62,843 bases of DNA from Thermoplasmatota archaeon (lineage in GTDB: Archaea > Thermoplasmatota > Penumbrarchaeia > Penumbrarchaeales > Penumbrarchaeaceae), in assembly GCA_965234725.1 (NCBI GenBank), contig CBDDUX010000071.1, forward strand, positions 1-62,843, written 5' to 3'. The first letter of the stretch is position 1; every line of letters starts with the position of its first letter. This document shows positions 1-62,843 of the stretch, one piece after another. Below the pieces are notes generated by a model. It did no database searches. It worked only from the letters and a program-made list of their open reading frames with translations, and was not told where the DNA came from. Both the position numbers and the translations under genes were made by a program.

Positions 1-154
1 ATCACGTTATTTAAAACTTGCTCTCTTAACCCTTTCAATCTTCCTAAAGGGGTACTAAAAAAAATGTTTTGAATCCTATTGATGAATATCTCCATGTCCT
101 TGAACCATGAATATGTTTATTTAACCCTGTACGTTTGGGAAAGCAGGTGATGGA

Positions 155-1168
155 ATGAAGGTGAAGGTCGCTATAAACGGTTACGGAACAATAGGAAAGA
201 GAGTGGCTGATGCTGTTTCAAAGCAGGACGACATGGAGATAATCGGTGTCTCGAAGACGAGACCCACATACGAGGCAAGGATGGCTCTTGACAGGGGATT
301 CGACCTCTACTGTGCGGTAGATGAGAATCTGCCACTGTTCAAGGAGGCCGGAATTCCGATCAAGGGTGGACTGGAGGATATGCTTGGGAAGGCTGATGTT
401 GTGGTTGATTGCACACCTGGCAAGCTTGGGGTCAACAATATGGAAACCTATAAGAAAGCCGGTGTAAAGGCTATCTTCCAGGGAGGGGAGAAGCATGAAC
501 GTATCGGACTATCCTTCAATGCATTATCTAACTACAAGGATAATCTGGGGGCGGACTTTACAAGGGTTGTAAGCTGCAATACCACAGGTTTAACAAGGAC
601 ATTGTTCCCATTGACCCAGAAAATAGGTGTAAAGAAGGTATATGCCACCATGATCAGAAGGGGACCTGATCCTAATGATTCCAAGAAGGGGCCGGTAAAT
701 GCAATAATACCCGTTCTCAAGGTCCCATCCCATCACGGTCCTGATGTCAAGACAGTGATCGAGGGGCTGGACATTGATACCATGGCAGTTGCTGTACCAA
801 CGACATTGATGCATCTCCACACCATTGTAGTAAAGCTCAAGAGGGAGTCATCCAGAGAAGAGGTACTCTCGATCTGGAAGGATACTCCCAGAGTCAAGTT
901 GGTCAGCGGAAAGGAGGGAATAGTCTCAACCGCACAGATAATGGAATTGGCCAGGGACCTGATCAGAGAAAGGTCCGATCTCAACGAGATAGCTGTCTGG
1001 GAGGACGGGGTCCATGTGATCAACGACCATCTCTATTACTATCAGGCCATCCATCAAGAATCGGATGTGGTCCCGGAAAACATAGACTGCATCAGGGCAA
1101 TGTTCAAACTTACAGAGGATAATCTGGCATCCATTAAGAAAACGAATGAGGGCCTTGGCATCCAATAG
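155..1168 (+). CDS. gap: Glyceraldehyde-3-phosphate dehydrogenase, archaeal type II
   Basis: NGYGTIGKRVADAV dinucleotide motif, catalytic VVSCNTTG, PSHHGPDV, HQESDVVPENID; SD GGTGA upstream. Confidence 0.97.
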   Translation: MKVKVAINGYGTIGKRVADAVSKQDDMEIIGVSKTRPTYEARMALDRGFDLYCAVDENLPLFKEAGIPIKGGLEDMLGKADVVVDCTPGKLGVNNMETYKKAGVKAIFQGGEKHERIGLSFNALSNYKDNLGADFTRVVSCNTTGLTRTLFPLTQKIGVKKVYATMIRRGPDPNDSKKGPVNAIIPVLKVPSHHGPDVKTVIEGLDIDTMAVAVPTTLMHLHTIVVKLKRESSREEVLSIWKDTPRVKLVSGKEGIVSTAQIMELARDLIRERSDLNEIAVWEDGVHVINDHLYYYQAIHQESDVVPENIDCIRAMFKLTEDNLASIKKTNEGLGIQ

Positions 1169-1287
1169 AGGTAATTCTTTATTATACTACTAATAAAAAG
1201 GATTCGTTATGGTTATATACTTTACCCACCTTCAATAAAGTGCATACTCAGACCTATGTACAATGAGTCACAGTGAGGGGTATAGAA

Positions 1288-2109
1288 ATGGATCTAGGTC
1301 CAGCAAGGAATCCAAAGTTCATCCAAAATGGCGGCCAGGGATTTCCCCAGAAGAGGGTTGTCAAGAAAGGTGCTGGCAAGGCTAGGAAGGCCAGTAGCGG
1401 AGGTAGAAGGCTGGATGAACTGCTTGGGGGAGGTTTTCCCTTCCGATCCATATCCATGGTCCAGGGCCCTGCATTCATTGGTAAGGATGCACTTCTTACC
1501 CAATTCATCGCAGAAGGGATCAAGTTCGGCATTCCCTCTCTGATCGTCCTAACCCATTATACCACTTCAAAGTTCAGGAAAAGGATCGTGGAAATGGATA
1601 GTAAGCTGGAGGAACGGGAGCGGTCCGGGCTTGTATCATATATTGACTGCCATGCCAAGACCGTGGGGCTTATGGGGAAGAATCCATTTGCAATTTATCT
1701 GAATGGTGTCAACGACCTTGATGCGGTGTCGAGCTCAATTGAGAGGTTCGAGACAGGCTTCAAGGAGAATTACTTCTATCACAGGGTCATATTCGATTCA
1801 CTATCCTCAATATTGAGGACCCATGGAGTGAACCGAACAATCGATTTCATCAATTCCCTATCGGCCAAGATGAAGGCATTGAACGGCATTGCCTTGATAG
1901 ATCTTGCAGGCGGCATACACAAGGCCGAGGATGTGAGCGCCATCGAACATTCGGTTGACGGTTCTCTCATAATGAAAGAGGAAAACGGCAAACACTACCT
2001 CATGGTCAAAGGCCTTGAGGATGTGAAAAGCGGTCAATGGGTAGAATACGGATTCAACGATCACGGCTTCGACATCAAAGGAAGCTTCACCCTCTCATAC
2101 ATCAAGTGA
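1288..2109 (+). CDS. RAD55/KaiC-like RecA-superfamily ATPase (single domain)
   Basis: SGxxxLDELLGGG, Walker A-like GPAFIGKD, Walker B VIFDSLS; ATG 1288 follows GTGAGGGG (ORF track starts at GTG 1273). Confidence 0.85.
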   Translation: MDLGPARNPKFIQNGGQGFPQKRVVKKGAGKARKASSGGRRLDELLGGGFPFRSISMVQGPAFIGKDALLTQFIAEGIKFGIPSLIVLTHYTTSKFRKRIVEMDSKLEERERSGLVSYIDCHAKTVGLMGKNPFAIYLNGVNDLDAVSSSIERFETGFKENYFYHRVIFDSLSSILRTHGVNRTIDFINSLSAKMKALNGIALIDLAGGIHKAEDVSAIEHSVDGSLIMKEENGKHYLMVKGLEDVKSGQWVEYGFNDHGFDIKGSFTLSYIK

Positions 2110-2124
2110 TCCCCATGAGGGGAT

Positions 2125-2438
2125 ATGGACGAATTCTTGAAAGAAAGAGTGAATTTGAAACAGCTGATGCTCTCAAAAGCAGACAGGTCAATGAAGAGGT
2201 TCCTCACCTTGACACAGAGATCTACAATAACGGAGCATTGGACAGGAAGACCAAGGAACTTCTTGGACTTGTGGCTTCAACTGTACTGATATGCGATGAC
2301 TGTATCAACTATCACTTGAACACTTGTATGGAAATGGGTGTCACCGATCAGGAATTGACAGAGGCGATGGATATCGCTCTGGTGGTTAGAGGTTCGATCA
2401 ACATTCCCCATATCAGAAGAGCCTATCGATCCTGGTAG
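2125..2438 (+). pseudogene. Carboxymuconolactone decarboxylase/AhpD-family gene with an apparent frameshift near 2203-2208
   Basis: SD GAGGGG + ATG 2125 gives MDEFLKERVNLKQLMLSKADRSMKRFL in one frame; the family core LDTEIYNNGALDRKTKELLGLVASTVLICDDCINYH is in another frame. Confidence 0.7.
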
Positions 2439-2453
2439 AGCTCCAAGTGATCA

Positions 2454-5411
2454 TCATTCCTCTTCCAGCGGATTTCCTTTTCTGATCATGAGATAGATCA
2501 ATGCAAGGATGATAACGAAAACTGATCCACCCAATATCAGGAATAATATTGGGAAATTCTCTTCTTCATCATCCTGTCCGGGTTCCTGAACCTCCCAGGT
2601 GTAGATCCGTTCCAATACTGGAAGGTCAGAATCGTTGCCTCCGTTATTGGTAAGAGAAACATGGACCTTGAAAAGATCACCTTTCTCTAGATCGGGTCCT
2701 TCTATCTTGAGATAGTAATGCCCTGGCGAGTTCAGATCTTCCACAAGGATCTTGGAGGTCCTATCCCCCAATGGGCCTGTGAGGACCAGCCAAAGCTCCT
2801 GATCGGAATTTCCCTCAAGGGTTACTATTATCTCACCCTCTTCTATTGAAATGTTCATTCCGAAGACAACTGCTTTTTCTGGTTCCTCGATGACAGGATC
2901 CAGGACATGGACCGAGAAATTCCTGGTCTCTGAGATCCCACCCTTGCCATCTTCCAAATAGAAGGTCACCTCCATCCAGGTGATATCTGTCTCCTCCGGG
3001 ATCGTAATGATAAGAGTGGTGGAGTTTCCAGTACACCACTGGCAATCGGTGATCAGGTTGACTTCATCCAATAGGTCATCGACATCCTCGGATATGCATG
3101 GATATGCTCCCAGATCGATGACCTTGGTCTCACCCCGTTTCATATGAAGCGTCCAGTTGGAGGGACAGAACAGATAAGGAGGATCGTTCACAGGAGAGAT
3201 CGATACAGGGAATTCCACATAAGTGATCCCTCCACTTGGATCCCTCATGGAGATGGTGAAGTTCCCAATACCGTAAGCGTTCAACCAGGGTGATATCCTC
3301 ATTGTACCATTTTCCAGGAACACTACGGTCCTGATCACATCGGAGGACCTCTCGAAGGTGTAGATGATCACCTCATTCTCTCTATCAAATGGGGCGATAT
3401 TATCCATATCGAAGTAGAGGTCCGTGTCCTCCGTCATATTGATAATATCTGGGGACAAATATTCCGGAGGGTCGTTAATTGACCTTATTTCGAGATAGAT
3501 GGAAGCAAAGGAGTCCATTTTTCCGTCTGACACATTGAGATACAGGATCGCTGTGCCGTGCCAATCATTGAGGGACCGAATCTCCAACTGGGTCCCTGAC
3601 AATGATATCTCCAGATCATCTGGAATGGAGGAATTCAGGGTTACGTTCAGTAAATCTCCCGGATCGGTATCCTGCCACCATCCTGTAACGTCCAACTTCA
3701 GAGTGGAATCCTCATCCATCTCAAGTGATGTGGGAACATCCAATTTCGGTGGGTCTTCAACGGGGATCACCGTAACCTTCAGATCGAAATTGACATCAGC
3801 ACCGTCACTATCCTTCACCCTGATCGAAACCGTGGTTGTGCCATACCATTCCGGCGGTGGGTCCAGGAACAACACTGGAGCTGTGGTGAATCCAATGGAA
3901 GAACCCAAGATCGAAGAGGAGGTAATTGTGATATTAAGAATGGAAATCGGATCTTCCGCATCTATAAGGATCGTTGACAGGGGGACAATTGAATCAACAT
4001 CTTCATAGATGTCGACCTTCCCCATTGATAAGAGGGCAGGAGGATCGTTCACTTCGTCTATGGTGACCATGAAGAAGGTCCAGTTGGTATCTCTCATTCG
4101 ATCGGATGCCCTGATCCTCAATTGGACGTTTCCCGATACATTATCATATGAAGTAAGAACGAGGGTATTGTCAACGATCGAGGCGTTCAACTTACCCTTG
4201 TTTGTATAATTGGTGTATTCTGTTCCATTCCATAGAGTATAGGTCAGCGTATCTCCGGGATCCGGATCGCTGAAGGTGTTGCCAAGATCATATATGTATT
4301 CGATGAAATCCTCTTCCAGGGAGATGGTCCTGTTGTTCCTGTCATATGTTGGTTCTGTGTTGTTCTTCCATATGGTTAGAGCGGATTTCGGAGTACCGTC
4401 GTTATACCTTAGTCCGGTGGAATCAGTGGGGCCGATATCATGGAGCCAGGGCCAACCAAGAAGTTCAAGGTCCAATCCCTGATCGAATGTCAATCTACCT
4501 GTGATGTTCTTGATGAATGCGGATTGCTCGCGTTCACCCCCGAAATCTGGAATTGACGGCCATGCCGCCTCGGAGAATCCCACTTTTTTTGGACCTGTAT
4601 GGAGAAGGACAGACGAGTAATATTCATCTGGAATGTCGAAAACCCTGTTGATCCCCTGCACGGAGTGCGGGTAGGTGGTCAGAACCAGAAGGTCCAACCT
4701 GTCCGGATCGAACATATCTAGAACTGACATGTTTGCCTCTTGGTGCTTTGACACCATTTCTCTGGAGAATGTGCAAAAGACGTCTGTTTCAGGTGAGAGT
4801 GATTTCACTGCATCATAGGTCTCATTGTAAAGGGAGACATAATGCTGGAATCCGTTGTCATCTCCGGGATCCGCACCATATTCCTCGAACCATCTGTTAA
4901 CCTCATTCCCAATTGAGAGATATTTTGGTTTAGATGCGTTCACGATGTCCTTAGCAGACCTGATGTATAGTTCCCTCCAGGTGCTATCAGATAACGTTGG
5001 AGAGATCATTTCAGGTGGTGCCATCAGGGACATGTTCTTCCCGAAGAAGCTCATATGGATCAGTGGGAACATCCCGTTCCCTCTGATCAGGTCCTCCACG
5101 AAGATATCTCCCCAGGGACCTGCAAGGTCCGTTGATAGATTGTAGAATGGAGATGGTTTTCCCCAAACCGGAGCGAACTGTGAATGGAGAGAGACATTCT
5201 CATAGACCTCTTCGAATGTCTGAGATGGATTGGGATTCGGGAGCATGCCTTTGAAAAATCCGGAAGGTGGGAGTTGCGGATCATCAACGGGGGTGACCAA
5301 GATCTCGGAGGAAGGATCACCTGAAGATCTGCCCATGATAGGAGTACTCAACAGTAATAGTGACAGGATGAAGAATGAAAGGAGAACGTTTCTTCTCATC
5401 GTAGCTACCAC
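2454..5411 (-). CDS. Membrane-anchored surface protein: clan GH-A-like TIM barrel followed by cadherin/Ig-like repeats
   Basis: Signal peptide; SIGNEVN and GFSEAAW putative catalytic Glu motifs; repeated VND(P)P/EDT cadherin-like linkers; C-terminal TM + RKGNPLEEE; ATG 5399 is an alternative start. Confidence 0.75.
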   Translation of the reverse strand: MVATMRRNVLLSFFILSLLLLSTPIMGRSSGDPSSEILVTPVDDPQLPPSGFFKGMLPNPNPSQTFEEVYENVSLHSQFAPVWGKPSPFYNLSTDLAGPWGDIFVEDLIRGNGMFPLIHMSFFGKNMSLMAPPEMISPTLSDSTWRELYIRSAKDIVNASKPKYLSIGNEVNRWFEEYGADPGDDNGFQHYVSLYNETYDAVKSLSPETDVFCTFSREMVSKHQEANMSVLDMFDPDRLDLLVLTTYPHSVQGINRVFDIPDEYYSSVLLHTGPKKVGFSEAAWPSIPDFGGEREQSAFIKNITGRLTFDQGLDLELLGWPWLHDIGPTDSTGLRYNDGTPKSALTIWKNNTEPTYDRNNRTISLEEDFIEYIYDLGNTFSDPDPGDTLTYTLWNGTEYTNYTNKGKLNASIVDNTLVLTSYDNVSGNVQLRIRASDRMRDTNWTFFMVTIDEVNDPPALLSMGKVDIYEDVDSIVPLSTILIDAEDPISILNITITSSSILGSSIGFTTAPVLFLDPPPEWYGTTTVSIRVKDSDGADVNFDLKVTVIPVEDPPKLDVPTSLEMDEDSTLKLDVTGWWQDTDPGDLLNVTLNSSIPDDLEISLSGTQLEIRSLNDWHGTAILYLNVSDGKMDSFASIYLEIRSINDPPEYLSPDIINMTEDTDLYFDMDNIAPFDRENEVIIYTFERSSDVIRTVVFLENGTMRISPWLNAYGIGNFTISMRDPSGGITYVEFPVSISPVNDPPYLFCPSNWTLHMKRGETKVIDLGAYPCISEDVDDLLDEVNLITDCQWCTGNSTTLIITIPEETDITWMEVTFYLEDGKGGISETRNFSVHVLDPVIEEPEKAVVFGMNISIEEGEIIVTLEGNSDQELWLVLTGPLGDRTSKILVEDLNSPGHYYLKIEGPDLEKGDLFKVHVSLTNNGGNDSDLPVLERIYTWEVQEPGQDDEEENFPILFLILGGSVFVIILALIYLMIRKGNPLEEE

Positions 5412-5497
5412 ATTTCAATCGAGGGACTTGTATAAATCCTTTTTCGGGTCATCTGGATATCACACCAATTATATTCTAAGCCAACGTTCCGTTGTTG

Positions 5498-6136
5498 ATG
5501 TCGCTGGCGGTCCTTACCGATTTCGATGGAACTGTTGCAGAGACAGATTCATCATATGCGGTCCTGGAGAAGTTTGGTGATAAGGAATGGATGAGGATCG
5601 AGAAAGAGGCACTGGAATACAGGATAACGATCCTTGAAGCATTGGAACTTCAGGCGAGGATGGTAAAAGCATCTCCCGAGGAAGCTTCCGTCTATATCAG
5701 GGAGAATGTGAAACCTCGAGAGGGTTTCATGGAGTTTGCCAATTGGTGCATGGATAATGATATCCATCTGGAGATCTGCTCCGACGGTTTCGGATGGACC
5801 ATAGAGAACCTGCTATCCTACTGGGGCCTCGATTGGATCCCATGGTCCTCCAACTCTACGATCCCCAAGAAAGAGGGATGGGAGATCACATTTCCTTACA
5901 GAAGAGAAGGATGCCCCATCAATGCCAACTGCAAGTGTTCCCATTACGAGAGATTGAAGGAGAGATATGACAAGGTCCTCTTCATCGGTGACGGGACCAC
6001 CGATGAATGTGTTGCGAAGAAAGCGGAGATCGTATTTGCAAAAGATAAACTCCTTGAGATCTGTAAGAGGGATGGGATCGATTGCATTCCGTGGGAGAAT
6101 TGGAGGGAGGTCAGAAAGGGCGTTGAGGACCTTTAA
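5498..6136 (+). CDS. HAD-IB phosphatase, MtnX-like
   Basis: DFDGT motif I, CSDG, CKC, IGDGTTD motif IV, FAKD. Confidence 0.88.
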   Translation: MSLAVLTDFDGTVAETDSSYAVLEKFGDKEWMRIEKEALEYRITILEALELQARMVKASPEEASVYIRENVKPREGFMEFANWCMDNDIHLEICSDGFGWTIENLLSYWGLDWIPWSSNSTIPKKEGWEITFPYRREGCPINANCKCSHYERLKERYDKVLFIGDGTTDECVAKKAEIVFAKDKLLEICKRDGIDCIPWENWREVRKGVEDL

Positions 6137-6140
6137 AAGA

Positions 6141-6278
6141 TCAGATCCCAGACAAGTTCTGATCAATTTCCCTTTTAGCTCTCCTGCCTCCAAATGCATG
6201 GATGGACCTGGTTCCCGCTATAGCCTCTCCACCATGAAATGTTCCTTTCGGAATGAAAAGTTCATCCCCCTTCCCCAT
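6141..6278 (-). pseudogene. C-terminal remnant of a cupin gene
   Basis: Translates MGKGDELFIPKGTFHGGEAIAGTRSIHAFGGRRA...; matches cupin motif 2 G-x5-P-x-G-x2-H; in-frame TAA just upstream, motif 1 absent. Confidence 0.65.
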
Positions 6279-6615
6279 TTTCTTTTCTTATATTGATTTT
6301 AGAAAGGACCTTCTCCACTAATAAACCTACAAAGGCCCCTATGGTGAAATATAGGAAAATATTGAGGATGATAATTACAACGATCCAGGCAGTTGGACTT
6401 GTTATCCCGACCCCTATGATCTTTGTAACGAAATGGTATAAGGCCAATCCTGGGATATTGACCATGACCAGAGGGATGATACCTCCAAAGTCCCATTCGT
6501 AAGGATCGCTGACATATTTGCGGTTGTAGAGAAAAGCAAGGACCATCAGGATCACATATAGTATTGATGTGAACGAACCAACGAATTTCCAGGTTGCGAT
6601 CCTGTTCATTCTCAT
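6262..6615 (-). CDS. Small hypothetical membrane protein (about 3 TM)
   Basis: Hydrophobic segments; GGGGAG SD; AT-rich upstream region. Confidence 0.7.
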   Translation of the reverse strand: MRMNRIATWKFVGSFTSILYVILMVLAFLYNRKYVSDPYEWDFGGIIPLVMVNIPGLALYHFVTKIIGVGITSPTAWIVVIIILNIFLYFTIGAFVGLLVEKVLSKINIRKENGEGG

Positions 6616-6750
6616 CTATTCTCCCCGCCTTTATTTTGACCTTTATCTGACAATAACAATAAATGATAATCGATGTACAATTATTATTTTTTCACAGAGA
6701 AGTGAAATTTACAAGAATATAAAATTATATATTCATTTCAGAATGGAACA

Positions 6751-7929
6751 CTAAGCAAGGATCCTCTCATAGACCTCGAGGAGCCTCTTTGCCTCGACTT
6801 CTACGGAAAAATCAGAGGTGACGCCCTCTCTTCCTCTCTCACCCATCTCCTTTCTCTTATTATCATCATCAAGAAGGACCTTGAAAGCTTCTGCGATCTT
6901 CCTCGGGTCCTGGTCAACATACAGACCATTATTCCATTGGATGAGATCCGCCAGATTCGGAAGGTCAAATAGGACCACCGGAAGCTTGCAGGCCATGGCT
7001 TCCCTTATCGTTATCGAGGCTTTACCCCAGAATCCTATGTCAGCTCCGTTGTATACCATTGCAAGCTCGCTGGAATTCTTGAATCCTATGAACTGGACCC
7101 TCTCATCCGAGATGTCCTTCAGCATCTTCAGGTAGTTGTCATCCCCCTGACCGATCACCACCATCAGAACATCCTTATCATCGATATATTTCAATGACTC
7201 TATGAATTTCTCAAGCTTCTTGGCCTTGTCCAACCTTCCGGCTGTAACAAGGACCTTCTTCCCTTCCCATCCCATTTTCTTTCTGTATTCTTTCCTTACA
7301 CATCCATCCTCGATGAACTTCCTGTGATCAATTCCAAGAGGTATGAAGATCGGCTCTTTGATATGATAGAATCTTTTCAGGAATTCCTGTGTCTGCCTGT
7401 ATTTGGCAACCACAGCATCAGCTCTTTTCAATGAATATCTTGCAAGGGGGGCCCTGATCATCCTGTACTCCTTGTCAAGCAGCCAATTTCTGAAGGTCTT
7501 CTTCTGATCATATGTGGTGTCGTAACCATGTTCATCTACCACAAGCTTGAATCCCAGTCTCTCCTTTGCCTTGGCAGCTTGGTAGGAGCCCCACTGGTAG
7601 GGTATATGACAATGGACAATGTCGGGTTTGATCCTTTCCAGTTCCGTTATAATATCCTTGTAAATAATGAAATCATAAAGGGTCTCAAGGACCGTCCCTT
7701 TACGATGGATGGTGAATCCATCCATCCTTGTATCTCCAAGTGGCCGGTTCCTTGTCTTAAACTCGGAACCCATGTCCGATAGCATCTTCTCTACGTTCCT
7801 GAAGGGGAAGATCCTATCAGAAGTTATCACATGTACCTCATTTCCCAGTGCGGACTGCTCCCTTGCACTGAAATATTCCTCGTAACCGAATTCCGGCTGG
7901 AAATAGGAGACAACATGAACTATTTTCAA
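6751..7929 (-). CDS. Glycosyltransferase family 4
   Basis: MKIVHV start, AGRLDKAK, REAMACKLPVV GT-B signature. Confidence 0.92.
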   Translation of the reverse strand: MKIVHVVSYFQPEFGYEEYFSAREQSALGNEVHVITSDRIFPFRNVEKMLSDMGSEFKTRNRPLGDTRMDGFTIHRKGTVLETLYDFIIYKDIITELERIKPDIVHCHIPYQWGSYQAAKAKERLGFKLVVDEHGYDTTYDQKKTFRNWLLDKEYRMIRAPLARYSLKRADAVVAKYRQTQEFLKRFYHIKEPIFIPLGIDHRKFIEDGCVRKEYRKKMGWEGKKVLVTAGRLDKAKKLEKFIESLKYIDDKDVLMVVIGQGDDNYLKMLKDISDERVQFIGFKNSSELAMVYNGADIGFWGKASITIREAMACKLPVVLFDLPNLADLIQWNNGLYVDQDPRKIAEAFKVLLDDDNKRKEMGERGREGVTSDFSVEVEAKRLLEVYERILA

Positions 7930-8095
7930 ACAAAACGACTAATGGTACAAGGTTAATATTCTTTTTCCAGGTGTGGTTCTTAACAACCTGCATTTATCAA
8001 ATTATCAATGTAAAAACAGGCATTATTTCCATGAATTTACAGAGTTTGCTTCGTTCATGTTTAATAACCATGGGAACATTCCATCTTCGGTTCAG

Positions 8096-9178
8096 ATGAT
8101 CGGGCTCTCTGGTAGATTGGTCCTCCCTGATGGGGTCGAGGATAAGACCATCATCATAAACGAAGGAAAGATCATCGATATCTTCGATGGATTTGATAAT
8201 GATCTGGATGATGTCACCGACCGATTCCAAGGAATGATATATCCCGGATTGGTCGATATGCATACCCACCTCGGGGATAACCTGGCAAGAGGGGCCCTTC
8301 CCTCCGATCTAAGACAGGTCGTCCTGCCTGGAGGTGTCAAGGATAGGTTCCTGAGAAATTCATCACGATCCTTGAAGGTGAAATCGATCAGGAGGTCCAT
8401 AGAAGAGATCTGTAAAGGTGTCACAAGTCTATTGGATTTCAGGGAAGGTGGGATCGAAGGCATCTCCATCCTTGAAGAGGCCGCTAAGGGGACCTTATCA
8501 GATATCCTGGTTTTAGCCAGACCAGAAAAGAGAGATGACGTTCCATCCCTATTAGAGAGATCATCAGGTCTGGGTCTTCCCTCATTGGATTCCTGTAATG
8601 CAGAACTGAGAGAAATAACCCAAAAAGCAGGCAAGATATTCTCATTCCATGCTTCAGAGATGTATCGGGAGGATATTGACCGAATACTCGATCTGCATCC
8701 GGACCTCCTCGTGCACATGATATCTGGGACCAGGGATGATTGGAATGAACTTGTAAACGCCCGGATCCCAGTGGTTGTCTGCCCCAGATCAAACTTCGCT
8801 TACTCACTTCCGTTATCCCTTGCTGTAATGAACGATTCAGGACTGGCGATAGGTCTCGGAACTGACAATTCCCTTTCTGTAAGACAGGATATGTTCAGGG
8901 AGATGGAGATGGCCTGGCTCATGTTGAGGGAGTTTGGTATGGAAGGATCGGAAGCAGCCAGAGAGGTCTTCTCCATGGCAATAGGTGAAAAAATGAAGGA
9001 TACGGACCTTATAACGAAAATGGGAGAGTCTATAAGATGGTGGGAACAGGGATGGCCCAGAAAGGGGGATCCGTCCCATCTTATGGTCCTGGATGAGAAC
9101 AGGAAAATGGGCTCCGATCCCATATCTGACCTTGTCCGGTTCAGAGGTCAGAACAACGTTTTATTCACGGGACCCTGA
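8096..9178 (+). CDS. Metal-dependent amidohydrolase (deaminase-like)
   Basis: PGLVDMHTHLGD, FHASE, LVHM, CPRSN, LGTDN; start moved to ATG 8096 behind TTTAATAA. Confidence 0.88.
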   Translation: MIGLSGRLVLPDGVEDKTIIINEGKIIDIFDGFDNDLDDVTDRFQGMIYPGLVDMHTHLGDNLARGALPSDLRQVVLPGGVKDRFLRNSSRSLKVKSIRRSIEEICKGVTSLLDFREGGIEGISILEEAAKGTLSDILVLARPEKRDDVPSLLERSSGLGLPSLDSCNAELREITQKAGKIFSFHASEMYREDIDRILDLHPDLLVHMISGTRDDWNELVNARIPVVVCPRSNFAYSLPLSLAVMNDSGLAIGLGTDNSLSVRQDMFREMEMAWLMLREFGMEGSEAAREVFSMAIGEKMKDTDLITKMGESIRWWEQGWPRKGDPSHLMVLDENRKMGSDPISDLVRFRGQNNVLFTGP

Positions 9179-9209
9179 GCTGAGAATCATTAAATAACGG
9201 GGGAATATA

Positions 9210-10235
9210 GTGGAGGTCATGGATGAGATCAGAAAACTGGGTCTTGTTATCGATACGGACCATTTTTTCAAGAGCTTCATCCCGAAGATCGAAGAGAAGT
9301 TCCAAGTAAGGACCTACAATCCCCCTCAGCTCACAGGAGATGTGGCAGGTCCCGAGGATATCAGGAAACTGGTCACAGGTCACATGAACGATCTGGTCAA
9401 CATCGAAAAGATCCATAACTGGGCGGATGTGGTCTTCTACGAGTGGGCTTCTCGTCTTCTTGTCAAAGGAACGAGGAAGAAAAAGAAATGCAAGATCGTT
9501 ACACGCCTTCACAGATACGAGGTCTATTACTATATTGAGAAGATCGACTGGTCCAAGGTGGATGGAGTGATCTTCGTCTGCGACGCGATCAGACGCAAAT
9601 TCCTTGACCATCCAAAGGTCAAAGAGGAATTCAAAGGAAAGACCTGTGTGATCTGGAATTACCTTGACCTGTCCGGTTTCTCATTCAGCGATCATTCCTC
9701 AACAAAACAGATAGGCATACTTGCATACGCCCAGCACAGGAAAAGGTTCTACAGCCTTGTACTTGCCCATAATATGGCCCTGAAGAAGCATCCGGACCTC
9801 GTTCTAAGGATCGCCGGGGTTCCCAAGGACAAGGAATATCTGGATGCCATCCGTATGCTCATCGAGAAATTGGGGATCGAGGAGAATGTCAAACTGGATG
9901 GATATGTGGAGGACCTCAATGCCTGGTATCAAGGTCTGGACATCATAGTATCTAACTCCACTCATGAATCGACAAACCTCACCCTCTTCGAAGGAGCGGC
10001 TTCAGGAGCGTACCCACTCTGCCATATATGGGACGGAGCGGAAGAATTCCTTCCGGAAGAGAACCTCTACACTGACGCAGAGGATTATGTCAGGCATATC
10101 GATGAATTCTATTCACTATCTGAAGAAGAAAGGTTAGAAAAAAGGAAGGGTATAAGGAAGATATTGGAAGATAGGTTCAGTGATGGAAAACAACTGAACG
10201 AACTTGTTTCCGAACTTGAAGGTTATTTCGAATAA
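9210..10235 (+). CDS. Glycosyltransferase family 4-like
   Basis: RLHRYE, RKRF, NSTHES...FEGAASG GT-B motif. Confidence 0.85.
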   Translation: MEVMDEIRKLGLVIDTDHFFKSFIPKIEEKFQVRTYNPPQLTGDVAGPEDIRKLVTGHMNDLVNIEKIHNWADVVFYEWASRLLVKGTRKKKKCKIVTRLHRYEVYYYIEKIDWSKVDGVIFVCDAIRRKFLDHPKVKEEFKGKTCVIWNYLDLSGFSFSDHSSTKQIGILAYAQHRKRFYSLVLAHNMALKKHPDLVLRIAGVPKDKEYLDAIRMLIEKLGIEENVKLDGYVEDLNAWYQGLDIIVSNSTHESTNLTLFEGAASGAYPLCHIWDGAEEFLPEENLYTDAEDYVRHIDEFYSLSEEERLEKRKGIRKILEDRFSDGKQLNELVSELEGYFE

Positions 10236-10367
10236 TGAGGTTTTTTTATATATAATTTCAAAGTATCGAACGATCCTTGACCTCATCCAGTTTATTCCAA
10301 ATTTTCAAAACCCTTTAATATCAATTCCCTTATCCATCCAAACCAGTTCTAATCCCAGGTGATATAG

Positions 10368-11207
10368 ATGAACGTTTCAGAAATCATGATCAAGGATCCC
10401 ATTGTAGCAGAACTTCCCACCACCAGAGAGGATGTTCTTTCCCTTCTTGTTAAGAACAAGAGAACTGGCCTCCCCGTTGTCGATTCGGAAGGTAAGGTTC
10501 TTGGCATGATCACAAGAAAGGACATCTTCAAGAACCCTGAGGAAGAGCAGGTGGCAGTTATTATGGAATGGGATGTTCCCACCATCACTGGAACCACCCC
10601 AGTGGAGAAGGCCGCTTCAATAATGTTCGAAGAGAACGTCCGGAGGCTTCCGGTAACCAAGAAAGGGCAGATAATCGGTCTTCTAACCCCCAGCGATCTA
10701 TTGAGGGTCGTCGAGCAGAGGAAGATAGAGACACCCGTGGAAGAATTCGTTAGATCTCACACAGTCTGCATCTATAGAAAGACCCCCGCCAAGGTGGCTG
10801 CATCCATGATCAATCTTTCCAAGGTCTATGCGATGCCTGTCCTTGATGATAATTCAATGATCTGTGGATTGATCACCGATCGAGATCTTTTCGATTTCAA
10901 ATATCTAGGCGAGAACATCACACTCACTACACTCGGCATATCAGAGGATGAGGATGCCTGGACCTGGGAGGGGTTGAGGAATGTCATGAACCTCTACTAC
11001 CAGGAGGCCAGGATCGATCTTCCAATGGACCCTGTGGAGAACTTCATGGTAAAGGACCTCTCCATGATATATCGGAGAGCACCTGCTTGGGATGCTGCTA
11101 GGACCATGCGGAAAAAGGATTTCGATCAGATCCCTGTTGTAGACAAGGAGGACCATCTCCATTCCATGATATACGATATGGATCTTATGAAGGCGATCAT
11201 GGAGTGA
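10368..11207 (+). CDS. CBS domain protein (four CBS repeats)
   Basis: LPVVD..GMIT.KD, RLPV..GLLT.SD, MPVLD..GLITDRD, IPVVD repeats. Confidence 0.92.
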   Translation: MNVSEIMIKDPIVAELPTTREDVLSLLVKNKRTGLPVVDSEGKVLGMITRKDIFKNPEEEQVAVIMEWDVPTITGTTPVEKAASIMFEENVRRLPVTKKGQIIGLLTPSDLLRVVEQRKIETPVEEFVRSHTVCIYRKTPAKVAASMINLSKVYAMPVLDDNSMICGLITDRDLFDFKYLGENITLTTLGISEDEDAWTWEGLRNVMNLYYQEARIDLPMDPVENFMVKDLSMIYRRAPAWDAARTMRKKDFDQIPVVDKEDHLHSMIYDMDLMKAIME

Positions 11208-11213
11208 AGGGAC

Positions 11214-12017
11214 ATGATTTTCGATCTCCCCGAGCTGGAAAAGGATTCCTGCATCAGGGGGCTTACAACTAGAGTGATCGGCACTGTCATAAATTTCCAT
11301 GACGAAGTAACCTCCACCAATGATATCGCCATTGATCTGGCCAAGGGAGGGGCAAAGGAAGGAACGGTTGTGATGGCCAGGACCCAAACAGGAGGGAAAG
11401 GGAGGAATGGAAGATCGTTCTCTTCTCCCAGAGGCGGATTGTACCTCTCTGTGATCCTCAAACCAGATATCCCAATTGATGACATATCCAGCCTTCCCCT
11501 CGTGATGGGGCTCTCGGTTTCAAAGGCCATACAATGCTCCGCATATCGTGAAGCCCGCTTGAAATGGCCAAATGATGTTCTTGTCGAGGGCAAGAAGGTA
11601 GCGGGAGTATTGATGGCAACATCGATCAAGGGCATGGACCTGGAATATGTGGTGGTCGGTATCGGGATCAACCTTAACACAGATTCAACAGAACTATCAG
11701 AAGATGCAAGGACCGTTGCAGGTTCACTTAGGGAGATAACTGGAAAGGTAACAGACCCCAATGAATTCTCCAGGGACCTGATGTACTTCCTTGACCTGAA
11801 CTATTCCCAATTCCTGGAAGGTCAAAAGGAACATCTGCTGGACCAATGGACAGCAAGGTCCGATACCATAGGCTCAGAAGTGATCGTTAACAAAGGATCA
11901 AAAGCGATCACAGGAAAAGCCCTTGGGATCGATCAGAGCGGTGCTTTGATACTGCAGACCGCTGCTGGTATGAAAAGGATCACCTCCGGTGACTGTATGA
12001 ACCTCTCCATGGTTTGA
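11214..12017 (+). CDS. birA: Biotin--protein ligase (no HTH)
   Basis: STND, QTGGKGRNGR, KWPNDV, KKVAG, GIGIN. Confidence 0.95.
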   Translation: MIFDLPELEKDSCIRGLTTRVIGTVINFHDEVTSTNDIAIDLAKGGAKEGTVVMARTQTGGKGRNGRSFSSPRGGLYLSVILKPDIPIDDISSLPLVMGLSVSKAIQCSAYREARLKWPNDVLVEGKKVAGVLMATSIKGMDLEYVVVGIGINLNTDSTELSEDARTVAGSLREITGKVTDPNEFSRDLMYFLDLNYSQFLEGQKEHLLDQWTARSDTIGSEVIVNKGSKAITGKALGIDQSGALILQTAAGMKRITSGDCMNLSMV

Positions 12018-12018
12018 T

Positions 12019-12048
12019 AAAAAAAAAGGGGGGGTTTTACACCCCCCC
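12019..12048 (-). terminator. G7/C7 hairpin followed by a long T tract on the minus strand, between convergent genes
   Basis: Minus strand GGGGGGG-TGTAAAA-CCCCCCC-TTTTTTTTT; plus strand is also T-rich downstream. Confidence 0.65.
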
Positions 12049-12069
12049 ATATTTGTATTTATTTTATTT

Positions 12070-15000
12070 TTACTGTTGTTCTGGTGGTAGATAGGATTGG
12101 TCCTGTGCAGGTTGTGGTTCCTCGGGCGGGACCATACCTGGAGTCGGCTCAGGAGCCTGCGCAATTTCTTCCACCGGTGGCTGTTCATATGCAGGTGGTT
12201 GCTGATATCCACCTTCCGGGCCCTCCATGGGAGGAGGAGGTGTCATGTCCTGTCCTTCAATTGGAGCTGACGGAAGGGCCTCATATTCACCAGCTCCTTC
12301 TCCGGATGGTAGTGCCGGTCCTGCTGCTTCAGGGAAGGGCATTCCAGACATCAATGCCTGCAATTTATCCTGGGCGGCAAGGGCGTCCTCCTGCTGCTGG
12401 GCAACTAATGCCTCATGCTCCTTCTCGATCACTTCTGCGGTGTCTGACAGCCTGTCCTTCCTGAAGATCAATATGAATATCACAGCAAGGACAACGATCG
12501 CAATGATGATCATGATCAGGATGAATCCCCATTCCTCCAGGAAGGGTTTATCACCACCAGGGGTGTCAAAACGGTCGATATCCTGTTCTACATCTATGTT
12601 CAGCTTAAGGGAAGTTTCCTCGTAAAGACCAAGGGAATCCCTTACCCTCAATTTGATCTCGTATTCCCCTGAGACAGAGAAATCCCTGGTGTAGGAAAGG
12701 CCCTGATTCTCGATCCAGCCTTCACCGAAATTCCAGTCATATTCGAGTATCTCCTGGGAGTTCGGTATGTCCATATCAGGATCGTAGGATGCAGATGCCT
12801 CGAAGGTAATCGATCTTTGATCCACTTCAAGGGAGATCGATTCCCCATCAGTATGTGATGTGATCTCGGGTCTTGTTGGGGCATCGTTCACATTATCCAC
12901 TAGCAACCTGATCGGTGTGGAAGCGGAGACACCCTGGCTATCGGTTATTGTGAAGTTGAAGAAGTGCTCTCCAACAAGGGAATTTATTAGGAACACCGTT
13001 AGCCTTCCAGTGGTCTTCTCGAACATGATATCGTCTTCATCAAGAATGCCAGGTCCTATGACCTCTTCGAAGTTCGTGGAGAATTCGAATTCATCATCGG
13101 AATATTCCGAATCAGGATCTGATCCATCCACATCGATCACGGTTCTGGTTCCCTGAAGGTCCTGTATCAATGTCACCCTTCCCTCTTCGACCTCTATCTC
13201 CACACCCTTGAAGATCACCTTGTCGATGGAAGGTGCATCGTTCATATTGATAACAGTGATATTGACCCTAACGGTTGGGTTCTCCTCCATGTGAGAATTA
13301 CCGTCGAAAGCTTCGATAATCAGGAAATCCTCACCGGACCAATCTTCGTCAGGTATAAGGATGATCTCTCCCGTCACCTGGTCGATATCGGCGCTGATAT
13401 GTCTTTGTACCGTTACCCTGAATGAGAGATCATCTCCGTCCCTGTCCTCGAAAAGAGAATTCAGGTCCACCAGACCTCCCTGTGGAGTATCCTCAATTAA
13501 CTCCACTTCAACAAAGGGAATTAAATTGATGGGTGCGAAGTTGATGACCACGGTCTCGATCGTTACAGGGATGCCGTATTCGATACCGTCGAAGGACTTC
13601 AATACTGCTCTTATCTTGTCGCCCTCCCTTGTTAGATTATGATCCAAGGTCATGAGATTGGACCCGGAGGTTATCATTATCCAGGCTTCCTCTCTGTATG
13701 CATACCACTCTACAAGGTAGGTAATGGTGTCAATGGGATCGGTATCCTCGTCCGTTGATCCGTTGAGGATCATGATCTCCAGATCAATAAGGGCAGGAAC
13801 AGGTGCCTCAATGAAAGAGACAATTGGTTGGGTCGGAGGGGTGTTGGTAGTTCTGAAAGAGAAGGTGTCAGTATCCTCCAGACCCCAGGGATCGAATGCA
13901 ACGATCTCCACCCAGAATTCCTTGTTGTACCTCAAATTCCTGGTAAAGGAAAAGCTGTTCTCAGAGGAAAATGCATCGATCACAATGTGCTGGCCATCGA
14001 TGATACTATCCTGCCAGACATTGATGGTATAATCAATATCATCGTTGTTCCAATCTACAGCCAGGTCCCATGTTATCATTGGTCTGTTGTTGTGGGTATA
14101 GATAGGACCATGACCTAATGGGATCGGAAGCTCCGGAGCTCTGTTCTCCGCAAGCAACACCTCAAGATAGTAATCTCCGGTGTTCTGAAATTCTGAGTTC
14201 CAATATGGAACATAACCAAGCAACGAAACTGAGAGATTTACAGCGGTCAGATTTGTGACCTTTGTTCCAACAATGAAGAACTGTGGTGCTAATATGCTTG
14301 TCCTTCCATTTATGAATGTGGTATCCTGAGCGAGGATGTTACCATCAAGTGTGGAAACCATCAGGTTCGCTTCTGATATGTTCTCCAAGGTCATATTGTC
14401 CCTGACCCAGGTGGATATCTCCCAGAATACCCTGACCTCAGACTTGGCGTCCATGATAGAGATAAGAGAGGAATCTACAATGGTCGAATAAAGATGGGCT
14501 ATTGAATTCCCGCTCAATTTGATATCTATCGTATTAGATGATAGGTCAGAGCCTTCAAGGGTAACATTAGCTTTCTCCTCAAGTTCGAGAGCGGTCTCGG
14601 TGGAACCTGTGATCGATACGTTATCGAACATGGTAACACCCTCACCCATGATATTGATACCCACCTTATTCCCTGCCAGAACGCAGTTCTCTAGTGAATT
14701 ACCAGTGGTGTCTTCCATGACTATTCCGGTCTGGGGGTTGTCGATCAGATCGACCTCTTTGATCTCAACATCGCTTGAAAGGATGTTCATGGCATGCTGA
14801 TTCCCCCTGAATTCCCCTCCATTTATCAGGGGTGTGCTATCGCCCATGACTGTCAACCCGGTATCCGTATTGGAAACCGAGTTCAGCTGGAGTACAGGGC
14901 TTGAATCCATTACGATCATACCGAATTCGGAATCGGTGATCTCACAATCATAGACGGTCATCATGGAACCATTGACAATATAAACGTTCCCAAGGGAATT

Positions 15001-16263
15001 ACCTGAGATAATAGAGTCCGAGATCTGGCCAAAGCTGCCGTTTGAATAGAGACCGTAAAGTCTGTTATCGTGGATGTTTACCTTGGAAATTGAAGGGTTA
15101 GATGCTGAACCAGAAGGGATCCAGATCCCGTTGCCTCCGTTCCCGGATATTTCAACATTCCTTAGAGTCGCTGATACGGTGTCTACTTGGGCCGTGATAC
15201 CGTCCTTACCGTTGTTAGATACATCGCAGTCTACCATCTCAATACCCTGTATACCGCTAGCTGTGGATGTCTGCAGTATCACTCCCGGACCCAGGTTCCC
15301 ATTGAAGGTACTGTTCCGGAACTTGACCATTCCACCTCTTCCTGCAAGGAAACCTGTACGGTTGTTATTATCGAAATGACATCGATCGACAATGACATCT
15401 GCCGAATATCCACTACTCGAAACCGGGTCCACTTCGAGGCCGTCCTCGCACCCTGAAATAGTAGTATCCGCAAGGATACCGTCCGCACCCACAAAATAGG
15501 TGATACCCTGGACGGGAGCTCCGCTAATGGTGCAATTGGTGATCGAGGGTGATGACATGTCCCCTCCGACGAAAATGCCGTAGCGGGACGTGTTGTCAAT
15601 GGTCACTTTGTCGATCATCGGAGAGAAGCCTAACCCCTGGCTTGTTCCATCGGATTGGTCCGGATCGAAGATTGCAATCGCATTGCACTCCGTGTATTGG
15701 ATGACACAATTGTAGATGATTATGTCATTGTTGGCGCACATGATCCCGCCCTCATGGTCGGTGATATAGCCACCGGTCTCACCCCACATGTACCCGAAGT
15801 ATGAGTTATTTATACGGGCTGTTCCCCTCACGTAAAACTTCCAGTGGATACCCCAGGATTCCATGATATATGAATTGGGCGATATCACCTTCTCCCTATA
15901 TTGATAAGTTGTAGTATCCTGGGCGGTGAAGTTGCAGTTGTCATCGATGTAGAGCTCTCCTCCGAGTTCCACATAAAGACCGAAATCACCATCCTCATCT
16001 CCTCCCCACAACAATTTTGAATTGTTCATGTAGAGGATGCCTCCGCTTTCCACTCTTATATCTGCCGAAATCTCGTATTCAACATCGTTGATCTCCTTAA
16101 CCTCGCCGTTACCGACGATAATATCGCTTGTGATCTCAACGGGATCGCCCGCTCCTACATTCTGCCCCGCAGTGATTCCTGAAATTGGAACCAGTGTAAA
16201 GAATGCACTACCCAGCAGAACTAGGACTGACATAGCTACCAAGAACTCTTTTCGAATCATCAT
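12070..16263 (-). CDS. Giant surface protein: parallel beta-helix repeats, Ig/cadherin-like and PKD domains, C-terminal TM, Pro/Glu/Gln-rich tail
   Basis: Signal peptide after MMIRKEF (SD CAGGTGG); many I/V-x-x-N-x-x-x-G beta-helix repeats; YDWNFGEG PKD-like motif; TM FILIMIIIAIVVLAVIFILIF. Confidence 0.85.
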   Translation of the reverse strand: MMIRKEFLVAMSVLVLLGSAFFTLVPISGITAGQNVGAGDPVEITSDIIVGNGEVKEINDVEYEISADIRVESGGILYMNNSKLLWGGDEDGDFGLYVELGGELYIDDNCNFTAQDTTTYQYREKVISPNSYIMESWGIHWKFYVRGTARINNSYFGYMWGETGGYITDHEGGIMCANNDIIIYNCVIQYTECNAIAIFDPDQSDGTSQGLGFSPMIDKVTIDNTSRYGIFVGGDMSSPSITNCTISGAPVQGITYFVGADGILADTTISGCEDGLEVDPVSSSGYSADVIVDRCHFDNNNRTGFLAGRGGMVKFRNSTFNGNLGPGVILQTSTASGIQGIEMVDCDVSNNGKDGITAQVDTVSATLRNVEISGNGGNGIWIPSGSASNPSISKVNIHDNRLYGLYSNGSFGQISDSIISGNSLGNVYIVNGSMMTVYDCEITDSEFGMIVMDSSPVLQLNSVSNTDTGLTVMGDSTPLINGGEFRGNQHAMNILSSDVEIKEVDLIDNPQTGIVMEDTTGNSLENCVLAGNKVGINIMGEGVTMFDNVSITGSTETALELEEKANVTLEGSDLSSNTIDIKLSGNSIAHLYSTIVDSSLISIMDAKSEVRVFWEISTWVRDNMTLENISEANLMVSTLDGNILAQDTTFINGRTSILAPQFFIVGTKVTNLTAVNLSVSLLGYVPYWNSEFQNTGDYYLEVLLAENRAPELPIPLGHGPIYTHNNRPMITWDLAVDWNNDDIDYTINVWQDSIIDGQHIVIDAFSSENSFSFTRNLRYNKEFWVEIVAFDPWGLEDTDTFSFRTTNTPPTQPIVSFIEAPVPALIDLEIMILNGSTDEDTDPIDTITYLVEWYAYREEAWIMITSGSNLMTLDHNLTREGDKIRAVLKSFDGIEYGIPVTIETVVINFAPINLIPFVEVELIEDTPQGGLVDLNSLFEDRDGDDLSFRVTVQRHISADIDQVTGEIILIPDEDWSGEDFLIIEAFDGNSHMEENPTVRVNITVINMNDAPSIDKVIFKGVEIEVEEGRVTLIQDLQGTRTVIDVDGSDPDSEYSDDEFEFSTNFEEVIGPGILDEDDIMFEKTTGRLTVFLINSLVGEHFFNFTITDSQGVSASTPIRLLVDNVNDAPTRPEITSHTDGESISLEVDQRSITFEASASYDPDMDIPNSQEILEYDWNFGEGWIENQGLSYTRDFSVSGEYEIKLRVRDSLGLYEETSLKLNIDVEQDIDRFDTPGGDKPFLEEWGFILIMIIIAIVVLAVIFILIFRKDRLSDTAEVIEKEHEALVAQQQEDALAAQDKLQALMSGMPFPEAAGPALPSGEGAGEYEALPSAPIEGQDMTPPPPMEGPEGGYQQPPAYEQPPVEEIAQAPEPTPGMVPPEEPQPAQDQSYLPPEQQ

Positions 16264-16423
16264 ATGCCCCACCTGACACTCATCTCTATTAGGAACCTGA
16301 CCACTTGACACTATGGTCGGCAGTAGTTGGGTTGAGCTACTGAAGTATTATCCTCTTAACATATTTAATTTTCCATATTTCGAGAGCATGCTGGACAGGT
16401 GCAATCACCATTTTGAAGGCAGT

Positions 16424-17947
16424 TCAGATACTCAGTTCTCCAAGACTTTCCTGGACGGCCTTAAGGATCTTGTTGCTCCTGATGAGGTCTGCAACTGCTT
16501 TGATATCGGGGTGGAGGGATCGGTCCTCCTCCATGAATGGGACCACCTCTCTGATGATATCATAGGCTATCCCAGTCCCTGCTCCAGGCCTACTGGGTTT
16601 CCTGAAATCCATTGCCTGGGCAGCTGCAAGCATCTCGATCGCCAGGACACCAACGGTGTTCCTGTTGATCTCTTTCAAATGCCTTATTGCAACCGGGCCC
16701 ATGGAAACATGATCCTCCTGGTCGGCTGAAACCGAGATGGAATCCACGGATGCCGGGTGGGAAAGGACCTTGTTCTCAGATACCATGACAGCAGCGGTAT
16801 ACTGAGCCACCATCTGACCTGAGTTCATCCCGGCTCCCTCTATAAGGAAGGCGGGTAGTCCGGAAAGGGTCGGGTTGAGCAACCTGTTGATGTGCCTTTC
16901 CGATAGGCTGCAGACCTCGGACATTCCGATCTTCATAACATCCGCGGCGATACCTACCGGTTGTCCGTGAAAGTTTCCGGCTCCTATATGGTCCATCTCA
17001 TCGGGGAAGAAGATCGGGTTGTCTATCACAGAGTTAAGTTCAGTTTCTATGGTTTCCCTGGCGTAATGCCATAGATCGATCGTAGGCCCCAATATCTGAG
17101 GTGTGCACCTCATGGAATATCCGTCCTGGACCTTCCCGGAGGGTGTAGCCATGATCTCAGAGCCTTCGAAAAGTCGTCTCAAGTGACCTGCCACGATCCC
17201 CTGACCTCTGTGAGGTCTTAGATCGTGCACTCTTTTATTGAAAGGTTTCTGGACAGAATTAAGGGCATCCAGTGTCATTGCGGAAGCTATTAAGGCATTA
17301 CCGATAAGGTTCCTGGAATCCTCAAGTATAAGGCACATCTGGCCGACCATGACCTGGGTGCCATTGATAAGGGCGAGACCCTCTTTAAAAGTGGGATCGA
17401 CCGGTTCAAGACCGGCCTTTGACATTGCTTCCCTTCCACCGAGTCTCTCACCTTTGTAAAGTGCCGTTCCCTCGCCGATCAAAACCTCAGCTATCTGGGA
17501 AAGGGGACTCAGGTCACCGGAACAACCCACTGATCCTTTCTCGTATACCACCGGGGTGACTCCCCTGTTGACCATGTCCATATAGGTCCTTGCAGTAGAA
17601 AGGCGGAGACCGGAATGCCCCTTTGCCCAGGCATTGACCCTTGCCGCCATAGCTGCCCTGACCTCTTCCTTGGGTAGTTCATCTCCATATGAAGCACTAT
17701 GAGAGTAGATTATCTTCTTCTGAAGTTCAAGACCCTGTTCGGGAGTTAGCATTACAGATGCCAATTCTCCGATCCCTGTTGTGACACCATAGATCTTTTC
17801 ACCTTTTTTAACAAGTGTCTCGATCATTTTCTGGCATCTCTCGATCCTTGCACTCGATCCCTCGGTCAGGTCCAATACCTCACCTTCTCTTGCTACGCTA
17901 ACAATATCCTTGAAAGTGAGTCCCTTTCCATCGATGAAAACTGTCAT
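16424..17947 (-). CDS. hutH: Histidine ammonia-lyase family (aromatic amino acid lyase) with CSG MIO triad
   Basis: IYGVTTG, YSHS, GSVGCSGDL, KEGLALINGTQ, VQDGYSMRC, GNFHG, DQEDHVSMG. Confidence 0.9.
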   Translation of the reverse strand: MTVFIDGKGLTFKDIVSVAREGEVLDLTEGSSARIERCQKMIETLVKKGEKIYGVTTGIGELASVMLTPEQGLELQKKIIYSHSASYGDELPKEEVRAAMAARVNAWAKGHSGLRLSTARTYMDMVNRGVTPVVYEKGSVGCSGDLSPLSQIAEVLIGEGTALYKGERLGGREAMSKAGLEPVDPTFKEGLALINGTQVMVGQMCLILEDSRNLIGNALIASAMTLDALNSVQKPFNKRVHDLRPHRGQGIVAGHLRRLFEGSEIMATPSGKVQDGYSMRCTPQILGPTIDLWHYARETIETELNSVIDNPIFFPDEMDHIGAGNFHGQPVGIAADVMKIGMSEVCSLSERHINRLLNPTLSGLPAFLIEGAGMNSGQMVAQYTAAVMVSENKVLSHPASVDSISVSADQEDHVSMGPVAIRHLKEINRNTVGVLAIEMLAAAQAMDFRKPSRPGAGTGIAYDIIREVVPFMEEDRSLHPDIKAVADLIRSNKILKAVQESLGELSI

Positions 17948-18073
17948 CCGTACCACTACTCCTTGTAGGAGTTCTGTAAAGGGAGGGTGATAATAACTGT
18001 ATCGGGGAAGACACCCAATATCGACAAGCAAGGAAATGATTAAGTAATCCACGATCATTGTTCGGATGATAGC

Positions 18074-18271
18074 ATGGACGAAAAAAAGGATGACATTTCG
18101 ATCACTCCACCCAGGTACTCACTTGGGAAGGTATTCTCCACGATCAGTAAAAAGGGGATAGTGGGAGCACTAGAGGATACAGAACAAGGCCCCCATGTCC
18201 ATCTCACACTCCTGCTGATCACAGTTGTGATCGTTTCAGTGGCAATAATCTTAGTATCCCGAATTATCTGA
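18074..18271 (+). CDS. Small tail-anchored hypothetical protein
   Basis: 65 aa with a C-terminal hydrophobic helix; fills the gap divergent from hutH. Confidence 0.6.
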   Translation: MDEKKDDISITPPRYSLGKVFSTISKKGIVGALEDTEQGPHVHLTLLLITVVIVSVAIILVSRII

Positions 18272-18356
18272 TCACCGCCCCTTTTATCCTACCTGGAACA
18301 TTAGTTCAGTAAGGATTAAATACGCCCCGGGGAATTCGGTTTCTGGAGGCGGTAAA

Positions 18357-18482
18357 ATGGCGGAATTCTTTCCACCTTGTCCAAAGTGCGAAAAGGGGAA
18401 TCTGATCCCCTTTTCAAGAGGCCAGGATATTTTTGAACTGTGGAAGTGCAGCAACTGTGCGTACACACTCAACAAAAGATGA
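18357..18482 (+). CDS. 41-aa zinc-ribbon microprotein (not in ORF track)
   Basis: MAEFFPPCPKCEKGNLIPFSRGQDIFELWKCSNCAYTLNKR; two CxxC; SD GGAGG; ATTAAATA upstream; downstream hairpins + T tract. Confidence 0.8.
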   Translation: MAEFFPPCPKCEKGNLIPFSRGQDIFELWKCSNCAYTLNKR

Positions 18483-18496
18483 TCATCACATCCACG

Positions 18497-18542
18497 GTTC
18501 CCGGAGGGAGCGGGGAGGTCTTCGAACCTTCTTTTCCTTTTA
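18497..18542 (+). terminator. Two short hairpins followed by a pyrimidine tract
   Basis: GTTCCC-GGA-GGGAGC then GGAGGT-CTTCGA-ACCTTC then TTTTCCTTTT. Confidence 0.45.
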
Positions 18543-18587
18543 TTCAGTCTTATCGCTAAATGAAGGATTATCAGATCATTTTCTGGA

Positions 18588-19034
18588 TCATCTGAGGAAT
18601 ATTTCAGAACTCCTTCCAGATTTCCTGATTATCAAGTGTCCCCTTCTTCTAAGGGAGTTAATATGGTAATTAGCAACCTGTCTGGTGATATCAAGCTTCT
18701 TTGCAACACTTGACTGTGAGATTCCTGGACAATCGATGATTACGTCGACGATCTTCTCTTCAAGATCTTTGGGAACGTCACCTCCGGAAGGATAGAACCT
18801 TCTGAAGATCCCGATCTTCTTTGATCTGACCAGACTTTCCTTCTCAAGTTTGAGCAGATGGTGGGAAAGGGTTCCGTTCTTGATCCCGAGCATGACACGT
18901 AGGTCCGTAAAGCTCATGCCAGGATACTTGAGGATCGTTGAATATATCCTTGCCCTGTTTGCATTCTGCATCAGGTCTTCCATTGTGTTGATCCTTTTAT
19001 ACCCCATATTATCACTAAGTAGCCTTTGGTGCAT
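18588..19034 (-). CDS. Double winged helix-turn-helix transcriptional regulator
   Basis: RARIYSTILKYPG...NGTLSHHLLKLE...RRFYP and a second HTH PGISQSSVAKKLDITRQVANYH; ATG 19007 is an alternative start. Confidence 0.88.
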   Translation of the reverse strand: MHQRLLSDNMGYKRINTMEDLMQNANRARIYSTILKYPGMSFTDLRVMLGIKNGTLSHHLLKLEKESLVRSKKIGIFRRFYPSGGDVPKDLEEKIVDVIIDCPGISQSSVAKKLDITRQVANYHINSLRRRGHLIIRKSGRSSEIFLR

Positions 19035-19103
19035 GGACGTATAAAAGAAATCCCTAAAAGTGCACCCGATATGTCAATGATATATGGACCCTTAGCTGAT
19101 CTT

Positions 19104-21461
19104 TCATTTCCTCTTCTTGAAGAAAAGGTAACCCCCTGTTGCTACCAGAGCTATCATTATGACCATCGCCATGAATGCCCATGGAAAACCTGGACCTTCC
19201 CCCTCTGCTTGTTCTTGTGGAAGAGGGTTCATCAGGGAAACATCATAGAGGTTGCCATCAAGGATCAGGGCACCATCAGAATATCCCGCGGACGGTTCTG
19301 AAGGCTCCCAGATGGATACCATGGAATTAGGAAGAGGTGGGGATACCCTTAACTCCCCTTCGGCGGGTACCTCCAATCTCAACCTTACCCCGATGGAATA
19401 CTCTATCCTCAGTTCCATGAACTCCCGGTCCTTAAGAGGCCGAATGACCTTGAAACCCTGACCGTATACCCCGATAGCCCAATACATTCCAGTATTGGAT
19501 GGCTCGACATTCAACACCGTCTCCTTGGTACCTGTCAGTCTCGATCCAAGGAAGGGTTGCTCATAATCCACTATCCCATCAAACCCGAAATCCACAATAA
19601 ATGTGAGATCGCCAATGGTCCTGTCCTCGATGGAGATGGAATCATAGTTCATAATAATGGAAACCTCACTGGCACCTTCCGGCACCCACACCAATCTGGA
19701 CTGGTTCTGCACAAGCAATGGGCCATCCTGGTCCTGGGCATATCTAGCGAACTCACCCTTCCAGATGGCTTCCAGTGAATCCGTTTGAAGGACCTTCTCC
19801 GTCCCGTGGAATACTCCTCCCTCAAGATAGATCTTTATAGCGTCGTCAACGGTCCATTTGTCCGTGGGCCATCGGTCTCTAAGGTTCTGAAGGGTTAGGG
19901 AGATCCCAACGCATTTCTCGGCATCTATAAGACCATAACCCTGGGCCCAGTCCTGTGGGTGATCGTTCCAACCCAATTCGGATAATTCCCTGTCCGATGG
20001 TTCTGGAACCCCATTATCGGTTGACTCTTCGGAAAGAGGAACACCGTCCGGTGGGATATAGATCGCTGACTGCTCCATGATCCATTCGATCTCATGGATC
20101 CTATTCTGATCATTGGAAAGCCAGTTATCCGGGTCATCACCTGAATAGTCCTCGAACCGTTCAGAGATCGTCAAAGATGGTGCAGCCTGGAACATCAATG
20201 CCGCCAATCCCGATACATGAGGTGTGGCCATGGAGGTTCCCGAGATGGCAAGATAGTACGGGTTAGGGTTTCCTGCCAGCTTGGAGCCTGCAGATATCTG
20301 TGTAAGCCGAGCATGGGCGGACCAGATCTTCACACCCGGAGCTGCGATATCAGGGTATGTATGGTTCAAACCCTTTACACCTCTGGATGAAAAATAGGCG
20401 ACACCCGAACCATCCCTCTCAACAGCAGCTACTCCAATATTGGATGGAATTAGGCCTGTTGGAGAGGCCGAGAGCTCGGCACCGTCATGGTGGCCGCTTC
20501 CTGCATTTCCCATTGCGAAAACAACCAGAACGTTGTTCTCAAACGTGATCTTCTGGCAGATAATGGAGGTTGCATCCTGAGGATCATATTCGGACGCTCC
20601 CCCTCCCCAGGAGTTCGATACCACCTTGATGTTCATTGGATTGGGAGCCTTGGAGTTCTGATATACCCATTCCAGTCCGTAATATGTATTTGTAAGGGTT
20701 ATCCCGACATCACCCACACATAATCCTATGAGGTTCGCCCCCGGAGCCACTCCTGATCTGGCTCCTGCGGATGCGTCCCCGTTTCCCGCAATGGTTCCAG
20801 CGCAATGTGTTCCGTGGCCGTAGGAGGTGTCGGAATTCTCCAGTTCATACCAAGGTGCTCCAGGTATGTCGGCCTTGAGGTTCACGATCGTCTTCTCCTT
20901 GTAATCCAGATCAGGATGACCTGCATCTATACCAGTATCAAGGACAACAACGGTTATTCCAGATCCGTCGATCCTATCGAACTCCCTGTTGTTGCTCTCG
21001 ATCCATGAGTTCCATGCGACGGTCGCATTGATAGTGGAAAGGGACTGCTCCATCAAAAGGTCCAATTCACCGTCGTATTCTATCCAAACAGCAGAAGGAT
21101 GACCAGAAAGGGAAAGCACCTGTTCCCTGGTCCCTTCCAGAACCGCAATGGGGAGGACCTTCATTGTGGATATGTATACCATACCCATATTTTCAGCATC
21201 TTTGATCTCATCAGTTATTGGCCAATCCTCGAAACGTACCATTATCCTGTACGTGTCCATCCCATCATCCAATATATCCATGAGATATGGATCGATGATC
21301 GATGTGTTCGGTCTTGTCAGATCGCCATCTCCTGAAGCTGAGAATATCAAGGTTGAGCTCATGACCATGAGCATAGCCGTAAGGATCTGGACCAGTCTGG
21401 TTCTCCTCGATCCTGAGACCTCCATAGGTATCACCCGGGGCGTTATCAGGATCATTGCCAT
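19104..21461 (-). CDS. Membrane-anchored subtilisin-like S8 serine peptidase
   Basis: VVLDTG (Asp), HGTHCAG (His), GTSMATPH (Ser), AMGNAG oxyanion Asn; signal peptide and C-terminal TM + KKRK. Confidence 0.95.
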   Translation of the reverse strand: MAMILITPRVIPMEVSGSRRTRLVQILTAMLMVMSSTLIFSASGDGDLTRPNTSIIDPYLMDILDDGMDTYRIMVRFEDWPITDEIKDAENMGMVYISTMKVLPIAVLEGTREQVLSLSGHPSAVWIEYDGELDLLMEQSLSTINATVAWNSWIESNNREFDRIDGSGITVVVLDTGIDAGHPDLDYKEKTIVNLKADIPGAPWYELENSDTSYGHGTHCAGTIAGNGDASAGARSGVAPGANLIGLCVGDVGITLTNTYYGLEWVYQNSKAPNPMNIKVVSNSWGGGASEYDPQDATSIICQKITFENNVLVVFAMGNAGSGHHDGAELSASPTGLIPSNIGVAAVERDGSGVAYFSSRGVKGLNHTYPDIAAPGVKIWSAHARLTQISAGSKLAGNPNPYYLAISGTSMATPHVSGLAALMFQAAPSLTISERFEDYSGDDPDNWLSNDQNRIHEIEWIMEQSAIYIPPDGVPLSEESTDNGVPEPSDRELSELGWNDHPQDWAQGYGLIDAEKCVGISLTLQNLRDRWPTDKWTVDDAIKIYLEGGVFHGTEKVLQTDSLEAIWKGEFARYAQDQDGPLLVQNQSRLVWVPEGASEVSIIMNYDSISIEDRTIGDLTFIVDFGFDGIVDYEQPFLGSRLTGTKETVLNVEPSNTGMYWAIGVYGQGFKVIRPLKDREFMELRIEYSIGVRLRLEVPAEGELRVSPPLPNSMVSIWEPSEPSAGYSDGALILDGNLYDVSLMNPLPQEQAEGEGPGFPWAFMAMVIMIALVATGGYLFFKKRK

Positions 21462-21559
21462 ATATTCATTGCGGAGGAATCACTCTAACGATCGGACTTT
21501 CCCCCCATCCATGAAACTTACAGGAAGCAAAATATATGCAGCTATCCGTATTTCCATGG

Positions 21560-23059
21560 ATGTCCGAATGGGATGCCGATCGGTTGATATCAGCTTCGGA
21601 GGTTGAGAGGTGGTGCTACTGCCCACTCTCATGGTATCTGGAGAGGTTGGATTCCGAGGAGGATCCCCAGCTTCTTGAAGAAGGGTCCAAAGCCCATGGC
21701 AAGTTAGGGACGGAACTTGAAGGAATAAGGGATCGTGATCTGGAATCTCGAAGGTCAAGGAGGATCACTATCGCCTATGTCTCATTTGGGGCCATCATCC
21801 TTTCGATGTCACTTATGCTGCTCTTGCTTTCCAATCTGGGTTTCCTGAAGGGTCCCATATGGAGAATGGCCGTTGTGATCTCCTCGATATTTCTACTCGT
21901 AGTGTCCACCGCGATATACCTGACAAGGTCCTTCGCGCCAAGTAAAGGACCTAGGGTTAGTTTCTTCACTCTTTTCAGGAGGATGGAGAGGAGCAATTCA
22001 GTTGGTGGTTATTTCTCTGTTCTCTCCTATCTGTTCGGTGTCGTCCTGTTGATCAACGGCATCATCCTCCTTCGACCGCTTGGGATCCCTGATACCGCAA
22101 TAGTCACAGCTTTCACCATATCCCTTCTTTTCATGTATGGGATCCTGTTCGTTTCAATGATCTATTTCCTTAAAAGTACCAGAGAGGGAGGTGGGGAAAA
22201 AGACCTGAAATTGGGAATGCCAATGGTTATTGTTCTCCTTGTGTCTATTTCAGTTCTTTTCATAATGCTCTCTGATGATATCGATCCGGATGGTTACTTC
22301 GGTTGGGTCTTCCTGATATTGTCCCTACTTTGGTTCATAGGGGCCTTGGTGTACGATCTGATCAAAGGCAGAAAATGGCAAAGGAAACAGAAAAATGCAC
22401 AGAATAGTGAGGACCTTCCACTTGCCACAATTGCTCTGATCGCATCTGTCTTCACAGCAATGGCATTCCTTTCCCGTGGGGACAATCTTGAAAATTACAA
22501 CACTCTCTCGTTTGTGATCGCCGCCCTTTGGCTTGGAGGAGCTGTGATCTTCTTTATTAAGGGATCATCGGAGAGAAAGGAAGCAAAGACCGGTCTAGTA
22601 AAAATGAGCCTCCCGGAGAGATCAAGGATACTGCAGATCGATGATATTGGCTCAGGCAACAGAGGGAAACCCCTGGTATCCAAACGACATTACCTGATAG
22701 GATCCCCTGATATCCTCATAGAGGAGAACGGGAGAAGGATCCCAGTCGAGATCAAGACCGGTAAGGCACCTCCGAAACCGCACTTCAGCCATATAATGCA
22801 GCTTTCGGTCTATTTGATCTTAGTAGACATGAACTTCCATCAGGAAACACCATACGGATATATCGAATACATGCCGAAGAATGGCCCCAGGAAAAGGCAT
22901 TTGATCGAATGGGATATGATGACCAAAGCCCTGGTCCTCTCTAAAGTATCAGAGATAAGGGAGGGTGAAAGAAAGGGTGAAGCTCACCGTAATCATAACA
23001 GGGATGGCAAATGCAGGTACTGCTCAAGAAGGATCGATTGCCCGGAAAGGCTTGTTTGA
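21560..23059 (+). CDS. Cas4-like PD-(D/E)XK Fe-S nuclease with an inserted block of about 8 TM helices
   Basis: ISASEVERWCYCP, GSKAH, then 8 hydrophobic helices, then GSPDIL, PVEIKTG, QLSVY, KCRYCSRRIDCP; ORF track start 21536. Confidence 0.85.
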   Translation: MSEWDADRLISASEVERWCYCPLSWYLERLDSEEDPQLLEEGSKAHGKLGTELEGIRDRDLESRRSRRITIAYVSFGAIILSMSLMLLLLSNLGFLKGPIWRMAVVISSIFLLVVSTAIYLTRSFAPSKGPRVSFFTLFRRMERSNSVGGYFSVLSYLFGVVLLINGIILLRPLGIPDTAIVTAFTISLLFMYGILFVSMIYFLKSTREGGGEKDLKLGMPMVIVLLVSISVLFIMLSDDIDPDGYFGWVFLILSLLWFIGALVYDLIKGRKWQRKQKNAQNSEDLPLATIALIASVFTAMAFLSRGDNLENYNTLSFVIAALWLGGAVIFFIKGSSERKEAKTGLVKMSLPERSRILQIDDIGSGNRGKPLVSKRHYLIGSPDILIEENGRRIPVEIKTGKAPPKPHFSHIMQLSVYLILVDMNFHQETPYGYIEYMPKNGPRKRHLIEWDMMTKALVLSKVSEIREGERKGEAHRNHNRDGKCRYCSRRIDCPERLV

Positions 23060-23068
23060 TCCTATTTT

Positions 23069-23683
23069 TCAACTGAACCTGTTTACTTTACCAGGCCTTT
23101 TCTTGTGCATGTGGCTCCCGACAGAGGGTCTTACCTTCTCAGAGCCTATTCCCTTGTTCATCAATCCTCTGCTTCTCTTGCCGGAAGATGTGAGACCTCT
23201 ATAGACCCTGCCTGTGTGCTGGACCTCATTGATCCATTTTATTTTGGGATCGCTCAATATGACCGGATGATGAGGGTCGACGAGGATCACTTCGTAAAAC
23301 TTGTGCTTACCGTCCTCTCCGACGAAATATGAATTGAGGATCTCCATGTTCGGATATCTCTTGGCGGTCCTCTCTTCGGCAATCCTCTGAAGGTTCTTCT
23401 TCACCTTGAGCCGGATCATACCTCTTCTCTTGGCCCTTCTACCTTTTCTGATGGCCCTCTTCCTGAGGGAACCCATCCTGACCCTGGCCCTAACAATAAC
23501 ATAACCCTGTTTCGCTTTATATCCCAGGGCCCTTGCCCTGTCAAGCCTCAATGGCCTTTCCACCCTCTCAAAGGTAGGGCCATGTCTCCATTCCACAAGC
23601 CTCTGACGGTTTATCTCCTTCAACTCTCCATCATAAGGTCTGTTCCAGGTGTCATGAATATATCGGTAAACGGATTTTGACAT
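23069..23683 (-). CDS. rpl15e: 50S ribosomal protein eL15
   Basis: RLDRARALGYKAKQG, EILNSYFVGEDG, YEVILVDP, GRVYRGLTSSG. Confidence 0.98.
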   Translation of the reverse strand: MSKSVYRYIHDTWNRPYDGELKEINRQRLVEWRHGPTFERVERPLRLDRARALGYKAKQGYVIVRARVRMGSLRKRAIRKGRRAKRRGMIRLKVKKNLQRIAEERTAKRYPNMEILNSYFVGEDGKHKFYEVILVDPHHPVILSDPKIKWINEVQHTGRVYRGLTSSGKRSRGLMNKGIGSEKVRPSVGSHMHKKRPGKVNRFS

Positions 23684-23694
23684 GCGGATCACTT

Positions 23695-23765
23695 CCTTGG
23701 GATTCGCCGCAGAGAACTACGGTACATTTCCCTGTCTCCAAGGGGTTCTGATCATATTAGCCCCC
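23695..23765 (-). ncRNA. Candidate structured 5' leader of rpl15e (eL15-leader-like)
   Basis: Outer stem CCUUGG/CCAAGG enclosing hairpin CCGUAG-UUCU-CUGCGG; 3' arm abuts the SD region; TATA-like run near 23790. Confidence 0.6.
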
Positions 23766-23829
23766 TGTGATTTTGGCCCAAGACGCTTATTATATATATG
23801 GATATCTGATGAATGGACTGTTCCCCTCA

Positions 23830-26800
23830 TTACTCTTCATCTTTGAGGTTCTCTTCTCTTATTTTCTTATTCTTTCTTTCAGACCTCTTCCTCCTGCTCC
23901 GCCGTATCGCCCTTGTCAGTAACCCTAAAAGCATAAGGAGAAGGGGGATGCCAATGATAAGAAGACAGCAAACCTGGCAGAAACGGCTCTCCCTCAGGCT
24001 AGTTCCAATATTCCCATCATCGTCATCTGTCCTTTTCTCCAGTATTATATCATCAACGGTGATATCCTCACTCGAGCTTGCATTTACATTGATATCAATG
24101 GAGACATACCCGCTTTTCTCGATATTCAGGTTCCTCTGCCCCCTGGCAACCTCAACAACGAAGTATCCTCTGGAATCAGTATAGGTATAGTCGCCTGTAT
24201 CAGCTTTTACCATTGCCTTATGGACCGGTTCTCCATCTGCATCTAAAACCCTCCCTCTTATCAGTGTGGTTGAAGGTTCCTGATCATCATCTATGATCCT
24301 GAATGATACTTCAATTTCCTTCTCATTCCCAGCTCCATCCATGGCGATCAGAACAACTGAATGCTCCCCTAGTGAAAGAGAGGTGAGTGTGAAACCTGTC
24401 ACCATTGAAGATAGTCCGAGAGGTGTCCCACCATCCACACTTAGCTCGAATCTTGAGATCCCGCTAAGCGTATCATACCCAGCCCATTTGACATCGAAAG
24501 TGGTATCGGTGGTATTGTAGCCATCTGCGGGGAATGTGAAGAACACCTCGGGTCCAGTTCTATCAAGAAGGACTTCTATTGAAACGATCTCAGTGTTCCC
24601 TGCCATGTCCTCGGCTTGAACAACTATTGTATGGATGCCTTCAGATGAAAGGGAGATGTTCGCACTTGTGTTCAGGCCTTGATCTTGCCAATCACCTTCA
24701 TCCACCTTCGTCCGATAACCTTTGACATCTGTTATTTCGTCCTCGCCTTCCCATTGGACATCAATGGTGGGTTGAGTGGTAATGGTTCCATTATCAGGAG
24801 AAAGGACCTCGAGATTGGGAGAGGATGTATCCACCGTGAATATCAGAGATGATGTTGCGTTGTTTCCCTGTGCATCGACAGCTCTCAGAATGATCGTTTG
24901 CTGACCATCTGTCAAGTTACTGGCAAGATAGGATGAATTCGACCCCATATCCTGCCAATCGACACCATCGGTGGAGATCTCCACATTTAGGACCTCAACA
25001 TTGTCGGTTACATTCCAGGTGACCTGGACCTCTCTTGAAGAGATGACACTACCGTTTGCAGGTGATAGGAATCCTATCTCGGGAGAGGTGGAATCTGGTA
25101 TGGCCCCTAAAAGGGCTGTACTCCTACCTTCTCCGTATCTGTTGATTCCTTTCAGATGATAAACATAGGTCGTTCCATCAGTTACATTCTCATCATTGTA
25201 ATGAAATATGATAGGACCAAGGTCAATTCTAAGGTCTGGACCTTCACCACCGGTTCTGAACAGTTTGAATCCTTCAAAGGATCCGTCCAGATCGATTCCT
25301 GGCAGTTCCCATTCCAAAAAAATTCTATCTTTAATTGCATGGGCCGAGAAGTTAATAGGTTCTGAAAGATAGGTGTAGGAAGGTTCTGCGAGTGGTTTCT
25401 GATCATATGATGTCGTCCCGAATATGAGGTAGGGCAGGTCCACTATCCCATCACCGGTCCCATCAGGAGAGTCCCAATCCCTCCAGTAATTGCCTCCGTT
25501 CATGTCATTCCAGATATTTTTATTACCATTATCCGTAGCCTGGATGTTCAGGCTGCTGAACGAATCATCGGACCCGTAATTATTGATGAACGTATTATCA
25601 ATGATCTTGTTACCACTGGAATTAACGCTTTCGATCCCATATCCTGAATTGTTGAAGATCAGGTTCCCATCCACTATGTGATCCTCTGCCACTCGAAGAC
25701 GGATACCGGATCCAATATTGTCCTCAATGATATTTGATGTGAATGATGAATCAACTGAAGTATATGAGAGGTCCAAACCCATCCCATGTCCCCGGATGAT
25801 GTTGTTCATTACGGTCAGATTCGATGGGGAGGAAACGTTCAATCCTTTGGAGCTCGTCGTACTTCCATTTCCTAAGATCTTGTTGTCATTGACGATCCCC
25901 ATTCTTGGAGAACTCAGGAATACGCCGTTCATTCGGAATCCGCTCACAAAATTTCCAGATAGAACAAGTCTTTCCGGGATGGTCAATGATATTCCATGGA
26001 TAGCATCACCGATCGAAGTAACTGTGTTATTGGTGAAGGTCGTTCCCTTGGTCTGGACCATAGTAAAGCCGACCTCAGTGATACTGGCCTGATTATCATC
26101 CACGGTAACATCCGCAGTCTGTGAAATAAAAGAAGCTTTGGGAACATAAACAAATACATTCCCTCTTATTGTGGCTCCCGTCCCGTAAAACATTGTTATG
26201 GTTGTCCCCGTCTGATTGTGAAAACTTGAATCCATGATGGAAACATCATCGCATTTGCTTATGTAGAACAGATCGGGGTCATCTGCGAATGTGCAGTTAT
26301 CGATATGGACCCCCTGGGAATCATAGGCACGGAGAAGTGCGTATCCCATGGAATGATCCATCCCGGTCAAATGGAAGTTGGTAACATTATTCAGGAAGAA
26401 CTGTGATGTATGTACCGGAATTGTCACACCTGTCAGATCCTGGTCAAAGTACTGCCTGACCGGAACATTATCTACAGTATTATTGGATGTGATCACCACT
26501 GTATCAAGTGTTCCCAGTGCGAATCCGTTTCCGACGAGTTCGTTATCGTAAAGAGTGATACTCGATGATGTGAAATAGCAGTTGATTCCGGGAGCAGTGC
26601 AGTTTGAAACAAGATTTCCCTGGATCAGAATATCAGCCGAGGTGCTGAAAGCCATTCCCGATCCACCAATACCTTTTACCTTGTTATCGACGATGCGGAT
26701 AAAATTGCTTCCAGAGACGTATATACCGTTACTCATTGAATCGGATATCTGATTGGATGATACTACGATATTCTTGGAGTCCTTCACACGAAGTCCGTAT

Positions 26801-27276
26801 TGACAAAGGTCTCCTTCTATGGTATTGTCAGTTATTCGAATTGAACTGCAAAGGTTGACATTGACATTCCACGGGCCATAAGAGTCACGGACCGTGTTGT
26901 TCGAGATCGTTATATTTGAACAGGAATCCAGCGATAGACCGTCCCCAAATTCTGAATTAAGAAGCAAATTGTTCCTTATAACAAGGTGTAAAGTGGTATC
27001 CTCGATCTCGATGCAGTGGTCCGATCCTGTTCCGTTGATGCTGTATGAGGATATGATATAGGGATCCAATTGAGACCCGGAACCAGGCCATGATTCCGCA
27101 ACCGCAGTATTGAGCAATTCCGTATCACCCTCAATGGAAATCGGAGAATGGTCAATATAGATCGATCTCGCTGGAGCTTCTCCTCCGACATAGGCTCCAT
27201 TTCCTATTGAAAACAATAGAGACGTTGTCAATATCATAATTAAAAAGGTATTCTTCCCATGTGTTCCGTTCATCAT
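23830..27276 (-). CDS. Surface protein: NosD/CASH beta-helix, FN3, Ig-like repeats, carboxypeptidase-regulatory-like domain, C-terminal TM
   Basis: GSGSQLDPYII, NN-rich beta-helix repeats, GGNYW, repeated D.AGN Ig ends, GRVLDADGEP, TM + basic tail. Confidence 0.88.
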   Translation of the reverse strand: MMNGTHGKNTFLIMILTTSLLFSIGNGAYVGGEAPARSIYIDHSPISIEGDTELLNTAVAESWPGSGSQLDPYIISSYSINGTGSDHCIEIEDTTLHLVIRNNLLLNSEFGDGLSLDSCSNITISNNTVRDSYGPWNVNVNLCSSIRITDNTIEGDLCQYGLRVKDSKNIVVSSNQISDSMSNGIYVSGSNFIRIVDNKVKGIGGSGMAFSTSADILIQGNLVSNCTAPGINCYFTSSSITLYDNELVGNGFALGTLDTVVITSNNTVDNVPVRQYFDQDLTGVTIPVHTSQFFLNNVTNFHLTGMDHSMGYALLRAYDSQGVHIDNCTFADDPDLFYISKCDDVSIMDSSFHNQTGTTITMFYGTGATIRGNVFVYVPKASFISQTADVTVDDNQASITEVGFTMVQTKGTTFTNNTVTSIGDAIHGISLTIPERLVLSGNFVSGFRMNGVFLSSPRMGIVNDNKILGNGSTTSSKGLNVSSPSNLTVMNNIIRGHGMGLDLSYTSVDSSFTSNIIEDNIGSGIRLRVAEDHIVDGNLIFNNSGYGIESVNSSGNKIIDNTFINNYGSDDSFSSLNIQATDNGNKNIWNDMNGGNYWRDWDSPDGTGDGIVDLPYLIFGTTSYDQKPLAEPSYTYLSEPINFSAHAIKDRIFLEWELPGIDLDGSFEGFKLFRTGGEGPDLRIDLGPIIFHYNDENVTDGTTYVYHLKGINRYGEGRSTALLGAIPDSTSPEIGFLSPANGSVISSREVQVTWNVTDNVEVLNVEISTDGVDWQDMGSNSSYLASNLTDGQQTIILRAVDAQGNNATSSLIFTVDTSSPNLEVLSPDNGTITTQPTIDVQWEGEDEITDVKGYRTKVDEGDWQDQGLNTSANISLSSEGIHTIVVQAEDMAGNTEIVSIEVLLDRTGPEVFFTFPADGYNTTDTTFDVKWAGYDTLSGISRFELSVDGGTPLGLSSMVTGFTLTSLSLGEHSVVLIAMDGAGNEKEIEVSFRIIDDDQEPSTTLIRGRVLDADGEPVHKAMVKADTGDYTYTDSRGYFVVEVARGQRNLNIEKSGYVSIDINVNASSSEDITVDDIILEKRTDDDDGNIGTSLRESRFCQVCCLLIIGIPLLLMLLGLLTRAIRRSRRKRSERKNKKIREENLKDEE

Positions 27277-27394
27277 AAGGATCCCCCGAATATCATGGAA
27301 TAATTATTAAGGGAGGATAAATAACATTCTAGCCAAGTGCTCCGTTCAACTAATTAATCTCATTGTTCGATAGAATTAACTACTCCATGGTCCT

Positions 27395-27649
27395 TTGAAT
27401 ATCAGAGGGATCTCCTTGATAGTGGGTTTTATCTTCATCAAGACACGGCCTAAGATGGAGGTCAGGACCTACAGGGAACTTATGAAGGTGAAGGAGATCA
27501 AGGAACTCACCCCGCTTTTCGGTGATTATGATCTGATCGCCAAGATAGAGGCCAGGAGCTTCAAAATCCTGTCAAGGATAGTCCTGAATAAGATAAGGAC
27601 GCTACCCGGTGTCGAGGATACCGTTACTGTTCCAGGCACCAAAATATAA
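27395..27649 (+). CDS. Stand-alone Lrp/AsnC ligand-binding (RAM) domain protein
   Basis: LFGDYDLIAKIE...KIRTLPGVEDTVT; true start probably TTG 27416. Confidence 0.88.
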   Translation: MNIRGISLIVGFIFIKTRPKMEVRTYRELMKVKEIKELTPLFGDYDLIAKIEARSFKILSRIVLNKIRTLPGVEDTVTVPGTKI

Positions 27650-27653
27650 CATA

Positions 27654-28349
27654 TTAATTGAATCTCTCACCAGGTCCAAGGGACCTGGGACGGAACCTCT
27701 TGCAAAAAAGGAATCTCTCGTTCTTCATACCATCTTTCCAAGTATTCAGGGATTTCTCTCCCATCCGGACCCTGTAAGGAACGGATATCTCCTTTGCTTT
27801 GACCTTGCTGTTCCTGAAAGCCTCGATCTTTATCTCCTCTGACATGGGCATACCATCGGATGTGATGGTAAGGTGCTCCAGGACCTGTTTCTTGAAGACC
27901 CACATGCCTGTTTGAGAATCATTGAGTTTGGTTCCGAAAAGTATGTTCATGGTCACCTTAAGGACCCAGTTGCCAAATGCATGTGTGGTGTTGAATGCTC
28001 CCTTATCAGCTTTTTTAATCCTATCGCAGGAGATGAAATCCAGACCTTCGTTCTTTAAGATATTCACGAGTTCAGGGACCAGTTCGGCAGGGTATGTGGT
28101 ATCGCCATCCATTGTTACGATTATATCGCCTTCCGCCTCTCTGAATCCGGTTTTATAAGCCCGTCCGTAACCTTTCCTTGGCTCTTCTATGATCCTTGCA
28201 CCCTTGGATGCAGCGATCTCCCTGGTCCTGTCCTTTGAAAGCCCATCGACGATCATCACTTCAAGGTCCTCCATATCCGGGATCTGGTCAATGGTCTCAC
28301 CGATGGATTCCTCTTCGTTCAGGGTGGGTATCACTACGCTGATTTTCAT
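27654..28349 (-). CDS. GT2 glycosyltransferase, dolichol-phosphate sugar synthase-like
   Basis: VVIPTLNEE, VDGLSKD, KGYGRA, MDGD, DSQTG. Confidence 0.9.
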   Translation of the reverse strand: MKISVVIPTLNEEESIGETIDQIPDMEDLEVMIVDGLSKDRTREIAASKGARIIEEPRKGYGRAYKTGFREAEGDIIVTMDGDTTYPAELVPELVNILKNEGLDFISCDRIKKADKGAFNTTHAFGNWVLKVTMNILFGTKLNDSQTGMWVFKKQVLEHLTITSDGMPMSEEIKIEAFRNSKVKAKEISVPYRVRMGEKSLNTWKDGMKNERFLFCKRFRPRSLGPGERFN

Positions 28350-28443
28350 AGGCCTTCTACCCTCCCTATTTGTAAAAACGATTTATATTTTGGGGGAGTA
28401 AGTGCACTCCCGCAAGAATGATTTATAACTGAAGGATAGTTTC

Positions 28444-29691
28444 ATGTCAGTTAATATGGCCCCCCAAACTGCAAAGATCAGGACATATCACTTCAGAATA
28501 GCCAGCCAGATCCTCTTCGCAGCCATTGCGGTCCTCGGGGTCTTTGGAGTGGGGATGACCGGGTTCATCTATCCATTCTTCTTCTGCCCTGCATCCCCCG
28601 GGGCATGTGCCGGTTGTCCGCTTTGGGTCATAGAACATGGTACTATAGAGATCGCCTCGGGATTCACCGAAGGTTACCTGATGATCCTCTACCTAATAGG
28701 TATGTTCGTTGCCATAGGTGCGGTACTTGGAAGGTCCTTTTGCGGATGGGCCTGCCCTGTCGGAACACTGCAGGACCTTTTCTCCTTCTTCTCAAGAAAG
28801 GTGAAGGACCGAAAGAAACTTGGGATCCTGGCAGGTACCTCTTTTATTGCCCTTGTTATCGGAGCGGTCGTACCAACCGCACTTGCAGATTCCGGGGTGG
28901 AACTCCAGTATTACATGTCCCTTGGATATCTTGGGGCACTCGGAGCCTTCATCCTATCACTTTGTGGTGTTCTATTCATAAAGATGTCAAAAGGGATCCT
29001 ACCTTCTGTATCTCTCATTGCGGTCGGTTCCCTTCTCTGGATCATGGTCTACCTCTCCGGTTCGTTAGGTCTCGAAGGGACACCAATGGCATCCATGGAG
29101 CTGATGGGATTGATGGGACTGATGTTCCAGATAATCGGTCTTATCGGAATAGTCCGATCTTCAATGGGAGATGCTGGTTTCGTTCGTAAGAGGAACTCAT
29201 CACTTGACAGGTATGGTCGTCTGGGGAAAGTGGGGATCCTGATCCTGATCGCTCCCACATCTTGGTTCTTCGACACACTGTTCTTCACGGATTTCGATCC
29301 GATAGGAGGTATCACGGCCACGGTACCTGAGCTCCTTCTCAATCCCGCGGATTGGGCTGGCAATCAATTCTTCTGGTTCAAAGCTGTCTTCGTTGTTGGG
29401 GTTATCGTATTCGTCTCCTTCGTTGATAGGGGATGGTGCAGATACCTTTGCCCCATCGGAGCCATGTACGGTCCGATGAACAAGATCTCTTTGACAGATC
29501 TTGAATTCAAAGAGGATAGATGCATTCATTGCCAGAAATGCATACGATCATGCCCCATGGGAATCAATCCGAAGGAGAGCAAGACCGATCCAGAATGTAT
29601 AAGATGTGGAAGATGTGAGGAGGTCTGTCCCGTAGGGGCCCAGGTATGGAAACCTGTGAATTCCAGTATCAGGGGGGTATTCACTAGATGA
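28444..29691 (+). CDS. Membrane 4Fe-4S binding protein (NapH/MauN-like polyferredoxin)
   Basis: FCGWACPVG, WCRYLCPIG, CIHCQKCIRSCP, CIRCGRCEEVCP; multiple TMs. Confidence 0.9.
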   Translation: MSVNMAPQTAKIRTYHFRIASQILFAAIAVLGVFGVGMTGFIYPFFFCPASPGACAGCPLWVIEHGTIEIASGFTEGYLMILYLIGMFVAIGAVLGRSFCGWACPVGTLQDLFSFFSRKVKDRKKLGILAGTSFIALVIGAVVPTALADSGVELQYYMSLGYLGALGAFILSLCGVLFIKMSKGILPSVSLIAVGSLLWIMVYLSGSLGLEGTPMASMELMGLMGLMFQIIGLIGIVRSSMGDAGFVRKRNSSLDRYGRLGKVGILILIAPTSWFFDTLFFTDFDPIGGITATVPELLLNPADWAGNQFFWFKAVFVVGVIVFVSFVDRGWCRYLCPIGAMYGPMNKISLTDLEFKEDRCIHCQKCIRSCPMGINPKESKTDPECIRCGRCEEVCPVGAQVWKPVNSSIRGVFTR

Positions 29692-30380
29692 AAGGGAAGG
29701 TCAAAGATCCGGTAGAACGATTTGGAGGAAGGCCCCTTCCAGGTTCCCTACTTGTTTTGCTTATACCGATCATGCTCCTTTTCGGTGGTTCGGCCTGGTT
29801 ATTTGCATCCGACAGTGGCGGTTTTCGAGAGATCGAGAAGCTTGCCAGTGTAAAATGTCTTGGATGTTTGGGACTGGACCCTGTTGTTCCTGGTTTTTCA
29901 GAATACTGGATCGAATTTCCGGATGATAATCTGAGGGCCGGTGAACCTGTTCCACATCCACAAACAGTGACCGGAATTCTGGACCGTGACGATGTTGACC
30001 TGTTGATCCTGTTCTTCTGGACCCAGGGCTGCGTTCCATGCGCTGAGCAATGGGAGGAGATGTCCAAAGAAGGGATCGCTTCAGGGCCTGAAAATGGTGG
30101 AATCGAAGGTGAAAAGTATGAGAGATTCAGGATGATCTCAAATAATGCTGCCGAAGAGACCGCACTTTACAGCACCTACCGGCCCAAAGGTACAGAAACT
30201 GGCGTTCCCATGACCACCTTCCTCTTCAAAGACCACAATGGAGATATTCTATGGTGGTCTCATTATGGAAAAATGGACATTGGTGACGTAAAAGAGAGGA
30301 TAGAGGAGATATTCGATCTGATTGAAAGAAGCAGATTGAAGGGAGAATATGATGATATCTCCTCTGCGGGCGACAAATAA
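29688..30380 (+). CDS. Membrane-anchored thioredoxin-like protein with a second N-terminal CxxC
   Basis: N-terminal TM, KCLGCLG, FFWTQGCVPC, cis-Pro motif GVPMT; 4-nt overlap with the upstream gene. Confidence 0.75.
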   Translation: MKGKVKDPVERFGGRPLPGSLLVLLIPIMLLFGGSAWLFASDSGGFREIEKLASVKCLGCLGLDPVVPGFSEYWIEFPDDNLRAGEPVPHPQTVTGILDRDDVDLLILFFWTQGCVPCAEQWEEMSKEGIASGPENGGIEGEKYERFRMISNNAAEETALYSTYRPKGTETGVPMTTFLFKDHNGDILWWSHYGKMDIGDVKERIEEIFDLIERSRLKGEYDDISSAGDK

Positions 30381-30449
30381 TGCCTTCTTGTTATATTGTG
30401 GATAAAATAAAGTTTAATACTAGCTCTTCATTGAAAAGAACGATACCCG

Positions 30450-31853
30450 ATGCGAATATTGATACTAGGAGGAGGCTCGGTCGGAGGTAAGCTCGCCAGG
30501 GACCTGGGAGATCCTTTTGTTCTTATAGAGTCAGATCCATCGAGAGTTTGGGAGCTCAAGAGGTTGTTAAAGGATTCCACCACTGAACACCGAATAGTCC
30601 ACGGTGATGGCAGCTCCTTGTCCACAATTCAGGAGGCAGGGTCCGGTTTTGATGCAGCTGTGGTCCTGATGAACAAGGACTTCGAAAACCTCGAAGCTGT
30701 CTCTGCATTGAAGGAGATGGGTGTGAACCGGGTAATTGCCAGAGTGAACAGAACCAACAACATGACAAAGTTCATAGATCTTGGCGCAGAGGTCTTTGTT
30801 CACCCGATAGGATATGAGGAAGGTCTTATCAGGACCATGCTCTACCCTGACACTAACCATGCGATACAGATCTTCGTCAGAGAGGGATCACCAGCCATCG
30901 GGAAGACCATCAAGCAGCTAAAACTCCCGGAAGGTACCGTTATTGGTTCCATCCTGAGGGGCGAGCAGATGATCGCTCCGGAACCATCTATGGAGATCCA
31001 ATATGGGGACCTGATCGCCGTTGATACAGTTGGTAAGAGGGCAAAGAAGGTCTGGAAGGTCTTTTCAAGGTCAGGAAGTGAGGATTCCACCGGTCACCTT
31101 CTATTCCCGCTTTCAAAGGACCAGGACCTTATCGCATTGAAGGAAGTGGAGATCCTTGCCAAAAGATTGGGGATGGGAATAATATTCATAATCCCTCCGG
31201 GAAAGGAAAACCTCCTTATCTCGGCCCAGGGATTCATTTCAAAGAGGATCCAGTTCGAGGTTATATCCACCGTAAGTGAGCATGATTGCATTCTGGAAGA
31301 TGAGACCAGACATGTAAGATGGAGAAGGATGGATAAAAAAAGCCTTCAGATTAATTCGATAGTATCCGAGCATATGAGTGATCCTTCGTTCCATATGGAT
31401 ATCCTTGTGGTATCCCCTCCGAAGGAGTTCCTGTTCTATGTTCCCTTCATTTCAAGGAATTTTGACAGATTGATCGAGAGGTCTCCAATGCCGATCCTGA
31501 TCCCAAGGAATCCCAGACCATACAGGAACATAGCTCTCTATCTTCACAAGCAATCAGCACCTGAGATCAATATTGCCATCCAACTGGCAAGGGCAACTGG
31601 CGCCAAGGTGACAGCTTTAACTTTGGCAAGGAACAGAAAAAGGGCCCAGTACCTCCAGAGGTATGCCCAGGTCTACAAGGTCGAGGTGGAGATCGAGAAG
31701 TTCATAGGTAATCCCACTGTGGAATTGATCAAAAGAGTGAAGGAGAACAACTACGATCTGATAATACTGAAGAACAAGTTAAGAGAACTACAGGTCTCCC
31801 AATTGAGGAGGCTGGTCCATATATGGACTGGATCAGTGCTCGTCGTCCCTTAG
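30450..31853 (+). CDS. TrkA/RCK (N and C) protein fused to USP-like domains
   Basis: ILGGGSVG, VHGDG, VREGSPAIGKTI RCK-C; LIERSPMPILI and WTGSVLVVP USP-like ends. Confidence 0.82.
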   Translation: MRILILGGGSVGGKLARDLGDPFVLIESDPSRVWELKRLLKDSTTEHRIVHGDGSSLSTIQEAGSGFDAAVVLMNKDFENLEAVSALKEMGVNRVIARVNRTNNMTKFIDLGAEVFVHPIGYEEGLIRTMLYPDTNHAIQIFVREGSPAIGKTIKQLKLPEGTVIGSILRGEQMIAPEPSMEIQYGDLIAVDTVGKRAKKVWKVFSRSGSEDSTGHLLFPLSKDQDLIALKEVEILAKRLGMGIIFIIPPGKENLLISAQGFISKRIQFEVISTVSEHDCILEDETRHVRWRRMDKKSLQINSIVSEHMSDPSFHMDILVVSPPKEFLFYVPFISRNFDRLIERSPMPILIPRNPRPYRNIALYLHKQSAPEINIAIQLARATGAKVTALTLARNRKRAQYLQRYAQVYKVEVEIEKFIGNPTVELIKRVKENNYDLIILKNKLRELQVSQLRRLVHIWTGSVLVVP

Positions 31854-33152
31854 GTGATGTGTTTGTTTCATTCATTGATATTCAGTGCCTATCAGGCGTT
31901 ACAAAACCCATTGGGACCTTTCGGTTCCACCCTCCTGAGGGAACCTGCGTTGAGGACCATCGATCCGTTCCTGGTCCTGGGACTTGTAGCGATACTTGGA
32001 TTCTTGGCACCATTCTTTGCCAGGAAACTTAAGCTTCCCATTGTAGTGGGAGAGATCCTATTCGGGGTCCTCGTAGGTACTGTTCTTCATGGAATGTCCA
32101 AGGCCGATCTGGTGCATCTTGACCTATCCTCTGACATATTGGAGCTACTTTCGACCTTAGGTTTCATCACTTTGATGTTCATGATAGGGATGGAGAACGA
32201 TTTCGAGGACCTTAGGTCCATCTCCAGAAGGGAGAAGCTCACTATCCTCCTTGTGATCATTGCCAATTTCCTGATCGCTGTTGTACCCTTCCTCGTGATC
32301 GGTCTTCCCCTTCTTGTGGGCCTGATAGTTGGAGGAGTATCCATTGCAGTTGTCATGCCTGTCCTGAGAGAGATGGGCATCAACAGGACCACATTTGGAT
32401 TCAAGATCCTTCTTCTGGCGCAGATAGCCGATATTGCAGCAATTTTCCTCCTTTCCTTTTCTGCAGCTTCTCTTGGAGGACTCAATGCTGTACTGATACT
32501 CCTGTTACTTCCTGTGATATTCCTGCTCATTTTCTGGATGGTGGATATGGTGATCTGGTACAGACCCCAGTTAATGTCCAGGATCACCAATCCCTCCGAC
32601 CAATCAGAACTTGGAGTAAGGGCCACCCTTGCTGCCATCCTGATATTCTACGTTATGGCACAGTTCATTGGCCTGGAAGCGATCCTTGGGGCTTTCCTTT
32701 GTGGAATGCTCTTCAGCGCTATATTCAAGGAAAAGGGTGCCATACTGGATAAGTTCCTGCCCCTGGGATATGGATTCCTCATCCCGATATTCTTCATCTA
32801 TCAAGGATTCTCCGTATCATTGTTCGATCTGCTGGATTGGAGGGCTATCGGCCTTCTCCTGCTGCTCCTTACGGTCCAGATCATATCCAAGGCAGTACCT
32901 CTTTTCGTGGCCAGATTCTTCAAGCATACCTGGTCGGATGTGGGAGGGTCCCTTCTTCTGGGTACCAACCTCTCTGTTGTTGTGGCAGGTGTGAAAATAG
33001 GGGAGGATACGGGGATCCTAGATGAGAACATATCAGCTATTTTGATACTCTACGGCGTAATGAGTTGTATTCTATTTCCCCTATTGTTCAAGAGGGTATT
33101 CAAGAGACGACTGGAAAGGTACATGTTACATGAGGTCGAGGACGATCAATGA
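31854..33152 (+). CDS. Cation:proton antiporter (CPA2)
   Basis: LPIVVGEILFG, LMFMIGME, QIADI, GLEAILGAF, GFLIPIFF. Confidence 0.9.
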   Translation: MMCLFHSLIFSAYQALQNPLGPFGSTLLREPALRTIDPFLVLGLVAILGFLAPFFARKLKLPIVVGEILFGVLVGTVLHGMSKADLVHLDLSSDILELLSTLGFITLMFMIGMENDFEDLRSISRREKLTILLVIIANFLIAVVPFLVIGLPLLVGLIVGGVSIAVVMPVLREMGINRTTFGFKILLLAQIADIAAIFLLSFSAASLGGLNAVLILLLLPVIFLLIFWMVDMVIWYRPQLMSRITNPSDQSELGVRATLAAILIFYVMAQFIGLEAILGAFLCGMLFSAIFKEKGAILDKFLPLGYGFLIPIFFIYQGFSVSLFDLLDWRAIGLLLLLLTVQIISKAVPLFVARFFKHTWSDVGGSLLLGTNLSVVVAGVKIGEDTGILDENISAILILYGVMSCILFPLLFKRVFKRRLERYMLHEVEDDQ

Positions 33153-35011
33153 GTCTTCCCCTCGATCACGGGAGATCTTATTCTCTCTATGACCAGATGT
33201 TTCAGGGCCTTATTGTTCTTTGATCTCTTCCAGGCCTCCTCGAATCCCGGTATCGAAGATAATTTCATCAGCCACATCAAAGAGTTCAGGTAAAAATTCT
33301 TCTCATCTTTTGAGAATATGATTATGAAGGCCGCATGAACCGGGGCTGTTTCTTCGGAAAACATAGCCCCCCTCCTGGTCCTTACAAGTGTGATATCGAA
33401 GATATCCTGTCCCTTGACCTGGTAGGATAGGATTACGAATCCCGGCATGGACATCATGTGGGCCGATCTATCCTCATTGGAAAGCTCCTTGAGCAGATTG
33501 TCTTCGTTAAGACCCAATCTTCGAGATAGAGTATAGGTAAGTTTCCTTGTCAGGTCGGCCGGAGGGATCAGATAGTTCATATCAAAAACCTCTGCTTCAG
33601 ATATCTTGTCCTCGAACCTCCCCGAGAGTATCCCGTCCCTCTTGATCAGAACCCCCCTGAGTTCCTCATCGAGCAAGCATTCGTTTGTACTCTCTCCCAT
33701 TACCCTTTCTGCCACTCTGAGAAAAGCATATTCCCTTCTGATCTTTCCATGTGCATAAAGATAGTACCATAATACTCCGATCGCAATAAATCCCAGAGCT
33801 ACAGCGATCTTCTCCCAACCAAGAAGGATAATGAGGACCAGGTACCCAAATATACCAATGATCTGGAGAGTCGGATAGAACGGAGCCCTGAACTTAGGTC
33901 TATAATGCTTGATATTCGACTCCCTCAAGAAGATCAGGGCCAGGTTTGCCAGGATGAACAGCAATAGTTTCAATGTTGAAGCATAACCTGCAAGATGTTT
34001 GACATCGGTGAAGAGGATCACGAATATCATGATCATCGTCGTGAGGACGATAGAGAACCATGGAGTTCCCCATTTCGTCATCTTTCCGAAGATGGCCGGA
34101 AGGAGCTGATCTTTCCCCATGGCCATTGGATCCCTGGAAGCGGCCATTATACCTGCGTTTCCGGTGGATACGAATGCCAGAATCCCTGCAAATGACATTA
34201 TAACTATACCTGCTGTTCCAAGCAGGATCCCTCCGCCTTCGGAGATTGAGGTCTCATTACCGTTCAGGATATCAGGTGGAACGATACCTACTGTTACAAT
34301 GATGGTCAAAATATAGAGGATCGAAACCACTGCCCAAGAGAGCATCATTCCGTATGGGATGTTCCTTCCTGGTTTGCGAACCTCCCCGGCAACTGCTGCG
34401 ACCTTTGTCGAACCTGCAAATGAGACGAATACCAGACCGGAGGTGCTGAGAATTGGAGAGATCCCTTTTGGAAGAAATGGAGTGAAGTTGCCCATTCCGC
34501 TGGAGGCAAGGTGTACCAATCCCGCAAGGACATACAGAACCATAAGACCGATGAGGGTGAATACCATCCAGACCTGGGCTTTTGCGCTGAAATGTGTTCC
34601 CAGTATGTTCAGGACCATGAAGAAAAGGCAGAACCCTACAGCTATCATCTTGATCTCAAGGATTCCCAAAGAGGGATAGAGCAGTATCCCGAATATTCCA
34701 AGACCATAGAGAGCGAAGGCGGATTTCAATGCAAGCGAGAACCAGGCGGAAAAACCTCCCAGGGTGCCCATCATGGGGCCCATGGCCCTGTCGGTGAATA
34801 CGAATATCCCGCCATCCTTTGGGATGGCCGTTGAAAGTTCAGCCTTTGCCAGGACAGTTGGGATAGCCAGAAGGCTGGCAATGATATAGGCAATTATCAC
34901 TCCCGGTCCTAATTCTCCAAAGGCTATGCCAGGTAAAATGAAAAGACCTGAACTGATCATTGCACCGGAAGAGATGCAGAATACCTCCCTCAGTCCCAGT
35001 TCTTTTTTCAT
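33146..35011 (-). CDS. APC-family amino acid permease with C-terminal PTS EIIA-like domain
   Basis: GAMISSGLFILPG, AELSTAIP..GG, AGEVRKPGRNIP; tail RTRRGAMF...PVHAAFII. Confidence 0.88.
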   Translation of the reverse strand: MKKELGLREVFCISSGAMISSGLFILPGIAFGELGPGVIIAYIIASLLAIPTVLAKAELSTAIPKDGGIFVFTDRAMGPMMGTLGGFSAWFSLALKSAFALYGLGIFGILLYPSLGILEIKMIAVGFCLFFMVLNILGTHFSAKAQVWMVFTLIGLMVLYVLAGLVHLASSGMGNFTPFLPKGISPILSTSGLVFVSFAGSTKVAAVAGEVRKPGRNIPYGMMLSWAVVSILYILTIIVTVGIVPPDILNGNETSISEGGGILLGTAGIVIMSFAGILAFVSTGNAGIMAASRDPMAMGKDQLLPAIFGKMTKWGTPWFSIVLTTMIMIFVILFTDVKHLAGYASTLKLLLFILANLALIFLRESNIKHYRPKFRAPFYPTLQIIGIFGYLVLIILLGWEKIAVALGFIAIGVLWYYLYAHGKIRREYAFLRVAERVMGESTNECLLDEELRGVLIKRDGILSGRFEDKISEAEVFDMNYLIPPADLTRKLTYTLSRRLGLNEDNLLKELSNEDRSAHMMSMPGFVILSYQVKGQDIFDITLVRTRRGAMFSEETAPVHAAFIIIFSKDEKNFYLNSLMWLMKLSSIPGFEEAWKRSKNNKALKHLVIERIRSPVIEGKTH

Positions 35012-35140
35012 ATCCCACCTCTCCGTTAAGGCAGAATCAATTTCCTTGATACCCTATCCCCAGGATCGAATAAAAAATGTTCCAGAATTATGAGAAATTA
35101 CAATGTATGTAGAGATCGGGTAGTTACAACTGAAATGAGA

Positions 35141-36592
35141 TCAGGATAAGGGACTAACAGGCGGCCTTGGAGGAACAATTCTTACCTGACCAGGTCCTTT
35201 GTTTGTATCATTTGACATGATCTGGCCACCGGTTCCATTACCCGATCTGGAAGTTGGATTCTCTGAGCCAAAGGGGGTATCTTCCACCCTTTTGAAAGAT
35301 GGATTGGAAGTTATTGGCCCATCTTCCTCCAATTTCTTGAAGGTTGGAACCGATGGTCCTGTGACCTTCCCCTGGGAAGTCTGGGGATCCGTTTCCTCCC
35401 TCTTACCCCTTTTCGATATAATCAATATGACAATGGAGAGAATGAAAGCCGTTATGGCCAAAATTGATCCGGCTACGGATAAATAGAAACCCAGTTCAAA
35501 TGAGAGACCTTCCTGTGCACCGGACAATCTCTCATTCAACAGGTCCACTGTAGCGTTCATCCCCAACATGTACCAAACAGGACCAGCTGTTGATAGGATT
35601 GCAGAAGGGAGAATGATCCCCCAAAATGACCTTCCTTTGATCAGTATAAGGGTGACAGCGACCATTCCCACAAGGATGGATATTAATATCAAGGGCATGG
35701 CCAAAGGGATGCCCAGAGCCTGGAAGATTTTCATCCTTGCAACAGGTCTGATGTTGATCGGATTTGCACTTCCCGAAAGGGGAGACCTCTCTCCCCGGTC
35801 CCAGTAATCGTTCATGGTCGCATCGATCTCAATTATGAAACCTGCTGCTGGCTCACCTTCTGGAAACTTGACATCAATTGAGGTATGATAATCATCCCCT
35901 TTGTCCTTGAAAGATACTGAAAGCTTCTTTTCTTCTACCGTGAGATCCGGCCCTTCATACTCACCTGTATCAAGGTCATACCCGCTTCTGGCCTTGATCA
36001 CTATTCGGGAAAGGGTTATTGAGAATCGTTCCTTCTCTTCGGCACCCACCTGGTCCTCTAGATCGGTGCCAAGGAATGTAACCCTCACATCAATAGGACG
36101 TGAACCCCCTTCCATCCAGTATGGGACAAGGTCCGCCTTCAATGATACATTGAGATAGGCGGATGGGCTGCCGGATCCGCCGTATGTGATATTGGGATCG
36201 GGAGGGGTTCGAAACAGGAGTTCGTAAATGTAGGACTTTTCCTTGTAAGAATCGTAAATAATTCCAAGGTTCTCTAGAACCTCCCCCCGTACCTGGGGAT
36301 ATGCCTTCCACTTCTCTTCCCTGGACACATTTGAACCGATCCCCCCTCCAATTCCTCCGATCATTCCCCCACCGGATGAGGATGAGGAGGTCCCAAGGGA
36401 ATATTCAAAACCCACAGCATCGAAATCGGCCTTCAACGTGTAATCAAGGGGACCGACAGAACTTGTCCTGTCGAATGTGGCCCAATCGAAACCCGGGATC
36501 TTGTCGGTATCTGGTAATAAGGATATTCCGGAAACCAAAATTGAAAGAAGTAGTATCAAAGCAGAAATGCGGAAAAAGATCTTTTGATTCAT
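35141..36592 (-). CDS. Hypothetical membrane protein with extracellular domain and Pro-rich tail
   Basis: N-terminal signal/TM, Ser/Gly linker, about 3 C-terminal TMs, low-complexity tail. Confidence 0.75.
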   Translation of the reverse strand: MNQKIFFRISALILLLSILVSGISLLPDTDKIPGFDWATFDRTSSVGPLDYTLKADFDAVGFEYSLGTSSSSSGGGMIGGIGGGIGSNVSREEKWKAYPQVRGEVLENLGIIYDSYKEKSYIYELLFRTPPDPNITYGGSGSPSAYLNVSLKADLVPYWMEGGSRPIDVRVTFLGTDLEDQVGAEEKERFSITLSRIVIKARSGYDLDTGEYEGPDLTVEEKKLSVSFKDKGDDYHTSIDVKFPEGEPAAGFIIEIDATMNDYWDRGERSPLSGSANPINIRPVARMKIFQALGIPLAMPLILISILVGMVAVTLILIKGRSFWGIILPSAILSTAGPVWYMLGMNATVDLLNERLSGAQEGLSFELGFYLSVAGSILAITAFILSIVILIISKRGKREETDPQTSQGKVTGPSVPTFKKLEEDGPITSNPSFKRVEDTPFGSENPTSRSGNGTGGQIMSNDTNKGPGQVRIVPPRPPVSPLS

Positions 36593-36655
36593 GGGGCCAC
36601 GCCCTGAGATGACCGCTTTACTATGAAAATGTTATCGCAGAAGAATGAAAGAAGT

Positions 36656-36683
36656 GCGGGCCCGTTCCCCCCGAAGAGCCCGC
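36656..36683 (-). terminator. GC-rich hairpin followed by a pyrimidine tract
   Basis: GCGGGCUC...GGGCCCGC stem then ACUUCUUUCAUUCUUC. Confidence 0.55.
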
Positions 36684-36732
36684 GGATGGTGGTTCATTGG
36701 CGTCCTCTATATCCCAGATCCTTGGTCCTATA

Positions 36733-36858
36733 TCAAAATTCGAAACCCGAATATGGATACCTCTTCCTGAAGGAAGGGTCCCCCTCATCAATCGGAGTCA
36801 ACCTTCTTTCAAGAAGGGAGATCTCTTCAATGATATCTGCCACATCGGGTTTTTTCAT
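36733..36858 (-). CDS. 41-aa microprotein (not in ORF track)
   Basis: MKKPDVADIIEEISLLERRLTPIDEGDPSFRKRYPYSGFEF; SD AAGGTG; TTTTTATAT upstream; terminator-like hairpin downstream. Confidence 0.65.
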   Translation of the reverse strand: MKKPDVADIIEEISLLERRLTPIDEGDPSFRKRYPYSGFEF

Positions 36859-36993
36859 CTCAAACACCTTCAGAAGCGGGTGGGAACCTCGCTCCTGTAA
36901 GCTTCCATCCTACCTGCAGATATAAAAAAGGGAACGGGGGCGTCCAAGGGACACCCCAAAAAGTTACAGATACAGGAAGGGATTAGAGGAGGC

Positions 36994-37773
36994 ATGATTG
37001 AGGGTTTCGTGATCGGGGACATGGTTTTGATGAGAGGCCCCAAAGGGGAGCAGCTCGTTTGCATTGATGGGAATATGTTCAAGCTTTCCTCACCTATGGG
37101 TGCGCTGAACACAGATAGATTGGTAGGAATGAAGCCTGGCGACATACTCAAGGTCGGGTCGGTCCATTTCAGACTTTACAGGCCGGATGTACTAGATTCG
37201 ATCATCAACCTCGAGAGGGGGCCTCAGATGATCATACCCAAAGATTCGTCCAGGATAGTCATGGAGATGGGGCTCTCCGATGGTTCAAAGGTTGTCGAGG
37301 GTGGTGCGGGATCAGGAGCACTCTCGATCGCCCTCCTCAACTCCGTTGCTCCCAATGGATGGGTTCATACATATGATGTCAGAAATGACCATCTTGAGAA
37401 GGCTGGTGGCAACATTGAGAGGGCTGGGCTTTCTTCAAATTGGACAGGGAAACTTGGAGACATAGGAGAAGATGTCCAGGAGAGGGACCTGGATGCTTTT
37501 GTGATCGATGTTCCTGAACCTGAGAAGGCTGTCTTTACAGCTTCTCGATCACTGCGTCCGGGAGGACGGTTCTGCTCATATGTTCCCACCACCAATCAGA
37601 TGGAACGGATCGTGATCTCACTTAGAGATGGAGGTTTCGAACAGGTCAAGGCACTGGAGATCATCGAACGAGGATACTCCGTCAAGGAGGGTGCGACAAG
37701 ACCGGTCACCGAGATCCTCTCACATACGGGGTTCCTGGTCTTTGCAAGGTGGCCAGGTTCACCTGATCCTTGA
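36994..37773 (+). CDS. trmI: tRNA (adenine-57/58-N1)-methyltransferase
   Basis: RGPQMIIPKD, EGGAGSGAL, DVPEP, YVPTTNQ, RP...HTGFLV. Confidence 0.93.
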   Translation: MIEGFVIGDMVLMRGPKGEQLVCIDGNMFKLSSPMGALNTDRLVGMKPGDILKVGSVHFRLYRPDVLDSIINLERGPQMIIPKDSSRIVMEMGLSDGSKVVEGGAGSGALSIALLNSVAPNGWVHTYDVRNDHLEKAGGNIERAGLSSNWTGKLGDIGEDVQERDLDAFVIDVPEPEKAVFTASRSLRPGGRFCSYVPTTNQMERIVISLRDGGFEQVKALEIIERGYSVKEGATRPVTEILSHTGFLVFARWPGSPDP

Positions 37774-38226
37774 TTCGATGAAGGCCTTCAGCTTTGGGTC
37801 CTGAACATACGGGAGCACCGAGGAATACAACTTCTTCATATCTGTATACCTGACAGTGTCCATGTAGAGTTGTGCCAGGTTCAGCTTGATGTTCAGGTCC
37901 ATGGGCGATTTGGAAAGTGCAAGCTCGTACTCGGCCTCTGCTTCCTCGTACCTTCTCTGGGAATGGAACAATGCGGCCAGAGACCCATGGGGTTCACCCC
38001 TCTCAGGGTCCATGATCATGGCTTTTCGGTATTCAACCTCCGCCGCCCTGGGTCTCCCGGTTTTCTTGAGGAGGTCCCCATAATTGAGGTGTACCTCTGT
38101 GGAATTAGGATCGAAACTCAAGGCTTCCAGGTATTTTGCCTCCGCAACTTTCAGATCACCCTTCCTGTGGAGTTCAATACCCTCCTCCAGGAGCTTGCCT
38201 GCCTTCTTTTTTCTGAAATATTCCAT
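37759..38226 (-). CDS. Tetratricopeptide repeat protein
   Basis: About 4 TPR units (AEAKYLEALSFDP, AEVEYRKAMIMDP, AEAEYELALSKSP). Confidence 0.88.
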   Translation of the reverse strand: MEYFRKKKAGKLLEEGIELHRKGDLKVAEAKYLEALSFDPNSTEVHLNYGDLLKKTGRPRAAEVEYRKAMIMDPERGEPHGSLAALFHSQRRYEEAEAEYELALSKSPMDLNIKLNLAQLYMDTVRYTDMKKLYSSVLPYVQDPKLKAFIESRIR

Positions 38227-38339
38227 GGAAACGCCTCGACCGTATCACAGGACCTATCCCGGGCATATTTATAATATATTGGCAACGATTGGGATGAACC
38301 GAACCCTGGGGATCCATTCCAGGGTCAGAGGGTGTCAAG

Positions 38340-39152
38340 GTGAGAGTAGGAATACTCGGATGCGGTTTCATAGGAACAACTATAGCCGGATCCCTGCAGG
38401 ATATGGAAGGTGTTGACCTTATCCCTCTTTTTGACAGGGACTACGATATGGCCGCCATTCTGGCCGGGAAAATTAGGATAGCCTCGGTATTTCCCCCAGA
38501 GGACCTGAACGGATTCATAGAGGCTTCGGACCTTGTTGTGGAAGCAGCTTCCCAGGAAGCTGTAAGGGACATTCTACCTGAGATACTGGACAGAGGAAAG
38601 GATGTGATGATACTCTCCGTTGGTGCCCTTGTGGATGATAGTCTCTGGGATTCTTTCAAGGAGAAGGCAGGGAAGAATAATTGCAAGATAATGGTCCCAT
38701 CCGGTGCGATAGCAGGGATGGATGGTCTGACATCTGCCTCCATAGCGGATATTGAATGTGTTACACTTACTGTCAGAAAGCCTCCATCAGGTCTGTCGCT
38801 CCCACACGAGCTCTCCCATCTCTCGGAAAGCGTAAAAGAAGCAAAGGGCCCTATAACGATCTTCGAAGGGACCGCCAGAGAAGCTGTCACACTATTCCCC
38901 AAGAACGTCAATGTTGCCGCGACAATATCCCTGGCAGGCATCGGTTTCGATAGAACCAAGGTTAAGGTTATTGCCGATCCAACGGTAACAAGGAATCAAC
39001 ATCAGGTTGAGGTCAGAGGCAGGTTCGGTGAGATGAAGATCTGGATGTACAATCAACCTTCAACCACCAATCCGAGGACCAGTTACATGGCCCCATTATC
39101 TGCAATAGCATCGCTTAGAAAGCTGTTGACAGGCATCCATATCGGTAATTGA
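38340..39152 (+). CDS. nadX: L-aspartate dehydrogenase
   Basis: GCGFIG, VEAASQEAV, SVGAL, PSGAIAG, FPKNVNVAA, NPRTS. Confidence 0.95.
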   Translation: MRVGILGCGFIGTTIAGSLQDMEGVDLIPLFDRDYDMAAILAGKIRIASVFPPEDLNGFIEASDLVVEAASQEAVRDILPEILDRGKDVMILSVGALVDDSLWDSFKEKAGKNNCKIMVPSGAIAGMDGLTSASIADIECVTLTVRKPPSGLSLPHELSHLSESVKEAKGPITIFEGTAREAVTLFPKNVNVAATISLAGIGFDRTKVKVIADPTVTRNQHQVEVRGRFGEMKIWMYNQPSTTNPRTSYMAPLSAIASLRKLLTGIHIGN

Positions 39153-39161
39153 GGTGCGAAC

Positions 39162-41678
39162 ATGGAAAGTAGGACCCTGGAACTGATAGCTGAGGGATCA
39201 TCGCTGGGTGATTCCTACATATTCAACCTTGAACCACCAAAGGGAAAGGTCCACCTTGATGAGACGACAGTTTTCGGGTTGATACTAAGACCAGAGGGGA
39301 ACAGCACAAGTCCCGAGGTCCTGAGGTTCGAAAAAGGCTCTGGGTTAGAAGGTCCGGATGGAAAATGGGATGGTGAAAGAAGGGATGACGGATCGATCCA
39401 TTTCGGAATATCCCTCTTGCTAAGAGGGAAGAAAGGACCCTCGATGCTCAAGATCATTGTGAAGAGCGAGGAATTCAGGGCGACCCTTGCTTTCACAGAG
39501 GTTCCATTGGAGATTGGCTCCAGCAAACTTGATGTCAATATTCCGGGATGGCCCCTCAGATGGGATGGGACTTCCCCCATGGAAATAGGTATCGAACTCA
39601 CCCACCGGGGTGAGGGGAAGGTAAATGTTCAATCATCCATACAAATCCTTGATGGAAACGGGACCATCCTCATGAAGGGGGATGCAGCCGAAACCATTGT
39701 GAAGCATAATTCAATAGTGAAGACCATCATCGACCCAGGAAGGTTGATCGATTTCGATACTCTATCCGTCAGAGTGGAACTCCTGATGGATGGAGAGCAT
39801 CAGGATAAGCTGATCCTTGGAGCGATCCTTCCTCTGAAGGATAAGAAGATAAAAGCTGGTCTGCCGGGCCGGATCATTTCCGGAGAAGAATTCTCGGTGA
39901 TCCTGGAAATTCCTGAGGGACAGCCATTGGATGGACTCGAACTGACACTTGGCGACCTGGGTCCTTTTGTCCCGGAGGAGATCAAGGGAGAGGGCAATAA
40001 CAGAGAGGCCCTTTTCAGGGTACCAGAAATGAACAAGGGAATGGTACCCCTGGTTCTCAAATTGGGAGATGAGGAGGTTTCCAGATCACCCGTCTTCGTT
40101 GATCAGATGGAGATCTTTCATAGAATATCATTGGGTTTTGAACCGACATCCGTTTCACCGGGTGAGAAGGTCGGGATCAAACTCGATGTGAAAATGACCT
40201 CGGATATCGGTCCTTTGAAGGTCCTCCTCGAATTCAACAGAAAGAACCTTCCAGACCTTGACCTTGGAGAACTTCCGCAGAATGGAAAATTGGACCATAT
40301 CATCGACCTTCCGGAAGATCTCGATATCGGAGATATTGGGGGGAAGTTGAGATTCTTGAAGGGAGAAGAGGAGGTTGGAGGGGAGGCCCATGCAAGGTTC
40401 TTCACGATCAGGTCCAGATCAAACCTTGGATTGGAAGTGAAACTTCCAGGTCATCTTGACATGGAAAGGTCAGAACAAATTCTTCTCCCTGGAGAGACTA
40501 TCACAAGCTCCAGGGAATATTCAGTAGCATCGATCAAATACCTCAACTCAGGAAGGGTCCTGATAAAATCGAGAGAGAGGATCATTCCTGAGAAAGGTGA
40601 AGGAGCGGAACTTGCATCTCGCATTATCCTTGTGGATACTTTCCTGGAAACACTTACCAGACCGGATGTCCATAAGAAGATGTCATCATCCCTTGAACAT
40701 TTGAGGAAGGTCACTGCTCTCCTCCTCAGATCATCGGACGGAGTAAGAGATACAAAAGATACGGGATTCCTTGGGTATTTTTCGAAACATATACAAAATG
40801 GAACGGATGAACCTGCATACAAGGTCCATTCCACTGACGGAAAGGACCCGGTATCCAACCTATCAGTTGTATTGAAAGAACTGCTTGCCGATGATGGAAT
40901 TGGCCCAAGGTCCGATCCTACAAGTTCCCTTAGGGACCTAGTTGAGCATATAATGAAAGGTATGAAGGGGCGTGACTCGAATTTCGATAGAGGTCTTGTA
41001 GGAAAGAACCTGATGGAGATCTCCAAAAGAGGAAGGGATGCCTTGAAGGACATCCAATCATTGCAAAAAGGTTCGGTGATCGATCTTGAGTCTGCATCCG
41101 GTGCCTTAAAAAGGGTCTGCTTCTACCTAATAGCACTTTCACTGGTCAGGGCCGAGGTCTTTTCACGGTGGTCGGATCCAGTTGTCACAGCCTGGGATCA
41201 GATCAGGATCGAGAGACAGAGAGCAATTAAGGGAAGCATCAAATCGATAGGGGACACCGTATCGATGATCAGTGATATCTGGAATGCTTCAAAACAAAGA
41301 TGGGAAGCCTACAGGAAAAACACAGTGGCAAGGTGCAGGTTTGCATCCTTCGATGGATTGGATATCAATGTGGAAAATGGTGGATTCTCGGGGATGTCCG
41401 GTGATGTCTGGGAATGTGTTGTCTCCATATCATCCAAGGAAAGGTCACCAAGATCGAAGCTCACACCATACCTTTCCCTCCCAAGAGGTGGATGGTCCCT
41501 TGAGGGCCCAATGTCCACCCGTGAGGGGGATAATCTGATCTTGGAGCCATTCATCGTTGGAGAAGGATCAAGGAATGAAATCACTTTAAGAGTAAGGGCC
41601 CCATCAGTAACATCAAGTGAGGATAAGGCATTGTTGTATCTCCACCCCGGAGATATACACCTGGAGGAAGAACCGTGA
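39162..41678 (+). CDS. Large hypothetical soluble protein (beta-rich N- and C-terminal parts, helical middle)
   Basis: 838-aa ORF, SD GAGGTG, no signal peptide, no recognisable motif. Confidence 0.8.
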   Translation: MESRTLELIAEGSSLGDSYIFNLEPPKGKVHLDETTVFGLILRPEGNSTSPEVLRFEKGSGLEGPDGKWDGERRDDGSIHFGISLLLRGKKGPSMLKIIVKSEEFRATLAFTEVPLEIGSSKLDVNIPGWPLRWDGTSPMEIGIELTHRGEGKVNVQSSIQILDGNGTILMKGDAAETIVKHNSIVKTIIDPGRLIDFDTLSVRVELLMDGEHQDKLILGAILPLKDKKIKAGLPGRIISGEEFSVILEIPEGQPLDGLELTLGDLGPFVPEEIKGEGNNREALFRVPEMNKGMVPLVLKLGDEEVSRSPVFVDQMEIFHRISLGFEPTSVSPGEKVGIKLDVKMTSDIGPLKVLLEFNRKNLPDLDLGELPQNGKLDHIIDLPEDLDIGDIGGKLRFLKGEEEVGGEAHARFFTIRSRSNLGLEVKLPGHLDMERSEQILLPGETITSSREYSVASIKYLNSGRVLIKSRERIIPEKGEGAELASRIILVDTFLETLTRPDVHKKMSSSLEHLRKVTALLLRSSDGVRDTKDTGFLGYFSKHIQNGTDEPAYKVHSTDGKDPVSNLSVVLKELLADDGIGPRSDPTSSLRDLVEHIMKGMKGRDSNFDRGLVGKNLMEISKRGRDALKDIQSLQKGSVIDLESASGALKRVCFYLIALSLVRAEVFSRWSDPVVTAWDQIRIERQRAIKGSIKSIGDTVSMISDIWNASKQRWEAYRKNTVARCRFASFDGLDINVENGGFSGMSGDVWECVVSISSKERSPRSKLTPYLSLPRGGWSLEGPMSTREGDNLILEPFIVGEGSRNEITLRVRAPSVTSSEDKALLYLHPGDIHLEEEP

Positions 41679-42811
41679 AGGAAAATGCCATGGATCCCTA
41701 CAATGACCTGGCCCTTAGGGAGGTCCAGTCATTCCTGTTATACAAGAATGGGAAGGAACCTTTGAACGGTCAGGACCCAGGATCTAGGATCAGGAAAGGG
41801 ATCTGGAGGGATGAAGGTGTGGATCTCACCGCTTTCAACAGGTCTAATGGATATTCCCAGGATCCGGAGGTTGCCTCCGTAATTCTTGAGATGTCCAAGA
41901 AAACAATAAGGGAGGGAGTGTTGAGGAGAAAGAAGGACCATATTGTAGCTTCTGGTCTAAAGGACCTATCCACTATGGCAAGTTCCTTTGAACCGGAAGG
42001 ATTCAAGATAGGGGACCTTCAATCATTCTTCCTTGGGTCTGATATACTCTATCCATTTGCTTTGAACAGGTCATTCCCTCCACTCGATAGGTCCATGGGT
42101 ACGATCAAGGTTATGAGAAGACATCAGAGAACCCCAATGGACCTCGACCCTACCAGGATCCTGAAGAGAGACGAGGTACATGCGGTTGGGAGGAATCAGG
42201 GAGAGGACATTCTAAGGATCTTTAAAAAGACCTCGGATAGGAAGAACGCGATCCACACACCTTCCGGAATGATCATAGGGGACCTACCTGGATTGATCGA
42301 ACATATCTTCTCCTGCGATGAAAAAGATCTTTCCGGTTTCATAGAGAAGGATTCATTGGCCATATTTGCCGTGGAGGGCCTGGGTAGTCAACTTCTTGCA
42401 TCACTATTGAGGGACCTATCATCAGGCCCGGGTGGAGAAATGGAATCACCCGGGGGATTCAGAGAAAGGTTCGGAAGGTGGATCCTTGAAAGCACACTGG
42501 GAGAGGAGGTGTCAGATTCGATAGTCCCAAGGTTGCTCAAGAGACTTGCCAACTGCTCCGAAGGAGAAGCCATGAAGCTTGAGGAAGCCCTTCAAGGCCT
42601 TATTGGTCCAGGATCCACTAGGGAACTGACATCCCTCGTCTTTTCAGCGGACCCTATCAAACGACCTCATATTATCAGGCTCCTTGGCCGGACAAGGGAC
42701 AGGGCGGCACAGGAGACATTGAAGAGATTGATGGACTACTCGACACTGGAAGCAGATCGGACCACAGCGCGGGAAGCATTGATATCGATGGGAGTCAACC
42801 CTGATGGTTGA
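41675..42811 (+). CDS. Hypothetical protein with C-terminal HEAT-like repeats
   Basis: GTGA overlap with the upstream gene; KRPHIIRLLGRT..AQETL..DRTTAREAL HEAT-like end. Confidence 0.75.
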   Translation: MKENAMDPYNDLALREVQSFLLYKNGKEPLNGQDPGSRIRKGIWRDEGVDLTAFNRSNGYSQDPEVASVILEMSKKTIREGVLRRKKDHIVASGLKDLSTMASSFEPEGFKIGDLQSFFLGSDILYPFALNRSFPPLDRSMGTIKVMRRHQRTPMDLDPTRILKRDEVHAVGRNQGEDILRIFKKTSDRKNAIHTPSGMIIGDLPGLIEHIFSCDEKDLSGFIEKDSLAIFAVEGLGSQLLASLLRDLSSGPGGEMESPGGFRERFGRWILESTLGEEVSDSIVPRLLKRLANCSEGEAMKLEEALQGLIGPGSTRELTSLVFSADPIKRPHIIRLLGRTRDRAAQETLKRLMDYSTLEADRTTAREALISMGVNPDG

Positions 42812-43476
42812 TGTTGAGGGAAATATTAGATAACCATTTAATGAGATATGGCTTTATACCGGATCAAGGGGCCTTGTATTTGAGGTTCGACGACAGGTTC
42901 GATCCGCTTCTGGAGGAAATTGCGGAGAAGGTGGTAACATGCACCAAATGTCCTCTTTCGGAAAGCAGGGTCACCGCTGTACCAGGAGAAGGTCCCCAAC
43001 ATGCCGCCATAATGCTGGTGGGTGAAGCACCAGGGGCAGCGGAGGATGAGTCGGGGCGTCCTTTTGTGGGACAATCCGGTCAGCTCTTGTCGGACCTCAT
43101 GAAGGGAGTGGGAATGAAAAGGGAGGATGTGTTCATCACATCGATCCTGAAGTGCAGACCCCCTGATAACAGGGACCCGAAACCTGAGGAAGTAAGGACG
43201 TGCGCCCCTTTCACCCTTGCACAACTTGACTCGCTTTCCCCGATCGTTACAATAACCCTTGGCAATTCTGCATATGACCTCTTCTCGTCAACATTCTACC
43301 TGCCAAAGAAGAAGGTTGGCGAGGTAAGGGGAAAAGTGTTCAGACTCCACTCCACCGGTGCCCGTTTCCTTATCCCCACCTATCATCCAGCTGGTCTCTT
43401 GTATAACAGGAAGCTGATCCCTCAGTTCAAACAGGACCTTGAAACTGCTCTGAAATATCTCAAGATGAACCCCTGA
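42808..43476 (+). CDS. udg: Uracil-DNA glycosylase family 4 (Fe-S)
   Basis: CTKCPL, GEAPG, GRPFVG, KCRPPDNR, TYHPA. Confidence 0.95.
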   Translation: MMLREILDNHLMRYGFIPDQGALYLRFDDRFDPLLEEIAEKVVTCTKCPLSESRVTAVPGEGPQHAAIMLVGEAPGAAEDESGRPFVGQSGQLLSDLMKGVGMKREDVFITSILKCRPPDNRDPKPEEVRTCAPFTLAQLDSLSPIVTITLGNSAYDLFSSTFYLPKKKVGEVRGKVFRLHSTGARFLIPTYHPAGLLYNRKLIPQFKQDLETALKYLKMNP

Positions 43477-44305
43477 CCTTGTACCTTTTGTGAGCCATTA
43501 AATAAGAAAAATATCCGGTCAATGCTACGATGGTCCTTGTCATCCACCAGAAACCAATCTGTTTCTCCAACATCTCTGATGGATTGTAGGATCCCCAAAG
43601 CGAGCCGTGTTTGACAGTTAGCTGTTTCCTTCCGAATCCGTTCCAGAAAGCCTGCTTGAAAAATCCTACAACCGTGGACCTCTCCTTGTGGTACACGACC
43701 ATCCTCTCATTGTTTCCGATCTTGTAACCCTTGTCCACAGCCCTGTAGTTCATTTCAACATCCTCGGCTGTGACAAACCTCTTGTCGAAGCCCCCGATCT
43801 CCTGAAGTATGTGCTTCCGGTATGCAAGATTGCATGAGGGCCATGTGATATCCTGTTCCTTGTAATATACCTCTACCCTTCCCAGATTCTGGAATGGTTC
43901 GTACCCCATTGGAATGGTCTGCCCACCAACGATATCAAGATCTCCAATGGACTGCCTGATCTCCCTGGCCCAGAAGGGGTTGCAAATGCAGTCCCCATCC
44001 GTGAATGCGATTATCTCACCCTTTGCCAGCTTTATCCCTCTATTCCGGGATTCTCCTCTTTGTGCTGCATACTGGTGCAGTATAATAAATCCATAATCCT
44101 TCTGATACTTCTTGACAATATTTTGGGTACCATCTGTGGATGCTGCATCGATAATAATGATCTCTATGGGCGGTTCCTGGAGGACAAGCGAATCCAGCAG
44201 ATGTCCGATATTGTGCGCCTCATTCTTGATAGTGACAACTACGGAGATCAGAGGCCCTTCCTCTTGGTTCTCTATGCTCTCCTTCTTATCAGCCAATTGG
44301 ATCAC
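43460..44305 (-). CDS. GT2 glycosyltransferase
   Basis: ISVVV, DAASTDGT, RNRGI, FTDGDC, GGFD, AED. Confidence 0.92.
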   Translation of the reverse strand: MIQLADKKESIENQEEGPLISVVVTIKNEAHNIGHLLDSLVLQEPPIEIIIIDAASTDGTQNIVKKYQKDYGFIILHQYAAQRGESRNRGIKLAKGEIIAFTDGDCICNPFWAREIRQSIGDLDIVGGQTIPMGYEPFQNLGRVEVYYKEQDITWPSCNLAYRKHILQEIGGFDKRFVTAEDVEMNYRAVDKGYKIGNNERMVVYHKERSTVVGFFKQAFWNGFGRKQLTVKHGSLWGSYNPSEMLEKQIGFWWMTRTIVALTGYFSYLMAHKRYKVRGSS

Positions 44306-44778
44306 TTCTTCTTGGATACAATGAAATCTGCCAATGTCATTCCCGAGGATTCCGCTTTCTGTGTTATTGAGTAATCCTCAACGACTTCCAGTAAGGAGAT
44401 GTCGAGAGCTTTTTCCAGTTTCTTTATCAGAGTGTCAGGTGGGTGCATCTCCCCATGTTCCAACTTCGAGATGATGGATACTCGTTCATTGATCTTCCTT
44501 CCCAGATCCTCCCGAGAAAGGCCCATCCCCTCTCTGGCCCTCTGGATCCGTCTCGGATAGTCATCAACAAGCTCTTTGTCCCGATTGGTGAGCGCATCCG
44601 GTTTTTTCGACCTTTGTACTGGAGCAGAGGTTTTCGGTCTCTGGACGATCTTCGGCTCGGGTCTCCTTTCAACAACTTTCCCGTATTTCGAGCAATCGGG
44701 GCAGAGATACATCTCGGCCCCCTCGATAAATACAAGGGTCAGTTTCGCTCTCTTTCCACATCTTTCACATTCCGCCAT
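44302..44778 (-). CDS. mbf1: Archaeal multiprotein bridging factor 1 (Zn ribbon + HTH)
   Basis: CERCG...CPDC, ELVDDY, KLEKALDI, MTLAD. Confidence 0.93.
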   Translation of the reverse strand: MAECERCGKRAKLTLVFIEGAEMYLCPDCSKYGKVVERRPEPKIVQRPKTSAPVQRSKKPDALTNRDKELVDDYPRRIQRAREGMGLSREDLGRKINERVSIISKLEHGEMHPPDTLIKKLEKALDISLLEVVEDYSITQKAESSGMTLADFIVSKKK

Positions 44779-44832
44779 GTTCCCTTGTACCCCCTGTTCA
44801 CATAATCATCAAAGAGGATTTATAATCTATTG

Positions 44833-46590
44833 CTAACCCATTCCCCAGGTCGGCTTCTCCCGTCTCTTTATTGCAACAATATGGTCCAGTACCTCTCTCT
44901 CCTCCACCGATAGCTCCAAATTTATTAGGTCGGGGACCTTTCCCTCGGGTATATCTATGTACAATATATCTTCCTCGTTGAAATGCCTGCCCACCATGGG
45001 GCCACTGATGGCCATGGCAACTTCTTCTCCCATCTTGCCTTCCTTGATGGTCCTTTTATCCAGCTGCATGGATTGGATCCTTCCGATCACCTTTCCGTCC
45101 TCCCTCATGACTGATTGATCGGACCTGACCCTTCCTGCAAGTATCCTTACACCAACAACAGCAGGCTTGGAGATCCTGAATATATGGTCCCTCATAACCA
45201 GGAACTTGGCCGGGTGAGCATATTCGGACCTGCGCTCCTCCTCAAGTTCCCTTTTCTTGATCTTTTGCCATTCCATATGGTCCTCGATTATCTTGTAAAT
45301 AACATTGTTGAGGATAAGTTTGACATCCATTTCCTCAGCAAGGTCTGCAACTCCCGGGAGGGATTTGATATTGAACCCTAATATGACCCTTTGGAGGGGG
45401 TCCTCAATGGATGAGATCTCCTTGATATCCCTTTCGGAAATGTCCCCTGTTTCAGCTTTGAGTATCTTGACATCATTCTTATTCAGAAGATGGTTCATGG
45501 CTTCGAGGGATCCTATGGCATCAGCCTTGATGAGTATACCCTCAGGGTCCATTTCTATGGAAGGTTCCGTCAACTTCAAAACCTCCTCTATTGCATCCTC
45601 TAGGGTCACATCATCCCTGACAACCCTAAGGGGCGCTCCCGCCATAACCTCCTCTGCATTCTTTGCCAATATCTTGACCCCTGCCGCGGCATGGACCTCA
45701 CTAATATTGTCGAACTTCTCCCTGGGGTCACGGATCTCATCCATCGGTCTTGGTTTGAGAAGGGATTTTACCCTGAGGACCGAAGGTTTTCCCTTGGTTC
45801 CCACGACAATGGTGTCATCTTTTTTGATCAGTCCGGAATAGATAATGGTATCCATTGTGGTGCCAAGGCCTTTCTCATCCTTTACCTCAAGGATCGTTCC
45901 TTCGGCAGGTCCGTCCTCGGTCTCAAGGTCATCGGCGAGGAATCTCTGGGCAAGTCCTACGAGCATCATCAAGGCATCCGGTATACCCACACCATTCACT
46001 GCTGACATGGGGACCATGGCTATCGCTTTGGTAAAATCAGGGACCCTGTCGTAGCGGTCGGCGTTGAATCCATGTGAGGAAAGGGCCCCCATCAAGGAAA
46101 AGATCCGGTTGTCCAGTTCCTGTGTGAGGATCTCTTCCTGCTCTTGGAGGTTCAGTATAAAGGGTTGATCCTCAATGATCACCCAGCCGTTTATCCTGTC
46201 TATCTTGTTCAGGCCTATAAGGAAAGGAGTCTTGTACTGTTTCAGGATATTTATCGACTCAAGTGTCTGGGGTTTGATCCCTTCCATGACATCTACAATG
46301 AGAATGGCCAGGTCGGCAAGTGATCCGCCCCTTGCCCGGAGTGAAGTGAAGGACTCATGTCCGGGAGTGTCAATGAACAGCAGTCCCGGTATCTTGAAGG
46401 TCTTTCCCACCATCATAGGTCCGCAGGCTTTCCTGAGTCCCTCCATGGGCACCTCGGTGGCACCGATGTGCTGGGTTATCCTTCCTGCCTCTCGGTTGAC
46501 CACTCCGGTTCCCCTTATCCGGTCAAGGAAGGTGGTCTTTCCGTGATCTACATGTCCAAGAACGGATACTATGGGTTGTCTGATCCTCAT
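44833..46590 (-). CDS. infB: Translation initiation factor IF-2 / aIF5B
   Basis: RQPIVSVLGHVDHGKT, ITQHIGA, DTPGHE, NKID, KADAIGSLEA. Confidence 0.98.
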   Translation of the reverse strand: MRIRQPIVSVLGHVDHGKTTFLDRIRGTGVVNREAGRITQHIGATEVPMEGLRKACGPMMVGKTFKIPGLLFIDTPGHESFTSLRARGGSLADLAILIVDVMEGIKPQTLESINILKQYKTPFLIGLNKIDRINGWVIIEDQPFILNLQEQEEILTQELDNRIFSLMGALSSHGFNADRYDRVPDFTKAIAMVPMSAVNGVGIPDALMMLVGLAQRFLADDLETEDGPAEGTILEVKDEKGLGTTMDTIIYSGLIKKDDTIVVGTKGKPSVLRVKSLLKPRPMDEIRDPREKFDNISEVHAAAGVKILAKNAEEVMAGAPLRVVRDDVTLEDAIEEVLKLTEPSIEMDPEGILIKADAIGSLEAMNHLLNKNDVKILKAETGDISERDIKEISSIEDPLQRVILGFNIKSLPGVADLAEEMDVKLILNNVIYKIIEDHMEWQKIKKRELEEERRSEYAHPAKFLVMRDHIFRISKPAVVGVRILAGRVRSDQSVMREDGKVIGRIQSMQLDKRTIKEGKMGEEVAMAISGPMVGRHFNEEDILYIDIPEGKVPDLINLELSVEEREVLDHIVAIKRREKPTWGMG

Positions 46591-46839
46591 ATTGACACCA
46601 CCGGGACCGGAAGGGTTTGATTGCGAGGGATAATACTATGTCTTATTTAATGGTTTGAAGTAAGCGCGGACTTCAATTCTCCAGGCTAAGTAAATGACAA
46701 TTCCCATTATCTCCGTACCTATATTGGACGATCGGAACCCATCCAGATCATCTTCTTATGCAAGACTGTTCTAAACAAATAGTGAACCGATAAACATTTA
46801 ATCCTCCATCGGGGATGAAATTTCGTCCCGGGTGAGGAA

Positions 46840-49800
46840 TTGAAAAGGGGAAGTGGGCCTCCTGCAAACATAAATTTGTACTTATTTACAGCAATCACGA
46901 CACTTATGTTCCTATTCATAGTGGTCCAGGGATTGGATCAAGGTCCTATGATTGATAAAGGGGATTGGGATACTTTCAGGGGTGATCCAGCACATTCCGG
47001 GAGAAGCAACATTTCACTTTCCGGAAACAACGGGAAGATGGTGATGATATTCAAGGCGGAAGGTCCGATCTATTCATCCCCTGTGATCTCTGTGGATGGT
47101 TCGATCATAGTAGGATCACTCGACAGATCCGTCTATTCGATACATCCGAACGGGACATTGAAATGGAAGTTTGAAACAGGAGGGGCGGTATATTCCTCCG
47201 CCAGTATCTCCGAGGACGGATCTGTCATAATAGGTTCCATGGACGGGAACCTCTACTCGATCGATGGGGATGGTGATCTGAACTGGAAGTACGGTACAGG
47301 CGGGGGGATCAGATCCTCCCCGGTGATCGGTCCGAACGGAAGGATATTCTTCGGGTCCAGGGATGACAACCTCTACTGTGTCGATGGAGATGGGGACTTT
47401 TATTTCCAGTACATGACCGGTGGAGATGTGGACTCCTCCCCTGCCCTTGCTTCCGATGGTAGGATCCTTGTCGGATCCGACGACGGATGTCTCCACTGCG
47501 TGGACAGCGAAGGAAAGGGGATATGGACCTATGAAACAGAAAGCTGGGTCTATTCCTCTCCCTCGATAGATGCGGATGGTTCGGTCGTGTTCGGGTCCGA
47601 TGACGGATATGTATACAAGCTACATGAGAATGGATCCCTCAACTGGCGTTTATTCACCGGAAATGACGTCTATTCCTCACCTTCGCTTGGACCGGATGGT
47701 AGAATTGTAACCGGTACCGATAACGATACTATACTGGCCATTGCACCAAACGGCAGCGAGCTGTGGTTCTTTGAAATGGGAGATGATGTTTTCTCCTCGC
47801 CACTGGTTGGCAGGGATGGAAGGATATTATCTGCGGACAGGAGCGGCAGGATCGTCTGTCTTAGTGAGAACGGATCGATGATATGGGAAAGGGATGTGCA
47901 ATCTTCCGTGTCTTCCTCATCGCCGGGAATAGACGATAGCGGAACAATATACGTGGGTACAATGGATGGTAGACTGATTGGCATTGGAAGGGACACGGGT
48001 CCTCCGGATCTCATATCGGATGATTCTGACCTGTCTGCAAAAACCGGCGATCCCTTCAATCTTTCAGTAAGTGTGACAGACGACAATTACCTGGAAAATA
48101 TCCGTGTATCCGCGGAATACTGGTTCGGGACAGGGGACCATGTTACTGCCGGTATGGATCGAATCGGCCAGGAATTCAAATGCATTCTGGAAATTCCGAA
48201 TAACAGTCTAGATCATCTCTTCTATCGCTTCATGGCCGAAGATCTCGAGGGGCAGAGGTCCTACTTCCCGGGTCCCTTCTCCAGCCAGATGGTAACGGTT
48301 ATAGATGACGAGGACCCGCAGATACTGGAATGGCGCATAGGAAACTGCACCACGGGAGATCCTGTAGAAATAGAGGTCAAAGCAAGGGACAACGTCGAGG
48401 TTGCATGGGCAGTACTTCACTGGGAGCATGGTGAGAATTCCGCATACAAATCCTTTTTAGAGAGATCGTTTGACGATACATTCAGGACAGTAGTTGCATT
48501 CGCCCACAGCATGGAACCATTCGAGTACTGGATAGAAGCAATAGACAGTTCGGGCAATAACGCTTCCACCCCGCTCCTTACTGCCGATGTTCGAGACAAC
48601 GATCCCCCGGAATTCTCGGATAACAGTCCGAAAACCATGCTGATGGATCAGCCATACACATTCGATATTGATATATGGGACAATATGGGAGGTGTATTGG
48701 TGAGTATTGAATTCATCTTGGGAAATAATCAAGGAGATTTCACCATTCCTGGGAATGGTCAGTATTCATGGTATCCTCTTCCCTTTGAATACGGGATTTC
48801 ATCATTAATGTACAGGATCACCGTCACAGACGGCAGTGGGAACAATATCACCGGAGAATGGACCGAGGTCAGGATCCTTAACGACTCGGGACCGGGTATC
48901 TCCCTTCTTCCTCAGGCCGGCCCCACAACGGGTGATCCTTACCGATTAGAGGCGAAGATGATCCATGCTATTCCTGAATCGGTTTTTGTTGAATACTGGT
49001 TCGGGGACGGGCCGGGAAGCTTCGAGTGGATGAACCATTCAGGTGAGATCTTCTCATTGATTATCGATATTCCGGAGAATTCGACCGACAGCCTGTTCGT
49101 GAAGATCAACGGAACCAACCCTGACGGTTTCTCCAATACTCTGGGTCCGATAGAGCTGTACGTAACGGACAACGACTCTCCGTCTTTAACATCGATGATC
49201 TTACCTTCCGAATGCGGAACCGGAAATGATCTTGTCATAAATGTGACGGCTGAGGATAATATCGGAGTGGAACTTCTGGCCGTGGAATTCGGTTTCGGAG
49301 AGTTGGTAACTGATAACCTGACATTTGAGGGGGCGGGTCCCTATTCATTTTCCATACCAGTTCCATCATCATTCATCGGGGAGTTGCACATCTCCTTCGT
49401 GGTAGAGGATGTTTTCGGAAACAGGGAAACCAGTGAGATATTCGGAGTTCACGTAAAGGATGATGATCCCCCGAACATCGTTTCCGACCTCACGCCCTCT
49501 TCCGTAAAAACAGGAGATGAACTGGTATTCAAGGCGGAGGTTTCGGACAATATAATGGTGGAATCGGTTCATGTGGTATTCAGGATCGAGAACGGAACCG
49601 AAGAAGAGATCGAGCTTACAGATTCTGGTCATTATACTGCCGGAATTAGGGCTCCGGATGAAGGAGGAAATCTCTATTACCACTTCAGAGCGATGGATTC
49701 CTCCGGAAATATTATCGAGACTCCTGAAAAGTCCATACAGGTCGAAAAGGAAAAGAACGTGTCCGATGAATCCTCCGTTTCACCCCTTATCATCATCCTC

Positions 49801-49884
49801 GGAGTTGTTGTCTTACTCGCCATATTTATCCTTGCTGTCTACCTTTTATCAAGAAGAGGCTACGAAAGGGGGGGAGAGGAATGA
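46840..49884 (+). CDS. Surface protein: PQQ-type beta-propeller + Ig-like repeats + C-terminal TM
   Basis: WDTFRGD, about 8 W.F.TG..SSP....DG....GS.D repeats, repeated TTGDP/DNDPP modules, TM + RRGYERGGEE; SD GGTGAGG before TTG. Confidence 0.88.
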   Translation: MKRGSGPPANINLYLFTAITTLMFLFIVVQGLDQGPMIDKGDWDTFRGDPAHSGRSNISLSGNNGKMVMIFKAEGPIYSSPVISVDGSIIVGSLDRSVYSIHPNGTLKWKFETGGAVYSSASISEDGSVIIGSMDGNLYSIDGDGDLNWKYGTGGGIRSSPVIGPNGRIFFGSRDDNLYCVDGDGDFYFQYMTGGDVDSSPALASDGRILVGSDDGCLHCVDSEGKGIWTYETESWVYSSPSIDADGSVVFGSDDGYVYKLHENGSLNWRLFTGNDVYSSPSLGPDGRIVTGTDNDTILAIAPNGSELWFFEMGDDVFSSPLVGRDGRILSADRSGRIVCLSENGSMIWERDVQSSVSSSSPGIDDSGTIYVGTMDGRLIGIGRDTGPPDLISDDSDLSAKTGDPFNLSVSVTDDNYLENIRVSAEYWFGTGDHVTAGMDRIGQEFKCILEIPNNSLDHLFYRFMAEDLEGQRSYFPGPFSSQMVTVIDDEDPQILEWRIGNCTTGDPVEIEVKARDNVEVAWAVLHWEHGENSAYKSFLERSFDDTFRTVVAFAHSMEPFEYWIEAIDSSGNNASTPLLTADVRDNDPPEFSDNSPKTMLMDQPYTFDIDIWDNMGGVLVSIEFILGNNQGDFTIPGNGQYSWYPLPFEYGISSLMYRITVTDGSGNNITGEWTEVRILNDSGPGISLLPQAGPTTGDPYRLEAKMIHAIPESVFVEYWFGDGPGSFEWMNHSGEIFSLIIDIPENSTDSLFVKINGTNPDGFSNTLGPIELYVTDNDSPSLTSMILPSECGTGNDLVINVTAEDNIGVELLAVEFGFGELVTDNLTFEGAGPYSFSIPVPSSFIGELHISFVVEDVFGNRETSEIFGVHVKDDDPPNIVSDLTPSSVKTGDELVFKAEVSDNIMVESVHVVFRIENGTEEEIELTDSGHYTAGIRAPDEGGNLYYHFRAMDSSGNIIETPEKSIQVEKEKNVSDESSVSPLIIILGVVVLLAIFILAVYLLSRRGYERGGEE
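47047..47995 (+). repeat. Tandem PQQ-type propeller repeats (about 40 aa / 120 nt units)
   Basis: Recurring TATTCCTC-like (YSS) and GGTCC..GA motifs at about 120-nt spacing. Confidence 0.8.
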
Positions 49885-52800
49885 AAGGAATGGAATATTC
49901 CTTGAACAGGATGGTCCCCATCATTCTCATCATCACCATCCTCTCCCCCCTGAACTTCATGTCAGCGGGATCCCCGAAATCTGGGTCCGCTGAGATGAGC
50001 GGAGAGGAGATAGCCACTTCAGGTGGGTTCGAATTCCGATTGGATGAGGGAAACGGTCAGATCCTTCATGACCTGAACGATGAGGAACCTTTTGCAACCG
50101 GATCAAGTGTGAAAAATGGCTTTTTGGGTTCCTCCCCTTACCCTGATGAGTACGATCCTGATTGGACATCCAATACCAGAAATGGATTCGCCCTCCAGTT
50201 CTTCGAAGGAGACCGAGTGACGTTCCCGTATGATCCGGGGATGGATGATGGACAGTTCACATTAAGGGTATCCGTTTTCCCCTACAGTGTTGATGGGGAG
50301 AGGGCTATTTTTGCTTACGAGGATTCTGATAATGAAATGAATGGTCTCTTCATCAACGATGGGAACCTCGTGACAAGATGGAACGGTGGATCGGTTTCAC
50401 ATGATACATTGGCGATCGAACCAGGTTCATGGTATGATATAGATGTGTTCTGGGACCCTCCATTCGAGGAGGTCCATGTGAATGGTATCAAGATCGACAG
50501 GCAGGAGTGGAGGTTCTTCACTCCCTCAATTTCCGATCTCAAAGAGCTTTCTTTTGGAGTATTAATCGATGGAGGAGGGTATAGATTCCCATTCTCGGGA
50601 ATCATGGACGATATTCTGATCTCCAAGGGTGAAGGAAACATAGGTGGGATCATTGGATCCTGGAACTTTCAGGAGTCGACTTCATCAGGATCAACATTGG
50701 TGGTTGACAGGTCCGGACATGACAACCACGGGACATATTATGATCCCGGAGGTATGGTTGACAGTCCAAACCATGTTGATGGAGTTTATGGAAATTGTAT
50801 TGATTTCGATCAACATGGTTCGTATATCGATTGCGGAGATCTGGGAGGAGGTCCTTTTTCGGATGGATCCGATTGGTCGATTTCACTTTGGGTGTATCCT
50901 GGCCTGATCCATAATGGATTGAGCAGTAATAATATCTCCAATACATTCCTCTCCTACTCCTCTCCCTCTATCGATGATCCGGATGGTTTCGAGATGGGAT
51001 TGGATGAGGACCTTCACATTTTATACCATGTGGCTGTAGAAGGTCCAGATGGTGAAGAGATCCTTTCCGGAAGGTCTAAATCAGCTATCTCCAGCGGAGA
51101 ATGGTCACATTTATTCTTATCGATGGAAAAGGAGATCGGTAAATGGACCTTCAATGTATTAGTAGACGGATTTAAGGTTTTCATTGGTCCTGTGTCACTT
51201 CCGGGACCACTGGCTTCTGATAACCAAAGTTATTGTAATTTCACTATCGGAGGCTCCATAGCCTCCACACCTTCATTTTTCAACGGCAAACTGGATGATT
51301 TGATCATCAGATCATCCATTTCCAATCCCTATTCGGGAAAGAACACATCCATCTACCATCTGGACTCCGACACTTCCGATAAGAGCATGTTCACGGACAG
51401 GGACCTAACTCCTAACAACATCCAATTTGTTTCCCATCCTAAGAAGTATGGAGAGGGTAGTGCATATTTCGATGGAGCATCCTCCTTCCTCTACCATACC
51501 GATCCCGATCAATTCTTATCGGATCCCTTTTCTGTCGAACTCTGGGTCCTTCCTTTATCCATCAATCAGGGGGATGTTCTTTTCTCCATCTCGGATGGAG
51601 AGGGTAACGATTCAATTGAACTGTCACTGAACCTGGACGGTTCCATGACACTTCATATTGCCCTTGACAATGGTGTCATGGACCATACTCTTTTAATGAA
51701 CTCCCGTAAAAGGATCAATATCGATAACTGGTCCCATATCAGAGTCACATACGGTATGGGACAGGCTTCAATCTCTTTGAACGGAGTCCTCGACAATCTG
51801 ACAAGAAAGGACCTTAATGACATGGTGATATCACATGGTTTCCCTGGTCAGGTCCTCATGATCGGGGCAAGGAAAAGCATTCCGATATCAGGTCAATTCA
51901 ACGGTTTCATTGATGAGATCATGATATCTGATAAGGATCCGGATGATTCGATCGATACTGACGGTGACAGCATGTCAGATTCCTATGAATTGATGAGATC
52001 TGCTGATTCCACCGTTTTTGATCCTCTCGATTGTAACGGGCGATATGCTCTACTTGTAGGTAATAACGACAACCGTTCCGACAAGAATGTGGGATTTGCA
52101 TCTGCCAACGATGTCAGGGACCTGAGGTACCTTCTCAAGTCCCTTGGATGGCTTGACTGCGATATATCTGTCCTTTTAAACAGGGAGAATATCCTTGGTT
52201 CCTCTTACGGAAACCTCTCATACATTGATGGCACCCCCTCAAGGGCCGATGTTGTAAGTGGATTGGAATGCTTGGGTGATAGAAGCGGTCCTTCCGATCT
52301 TGTGATGATCTTCTATTCTGGTCATGGAGACCAGCTTCCTGATGATGATGGAGATGAGGACCATTTTGATTTCTCATCCGCAGGAAAGAATATGAGCAAA
52401 CAGGATGAACAGCTGGCACTGAGCGATCGTCTAGATGGAGATCCGGATCAGCTTTCAGATGATGATTATTCAAAACTCGTATTGGAGATCAGGGCAAAGC
52501 AGATGGTCCAGATCATAGTCTCATGCAATTCGGGAGGCTTCCTGGAAGATGTTAAACAGGGTTATAATGGAGAGACGAACAAACCCTGGGAGATGTATAC
52601 AGTGATCACCGCCTGCCATGAGAATGACGTTGCATATGTGAAGAACAGGGAATCCTCTTTCCTGGCTCAGAGCATGTTCGACAAAGCCATGAGGAAGACC
52701 GACAGGGACCAGTGGGGAGACCGCAAGGCATTCGGAAGGTGTGATTGGGACCCCGATATAGATGTCACGATCAATAATATGAGATTCATAGAGCAGGATG

Positions 52801-53165
52801 GAGTATCCGAGGACCATCCGACCAAAGTGGATGATCCTCCCCACTGGCAGAGAAATCACTATACGGAAACAGGTTATGTCCCTGGATACGAGAATGGATG
52901 GGAAGGCCAGGACTTCCCCGATTCAAATTTCCTCTGGGGAGAGACAGATAGAGCGACCATGTACGTTTCCATGTTGGATTACTCACCCTCGAACAATAAT
53001 GGGATCATAGACATTGAGGAGGCCTTCTATTTCTCGGTACATAATGAATATCTGGGTGAGGGGAGTATTAATCCGGAAGCCGATCCCAACTCCTCCACCG
53101 ACCTGGGAGACGATCCTCTGATATTTGATTCCGATCCGGTATCTTCATCGAAGATCTATCTCTGA
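49881..53165 (+). CDS. Secreted protein: about 3 LamG/ConA-like domains + C-terminal caspase-like (clan CD, C14-type) domain
   Basis: Signal peptide; FSGIMDD, FNGKLDD, FNGFIDE LamG ends; YALLVG, FYSGHG, VSCNSGGF; no C-terminal TM. Confidence 0.85.
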   Translation: MKGMEYSLNRMVPIILIITILSPLNFMSAGSPKSGSAEMSGEEIATSGGFEFRLDEGNGQILHDLNDEEPFATGSSVKNGFLGSSPYPDEYDPDWTSNTRNGFALQFFEGDRVTFPYDPGMDDGQFTLRVSVFPYSVDGERAIFAYEDSDNEMNGLFINDGNLVTRWNGGSVSHDTLAIEPGSWYDIDVFWDPPFEEVHVNGIKIDRQEWRFFTPSISDLKELSFGVLIDGGGYRFPFSGIMDDILISKGEGNIGGIIGSWNFQESTSSGSTLVVDRSGHDNHGTYYDPGGMVDSPNHVDGVYGNCIDFDQHGSYIDCGDLGGGPFSDGSDWSISLWVYPGLIHNGLSSNNISNTFLSYSSPSIDDPDGFEMGLDEDLHILYHVAVEGPDGEEILSGRSKSAISSGEWSHLFLSMEKEIGKWTFNVLVDGFKVFIGPVSLPGPLASDNQSYCNFTIGGSIASTPSFFNGKLDDLIIRSSISNPYSGKNTSIYHLDSDTSDKSMFTDRDLTPNNIQFVSHPKKYGEGSAYFDGASSFLYHTDPDQFLSDPFSVELWVLPLSINQGDVLFSISDGEGNDSIELSLNLDGSMTLHIALDNGVMDHTLLMNSRKRINIDNWSHIRVTYGMGQASISLNGVLDNLTRKDLNDMVISHGFPGQVLMIGARKSIPISGQFNGFIDEIMISDKDPDDSIDTDGDSMSDSYELMRSADSTVFDPLDCNGRYALLVGNNDNRSDKNVGFASANDVRDLRYLLKSLGWLDCDISVLLNRENILGSSYGNLSYIDGTPSRADVVSGLECLGDRSGPSDLVMIFYSGHGDQLPDDDGDEDHFDFSSAGKNMSKQDEQLALSDRLDGDPDQLSDDDYSKLVLEIRAKQMVQIIVSCNSGGFLEDVKQGYNGETNKPWEMYTVITACHENDVAYVKNRESSFLAQSMFDKAMRKTDRDQWGDRKAFGRCDWDPDIDVTINNMRFIEQDGVSEDHPTKVDDPPHWQRNHYTETGYVPGYENGWEGQDFPDSNFLWGETDRATMYVSMLDYSPSNNNGIIDIEEAFYFSVHNEYLGEGSINPEADPNSSTDLGDDPLIFDSDPVSSSKIYL

Positions 53166-53211
53166 CCTATGAGAAAATGATCAGTAAGATGAAGAGATTT
53201 TTTCCTCTAAT

Positions 53212-53859
53212 TCAACGGAGCTTAAAACTCATTATTAGGTGGCCGTTTTCAAGTTCTTCCATGCTCTCCATTAGTAAGGGGACCGGACCTTCCAGCTCCT
53301 CGAAGAAAGGAGTGTTCCCACCGCCTACAAGGACCGGATTCATTAAAACTACCAATCTGTCAACCAGGCCCTGATCCATCAAAACCTTATTGAGGACCCC
53401 ACCGGTGTCCGTCCTCATCTTCCTCAGTCCGAATCTCTCATAGAGAACATTCAGGGCTTCCACCAAGTCCACCCGATCCTCCCCGGTCTCGATATATTGG
53501 TATTTTCTCTCCTTTAGGTATTTTCTGTATTCATCGGGGGTCCTCTTGGATATCAGGACAAGGACCTCTCTGATATAGGGAAGGTGTCTGAAGACATGAT
53601 GGGACCTCAACCTACCCTTGCTGTCAACAAAGATCACGTATGGAAGGCTCTCGTCATCGATTGATGATGGAGGTTCTCTATCATCTTGAGTCTCCTCGGG
53701 GACCTCCTCCATCGAACGGAGAATGGTCTCTGATCCTATCAGGACCCCATCATTCCCCCACGCTGATGAGATCCCGTAATAGAGGTCCAGGTCCGCTTCG
53801 AATCCTGTCAGTCTTCCGTCAAGGCTGACCGTATTGTATATCGTCATCTCCGGTCTCAT
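53212..53859 (-). CDS. RibD C-terminal domain reductase
   Basis: SLDGR, IGSET, VDSKGR, GGVLN, GLVD...P. Confidence 0.88.
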   Translation of the reverse strand: MRPEMTIYNTVSLDGRLTGFEADLDLYYGISSAWGNDGVLIGSETILRSMEEVPEETQDDREPPSSIDDESLPYVIFVDSKGRLRSHHVFRHLPYIREVLVLISKRTPDEYRKYLKERKYQYIETGEDRVDLVEALNVLYERFGLRKMRTDTGGVLNKVLMDQGLVDRLVVLMNPVLVGGGNTPFFEELEGPVPLLMESMEELENGHLIMSFKLR

Positions 53860-53899
53860 TCGGGATCACTCCGTTAAATGCTACACAAGGAAATGGTGA

Positions 53900-56659
53900 T
53901 CAGGAGTACCTGGGATCGGTGCATACTTTTCCCAGTTCCTTTATCTCCTCACCCTTGAACCTCCGCCTGTACCAGTAGTTTCCCTTGAGCCAGAGGAGTA
54001 AGAGTGTTGGAAGTACATAAACAGATGCAAGGAACGCGAAAAGGACAGATAGAGCAGTGACCTGGCCGAACTGTGCTAGCGGTGGAATGACGGCAAGAGA
54101 TAGAATAGCAAATCCGATGACCGTCGTCATCATCGATCCGAAAAGGGCACTCCCAGTATGACTGACCGCTACTGAAAGGGCGCATATCCCGTCTTCGATC
54201 CTATCCAGATCCTCCAGAAACCTCTGGGAGATGTGAATGCCGTAATCTATACCTATTCCTACGGTGATCGCAGAGATTGTAACGGTCACAACGTTCAGGG
54301 GAATTCCGAAATAGAACATGCCTCCGGTGGTCCATGCAAGGACAAGGATCAATGGAAGCATGGTAACAAGCCCCAAGAGGGCTGCCCTTCTGATAAAGAT
54401 GAATATTATTGAAAGGATCACAAGAGAGACGAAGAACGTGACCACTATCGATTGGATCTGGCCGCCTGAGATCGCTTCAAGGACCGCTTGCTGGACCAGA
54501 GGCCCTCCCGTGGGAGTGACCTTATCGAGGACCTCCCCTTCAAGTTCCTCCATAGGTTTTGCGGCGTACCTGACCTGGTCCCTGACCTCTTCGGCCCTGG
54601 ATCCTCCCCTGCTGTTTACAGGGATCCGGATGACCATTCCGGTATATTCGCCATCTTCCATTCTAAGGACCCTTGATGCCTGGTCCTCATCAGCTTCGAA
54701 AAGAGCGTCATATACAGCTGTCACATTTTCAGAGGTGATACCTGTATCCAGGATCCCATCGAAATCATTATCAAGGTTCTCATGCCAAACTTCTGAGAAT
54801 ACAGGATCATAGGTAGGCCCCGAGGAATTTGATAAGGTGTAACCAAGGTCCAATGGGGATCCGAATTGACCTGAAGCAACGACATCCTCGCCTTCCAATG
54901 CATTTGCCTTGACAGCTGGAATCGTTAACAGAACCGAAGGATCGGCAACATCCCCTTCTGCCAGCACATAGGCTTCCTCAGATGAGAAGTCGAAATCATC
55001 CACAACCGATTTCGTGGCATCGGTGACCTCCAGACCATCAGGGAGGAAATCCCTGAAATCAAAGGTGGGTTCTAGCTGAAGTCCTCCCCACATTCCAACA
55101 CCTGTCATCAACAGGACCACTGGAACAACTATCCATGGATACTGCGCCAATGACGACCCACCGGACATTATCCTGTTGAGAAGGGAGTGGCCCTCAGGCC
55201 TCACGATCCCTGAAGAGGGAATACCAAGGTCCTTTGCCCTCTTATCAGCCCAACCCCAGATATTGTTCCGTTTTTGCTTCTTTTCTCTGAACAGAGGTTT
55301 GCCTTTCTTCTCTTTCCTCCGCTCCCTAAGGACCCTTGCGGCAGGTACGAAGGTCATCATGATGATGAATGCGGACAGGATCCCGGTTGCATTCAGGATA
55401 CCAAAGACCCTGATGCCAGGCGAGCTGGCGGTGAGATTGGAAAGGAATCCGATCAACGTTGTAACCGTAGCCAGTAAGATCGCGAATCCAACAGAGGCTT
55501 CGGCAGTGGTGATCGCCTCCCTGACCTTCTTTCCCTTCCTGACCTCTTCCCTGTATCTCAGGGTCAGGTGTATACCGTAATCTATACCCAATCCTATGAC
55601 GAGGACAGGGACCGTTGTTAGAGATGGATTGTTATCGAATCCCAGGATCCCACCTACGCCGTATACCCAGATGATCGCCATGAACAGTCCGGAAACATTG
55701 ATCACTATCTCGAACCAGTCCCTGAAGACGAATATCAGTACCAGTATCACCATGATCAAGGCAAGCAGGAACAGAATTCCCATTGAACTGCCGGATGCCT
55801 CATTGATCTTCTCGTTGACCAGCTCATTTCCGATCGCCACCATTTTCAGACCATTATTCTCGTCCTCGACCTGATTTGCTATGGCATCCAGTTCCTTTTC
55901 TGCTTTCAGTGCGATATCTGGCTCAAGTTCAGGATCGGTTGAAATTACGAACAATGCCTGCTTGGCAAAGATCCCTCCTGTAGTGTATTCTTTTGAAAGG
56001 AGGAATTCAAGAGCCACTGCCATGGGAGCCTGAGCCGTATACAATGGAAGGTCCTGAGGTTCATAGGGTTGGAATTCAAGGAAGAGGGGATCCATCAAGC
56101 AATCAATATCCACAGAGATGCTGCCTCCGGAAAGGACGATTCTCTTCTCATCGATCGACAGGAAAAAACCCTTGGATATGAAGGCGTTTATCAATTTCTC
56201 TGCTTCAAGACAGGTCTGGTTGATACTGCTGTTTGATATGAACTCCTGGGATGCGATGAATGACCTCGTGTAGAATATGGACTGGACCACGATCTCAGCA
56301 GGGGAAGATATACCATTGGGATCGTCAGGACCGGAGATGATCAGATCGGATACTCCCGATCCCAGGGTCCTGTTCTCCAATTCAAGTTGGGCCAGGAGGG
56401 ATCCCCTCGAAAGAACATTATCCTCAGCCTTTATCAGGACCGTGAGCTGGCCTCTCTGGGAACCGAACTCATCTCTGACCTTCTGGTTTGCTTTTGACAC
56501 ATCATCGTCAGGAGTGAAAGCATCCTCCTCGCTGGCCTGTTCGAAATCCTGGGAGAAATATCCCATGATAAGAGTTACGACCAGTATCAGTGATATGAAG
56601 ACCCATGGTGCTTTCGTGATCGCCTTTCCATAATTTCCAAGGACCGACATATTTCTCAT
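53900..56659 (-). CDS. MMPL/RND-family exporter
   Basis: Duplicated GLGIDYGIH / GIGIDYGIH motifs; 2 x (1+5) TM topology. Confidence 0.93.
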   Translation of the reverse strand: MRNMSVLGNYGKAITKAPWVFISLILVVTLIMGYFSQDFEQASEEDAFTPDDDVSKANQKVRDEFGSQRGQLTVLIKAEDNVLSRGSLLAQLELENRTLGSGVSDLIISGPDDPNGISSPAEIVVQSIFYTRSFIASQEFISNSSINQTCLEAEKLINAFISKGFFLSIDEKRIVLSGGSISVDIDCLMDPLFLEFQPYEPQDLPLYTAQAPMAVALEFLLSKEYTTGGIFAKQALFVISTDPELEPDIALKAEKELDAIANQVEDENNGLKMVAIGNELVNEKINEASGSSMGILFLLALIMVILVLIFVFRDWFEIVINVSGLFMAIIWVYGVGGILGFDNNPSLTTVPVLVIGLGIDYGIHLTLRYREEVRKGKKVREAITTAEASVGFAILLATVTTLIGFLSNLTASSPGIRVFGILNATGILSAFIIMMTFVPAARVLRERRKEKKGKPLFREKKQKRNNIWGWADKRAKDLGIPSSGIVRPEGHSLLNRIMSGGSSLAQYPWIVVPVVLLMTGVGMWGGLQLEPTFDFRDFLPDGLEVTDATKSVVDDFDFSSEEAYVLAEGDVADPSVLLTIPAVKANALEGEDVVASGQFGSPLDLGYTLSNSSGPTYDPVFSEVWHENLDNDFDGILDTGITSENVTAVYDALFEADEDQASRVLRMEDGEYTGMVIRIPVNSRGGSRAEEVRDQVRYAAKPMEELEGEVLDKVTPTGGPLVQQAVLEAISGGQIQSIVVTFFVSLVILSIIFIFIRRAALLGLVTMLPLILVLAWTTGGMFYFGIPLNVVTVTISAITVGIGIDYGIHISQRFLEDLDRIEDGICALSVAVSHTGSALFGSMMTTVIGFAILSLAVIPPLAQFGQVTALSVLFAFLASVYVLPTLLLLWLKGNYWYRRRFKGEEIKELGKVCTDPRYS

Positions 56660-56816
56660 CCCCTATAATTATCAATTATACTATCCAAATAGTTGGATCA
56701 AGAGGTGTCAGGAAACCTCCTCTCACCATTACTATCGTTTTCCAATAGATAAAGGATGTTCCGAATATATATGGTAGAGACCGATGCTGAACCTGGATCG
56801 TTAACAATGACTTAGA

Positions 56817-58859
56817 TCAGTAGGTCTCCTTGTCAAGGGTCTCTTTCAGAAGAGCGGGATCAGTGGTGGGAACATTACAGTTCCAACCCTCACACACATA
56901 TGCGGTCGTCCTCCCGTCGAGAGGTATGTTCTCAATGGTGAAAGGTGCAAATCCTTCCATTTCCCGGCCGCTTTCATCCATTTTCTTGAGTAGAAGGACC
57001 TTCTGAGGTAGGTAGATCTTCCTTATGGAATCTATCATATCCAGTGTTATATCCCTGTTCTCACCCTCGGCAATAACGATCTCTCTAGATGGTCCGACCG
57101 CATGCATATATGTTGAAAGCATCATGGCAAATCCTGTGGGTGCCCTCTTCATATCCTCTGAGAAATGTGAGAAGGTCCTCTCGGTCATATCCTCGTATTT
57201 GGTCCTCCCCGTCATCCTCGAGACCCTGATCAGGACCAAAGCTGCTATTGAGTTCCCGGATGGAATGGCTCCGTCATACGCTTCCTTCTCCCTTGAAATA
57301 AGGACCTCTGAATCCATGGAGGTCTGATAGAATCCGCCTTCCTCCTTATCGAAGAAGTCCCGAACCATCCTTTCTGCCAGATCAATACCTTTTTTCAGGT
57401 ATCCAATTTCAAATGTGGCCTCATAGAGGTCGAGATAAGCCAAAGAGAGGAATGCAATATCATCAAGCATCATTGGGACGGCTCTTTCTCCATCCATGAA
57501 CCTGTGGAACCATTTCCCCTCATGACTGGAATGGTTTTCAAGAGCGTTCATAGCTTCTACTGCCATCTTGATCAACCTTTCATCCTGAAAAGCCTGTCCT
57601 GCCTTTGAAAGGGATGAGATCATAAGGGCGTTCCAGTCCGTCAGTATCTTCTCATCCCGGGATGGTCTGATCCGTTTTTCCCTTTCGATCCTCAGGAATT
57701 CCAGGTCATTCTCAAATCCTGCGGTTTCGGACCCGATCCCAAGATGCAAGATGTTCTTTCCAGTTCTTCTTCCACTCGATTCGTCATGGAAGTTACCCTC
57801 CTTTTTCACATTGAAATGGGATGCGAACTTTTTTCCTTCATCTTTTCCAAGTACACTGATGATCCCATCAAGGTCCCAAACATAGAACTTGCCCTCTTCT
57901 CCTTCCGAATCCGCATCCTCAGCTGAATAGAACAGACCATCTTTTGATGTCATGTCCCTTTGAATATAGTCTATGGTCCTCTCCACGGTCTTTTTATAAT
58001 ATTCATTCCTGGTGATCAGATACGCCTCGGTGAAAGCCGATATCAACATGGCCTGGTCGTAGAGCATCTTCTCGAAATGGGGTACCATCCATTTTCTGTC
58101 CGTGGAATACCTGTGGAAACCCCCGCCAACATTATCGTTTATCCCACCAGATCCTATGGCTTGAAGGGTCCTTTCAGCCATCTCAAGGGCTTTTGGGTTC
58201 TTCGTCCTTTTATGATACCTCATGAGAAAAAGAAGCTGATGGGGGGATGGGAACTTGGGTTGGCTCCCGAACCCTCCGAATTCACTGTCATACTGTTTCG
58301 AGAAATTATCAAAGGAACGATCAAGGACCTCAGTGGTCAATGCACCTCCCTTCGTTCTCTTCTCTGTTCTCATTGCATTGACGATCTCCCTCGAGCTTGA
58401 AAGGAGACCTTCTCTATCATTCTTCCATAGATGATCGATCCTGACTATCAGATCGATAAGACCCATCATGCCGTATCTAGCATCCCTGGGTATGTAGGTC
58501 GCCGCAAAGAACGGTTCTCCCTCCGGTGTCATGAATATTGAAAGGGGCCATCCTCCCCTGCCTGTTGCAAGCATGGCTGCCTTCATGTAGACGGAATCGA
58601 TATCCGGTCTCTCCTCCCTGTCCACCTTTATCGAGATGAATACTTCGTTCATCCTGCTCGCAACTTCCTCATCCTCGAAGGATTCATGGGCCATCACATG
58701 GCACCAGTGGCATGTGGAATAACCGATGGATAAGAATATCGGCTTATCCGCCTTTTTTGCTTTTTTAAAAGCATCCTCACCCCATGGATGCCAATCAACC
58801 GGATTTTCCGCATGCTGTTTAAGATAGGGGCTCTTTGCATCTACAAGATGGTTCGGCAT
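56817..58859 (-). CDS. Thioredoxin domain-containing protein, YyaL/SSP411 family
   Basis: [47 protein letters not shown]. Confidence 0.95.
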
Positions 58860-58914
58860 GATGGTCCCTGCATCCGATGGCCGTTGGAGAATAATCAAAT
58901 GCCCCATCACATGT

Positions 58915-60327
58915 TCAGGTGAACTTCTTCCTGATCATCTGGCCCCAATTCTTCTTTCTCCTGATCAGATCGAAGGTACCCTTCAACCTCCACCAGGTCA
59001 CAAGCTGCCTGTAACCCATGTTCTCAAATATTGAGAGAAGCACTAGCATGAAGAGGTCCTTCGGGTTTTTGTATTTCTTCACGGTGGTCTCTTCCAGGAT
59101 CAGAGATGTGAGGGAAAGAATGATACCAAGGACAATGGCCAGGAATAAAAAGATGAAGAAAAATGGGACGTTGATCCAACCCATCAGGACAGAAATGGTG
59201 ACAAAGATATAACCCACTGTCTCGAATATGGGACCTGCTGCTTCGAACAGGGTGAAGAAGGGCATGGAGATCATTCCCACGGCTCCATACCGGGGGTTGA
59301 ACATCATCTGTTTGTTCAGAGTAATGCTTTCGATCAAGCCCCTCTGCCATCTATTTCGCTGGTTCCTGAGGATCTTCCAATCGTCTGGGGCCTGGGTCCA
59401 GCAGACAGGGTCCGGTATGAACAGGACCTTGTAATCACGGTCCCATTCCCTCATCTTCCGATGCATTCTGACGACCAGCTCCATATCCTCCCCGACAGTA
59501 TCTGTCCTGTAACCACCCACCTCCAACACGGTCTGTCTGTGAAAGAGCCCGAAGGCCCCTGATATTATCAGCAGTGCATTGATCTCATTGAAACCGGACC
59601 TTCCGCACAGAAAAGCCCTGATATATTCCACTGCCTGGATAGCTGGCAGGAATTTCTTTGGCAGTCTCGCCTCAAGGACCTCACCATCCTTGATCCTGCA
59701 GTCGTTTGCAATACGGATTATTCCCCCCAGTGCGATTATATTACCGCTTTCCGTTAGATATTCCTCAATGAGTCTTGTCAGAGCTCCCTTTTCCAAGAGA
59801 GAGTCCGCATCGATGGCACAAAAGAGCCGTGACCTTGAGAAGTTGATGCCCGCATTCAGTGCATCGGCCTTCCCGCCGTTCTCCTTGTCGATCACCCAGA
59901 GGTTCTTGTGAAGTTTAGAACGATAAACACCCTTTACCTTCTGTGTCTTGAGTGCTTTTCCACTGGACCTTCTCCTCTTTATCAGTTTGAACTCCTTTTT
60001 AAGGACATCCATGGTACCGTCTCTGGAGCCGTCATTGATCACTATTACCTCAAGCTCCGGATAATCGAGGTTCAATTGGGATTTGAGGCTCTCTGCAATG
60101 GTGACCTCTTCATTGTAGGCGGGAGAAAGGACGCTCACTGAAGGAAGGATGGGAACCTCCATCATGTTCCTGAACCTGGACCCGGACCTTACCTTGAATT
60201 TGAACAGCTGATGTGCTGCCATTAAGGAGAGAATAAGGTAAAAGAGGTTCAGGGCTGCAAAGTAGAGAAGGATCGCTATGTTGAAGAAGAGAACGAACCC
60301 TTCGAGAAATGAGAGGAACCAACCCAT
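58915..60327 (-). CDS. Processive GT2 glycosyltransferase (PgaC/IcaA-like)
   Basis: [31 protein letters not shown]; flanking TMs; start reassigned to the ATG 2 nt after the upstream stop. Confidence 0.92.
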
Positions 60328-60328
60328 C

Positions 60329-61402
60329 TCAAACGAACTCCTTCCCGATCTCAGGTTCCCTGGACGAAAGGTCCATGATGGCTGCGTTCCCTTCCCATCC
60401 TTTCCGTGAAAGATTGGCAAATGCCTTGACCTTGACATCGTGGTCCTTGTCCCTGGCGAGCTTCTCTAGTGCGCCTATCCCGTATGCATCGGGATTGCTA
60501 CCAAGGGACTCGGCTACGGCGGACCTCACTTCCTTATCCGGGTCTTCCACCATCGATTCCAGGACCTTTAGTGCCTTGCCTCCACCAACCCTCCCCAAAG
60601 ATCTTGCAGCTTCGACCCTGACATCCGGGTCCCTGTCATCTGATAACTTTTTCAATATTGGAACAGCCTCGATCAACTTCTTCTTCCCCGAAAGCATCGC
60701 AGCTGCCTTTCTGACCGCTGGAAGCGGATCTCTTGCCAGTTCCTTGATGTGAACCGGATCAATGTCCATCCTCAAGAGCTCCAGGGTCAATTCCTTATGG
60801 ATGGAGGGGTGGTTCCACTGGTATAATGACCCGAGGTGTTGGGGCAGGTATCGTGATCGTAGGGTCGATAGATATGATACAGCCGAGATGGCCAGCTCCT
60901 CCTCGTTTGATGTGATCAGCTCAAGGGCGATATCCTCCGCATCATTGAGCTCCAGTCTGGACAACCTGCCAAAAGCCACGGTCCTCTTCCACCAGGGTCC
61001 GTTCCTAAGCTGCTCAAGATCATCCGATACGAACCCCATCTCCCGGTAGAGCATCCTGAGCCTTCTCTTCTTTCTCTCCTCAAGGGATGATGGTGCTCTT
61101 ACCTCAACGGGGATGTTCTCCTCATTCCCCCCGGCGTAGAAGAATATCAAAAGGTCCCGGAATGCCTTCCTCTCATTCTCCTCGACCTCGATAGTCTTGA
61201 TATTATCCTTCCCTGAAAGATGGTCTTCCAATCTCTTCTTCCACTGAGGATACCACTTGTCCCTCTTCCTGCCTTTCCGGAGGTTACTGATACTGATCGC
61301 GGAATAGGCTATGATCTGAACGAAAAGGATCAACGATACGAATAGAAGGATATAAATGACCAGTTCCATGAGGACCCCGTCCATCCCTCGTATAAGTACC
61401 AT
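60329..61402 (-). CDS. Membrane-anchored HEAT repeat protein
   Basis: N-terminal TM; DP.P.VR..AA..LG repeats. Confidence 0.9.
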   Translation of the reverse strand: MVLIRGMDGVLMELVIYILLFVSLILFVQIIAYSAISISNLRKGRKRDKWYPQWKKRLEDHLSGKDNIKTIEVEENERKAFRDLLIFFYAGGNEENIPVEVRAPSSLEERKKRRLRMLYREMGFVSDDLEQLRNGPWWKRTVAFGRLSRLELNDAEDIALELITSNEEELAISAVSYLSTLRSRYLPQHLGSLYQWNHPSIHKELTLELLRMDIDPVHIKELARDPLPAVRKAAAMLSGKKKLIEAVPILKKLSDDRDPDVRVEAARSLGRVGGGKALKVLESMVEDPDKEVRSAVAESLGSNPDAYGIGALEKLARDKDHDVKVKAFANLSRKGWEGNAAIMDLSSREPEIGKEFV

Positions 61403-61642
61403 TCACAAGTACACGAGTCAATTATAATATAAATGTTACGCAACACTCTATTATTTGGTGATAATAACTATTTTCTAAATAAATTTCGTCATTTTGATTG
61501 GGAGTCCCCGGGATGTCCCAACGCCATTATCCAAATTTTTTCCGCTTTAGGAATGATTGTTAAATGTTATCAAAAAAAAACTCCAATGTACATCCAATTT
61601 CGCAAATTGATAATATATTGCCCATAAGCTCAGAGAGGGACT

Positions 61643-62380
61643 CTACCATTGGACAAAGTGTCCTTTCTGAACAATCGGTTCGTTCAACTTCTTTCCCCTG
61701 ATGTATACCATTTCCACACCCTTTCCGATCTTCAGATCGATCGATCCATTCCCCACCATGATCGCTCCATTCCCAGGTCCTATGACCTGATCATCTAGAT
61801 GGACCCGTCCGGATGACACATAGATGAAACCGTTCTCCTCTTCCGTTTTTGAGACCCGCAGGGTTCCTTCTACATCCCCGGTTTCGATCAGCTTCCATTC
61901 CATGGAAATCATGGTCCTGACGGGTGAACCATCCCCGATCAAGGTCCTTACCTTCAAACCGTCCTCATTCTGGACCGGCATGGCCGATGATTTCTCCTCC
62001 TTGAAGATCACGGATGTGTTCCTATGTCCTTCCGGTATCTTTATCCACAGGAGATATCCTCTGACGGTTTCCCCTCCTTCCGGTCTTTCTGAATGCTCGA
62101 ACCCTTCACCGGCAACGAACCTCCTAACATCACCTGGATCGATAGCACCTTTGTTCCCCTGATTATCCTCGTATATTGTCCTCCCCTCCATCAGGATCTG
62201 GAATCCCTCGAATCCACTATGGGGATGCTGAGGGAAGAAGGCATCCTTTGAAACATGATACTCATCAAAAAGAACGAATGGATCCAGATGACCCATTTGG
62301 CCGTGGATAAACCTTCTTGCTCTGGCCCCAACACCTTCATCTTCCAAAACCGGTTCAGCCACTTGAAGTCTCAGGCCCAT
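61643..62380 (-). CDS. Pirin family protein
   Basis: DPFVLFD, FPQHPHSGFE, AGEGFEHSE, LWI, EPIVQKGHFV. Confidence 0.9.
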   Translation of the reverse strand: MGLRLQVAEPVLEDEGVGARARRFIHGQMGHLDPFVLFDEYHVSKDAFFPQHPHSGFEGFQILMEGRTIYEDNQGNKGAIDPGDVRRFVAGEGFEHSERPEGGETVRGYLLWIKIPEGHRNTSVIFKEEKSSAMPVQNEDGLKVRTLIGDGSPVRTMISMEWKLIETGDVEGTLRVSKTEEENGFIYVSSGRVHLDDQVIGPGNGAIMVGNGSIDLKIGKGVEMVYIRGKKLNEPIVQKGHFVQW

Positions 62381-62480
62381 ACCTCCAAAATTCAGAATAG
62401 GTCGAATATATCAACCACTTTATATCTGGAGAATGGACTGCTTCAGAAGTATAGATATCCCCGAATATATTCAAAAAGGC

Positions 62481-62627
62481 TCAAGCGGTGACTTCAAGAA
62501 GGCCCATCCGCCTCATTTCTTCAACAAGGTCATTGTCAACGAGTATATCGAGGTCCTCTTCTATCTCATCCCTTATCTCGTGGAGCTGGTTTGCAAGTCT
62601 TTTCATTGCATTGCGGTCTTTTACCAT
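62481..62627 (-). CDS. 48-aa helical microprotein (not in ORF track)
   Basis: MVKDRNAMKRLANQLHEIRDEIEEDLDILVDNDLVEEMRRMGLLEVTA; SD AGGTG; TTTATATA box at about 62662-62669. Confidence 0.7.
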   Translation of the reverse strand: MVKDRNAMKRLANQLHEIRDEIEEDLDILVDNDLVEEMRRMGLLEVTA

Positions 62628-62843
62628 AAACACACCTAGATAATTTCACGAGAAACGGGCTTATATAAACTTGACCATAATAATACTAAATAATGTAAAT
62701 AATATCAATACAGAGATGTACCCGTTAGGTAATAAGAATATACGTATATGTCTAATTATGTACATCTATTCAACTTCAGGAATAAGGTAAAAGAAGCACT
62801 CATGACCCTACGGGCCACACATAAGGATGAAAATCGGTTGGTC

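Follow-up and report, generated by a model that had tools for sequence, protein, structure and literature searches.

Organization of the locus

The window, that is, the whole stretch of 62,843 nucleotides that was analysed, carries on its plus strand a gene for a Cas4-like protein with eight predicted membrane helices, located between genes for an S8 subtilase and ribosomal protein L15e. An earlier reading from the sequence only (hereafter the sequence-only reading) had named both neighbours, and Pfam matches bear this out. The features are listed below; all residue numbers of the nuclease are counted from the ATG at 21536, so that M9 corresponds to the ATG at 21560.

19104..21461 (-): S8 subtilase with a C-terminal hydrophobic tail, divergent, upstream (Pfam Peptidase_S8, E 2.1e-44)
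21530..21537 (+): TATA-box-like element AAATATAT, about 25 nt 5' of the ATG at 21560, read from the sequence
21560..23059 including the stop codon (+): membrane-embedded Cas4-like nuclease gene (predicted), start set by homologues
21560..21769 (+): predicted N-terminal cytoplasmic nuclease piece, residues 9-78, with C29 and G50-x3-H54
21611-21625 (+): WCYCP with the first Fe-S cysteine C29, residues 26-30
21683-21697 (+): GSKAH, metal-site motif G50-x3-H54, residues 50-54
21770..22558 (+): eight-helix membrane block, residues 79-341 (Kyte-Doolittle; helices at the same places in AlphaFold models)
21770-21826 (+): TM1 (hydropathy, as for TM2 to TM8)
21866-21922 (+): TM2
22007-22075 (+): TM3
22091-22159 (+): TM4
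22211-22273 (+): TM5
22307-22363 (+): TM6
22415-22471 (+): TM7
22502-22558 (+): TM8
22559..23056 (+): predicted C-terminal cytoplasmic nuclease core, residues 342-507, with PD, E-x-K, Q-x3-Y and the Cys triad
22700-22711 (+): GSPD with P391-D392, residues 389-392
22748-22756 (+): EIK, E405-x-K407, residues 405-407
22799-22813 (+): QLSVY, Q422-x3-Y426, residues 422-426
23012-23041 (+): CRYCSRRIDC, C493-x2-C496-x5-C502, residues 493-502
23069..23692 (-): ribosomal protein L15e (rpl15e), convergent, downstream (Pfam Ribosomal_L15e, E 3e-75)

The open reading frame (21536..23059, plus strand) is uninterrupted and encodes 507 amino acids from the upstream ATG at 21536, or a 499-residue product from the second ATG at 21560. 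We preferred the start at 21560, as did the sequence-only reading, because the consensus of the relatives starts at the equivalent of M9 and because AAATATAT is located about 25 nt upstream. In archaeal promoters, a TATA box about 25 nt before the start fits a leaderless mRNA. The position of AAATATAT suggests that it is the putative TATA box of the nuclease gene and that the transcript is leaderless. A promoter and terminator scan of the bacterial type, which is uninformative for an archaeon, found nothing.

Cas4/RecB motifs and domain identity

All the hallmarks of Cas4/RecB-like nucleases that the sequence-only reading had listed are present in the window protein, and all six motifs were found in 65 of the 65 callable genes from the related loci. 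The placement of the first Fe-S cysteine within WCYCP also holds, with the refinement that the conserved residue is C29, C27 being Ser in the consensus. G50, H54, D392, E405, K407, Q422, Y426, C493, C496 and C502 are invariant among 43 sequences. In a wider alignment of 143 sequences, H54, D392, E405, K407, Q422, Y426 and the Cys triad are invariant or at least 90% conserved (K407 invariant, D392 and E405 at least 90%). C29 is at least 90% conserved and the three C-terminal cysteines are invariant in both alignments. From these conserved residues, binding of a 4Fe-4S cluster by C29 together with the Cys triad, as well as metal-dependent nuclease activity, can be predicted.

The HMM search proposed with the sequence-only reading gave two matches over their cut-offs, Pfam PF12705 PDDEXK_1 (43.8 bits versus 22, E 3.8e-11, residues 374-503) and PF01930 Cas_Cas4 (28.5 bits versus 22.7, E 1.9e-6). 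By HMM score and the conserved D...E-x-K triad, the window protein belongs to the PD-(D/E)XK superfamily. PADLOC Cas4 models match the nuclease core at E values down to 1.3e-16. The window protein scores 56.1 bits with NCBIfam TIGR00372 (cas4), under the cut-off of 65 that is passed by a 4-helix relative (70.3 bits) and a 2-helix relative (84.9 bits). Among solved structures, the best sequence matches are 4r5q (Pcal_0546, E 2e-4) and 4ic1 (SSO0001, E 3.2e-3), and the N-terminal piece aligns with the N terminus of Pcal_0546 Cas4. These two enzymes have in common with the window protein the N-terminal Cys helix, G-x3-H, D, E-x-K, Q-x3-Y and C-x2-C-x5-C at about 20% sequence identity. They differ in being soluble proteins of about 200 residues, whereas the window protein has 263 residues with eight helices between G-x3-H and the catalytic Asp and is encoded away from any cas context.

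Membrane block and topology

Eight helices had been proposed at about 21770-22560, in agreement with the hydropathy profile and the AlphaFold models. The insert was said to separate the first Cys from the catalytic core, which is correct, but G-x3-H also precedes it, and the insertion site is therefore between G-x3-H and PD. This site is constant in the family, with 23-26 residues from the His of G-x3-H to TM1 and 46-50 residues from the last helix to PD. The outer loops of the block are short (2-13 residues) and the inner loops are basic. Lys and Arg are richer on the side of the termini in 127 of 128 family members with an even helix count, and the 8-helix forms have on average 27.1 such residues on this side versus 4.2 on the other. 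Given this charge bias and the even number of helices, both nuclease halves are therefore predicted to be cytoplasmic, as the sequence-only reading had assumed in placing them on one face of the membrane.

The likeness noticed between helix pairs 5-6 and 7-8 was recovered weakly, mainly as a match of TM6 to TM8 (hhalign E 6.4e-5, probability 64%, 24 columns). Only hairpins 3 and 4 gave a suggestive comparison; the other five hairpin pairs were not significant with hhalign, and the two halves of the block had no direct match to each other (E 0.047). The idea of a duplication comes instead from the 4-helix module of relatives, to which TM5-8 are homologous (E 1.2e-9) and TM1-4 match weakly (E 3.5e-4). 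Such a 4-helix module is the most likely origin of the 8-helix form.

Structural models of the two nuclease halves

The model of the whole protein has a pLDDT of 81.5, with 86-98 for the soluble parts and 88-98 for the N-terminal piece. It contains continuous helices at residues 44-100 and 318-356, so that in the model TM1 and TM8 run unbroken into the nuclease domain and would hold it close under the membrane. The best fold match by Foldseek is 4ic1 (SSO0001, E 5.9e-6), with further matches to type I-C Cas4, MGME1 and Dna2. Foldseek cannot span the insert, and the alignments with 4ic1 (about 200 columns, r.m.s.d. of about 20 Å) are thus a test of the core only; the core alone could be aligned with 8d3l_J over 154 columns with an r.m.s.d. 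of 3.5 Å.

Because alignments that leave the insert unbridged say nothing on the convergence of the cysteines, we used a two-chain model in which residues 9-76 were docked on residues 345-507, with the 4Fe-4S cluster riding along. The ipSAE values were 0.87, 0.86 and 0.87, versus 0.54, 0.00 and 0.00 for the controls, with a partner pLDDT of 57-61 and at least 67% of contacts shared. The interface is formed by residues 14-37, including C29, and residues 492, 496-498 and 501-504. The N-terminal piece with C29 is thus predicted to dock on the face of the Cys triad, which is consistent with the convergence of the four cysteines expected by the sequence-only reading. The docking score of 0.87 may stem from likeness to solved Cas4 structures, and one control came to 0.54.

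A family with two, four or eight helices

There are 46 close full-length relatives of the 8-helix form (clusters at 90% identity, from many independent contigs), and a wider Thermoplasmatota family has 2, 4 or 8 helices at the same insertion site. By a crude hydropathy count at one threshold, 18 of 65 full-length cluster representatives have two helices, 30 have four and 10 have eight, while five have one, one has three and one has none; most of the odd counts turn even at a lower threshold. With a 4-helix member as the query, 1300 proteins were found at E values up to 0.001, the best 120 of which are about 330 residues long. The family tree follows taxonomic groups, and its starred branches force at least four changes for the 8-helix state. 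The family is large and apparently vertically inherited.

The nearest outgroup in the tree is a set of bacterial Cas4-like proteins of about 175 residues with one N-terminal membrane helix, comprising at least 730 clusters; one of them is from an Anaerolineales bacterium. The Cas4 core, including HRxH and the Cys triad, is shared, and the tether is placed just before the same linker, but these proteins lack the N-terminal piece with Cys and G-x3-H (the first 60 residues are free of Cys in 102 of 120).

The sequence-only reading had allowed that the family might already be annotated. It does carry automatic labels (Cas4, Dna2/Cas4, PD-(D/E)XK), and the source databases name it 'CRISPR-associated exonuclease Cas4'. 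In open-access full text, we found no paper on a membrane-inserted Cas4 and no match to a characterised family of such architecture, and the word 'transmembrane' occurs zero times in Hudaiberdiev 2017.

Genomic context

The other 42 ORFs in the window that reach 90 residues or more include no Cas family, and no CRISPR array was found in 70 sources (the window and 69 related loci, 991 kb in all), in agreement with the sequence-only reading, which had seen no cas1, cas2 or array. Likewise, the genes near 65 relatives form 223 neighbour clusters, and neither Cas1 nor Cas2 was found among the cluster representatives. A nuclease of CRISPR adaptation would have cas1/cas2 and an array alongside, and neither the window nor the 69 related loci show this arrangement. 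The Cas4-family domain of the window is instead located away from other cas genes, as in solo-Cas4, a term for Cas4-family genes outside cas operons (Hudaiberdiev 2017, as quoted in PMC13621843).

The synteny consists of housekeeping genes. In the 8-helix clade, the S8 subtilase gene lies at most 364 nt upstream of the nuclease gene in 15 of 19 loci, and rpl15e lies at most 260 nt downstream in 18 of 19, being kept while the nuclease drops to 38% identity. Both are syntenic neighbours, and a functional link of either to the nuclease is only putative. The survey of homologues suggested with the sequence-only reading thus revealed a retained insert with two, four or eight helices in a housekeeping setting. 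The genomic context says little on the role of the nuclease because no neighbour is common to all clades. It argues for a setting other than a defence island and hints, weakly, at the processing of extracellular DNA.

This hint comes from 25 loci of one 4-helix clade, in which a gene on the same strand abuts or overlaps the nuclease gene from upstream (gap of -170 to +24 nt). Its product combines a signal peptide with a lamin-tail domain (LTD) and two PLD domains, and most copies also have a hydrophobic anchor segment at the C terminus. We predict a secreted, membrane-anchored, nuclease-like protein. The PLD domains are closest to DrmC (85.7 versus a cut-off of 133) and NucT (55.9 versus 297), all under the curated cut-offs. 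No LTD-PLD gene was found in the window or on the flanks of the 8-helix clade. This link is seen in a single lineage, where it may have been inherited as one arrangement, and the substrate of the PLD protein may be lipids rather than DNA.

Three known nucleases resemble this partner and not the window protein: ExeM (PMC6085458) and Hvo_1477 (PMC5118699), which are extracellular and bear an LTD, and the PLD nuclease NucT (PMC5714352). The features in common are the signal peptide, the lamin-tail domain, a domain of nuclease type and, for most copies of the partner, the membrane anchor. Compared with these three, the partner has PLD matches under the cut-offs, and its gene is not in the window.

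A probable membrane-embedded solo Cas4 nuclease

Taken together, we are fairly confident that the window gene encodes an integral-membrane, CRISPR-independent (solo) Cas4-family DNA nuclease that is predicted to be active. The protein would contain a single RecB-like PD-(D/E)XK domain with a four-Cys 4Fe-4S site, the chain of which is split by eight membrane helices, and the N-terminal piece of 70 residues and the C-terminal core of 165 residues would reassemble into one catalytic domain in the cytoplasm. The enzyme may be a metal-dependent DNA exo- or endonuclease, with a substrate that lies at the cytoplasmic membrane or passes through it.

The known Fe-S nucleases of the Cas4 type are soluble and serve in CRISPR adaptation, in repair or in the recombination of phages. 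The family would be a clear natural example of how a domain stapled by its cofactor can accommodate a membrane insertion of up to about 260 residues, with the chain leaving and re-entering the nuclease fold through an even number of helices. It would also place a conserved nuclease at the inner membrane face across a whole archaeal phylum, and thousands of database entries named 'CRISPR-associated Cas4' would be mislabelled. DNA handling at the archaeal membrane, be it uptake, salvage or defence at entry, is poorly understood, and this nuclease is a concrete gene to test. A close described counterpart is the solo-Cas4 of Methanosarcina mazei, which is reported to have a 4Fe-4S cluster, to cleave DNA dependent on Mn2+/Mg2+ and to have a high oligomeric state (Rentz et al. 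2025, PMC12501428). It is, like the window protein, an archaeal Cas4-family protein from outside CRISPR loci, but it was isolated in soluble form, as a complex of 318 kDa, and the abstract mentions no membrane segment, whereas the window protein is predicted to be polytopic.

Possible roles of the family

Our leading guess for the role is the cytoplasmic step of the uptake or salvage of extracellular DNA, the alternatives being membrane-linked chromosome processing and defence at the entry of DNA. A housekeeping nuclease that maintains DNA at the membrane, acting on chromosome ends, replication or segregation intermediates or in repair, is possible but on the unlikely side. The wide family, its apparently vertical descent and the stable synteny would suit it, as would the fold matches to Dna2, MGME1, AddB and Exo5, which are Cas4-family nucleases of repair and replication, and a HerA-like ATPase gene near the nuclease in one locus (L045). 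However, the HerA-like gene is restricted to that locus, a repair gene is never a conserved neighbour, and such a role leaves the need for two to eight membrane helices without explanation.

Membrane-anchored effectors are common in defence systems. An antiviral or anti-plasmid nuclease that degrades entering DNA, or is triggered by a disturbance of the membrane, could be expected to be held at the inner membrane face, as docking, charge bias and the whole-protein model predict, and there are weak matches to DruK (Druantia) PD-(D/E)XK models (E 1.4e-8). We nevertheless consider this function rather unlikely. The genes reside in stable housekeeping synteny and not in a variable island, the neighbour clusters have only generic PADLOC matches, the tree follows taxonomic groups, and no partner sensor gene is conserved. 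In collections with few archaeal elements, we found no match to the nuclease among phages and one weak match, to the core only, among plasmids.

The guess of uptake or salvage can be extended to a mechanism in which the family supplies the part still missing, on the cytoplasmic side, from archaeal extracellular-DNA uptake or salvage, with the helices of an oligomer lining a passage through the membrane; we regard this extension as doubtful. The subunits would oligomerise like soluble Cas4, which forms rings or large oligomers, so that two, four or eight helices per subunit would line the passage. An anchored LTD-PLD nuclease, encoded by the overlapping upstream gene of the one clade, would first cut the incoming DNA outside, after which the DNA would pass directly into the ring of Fe-S nucleases. 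The bacterial single-helix relatives would be a simpler tethered version. Such a machine would work in a ComEC-like way with unrelated parts. ComEC is a competence channel with a metallo-beta-lactamase nuclease domain, and its channel role is established in bacteria. The analogy is that of a polytopic membrane protein with a nuclease domain handling DNA at the membrane. The folds are unrelated, however, and the helices of the window protein have no polar residues conserved across the family and its nuclease domain is predicted to be cytoplasmic; neither a ComEC-type Competence domain nor a metallo-beta-lactamase domain was matched in it with Pfam or NCBIfam. ComEC is also mentioned in the paper cited for Hvo_1477 (PMC5118699).

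It is improbable that the function resides in the membrane block, as a channel, sensor or transporter, with a Cas4 domain that has lost its activity and remains for structure or regulation only. The membrane part is under selection, with a mean identity over 42 comparisons of 40.6%, versus 61.6% in the C-terminal core, and the number of helices was expanded repeatedly, given the at least four changes for the 8-helix state. The catalytic and Cys residues, on the other hand, show little or no variation among 143 sequences, whereas the membrane helices have no family-wide conserved polar residues in the alignments of 43 and 143 sequences; N174, Y201, W266 and W332 are invariant, but in the 8-helix clade only. 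The membrane part has no significant match in Pfam, and an atlas search with residues 72-348 yielded nothing but unnamed Thermoplasmatota clusters, with scores of 0.81 and 0.75 that are too low to be useful. Nothing in the membrane part points to a channel or an enzyme. Holin-X and DUF1761, which also matched there, were rejected for scores under their Pfam cut-offs.

A Cas4 of CRISPR adaptation that trims prespacers with Cas1-Cas2 encoded elsewhere in the genome is very improbable, even though the best matches are to Cas4 models (Pfam and PADLOC), the 2- and 4-helix relatives pass TIGR00372 and the sources label the family accordingly. The window protein itself is under that cut-off, cas genes and arrays are absent from the window and the related loci, as are Cas1 and Cas2 from the neighbour representatives, and a nuclease anchored in the membrane does not sit well with the soluble Cas4-Cas1-Cas2 complex (8d3l, 7mi4; fold matches only here). 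An assembly chimera or fused gene call joining a membrane protein to Cas4 fragments, which the sequence-only reading had considered, is practically out of the question, as we found no point in its support and the homologues keep the insert: the same architecture is present in the 46 close proteins from many independent contigs, in 58 of the 65 representatives and in the 65 callable genes from 69 loci, and the reading frame is uninterrupted.

Among the neighbour clusters, c14, c16, c19, c28 and c45 were dropped as partners, since by their low-complexity translations they are probably spurious out-of-frame or antisense ORFs of GC-rich DNA. Cluster c19 overlaps rpl15e on the opposite strand in three of the four loci in which it is the direct neighbour of the nuclease gene, and partly so in L002.

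Gene start and motifs of the nuclease

The open frame at 21536..23059 on the plus strand encodes 507 aa, and comparison with close homologues, which are 499 aa long, places their start at the second Met, nt 21560. A AAATATAT element occupies 21530-21537, about 25 nt 5' of the ATG at 21560. In archaeal promoters, a TATA box at such spacing fits leaderless mRNA, and the element would fit a TATA box giving rise to a leaderless nuclease transcript. Because the relatives begin at nt 21560 and the TATA-like element lies about 25 nt before it, we take the gene as 21560-23059, as already proposed in the sequence-only reading. All the motifs named there are present, at the following six positions (residues counted from the upstream ATG at nt 21536).

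Motifs of the window nuclease
nt 21611-21625, +, WCYCP, residues 26-30
nt 21683-21697, +, GSKAH (G-x3-H), residues 50-54
nt 22700-22711, +, GSPD, residues 389-392
nt 22748-22756, +, EIK, residues 405-407
nt 22799-22813, +, QLSVY, residues 422-426
nt 23012-23041, +, CRYCSRRIDC, residues 493-502

Three details of the sequence-only reading needed correction. The first Fe-S Cys is indeed present in WCYCP, but the conserved residue is C29; C27 is Ser in the family consensus. Likewise, the membrane block does interrupt the nuclease domain, although not right after the first Cys: because G-x3-H is N-terminal to the block, the domain is split between G-x3-H and PD. Hydropathy gave eight hydrophobic segments in residues 79-341 (nt 21770-22558), the number of helices originally counted, and the long helices in both AlphaFold models coincide with them. 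Helix pairs 5-6 and 7-8, reported to resemble each other, do so only weakly and essentially between TM6 and TM8, with no strong hairpin match (hairpin 3 versus hairpin 4 in hhalign: E 6.4e-5, probability 64%, 24 columns; the remaining five hairpin pairs: E 0.008 or worse). The profile comparison agreed with a Cas4/PDDEXK assignment, as PDDEXK_1 (E 3.8e-11) and Cas_Cas4 (E 1.9e-6) both exceeded the Pfam cut-offs. NCBIfam cas4 (TIGR00372) reached 56.1 bits in two stretches, under its cut-off of 65, and PADLOC matched no models other than those of Cas4 (best E 1.3e-16) and, weakly, DruK.

Predicted topology and reassembly of the nuclease domain

Lys and Arg are richer in the termini-side loops of 127 of the 128 even-count family proteins, with means of 27.1 on the termini side versus 4.2 on the other side in the 8-helix forms. 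By the positive-inside rule, this bias places both soluble pieces in the cytoplasm, in line with the original proposal that an even helix count keeps them on one face; such a placement would also suit a protein that must acquire an Fe-S cluster. In the window nuclease, the outer loops are 2-13 aa long, and the inner loops are basic and span 17-25 aa.

The model built with the deeper alignment (143 sequences) had a mean pLDDT of 81.5 (86-98 in the soluble parts) and a pTM of 0.76, and in it helices 44-100 and 318-356 leave the membrane and continue into the nuclease domain without a break. Foldseek matched it to SSO0001 Cas4 (4ic1, E 5.9e-6) and type I-C Cas4 (8d3l_J, 154 columns, rmsd 3.5 Å), with further matches to MGME1, Dna2, ACE1, AdnAB, lambda exonuclease and Exo5. 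Since local alignments cannot span the insert, these matches are uninformative on the N-terminal piece, and we therefore built a two-chain model of residues 9-76 against residues 345-507 with the 4Fe-4S cluster riding along. This model scored 0.87, 0.86 and 0.87 (controls: 0.54, 0.00 and 0.00); for comparison, 116 of 157 solved complexes attain the docking tool's mark, as do 2 of 215 mismatched pairs. At least 67% of the contacts were common to the runs, with a partner pLDDT of 57-61. The modelled interface comprises residues 12, 14-37 and 39 on the N-terminal side, including C29, and residues 381-391, 417-429, 467-487, 492, 496-498 and 501-504 on the core side, including C496 and C502. The C29 region is thus predicted to dock on the C496/C502 face, consistent with the convergence of the Cys residues, and the model supports, rather than proves, binding of the N-terminal piece to the nuclease core. 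Because Cas4 structures have already been solved, the docking pass may reflect likeness to known structures; what the model does show is that the two soluble pieces still resemble two parts of one Cas4 domain.

The motifs, the eight helices, the charge bias and the docking model uphold the initial observation and the structural part of its interpretation. The window protein is probably a solo Cas4-family Fe-S nuclease that is integral to the membrane and whose two soluble pieces rejoin as one catalytic domain on the cytoplasmic side; it should not be named a CRISPR Cas4.

Family size and growth of the helix number

A word-indexed search found 46 proteins, mostly about 499 aa long, with 37-92% identity across 97-98% of the query (weakest match: 471 aa, 32% identity). 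All named members come from Thermoplasmatota MAGs, and their labels are 'PD-(D/E)XK nuclease family protein', 'Dna2/Cas4 domain-containing protein' and 'CRISPR-associated exonuclease Cas4'. Searched with a profile, 1.84 billion cluster representatives yielded 1521 proteins at E ≤0.001 and 86 at E ≤1e-30. Among the 146 listed representatives that we analysed (P0048-P0193), 65 carry the N-terminal Cys motif together with the C-terminal triad; by a crude count, these 65 have 0 (n=1), 1 (n=5), 2 (n=18), 3 (n=1), 4 (n=30) and 8 (n=10) helices. With a 4-helix member as query, 1300 proteins were found at E ≤0.001, the best 120 of which are about 330 aa long. A genome scan with one genome per species gave 282 relatives, from which 69 loci were retained, every one from an archaeal MAG (Thermoplasmatales, Thermoplasmata, DHVE2 group, Methanomassiliicoccales, Halarchaeoplasma and unclassified 'Methanobacteriota/Euryarchaeota'). 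The nuclease gene was callable in 65 of these, three of the other four loci being cut by contig ends and one empty under the motif filter. All six motifs are retained in 65/65 called genes, whose helix counts are 4 (n=38), 8 (n=18), 2 (n=1), 3 (n=5), 7 (n=2) and 9 (n=1). In alignment A2, 9 of 14 odd-count proteins become even once the hydropathy threshold is lowered. The relatives carry the same membrane insert (46 proteins; 65 of 69 loci), which answers the concern about an assembly chimera, and the window nuclease belongs to a real, large family.

The insertion site is the same in the 2-, 4- and 8-helix forms.

Median distances flanking the insert (H of G-x3-H to first helix; last helix to PD)
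2-helix form: 24 aa; 45.5 aa
4-helix form: 23 aa; 46 aa
8-helix form: 26 aa; 50 aa

The 4-helix module aligned strongly with TM5-8 of the window's clade (E 1.2e-9, probability 96.4%, 112 columns) and weakly with TM1-4 (E 3.5e-4, probability 37.5%), and for this reason the most plausible reading of the 8-helix block is a 4-helix module joined to a second one that has diverged and may be a duplicate. A quick maximum-likelihood tree was calculated from the C-terminal domain alone (133 rows), which keeps the helix trait's own columns out. In this tree, the 20 rows of the window's 8-helix clade group together (SH-aLRT 99) within a larger clade of 115 rows, most of them 4-helix (support 96). Further 8-helix proteins fall outside that group, and the branches with good support require at least four changes of the 8-helix state; helix number therefore grew more than once, with parity always even.

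A bacterial family of about 175 aa adjoins the archaeal one; its members share the linker and Cas4 core, preceded by one N-terminal membrane helix, and lack the N-terminal Cys/G-x3-H piece (examples: P0134, P0136, P0140, P0150 and P0166). A search for them found 730 clusters at E ≤1e-10; among the best 120 of the 730, 117 have the single N-terminal helix, 119 the Cys triad, and 102 no Cys within the first 60 aa. One member among the matches listed is named, from an Anaerolineales bacterium, and database sources call this family Cas4. As the N-terminal Cys is absent, the four-Cys cluster site is incomplete in the one-helix form. Since these relatives are also tethered, membrane tethering recurs in this Cas4 branch. 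A soluble form with all motifs also occurs (P0133, 198 aa).

No description of a membrane-inserted Cas4 was found in full-text literature searches on Cas4, solo Cas4, PDDEXK nucleases and Thermoplasmatota. The word 'transmembrane' is absent from the main text of a Cas4 phylogenomics paper (PMC5704561), and a PD-(D/E)XK survey catalogues TM elements in its supplements (PMC3424549). In contrast to the window protein, the solo Cas4 of M. mazei, the sole one biochemically studied in the portions of the literature searched, is soluble. The membrane form adds a new architecture to a known enzyme family. Databases already list this form under a misleading name, and within the reach of our searches it is undescribed in print.

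Genomic context and possible roles

The window is a stretch of ordinary archaeal chromosome, encoding GAPDH, glycosyltransferases, biotin ligase, an aIF2-gamma-like GTPase, UDG, transporters and several very large surface proteins. As first noted, cas1, cas2 and arrays are missing: no Cas family was found among the other 42 window ORFs of at least 90 aa, and no CRISPR array in the window. Across 70 sources (991 kb in total) there were no CRISPR-like repeats, and PADLOC, applied to representatives of every one of the 223 clusters of neighbours lying within 5 kb, found no Cas1, Cas2 or recognisable defence system; its matches were generic (a PLD, a subtilase, a class-V aminotransferase, a Csa3-like wHTH, ATPases and one HerA). 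Phage records gave no match to the nuclease, and one plasmid matched its core weakly. DNA uptake or salvage at the membrane is the role that we rank first, as a tentative assignment; membrane-linked DNA maintenance comes second and seems unlikely, and entry defence at the membrane, third, is more doubtful still.

The nuclease gene stands alone on its strand in the 8-helix clade, where both neighbours reported for the window recur.

Recurrent neighbours in the 8-helix clade
S8 subtilase: upstream, opposite strand, within 364 nt in 15/19 loci
rpl15e: downstream, convergent, within 260 nt in 18/19 loci

This synteny persists though nuclease identity drops to 38%. Neighbours are FeoB and a FeoC-like gene in the DHVE2 loci, and GlmS and a GlmU-like gene in Methanomassiliicoccales; no neighbour is common to all nuclease clades. 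In a separate 8-helix lineage (locus L025, gene at 8001-9689), rpl15e immediately precedes the nuclease gene on its strand; rpl15e thus occurs next to this gene in two orientations. At a single locus, a HerA-like ATPase (L045:4645-6177, minus strand; PADLOC HerA, E 1.7e-53) lies two genes from a nuclease of 4-helix size.

In 25 loci (L023-L063) of one GC-rich 4-helix lineage, the nuclease gene is directly preceded on its strand by a gene that adjoins or overlaps it (gap -170 to +24 nt). This arrangement is confined to that lineage and missing from the window.

Example of the upstream gene
L024:3734-5824, +, LTD-PLD gene, about 690 aa

The protein has a signal-peptide-like N terminus, a lamin-tail domain and two PLD domains, followed in most copies by a C-terminal hydrophobic segment and a basic tail. 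Its PLD domains are nearest DrmC and the nuclease NucT, all under curated cut-offs. NucT is implicated in natural transformation and purine salvage (PMC5714352), and the extracellular nuclease ExeM bears lamin-tail domains (PMC6085458). The arrangement suggests, as a lead only, an outside nuclease paired with the inside Cas4-like nuclease; the LTD-PLD protein could also act on lipids. The overlap with the nuclease start reaches 170 nt in another frame, which is unusually long for two conserved genes, and the conserved tail of the LTD-PLD frame may only mirror the conserved N terminus of the nuclease.

Other genes in the window

A 483-aa ORF at 35141-36592 (minus strand) and back-to-back ORFs of 838 and 378 aa at 39162-43476 (plus strand) have no Pfam match at E ≤1e-6. 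A uracil-DNA glycosylase family gene comes next after the latter two, with overlapping stops and starts, and the three may form an uncharacterised DNA-repair operon. Giant surface proteins of 1413 and 1148 aa, at 12070-16311 and 23830-27276 (both minus strand), combine NosD/right-handed beta-helix with Ig-like/PKD domains; the latter has a C-terminal hydrophobic tail and is syntenic with the nuclease in many 8-helix clade loci. Two very large adjacent proteins are encoded at 46840-53165 (plus strand), one of 1014 aa with PQQ-like beta-propeller repeats and one of 1094 aa that combines Laminin_G_3 domains with a caspase (Peptidase_C14) domain.
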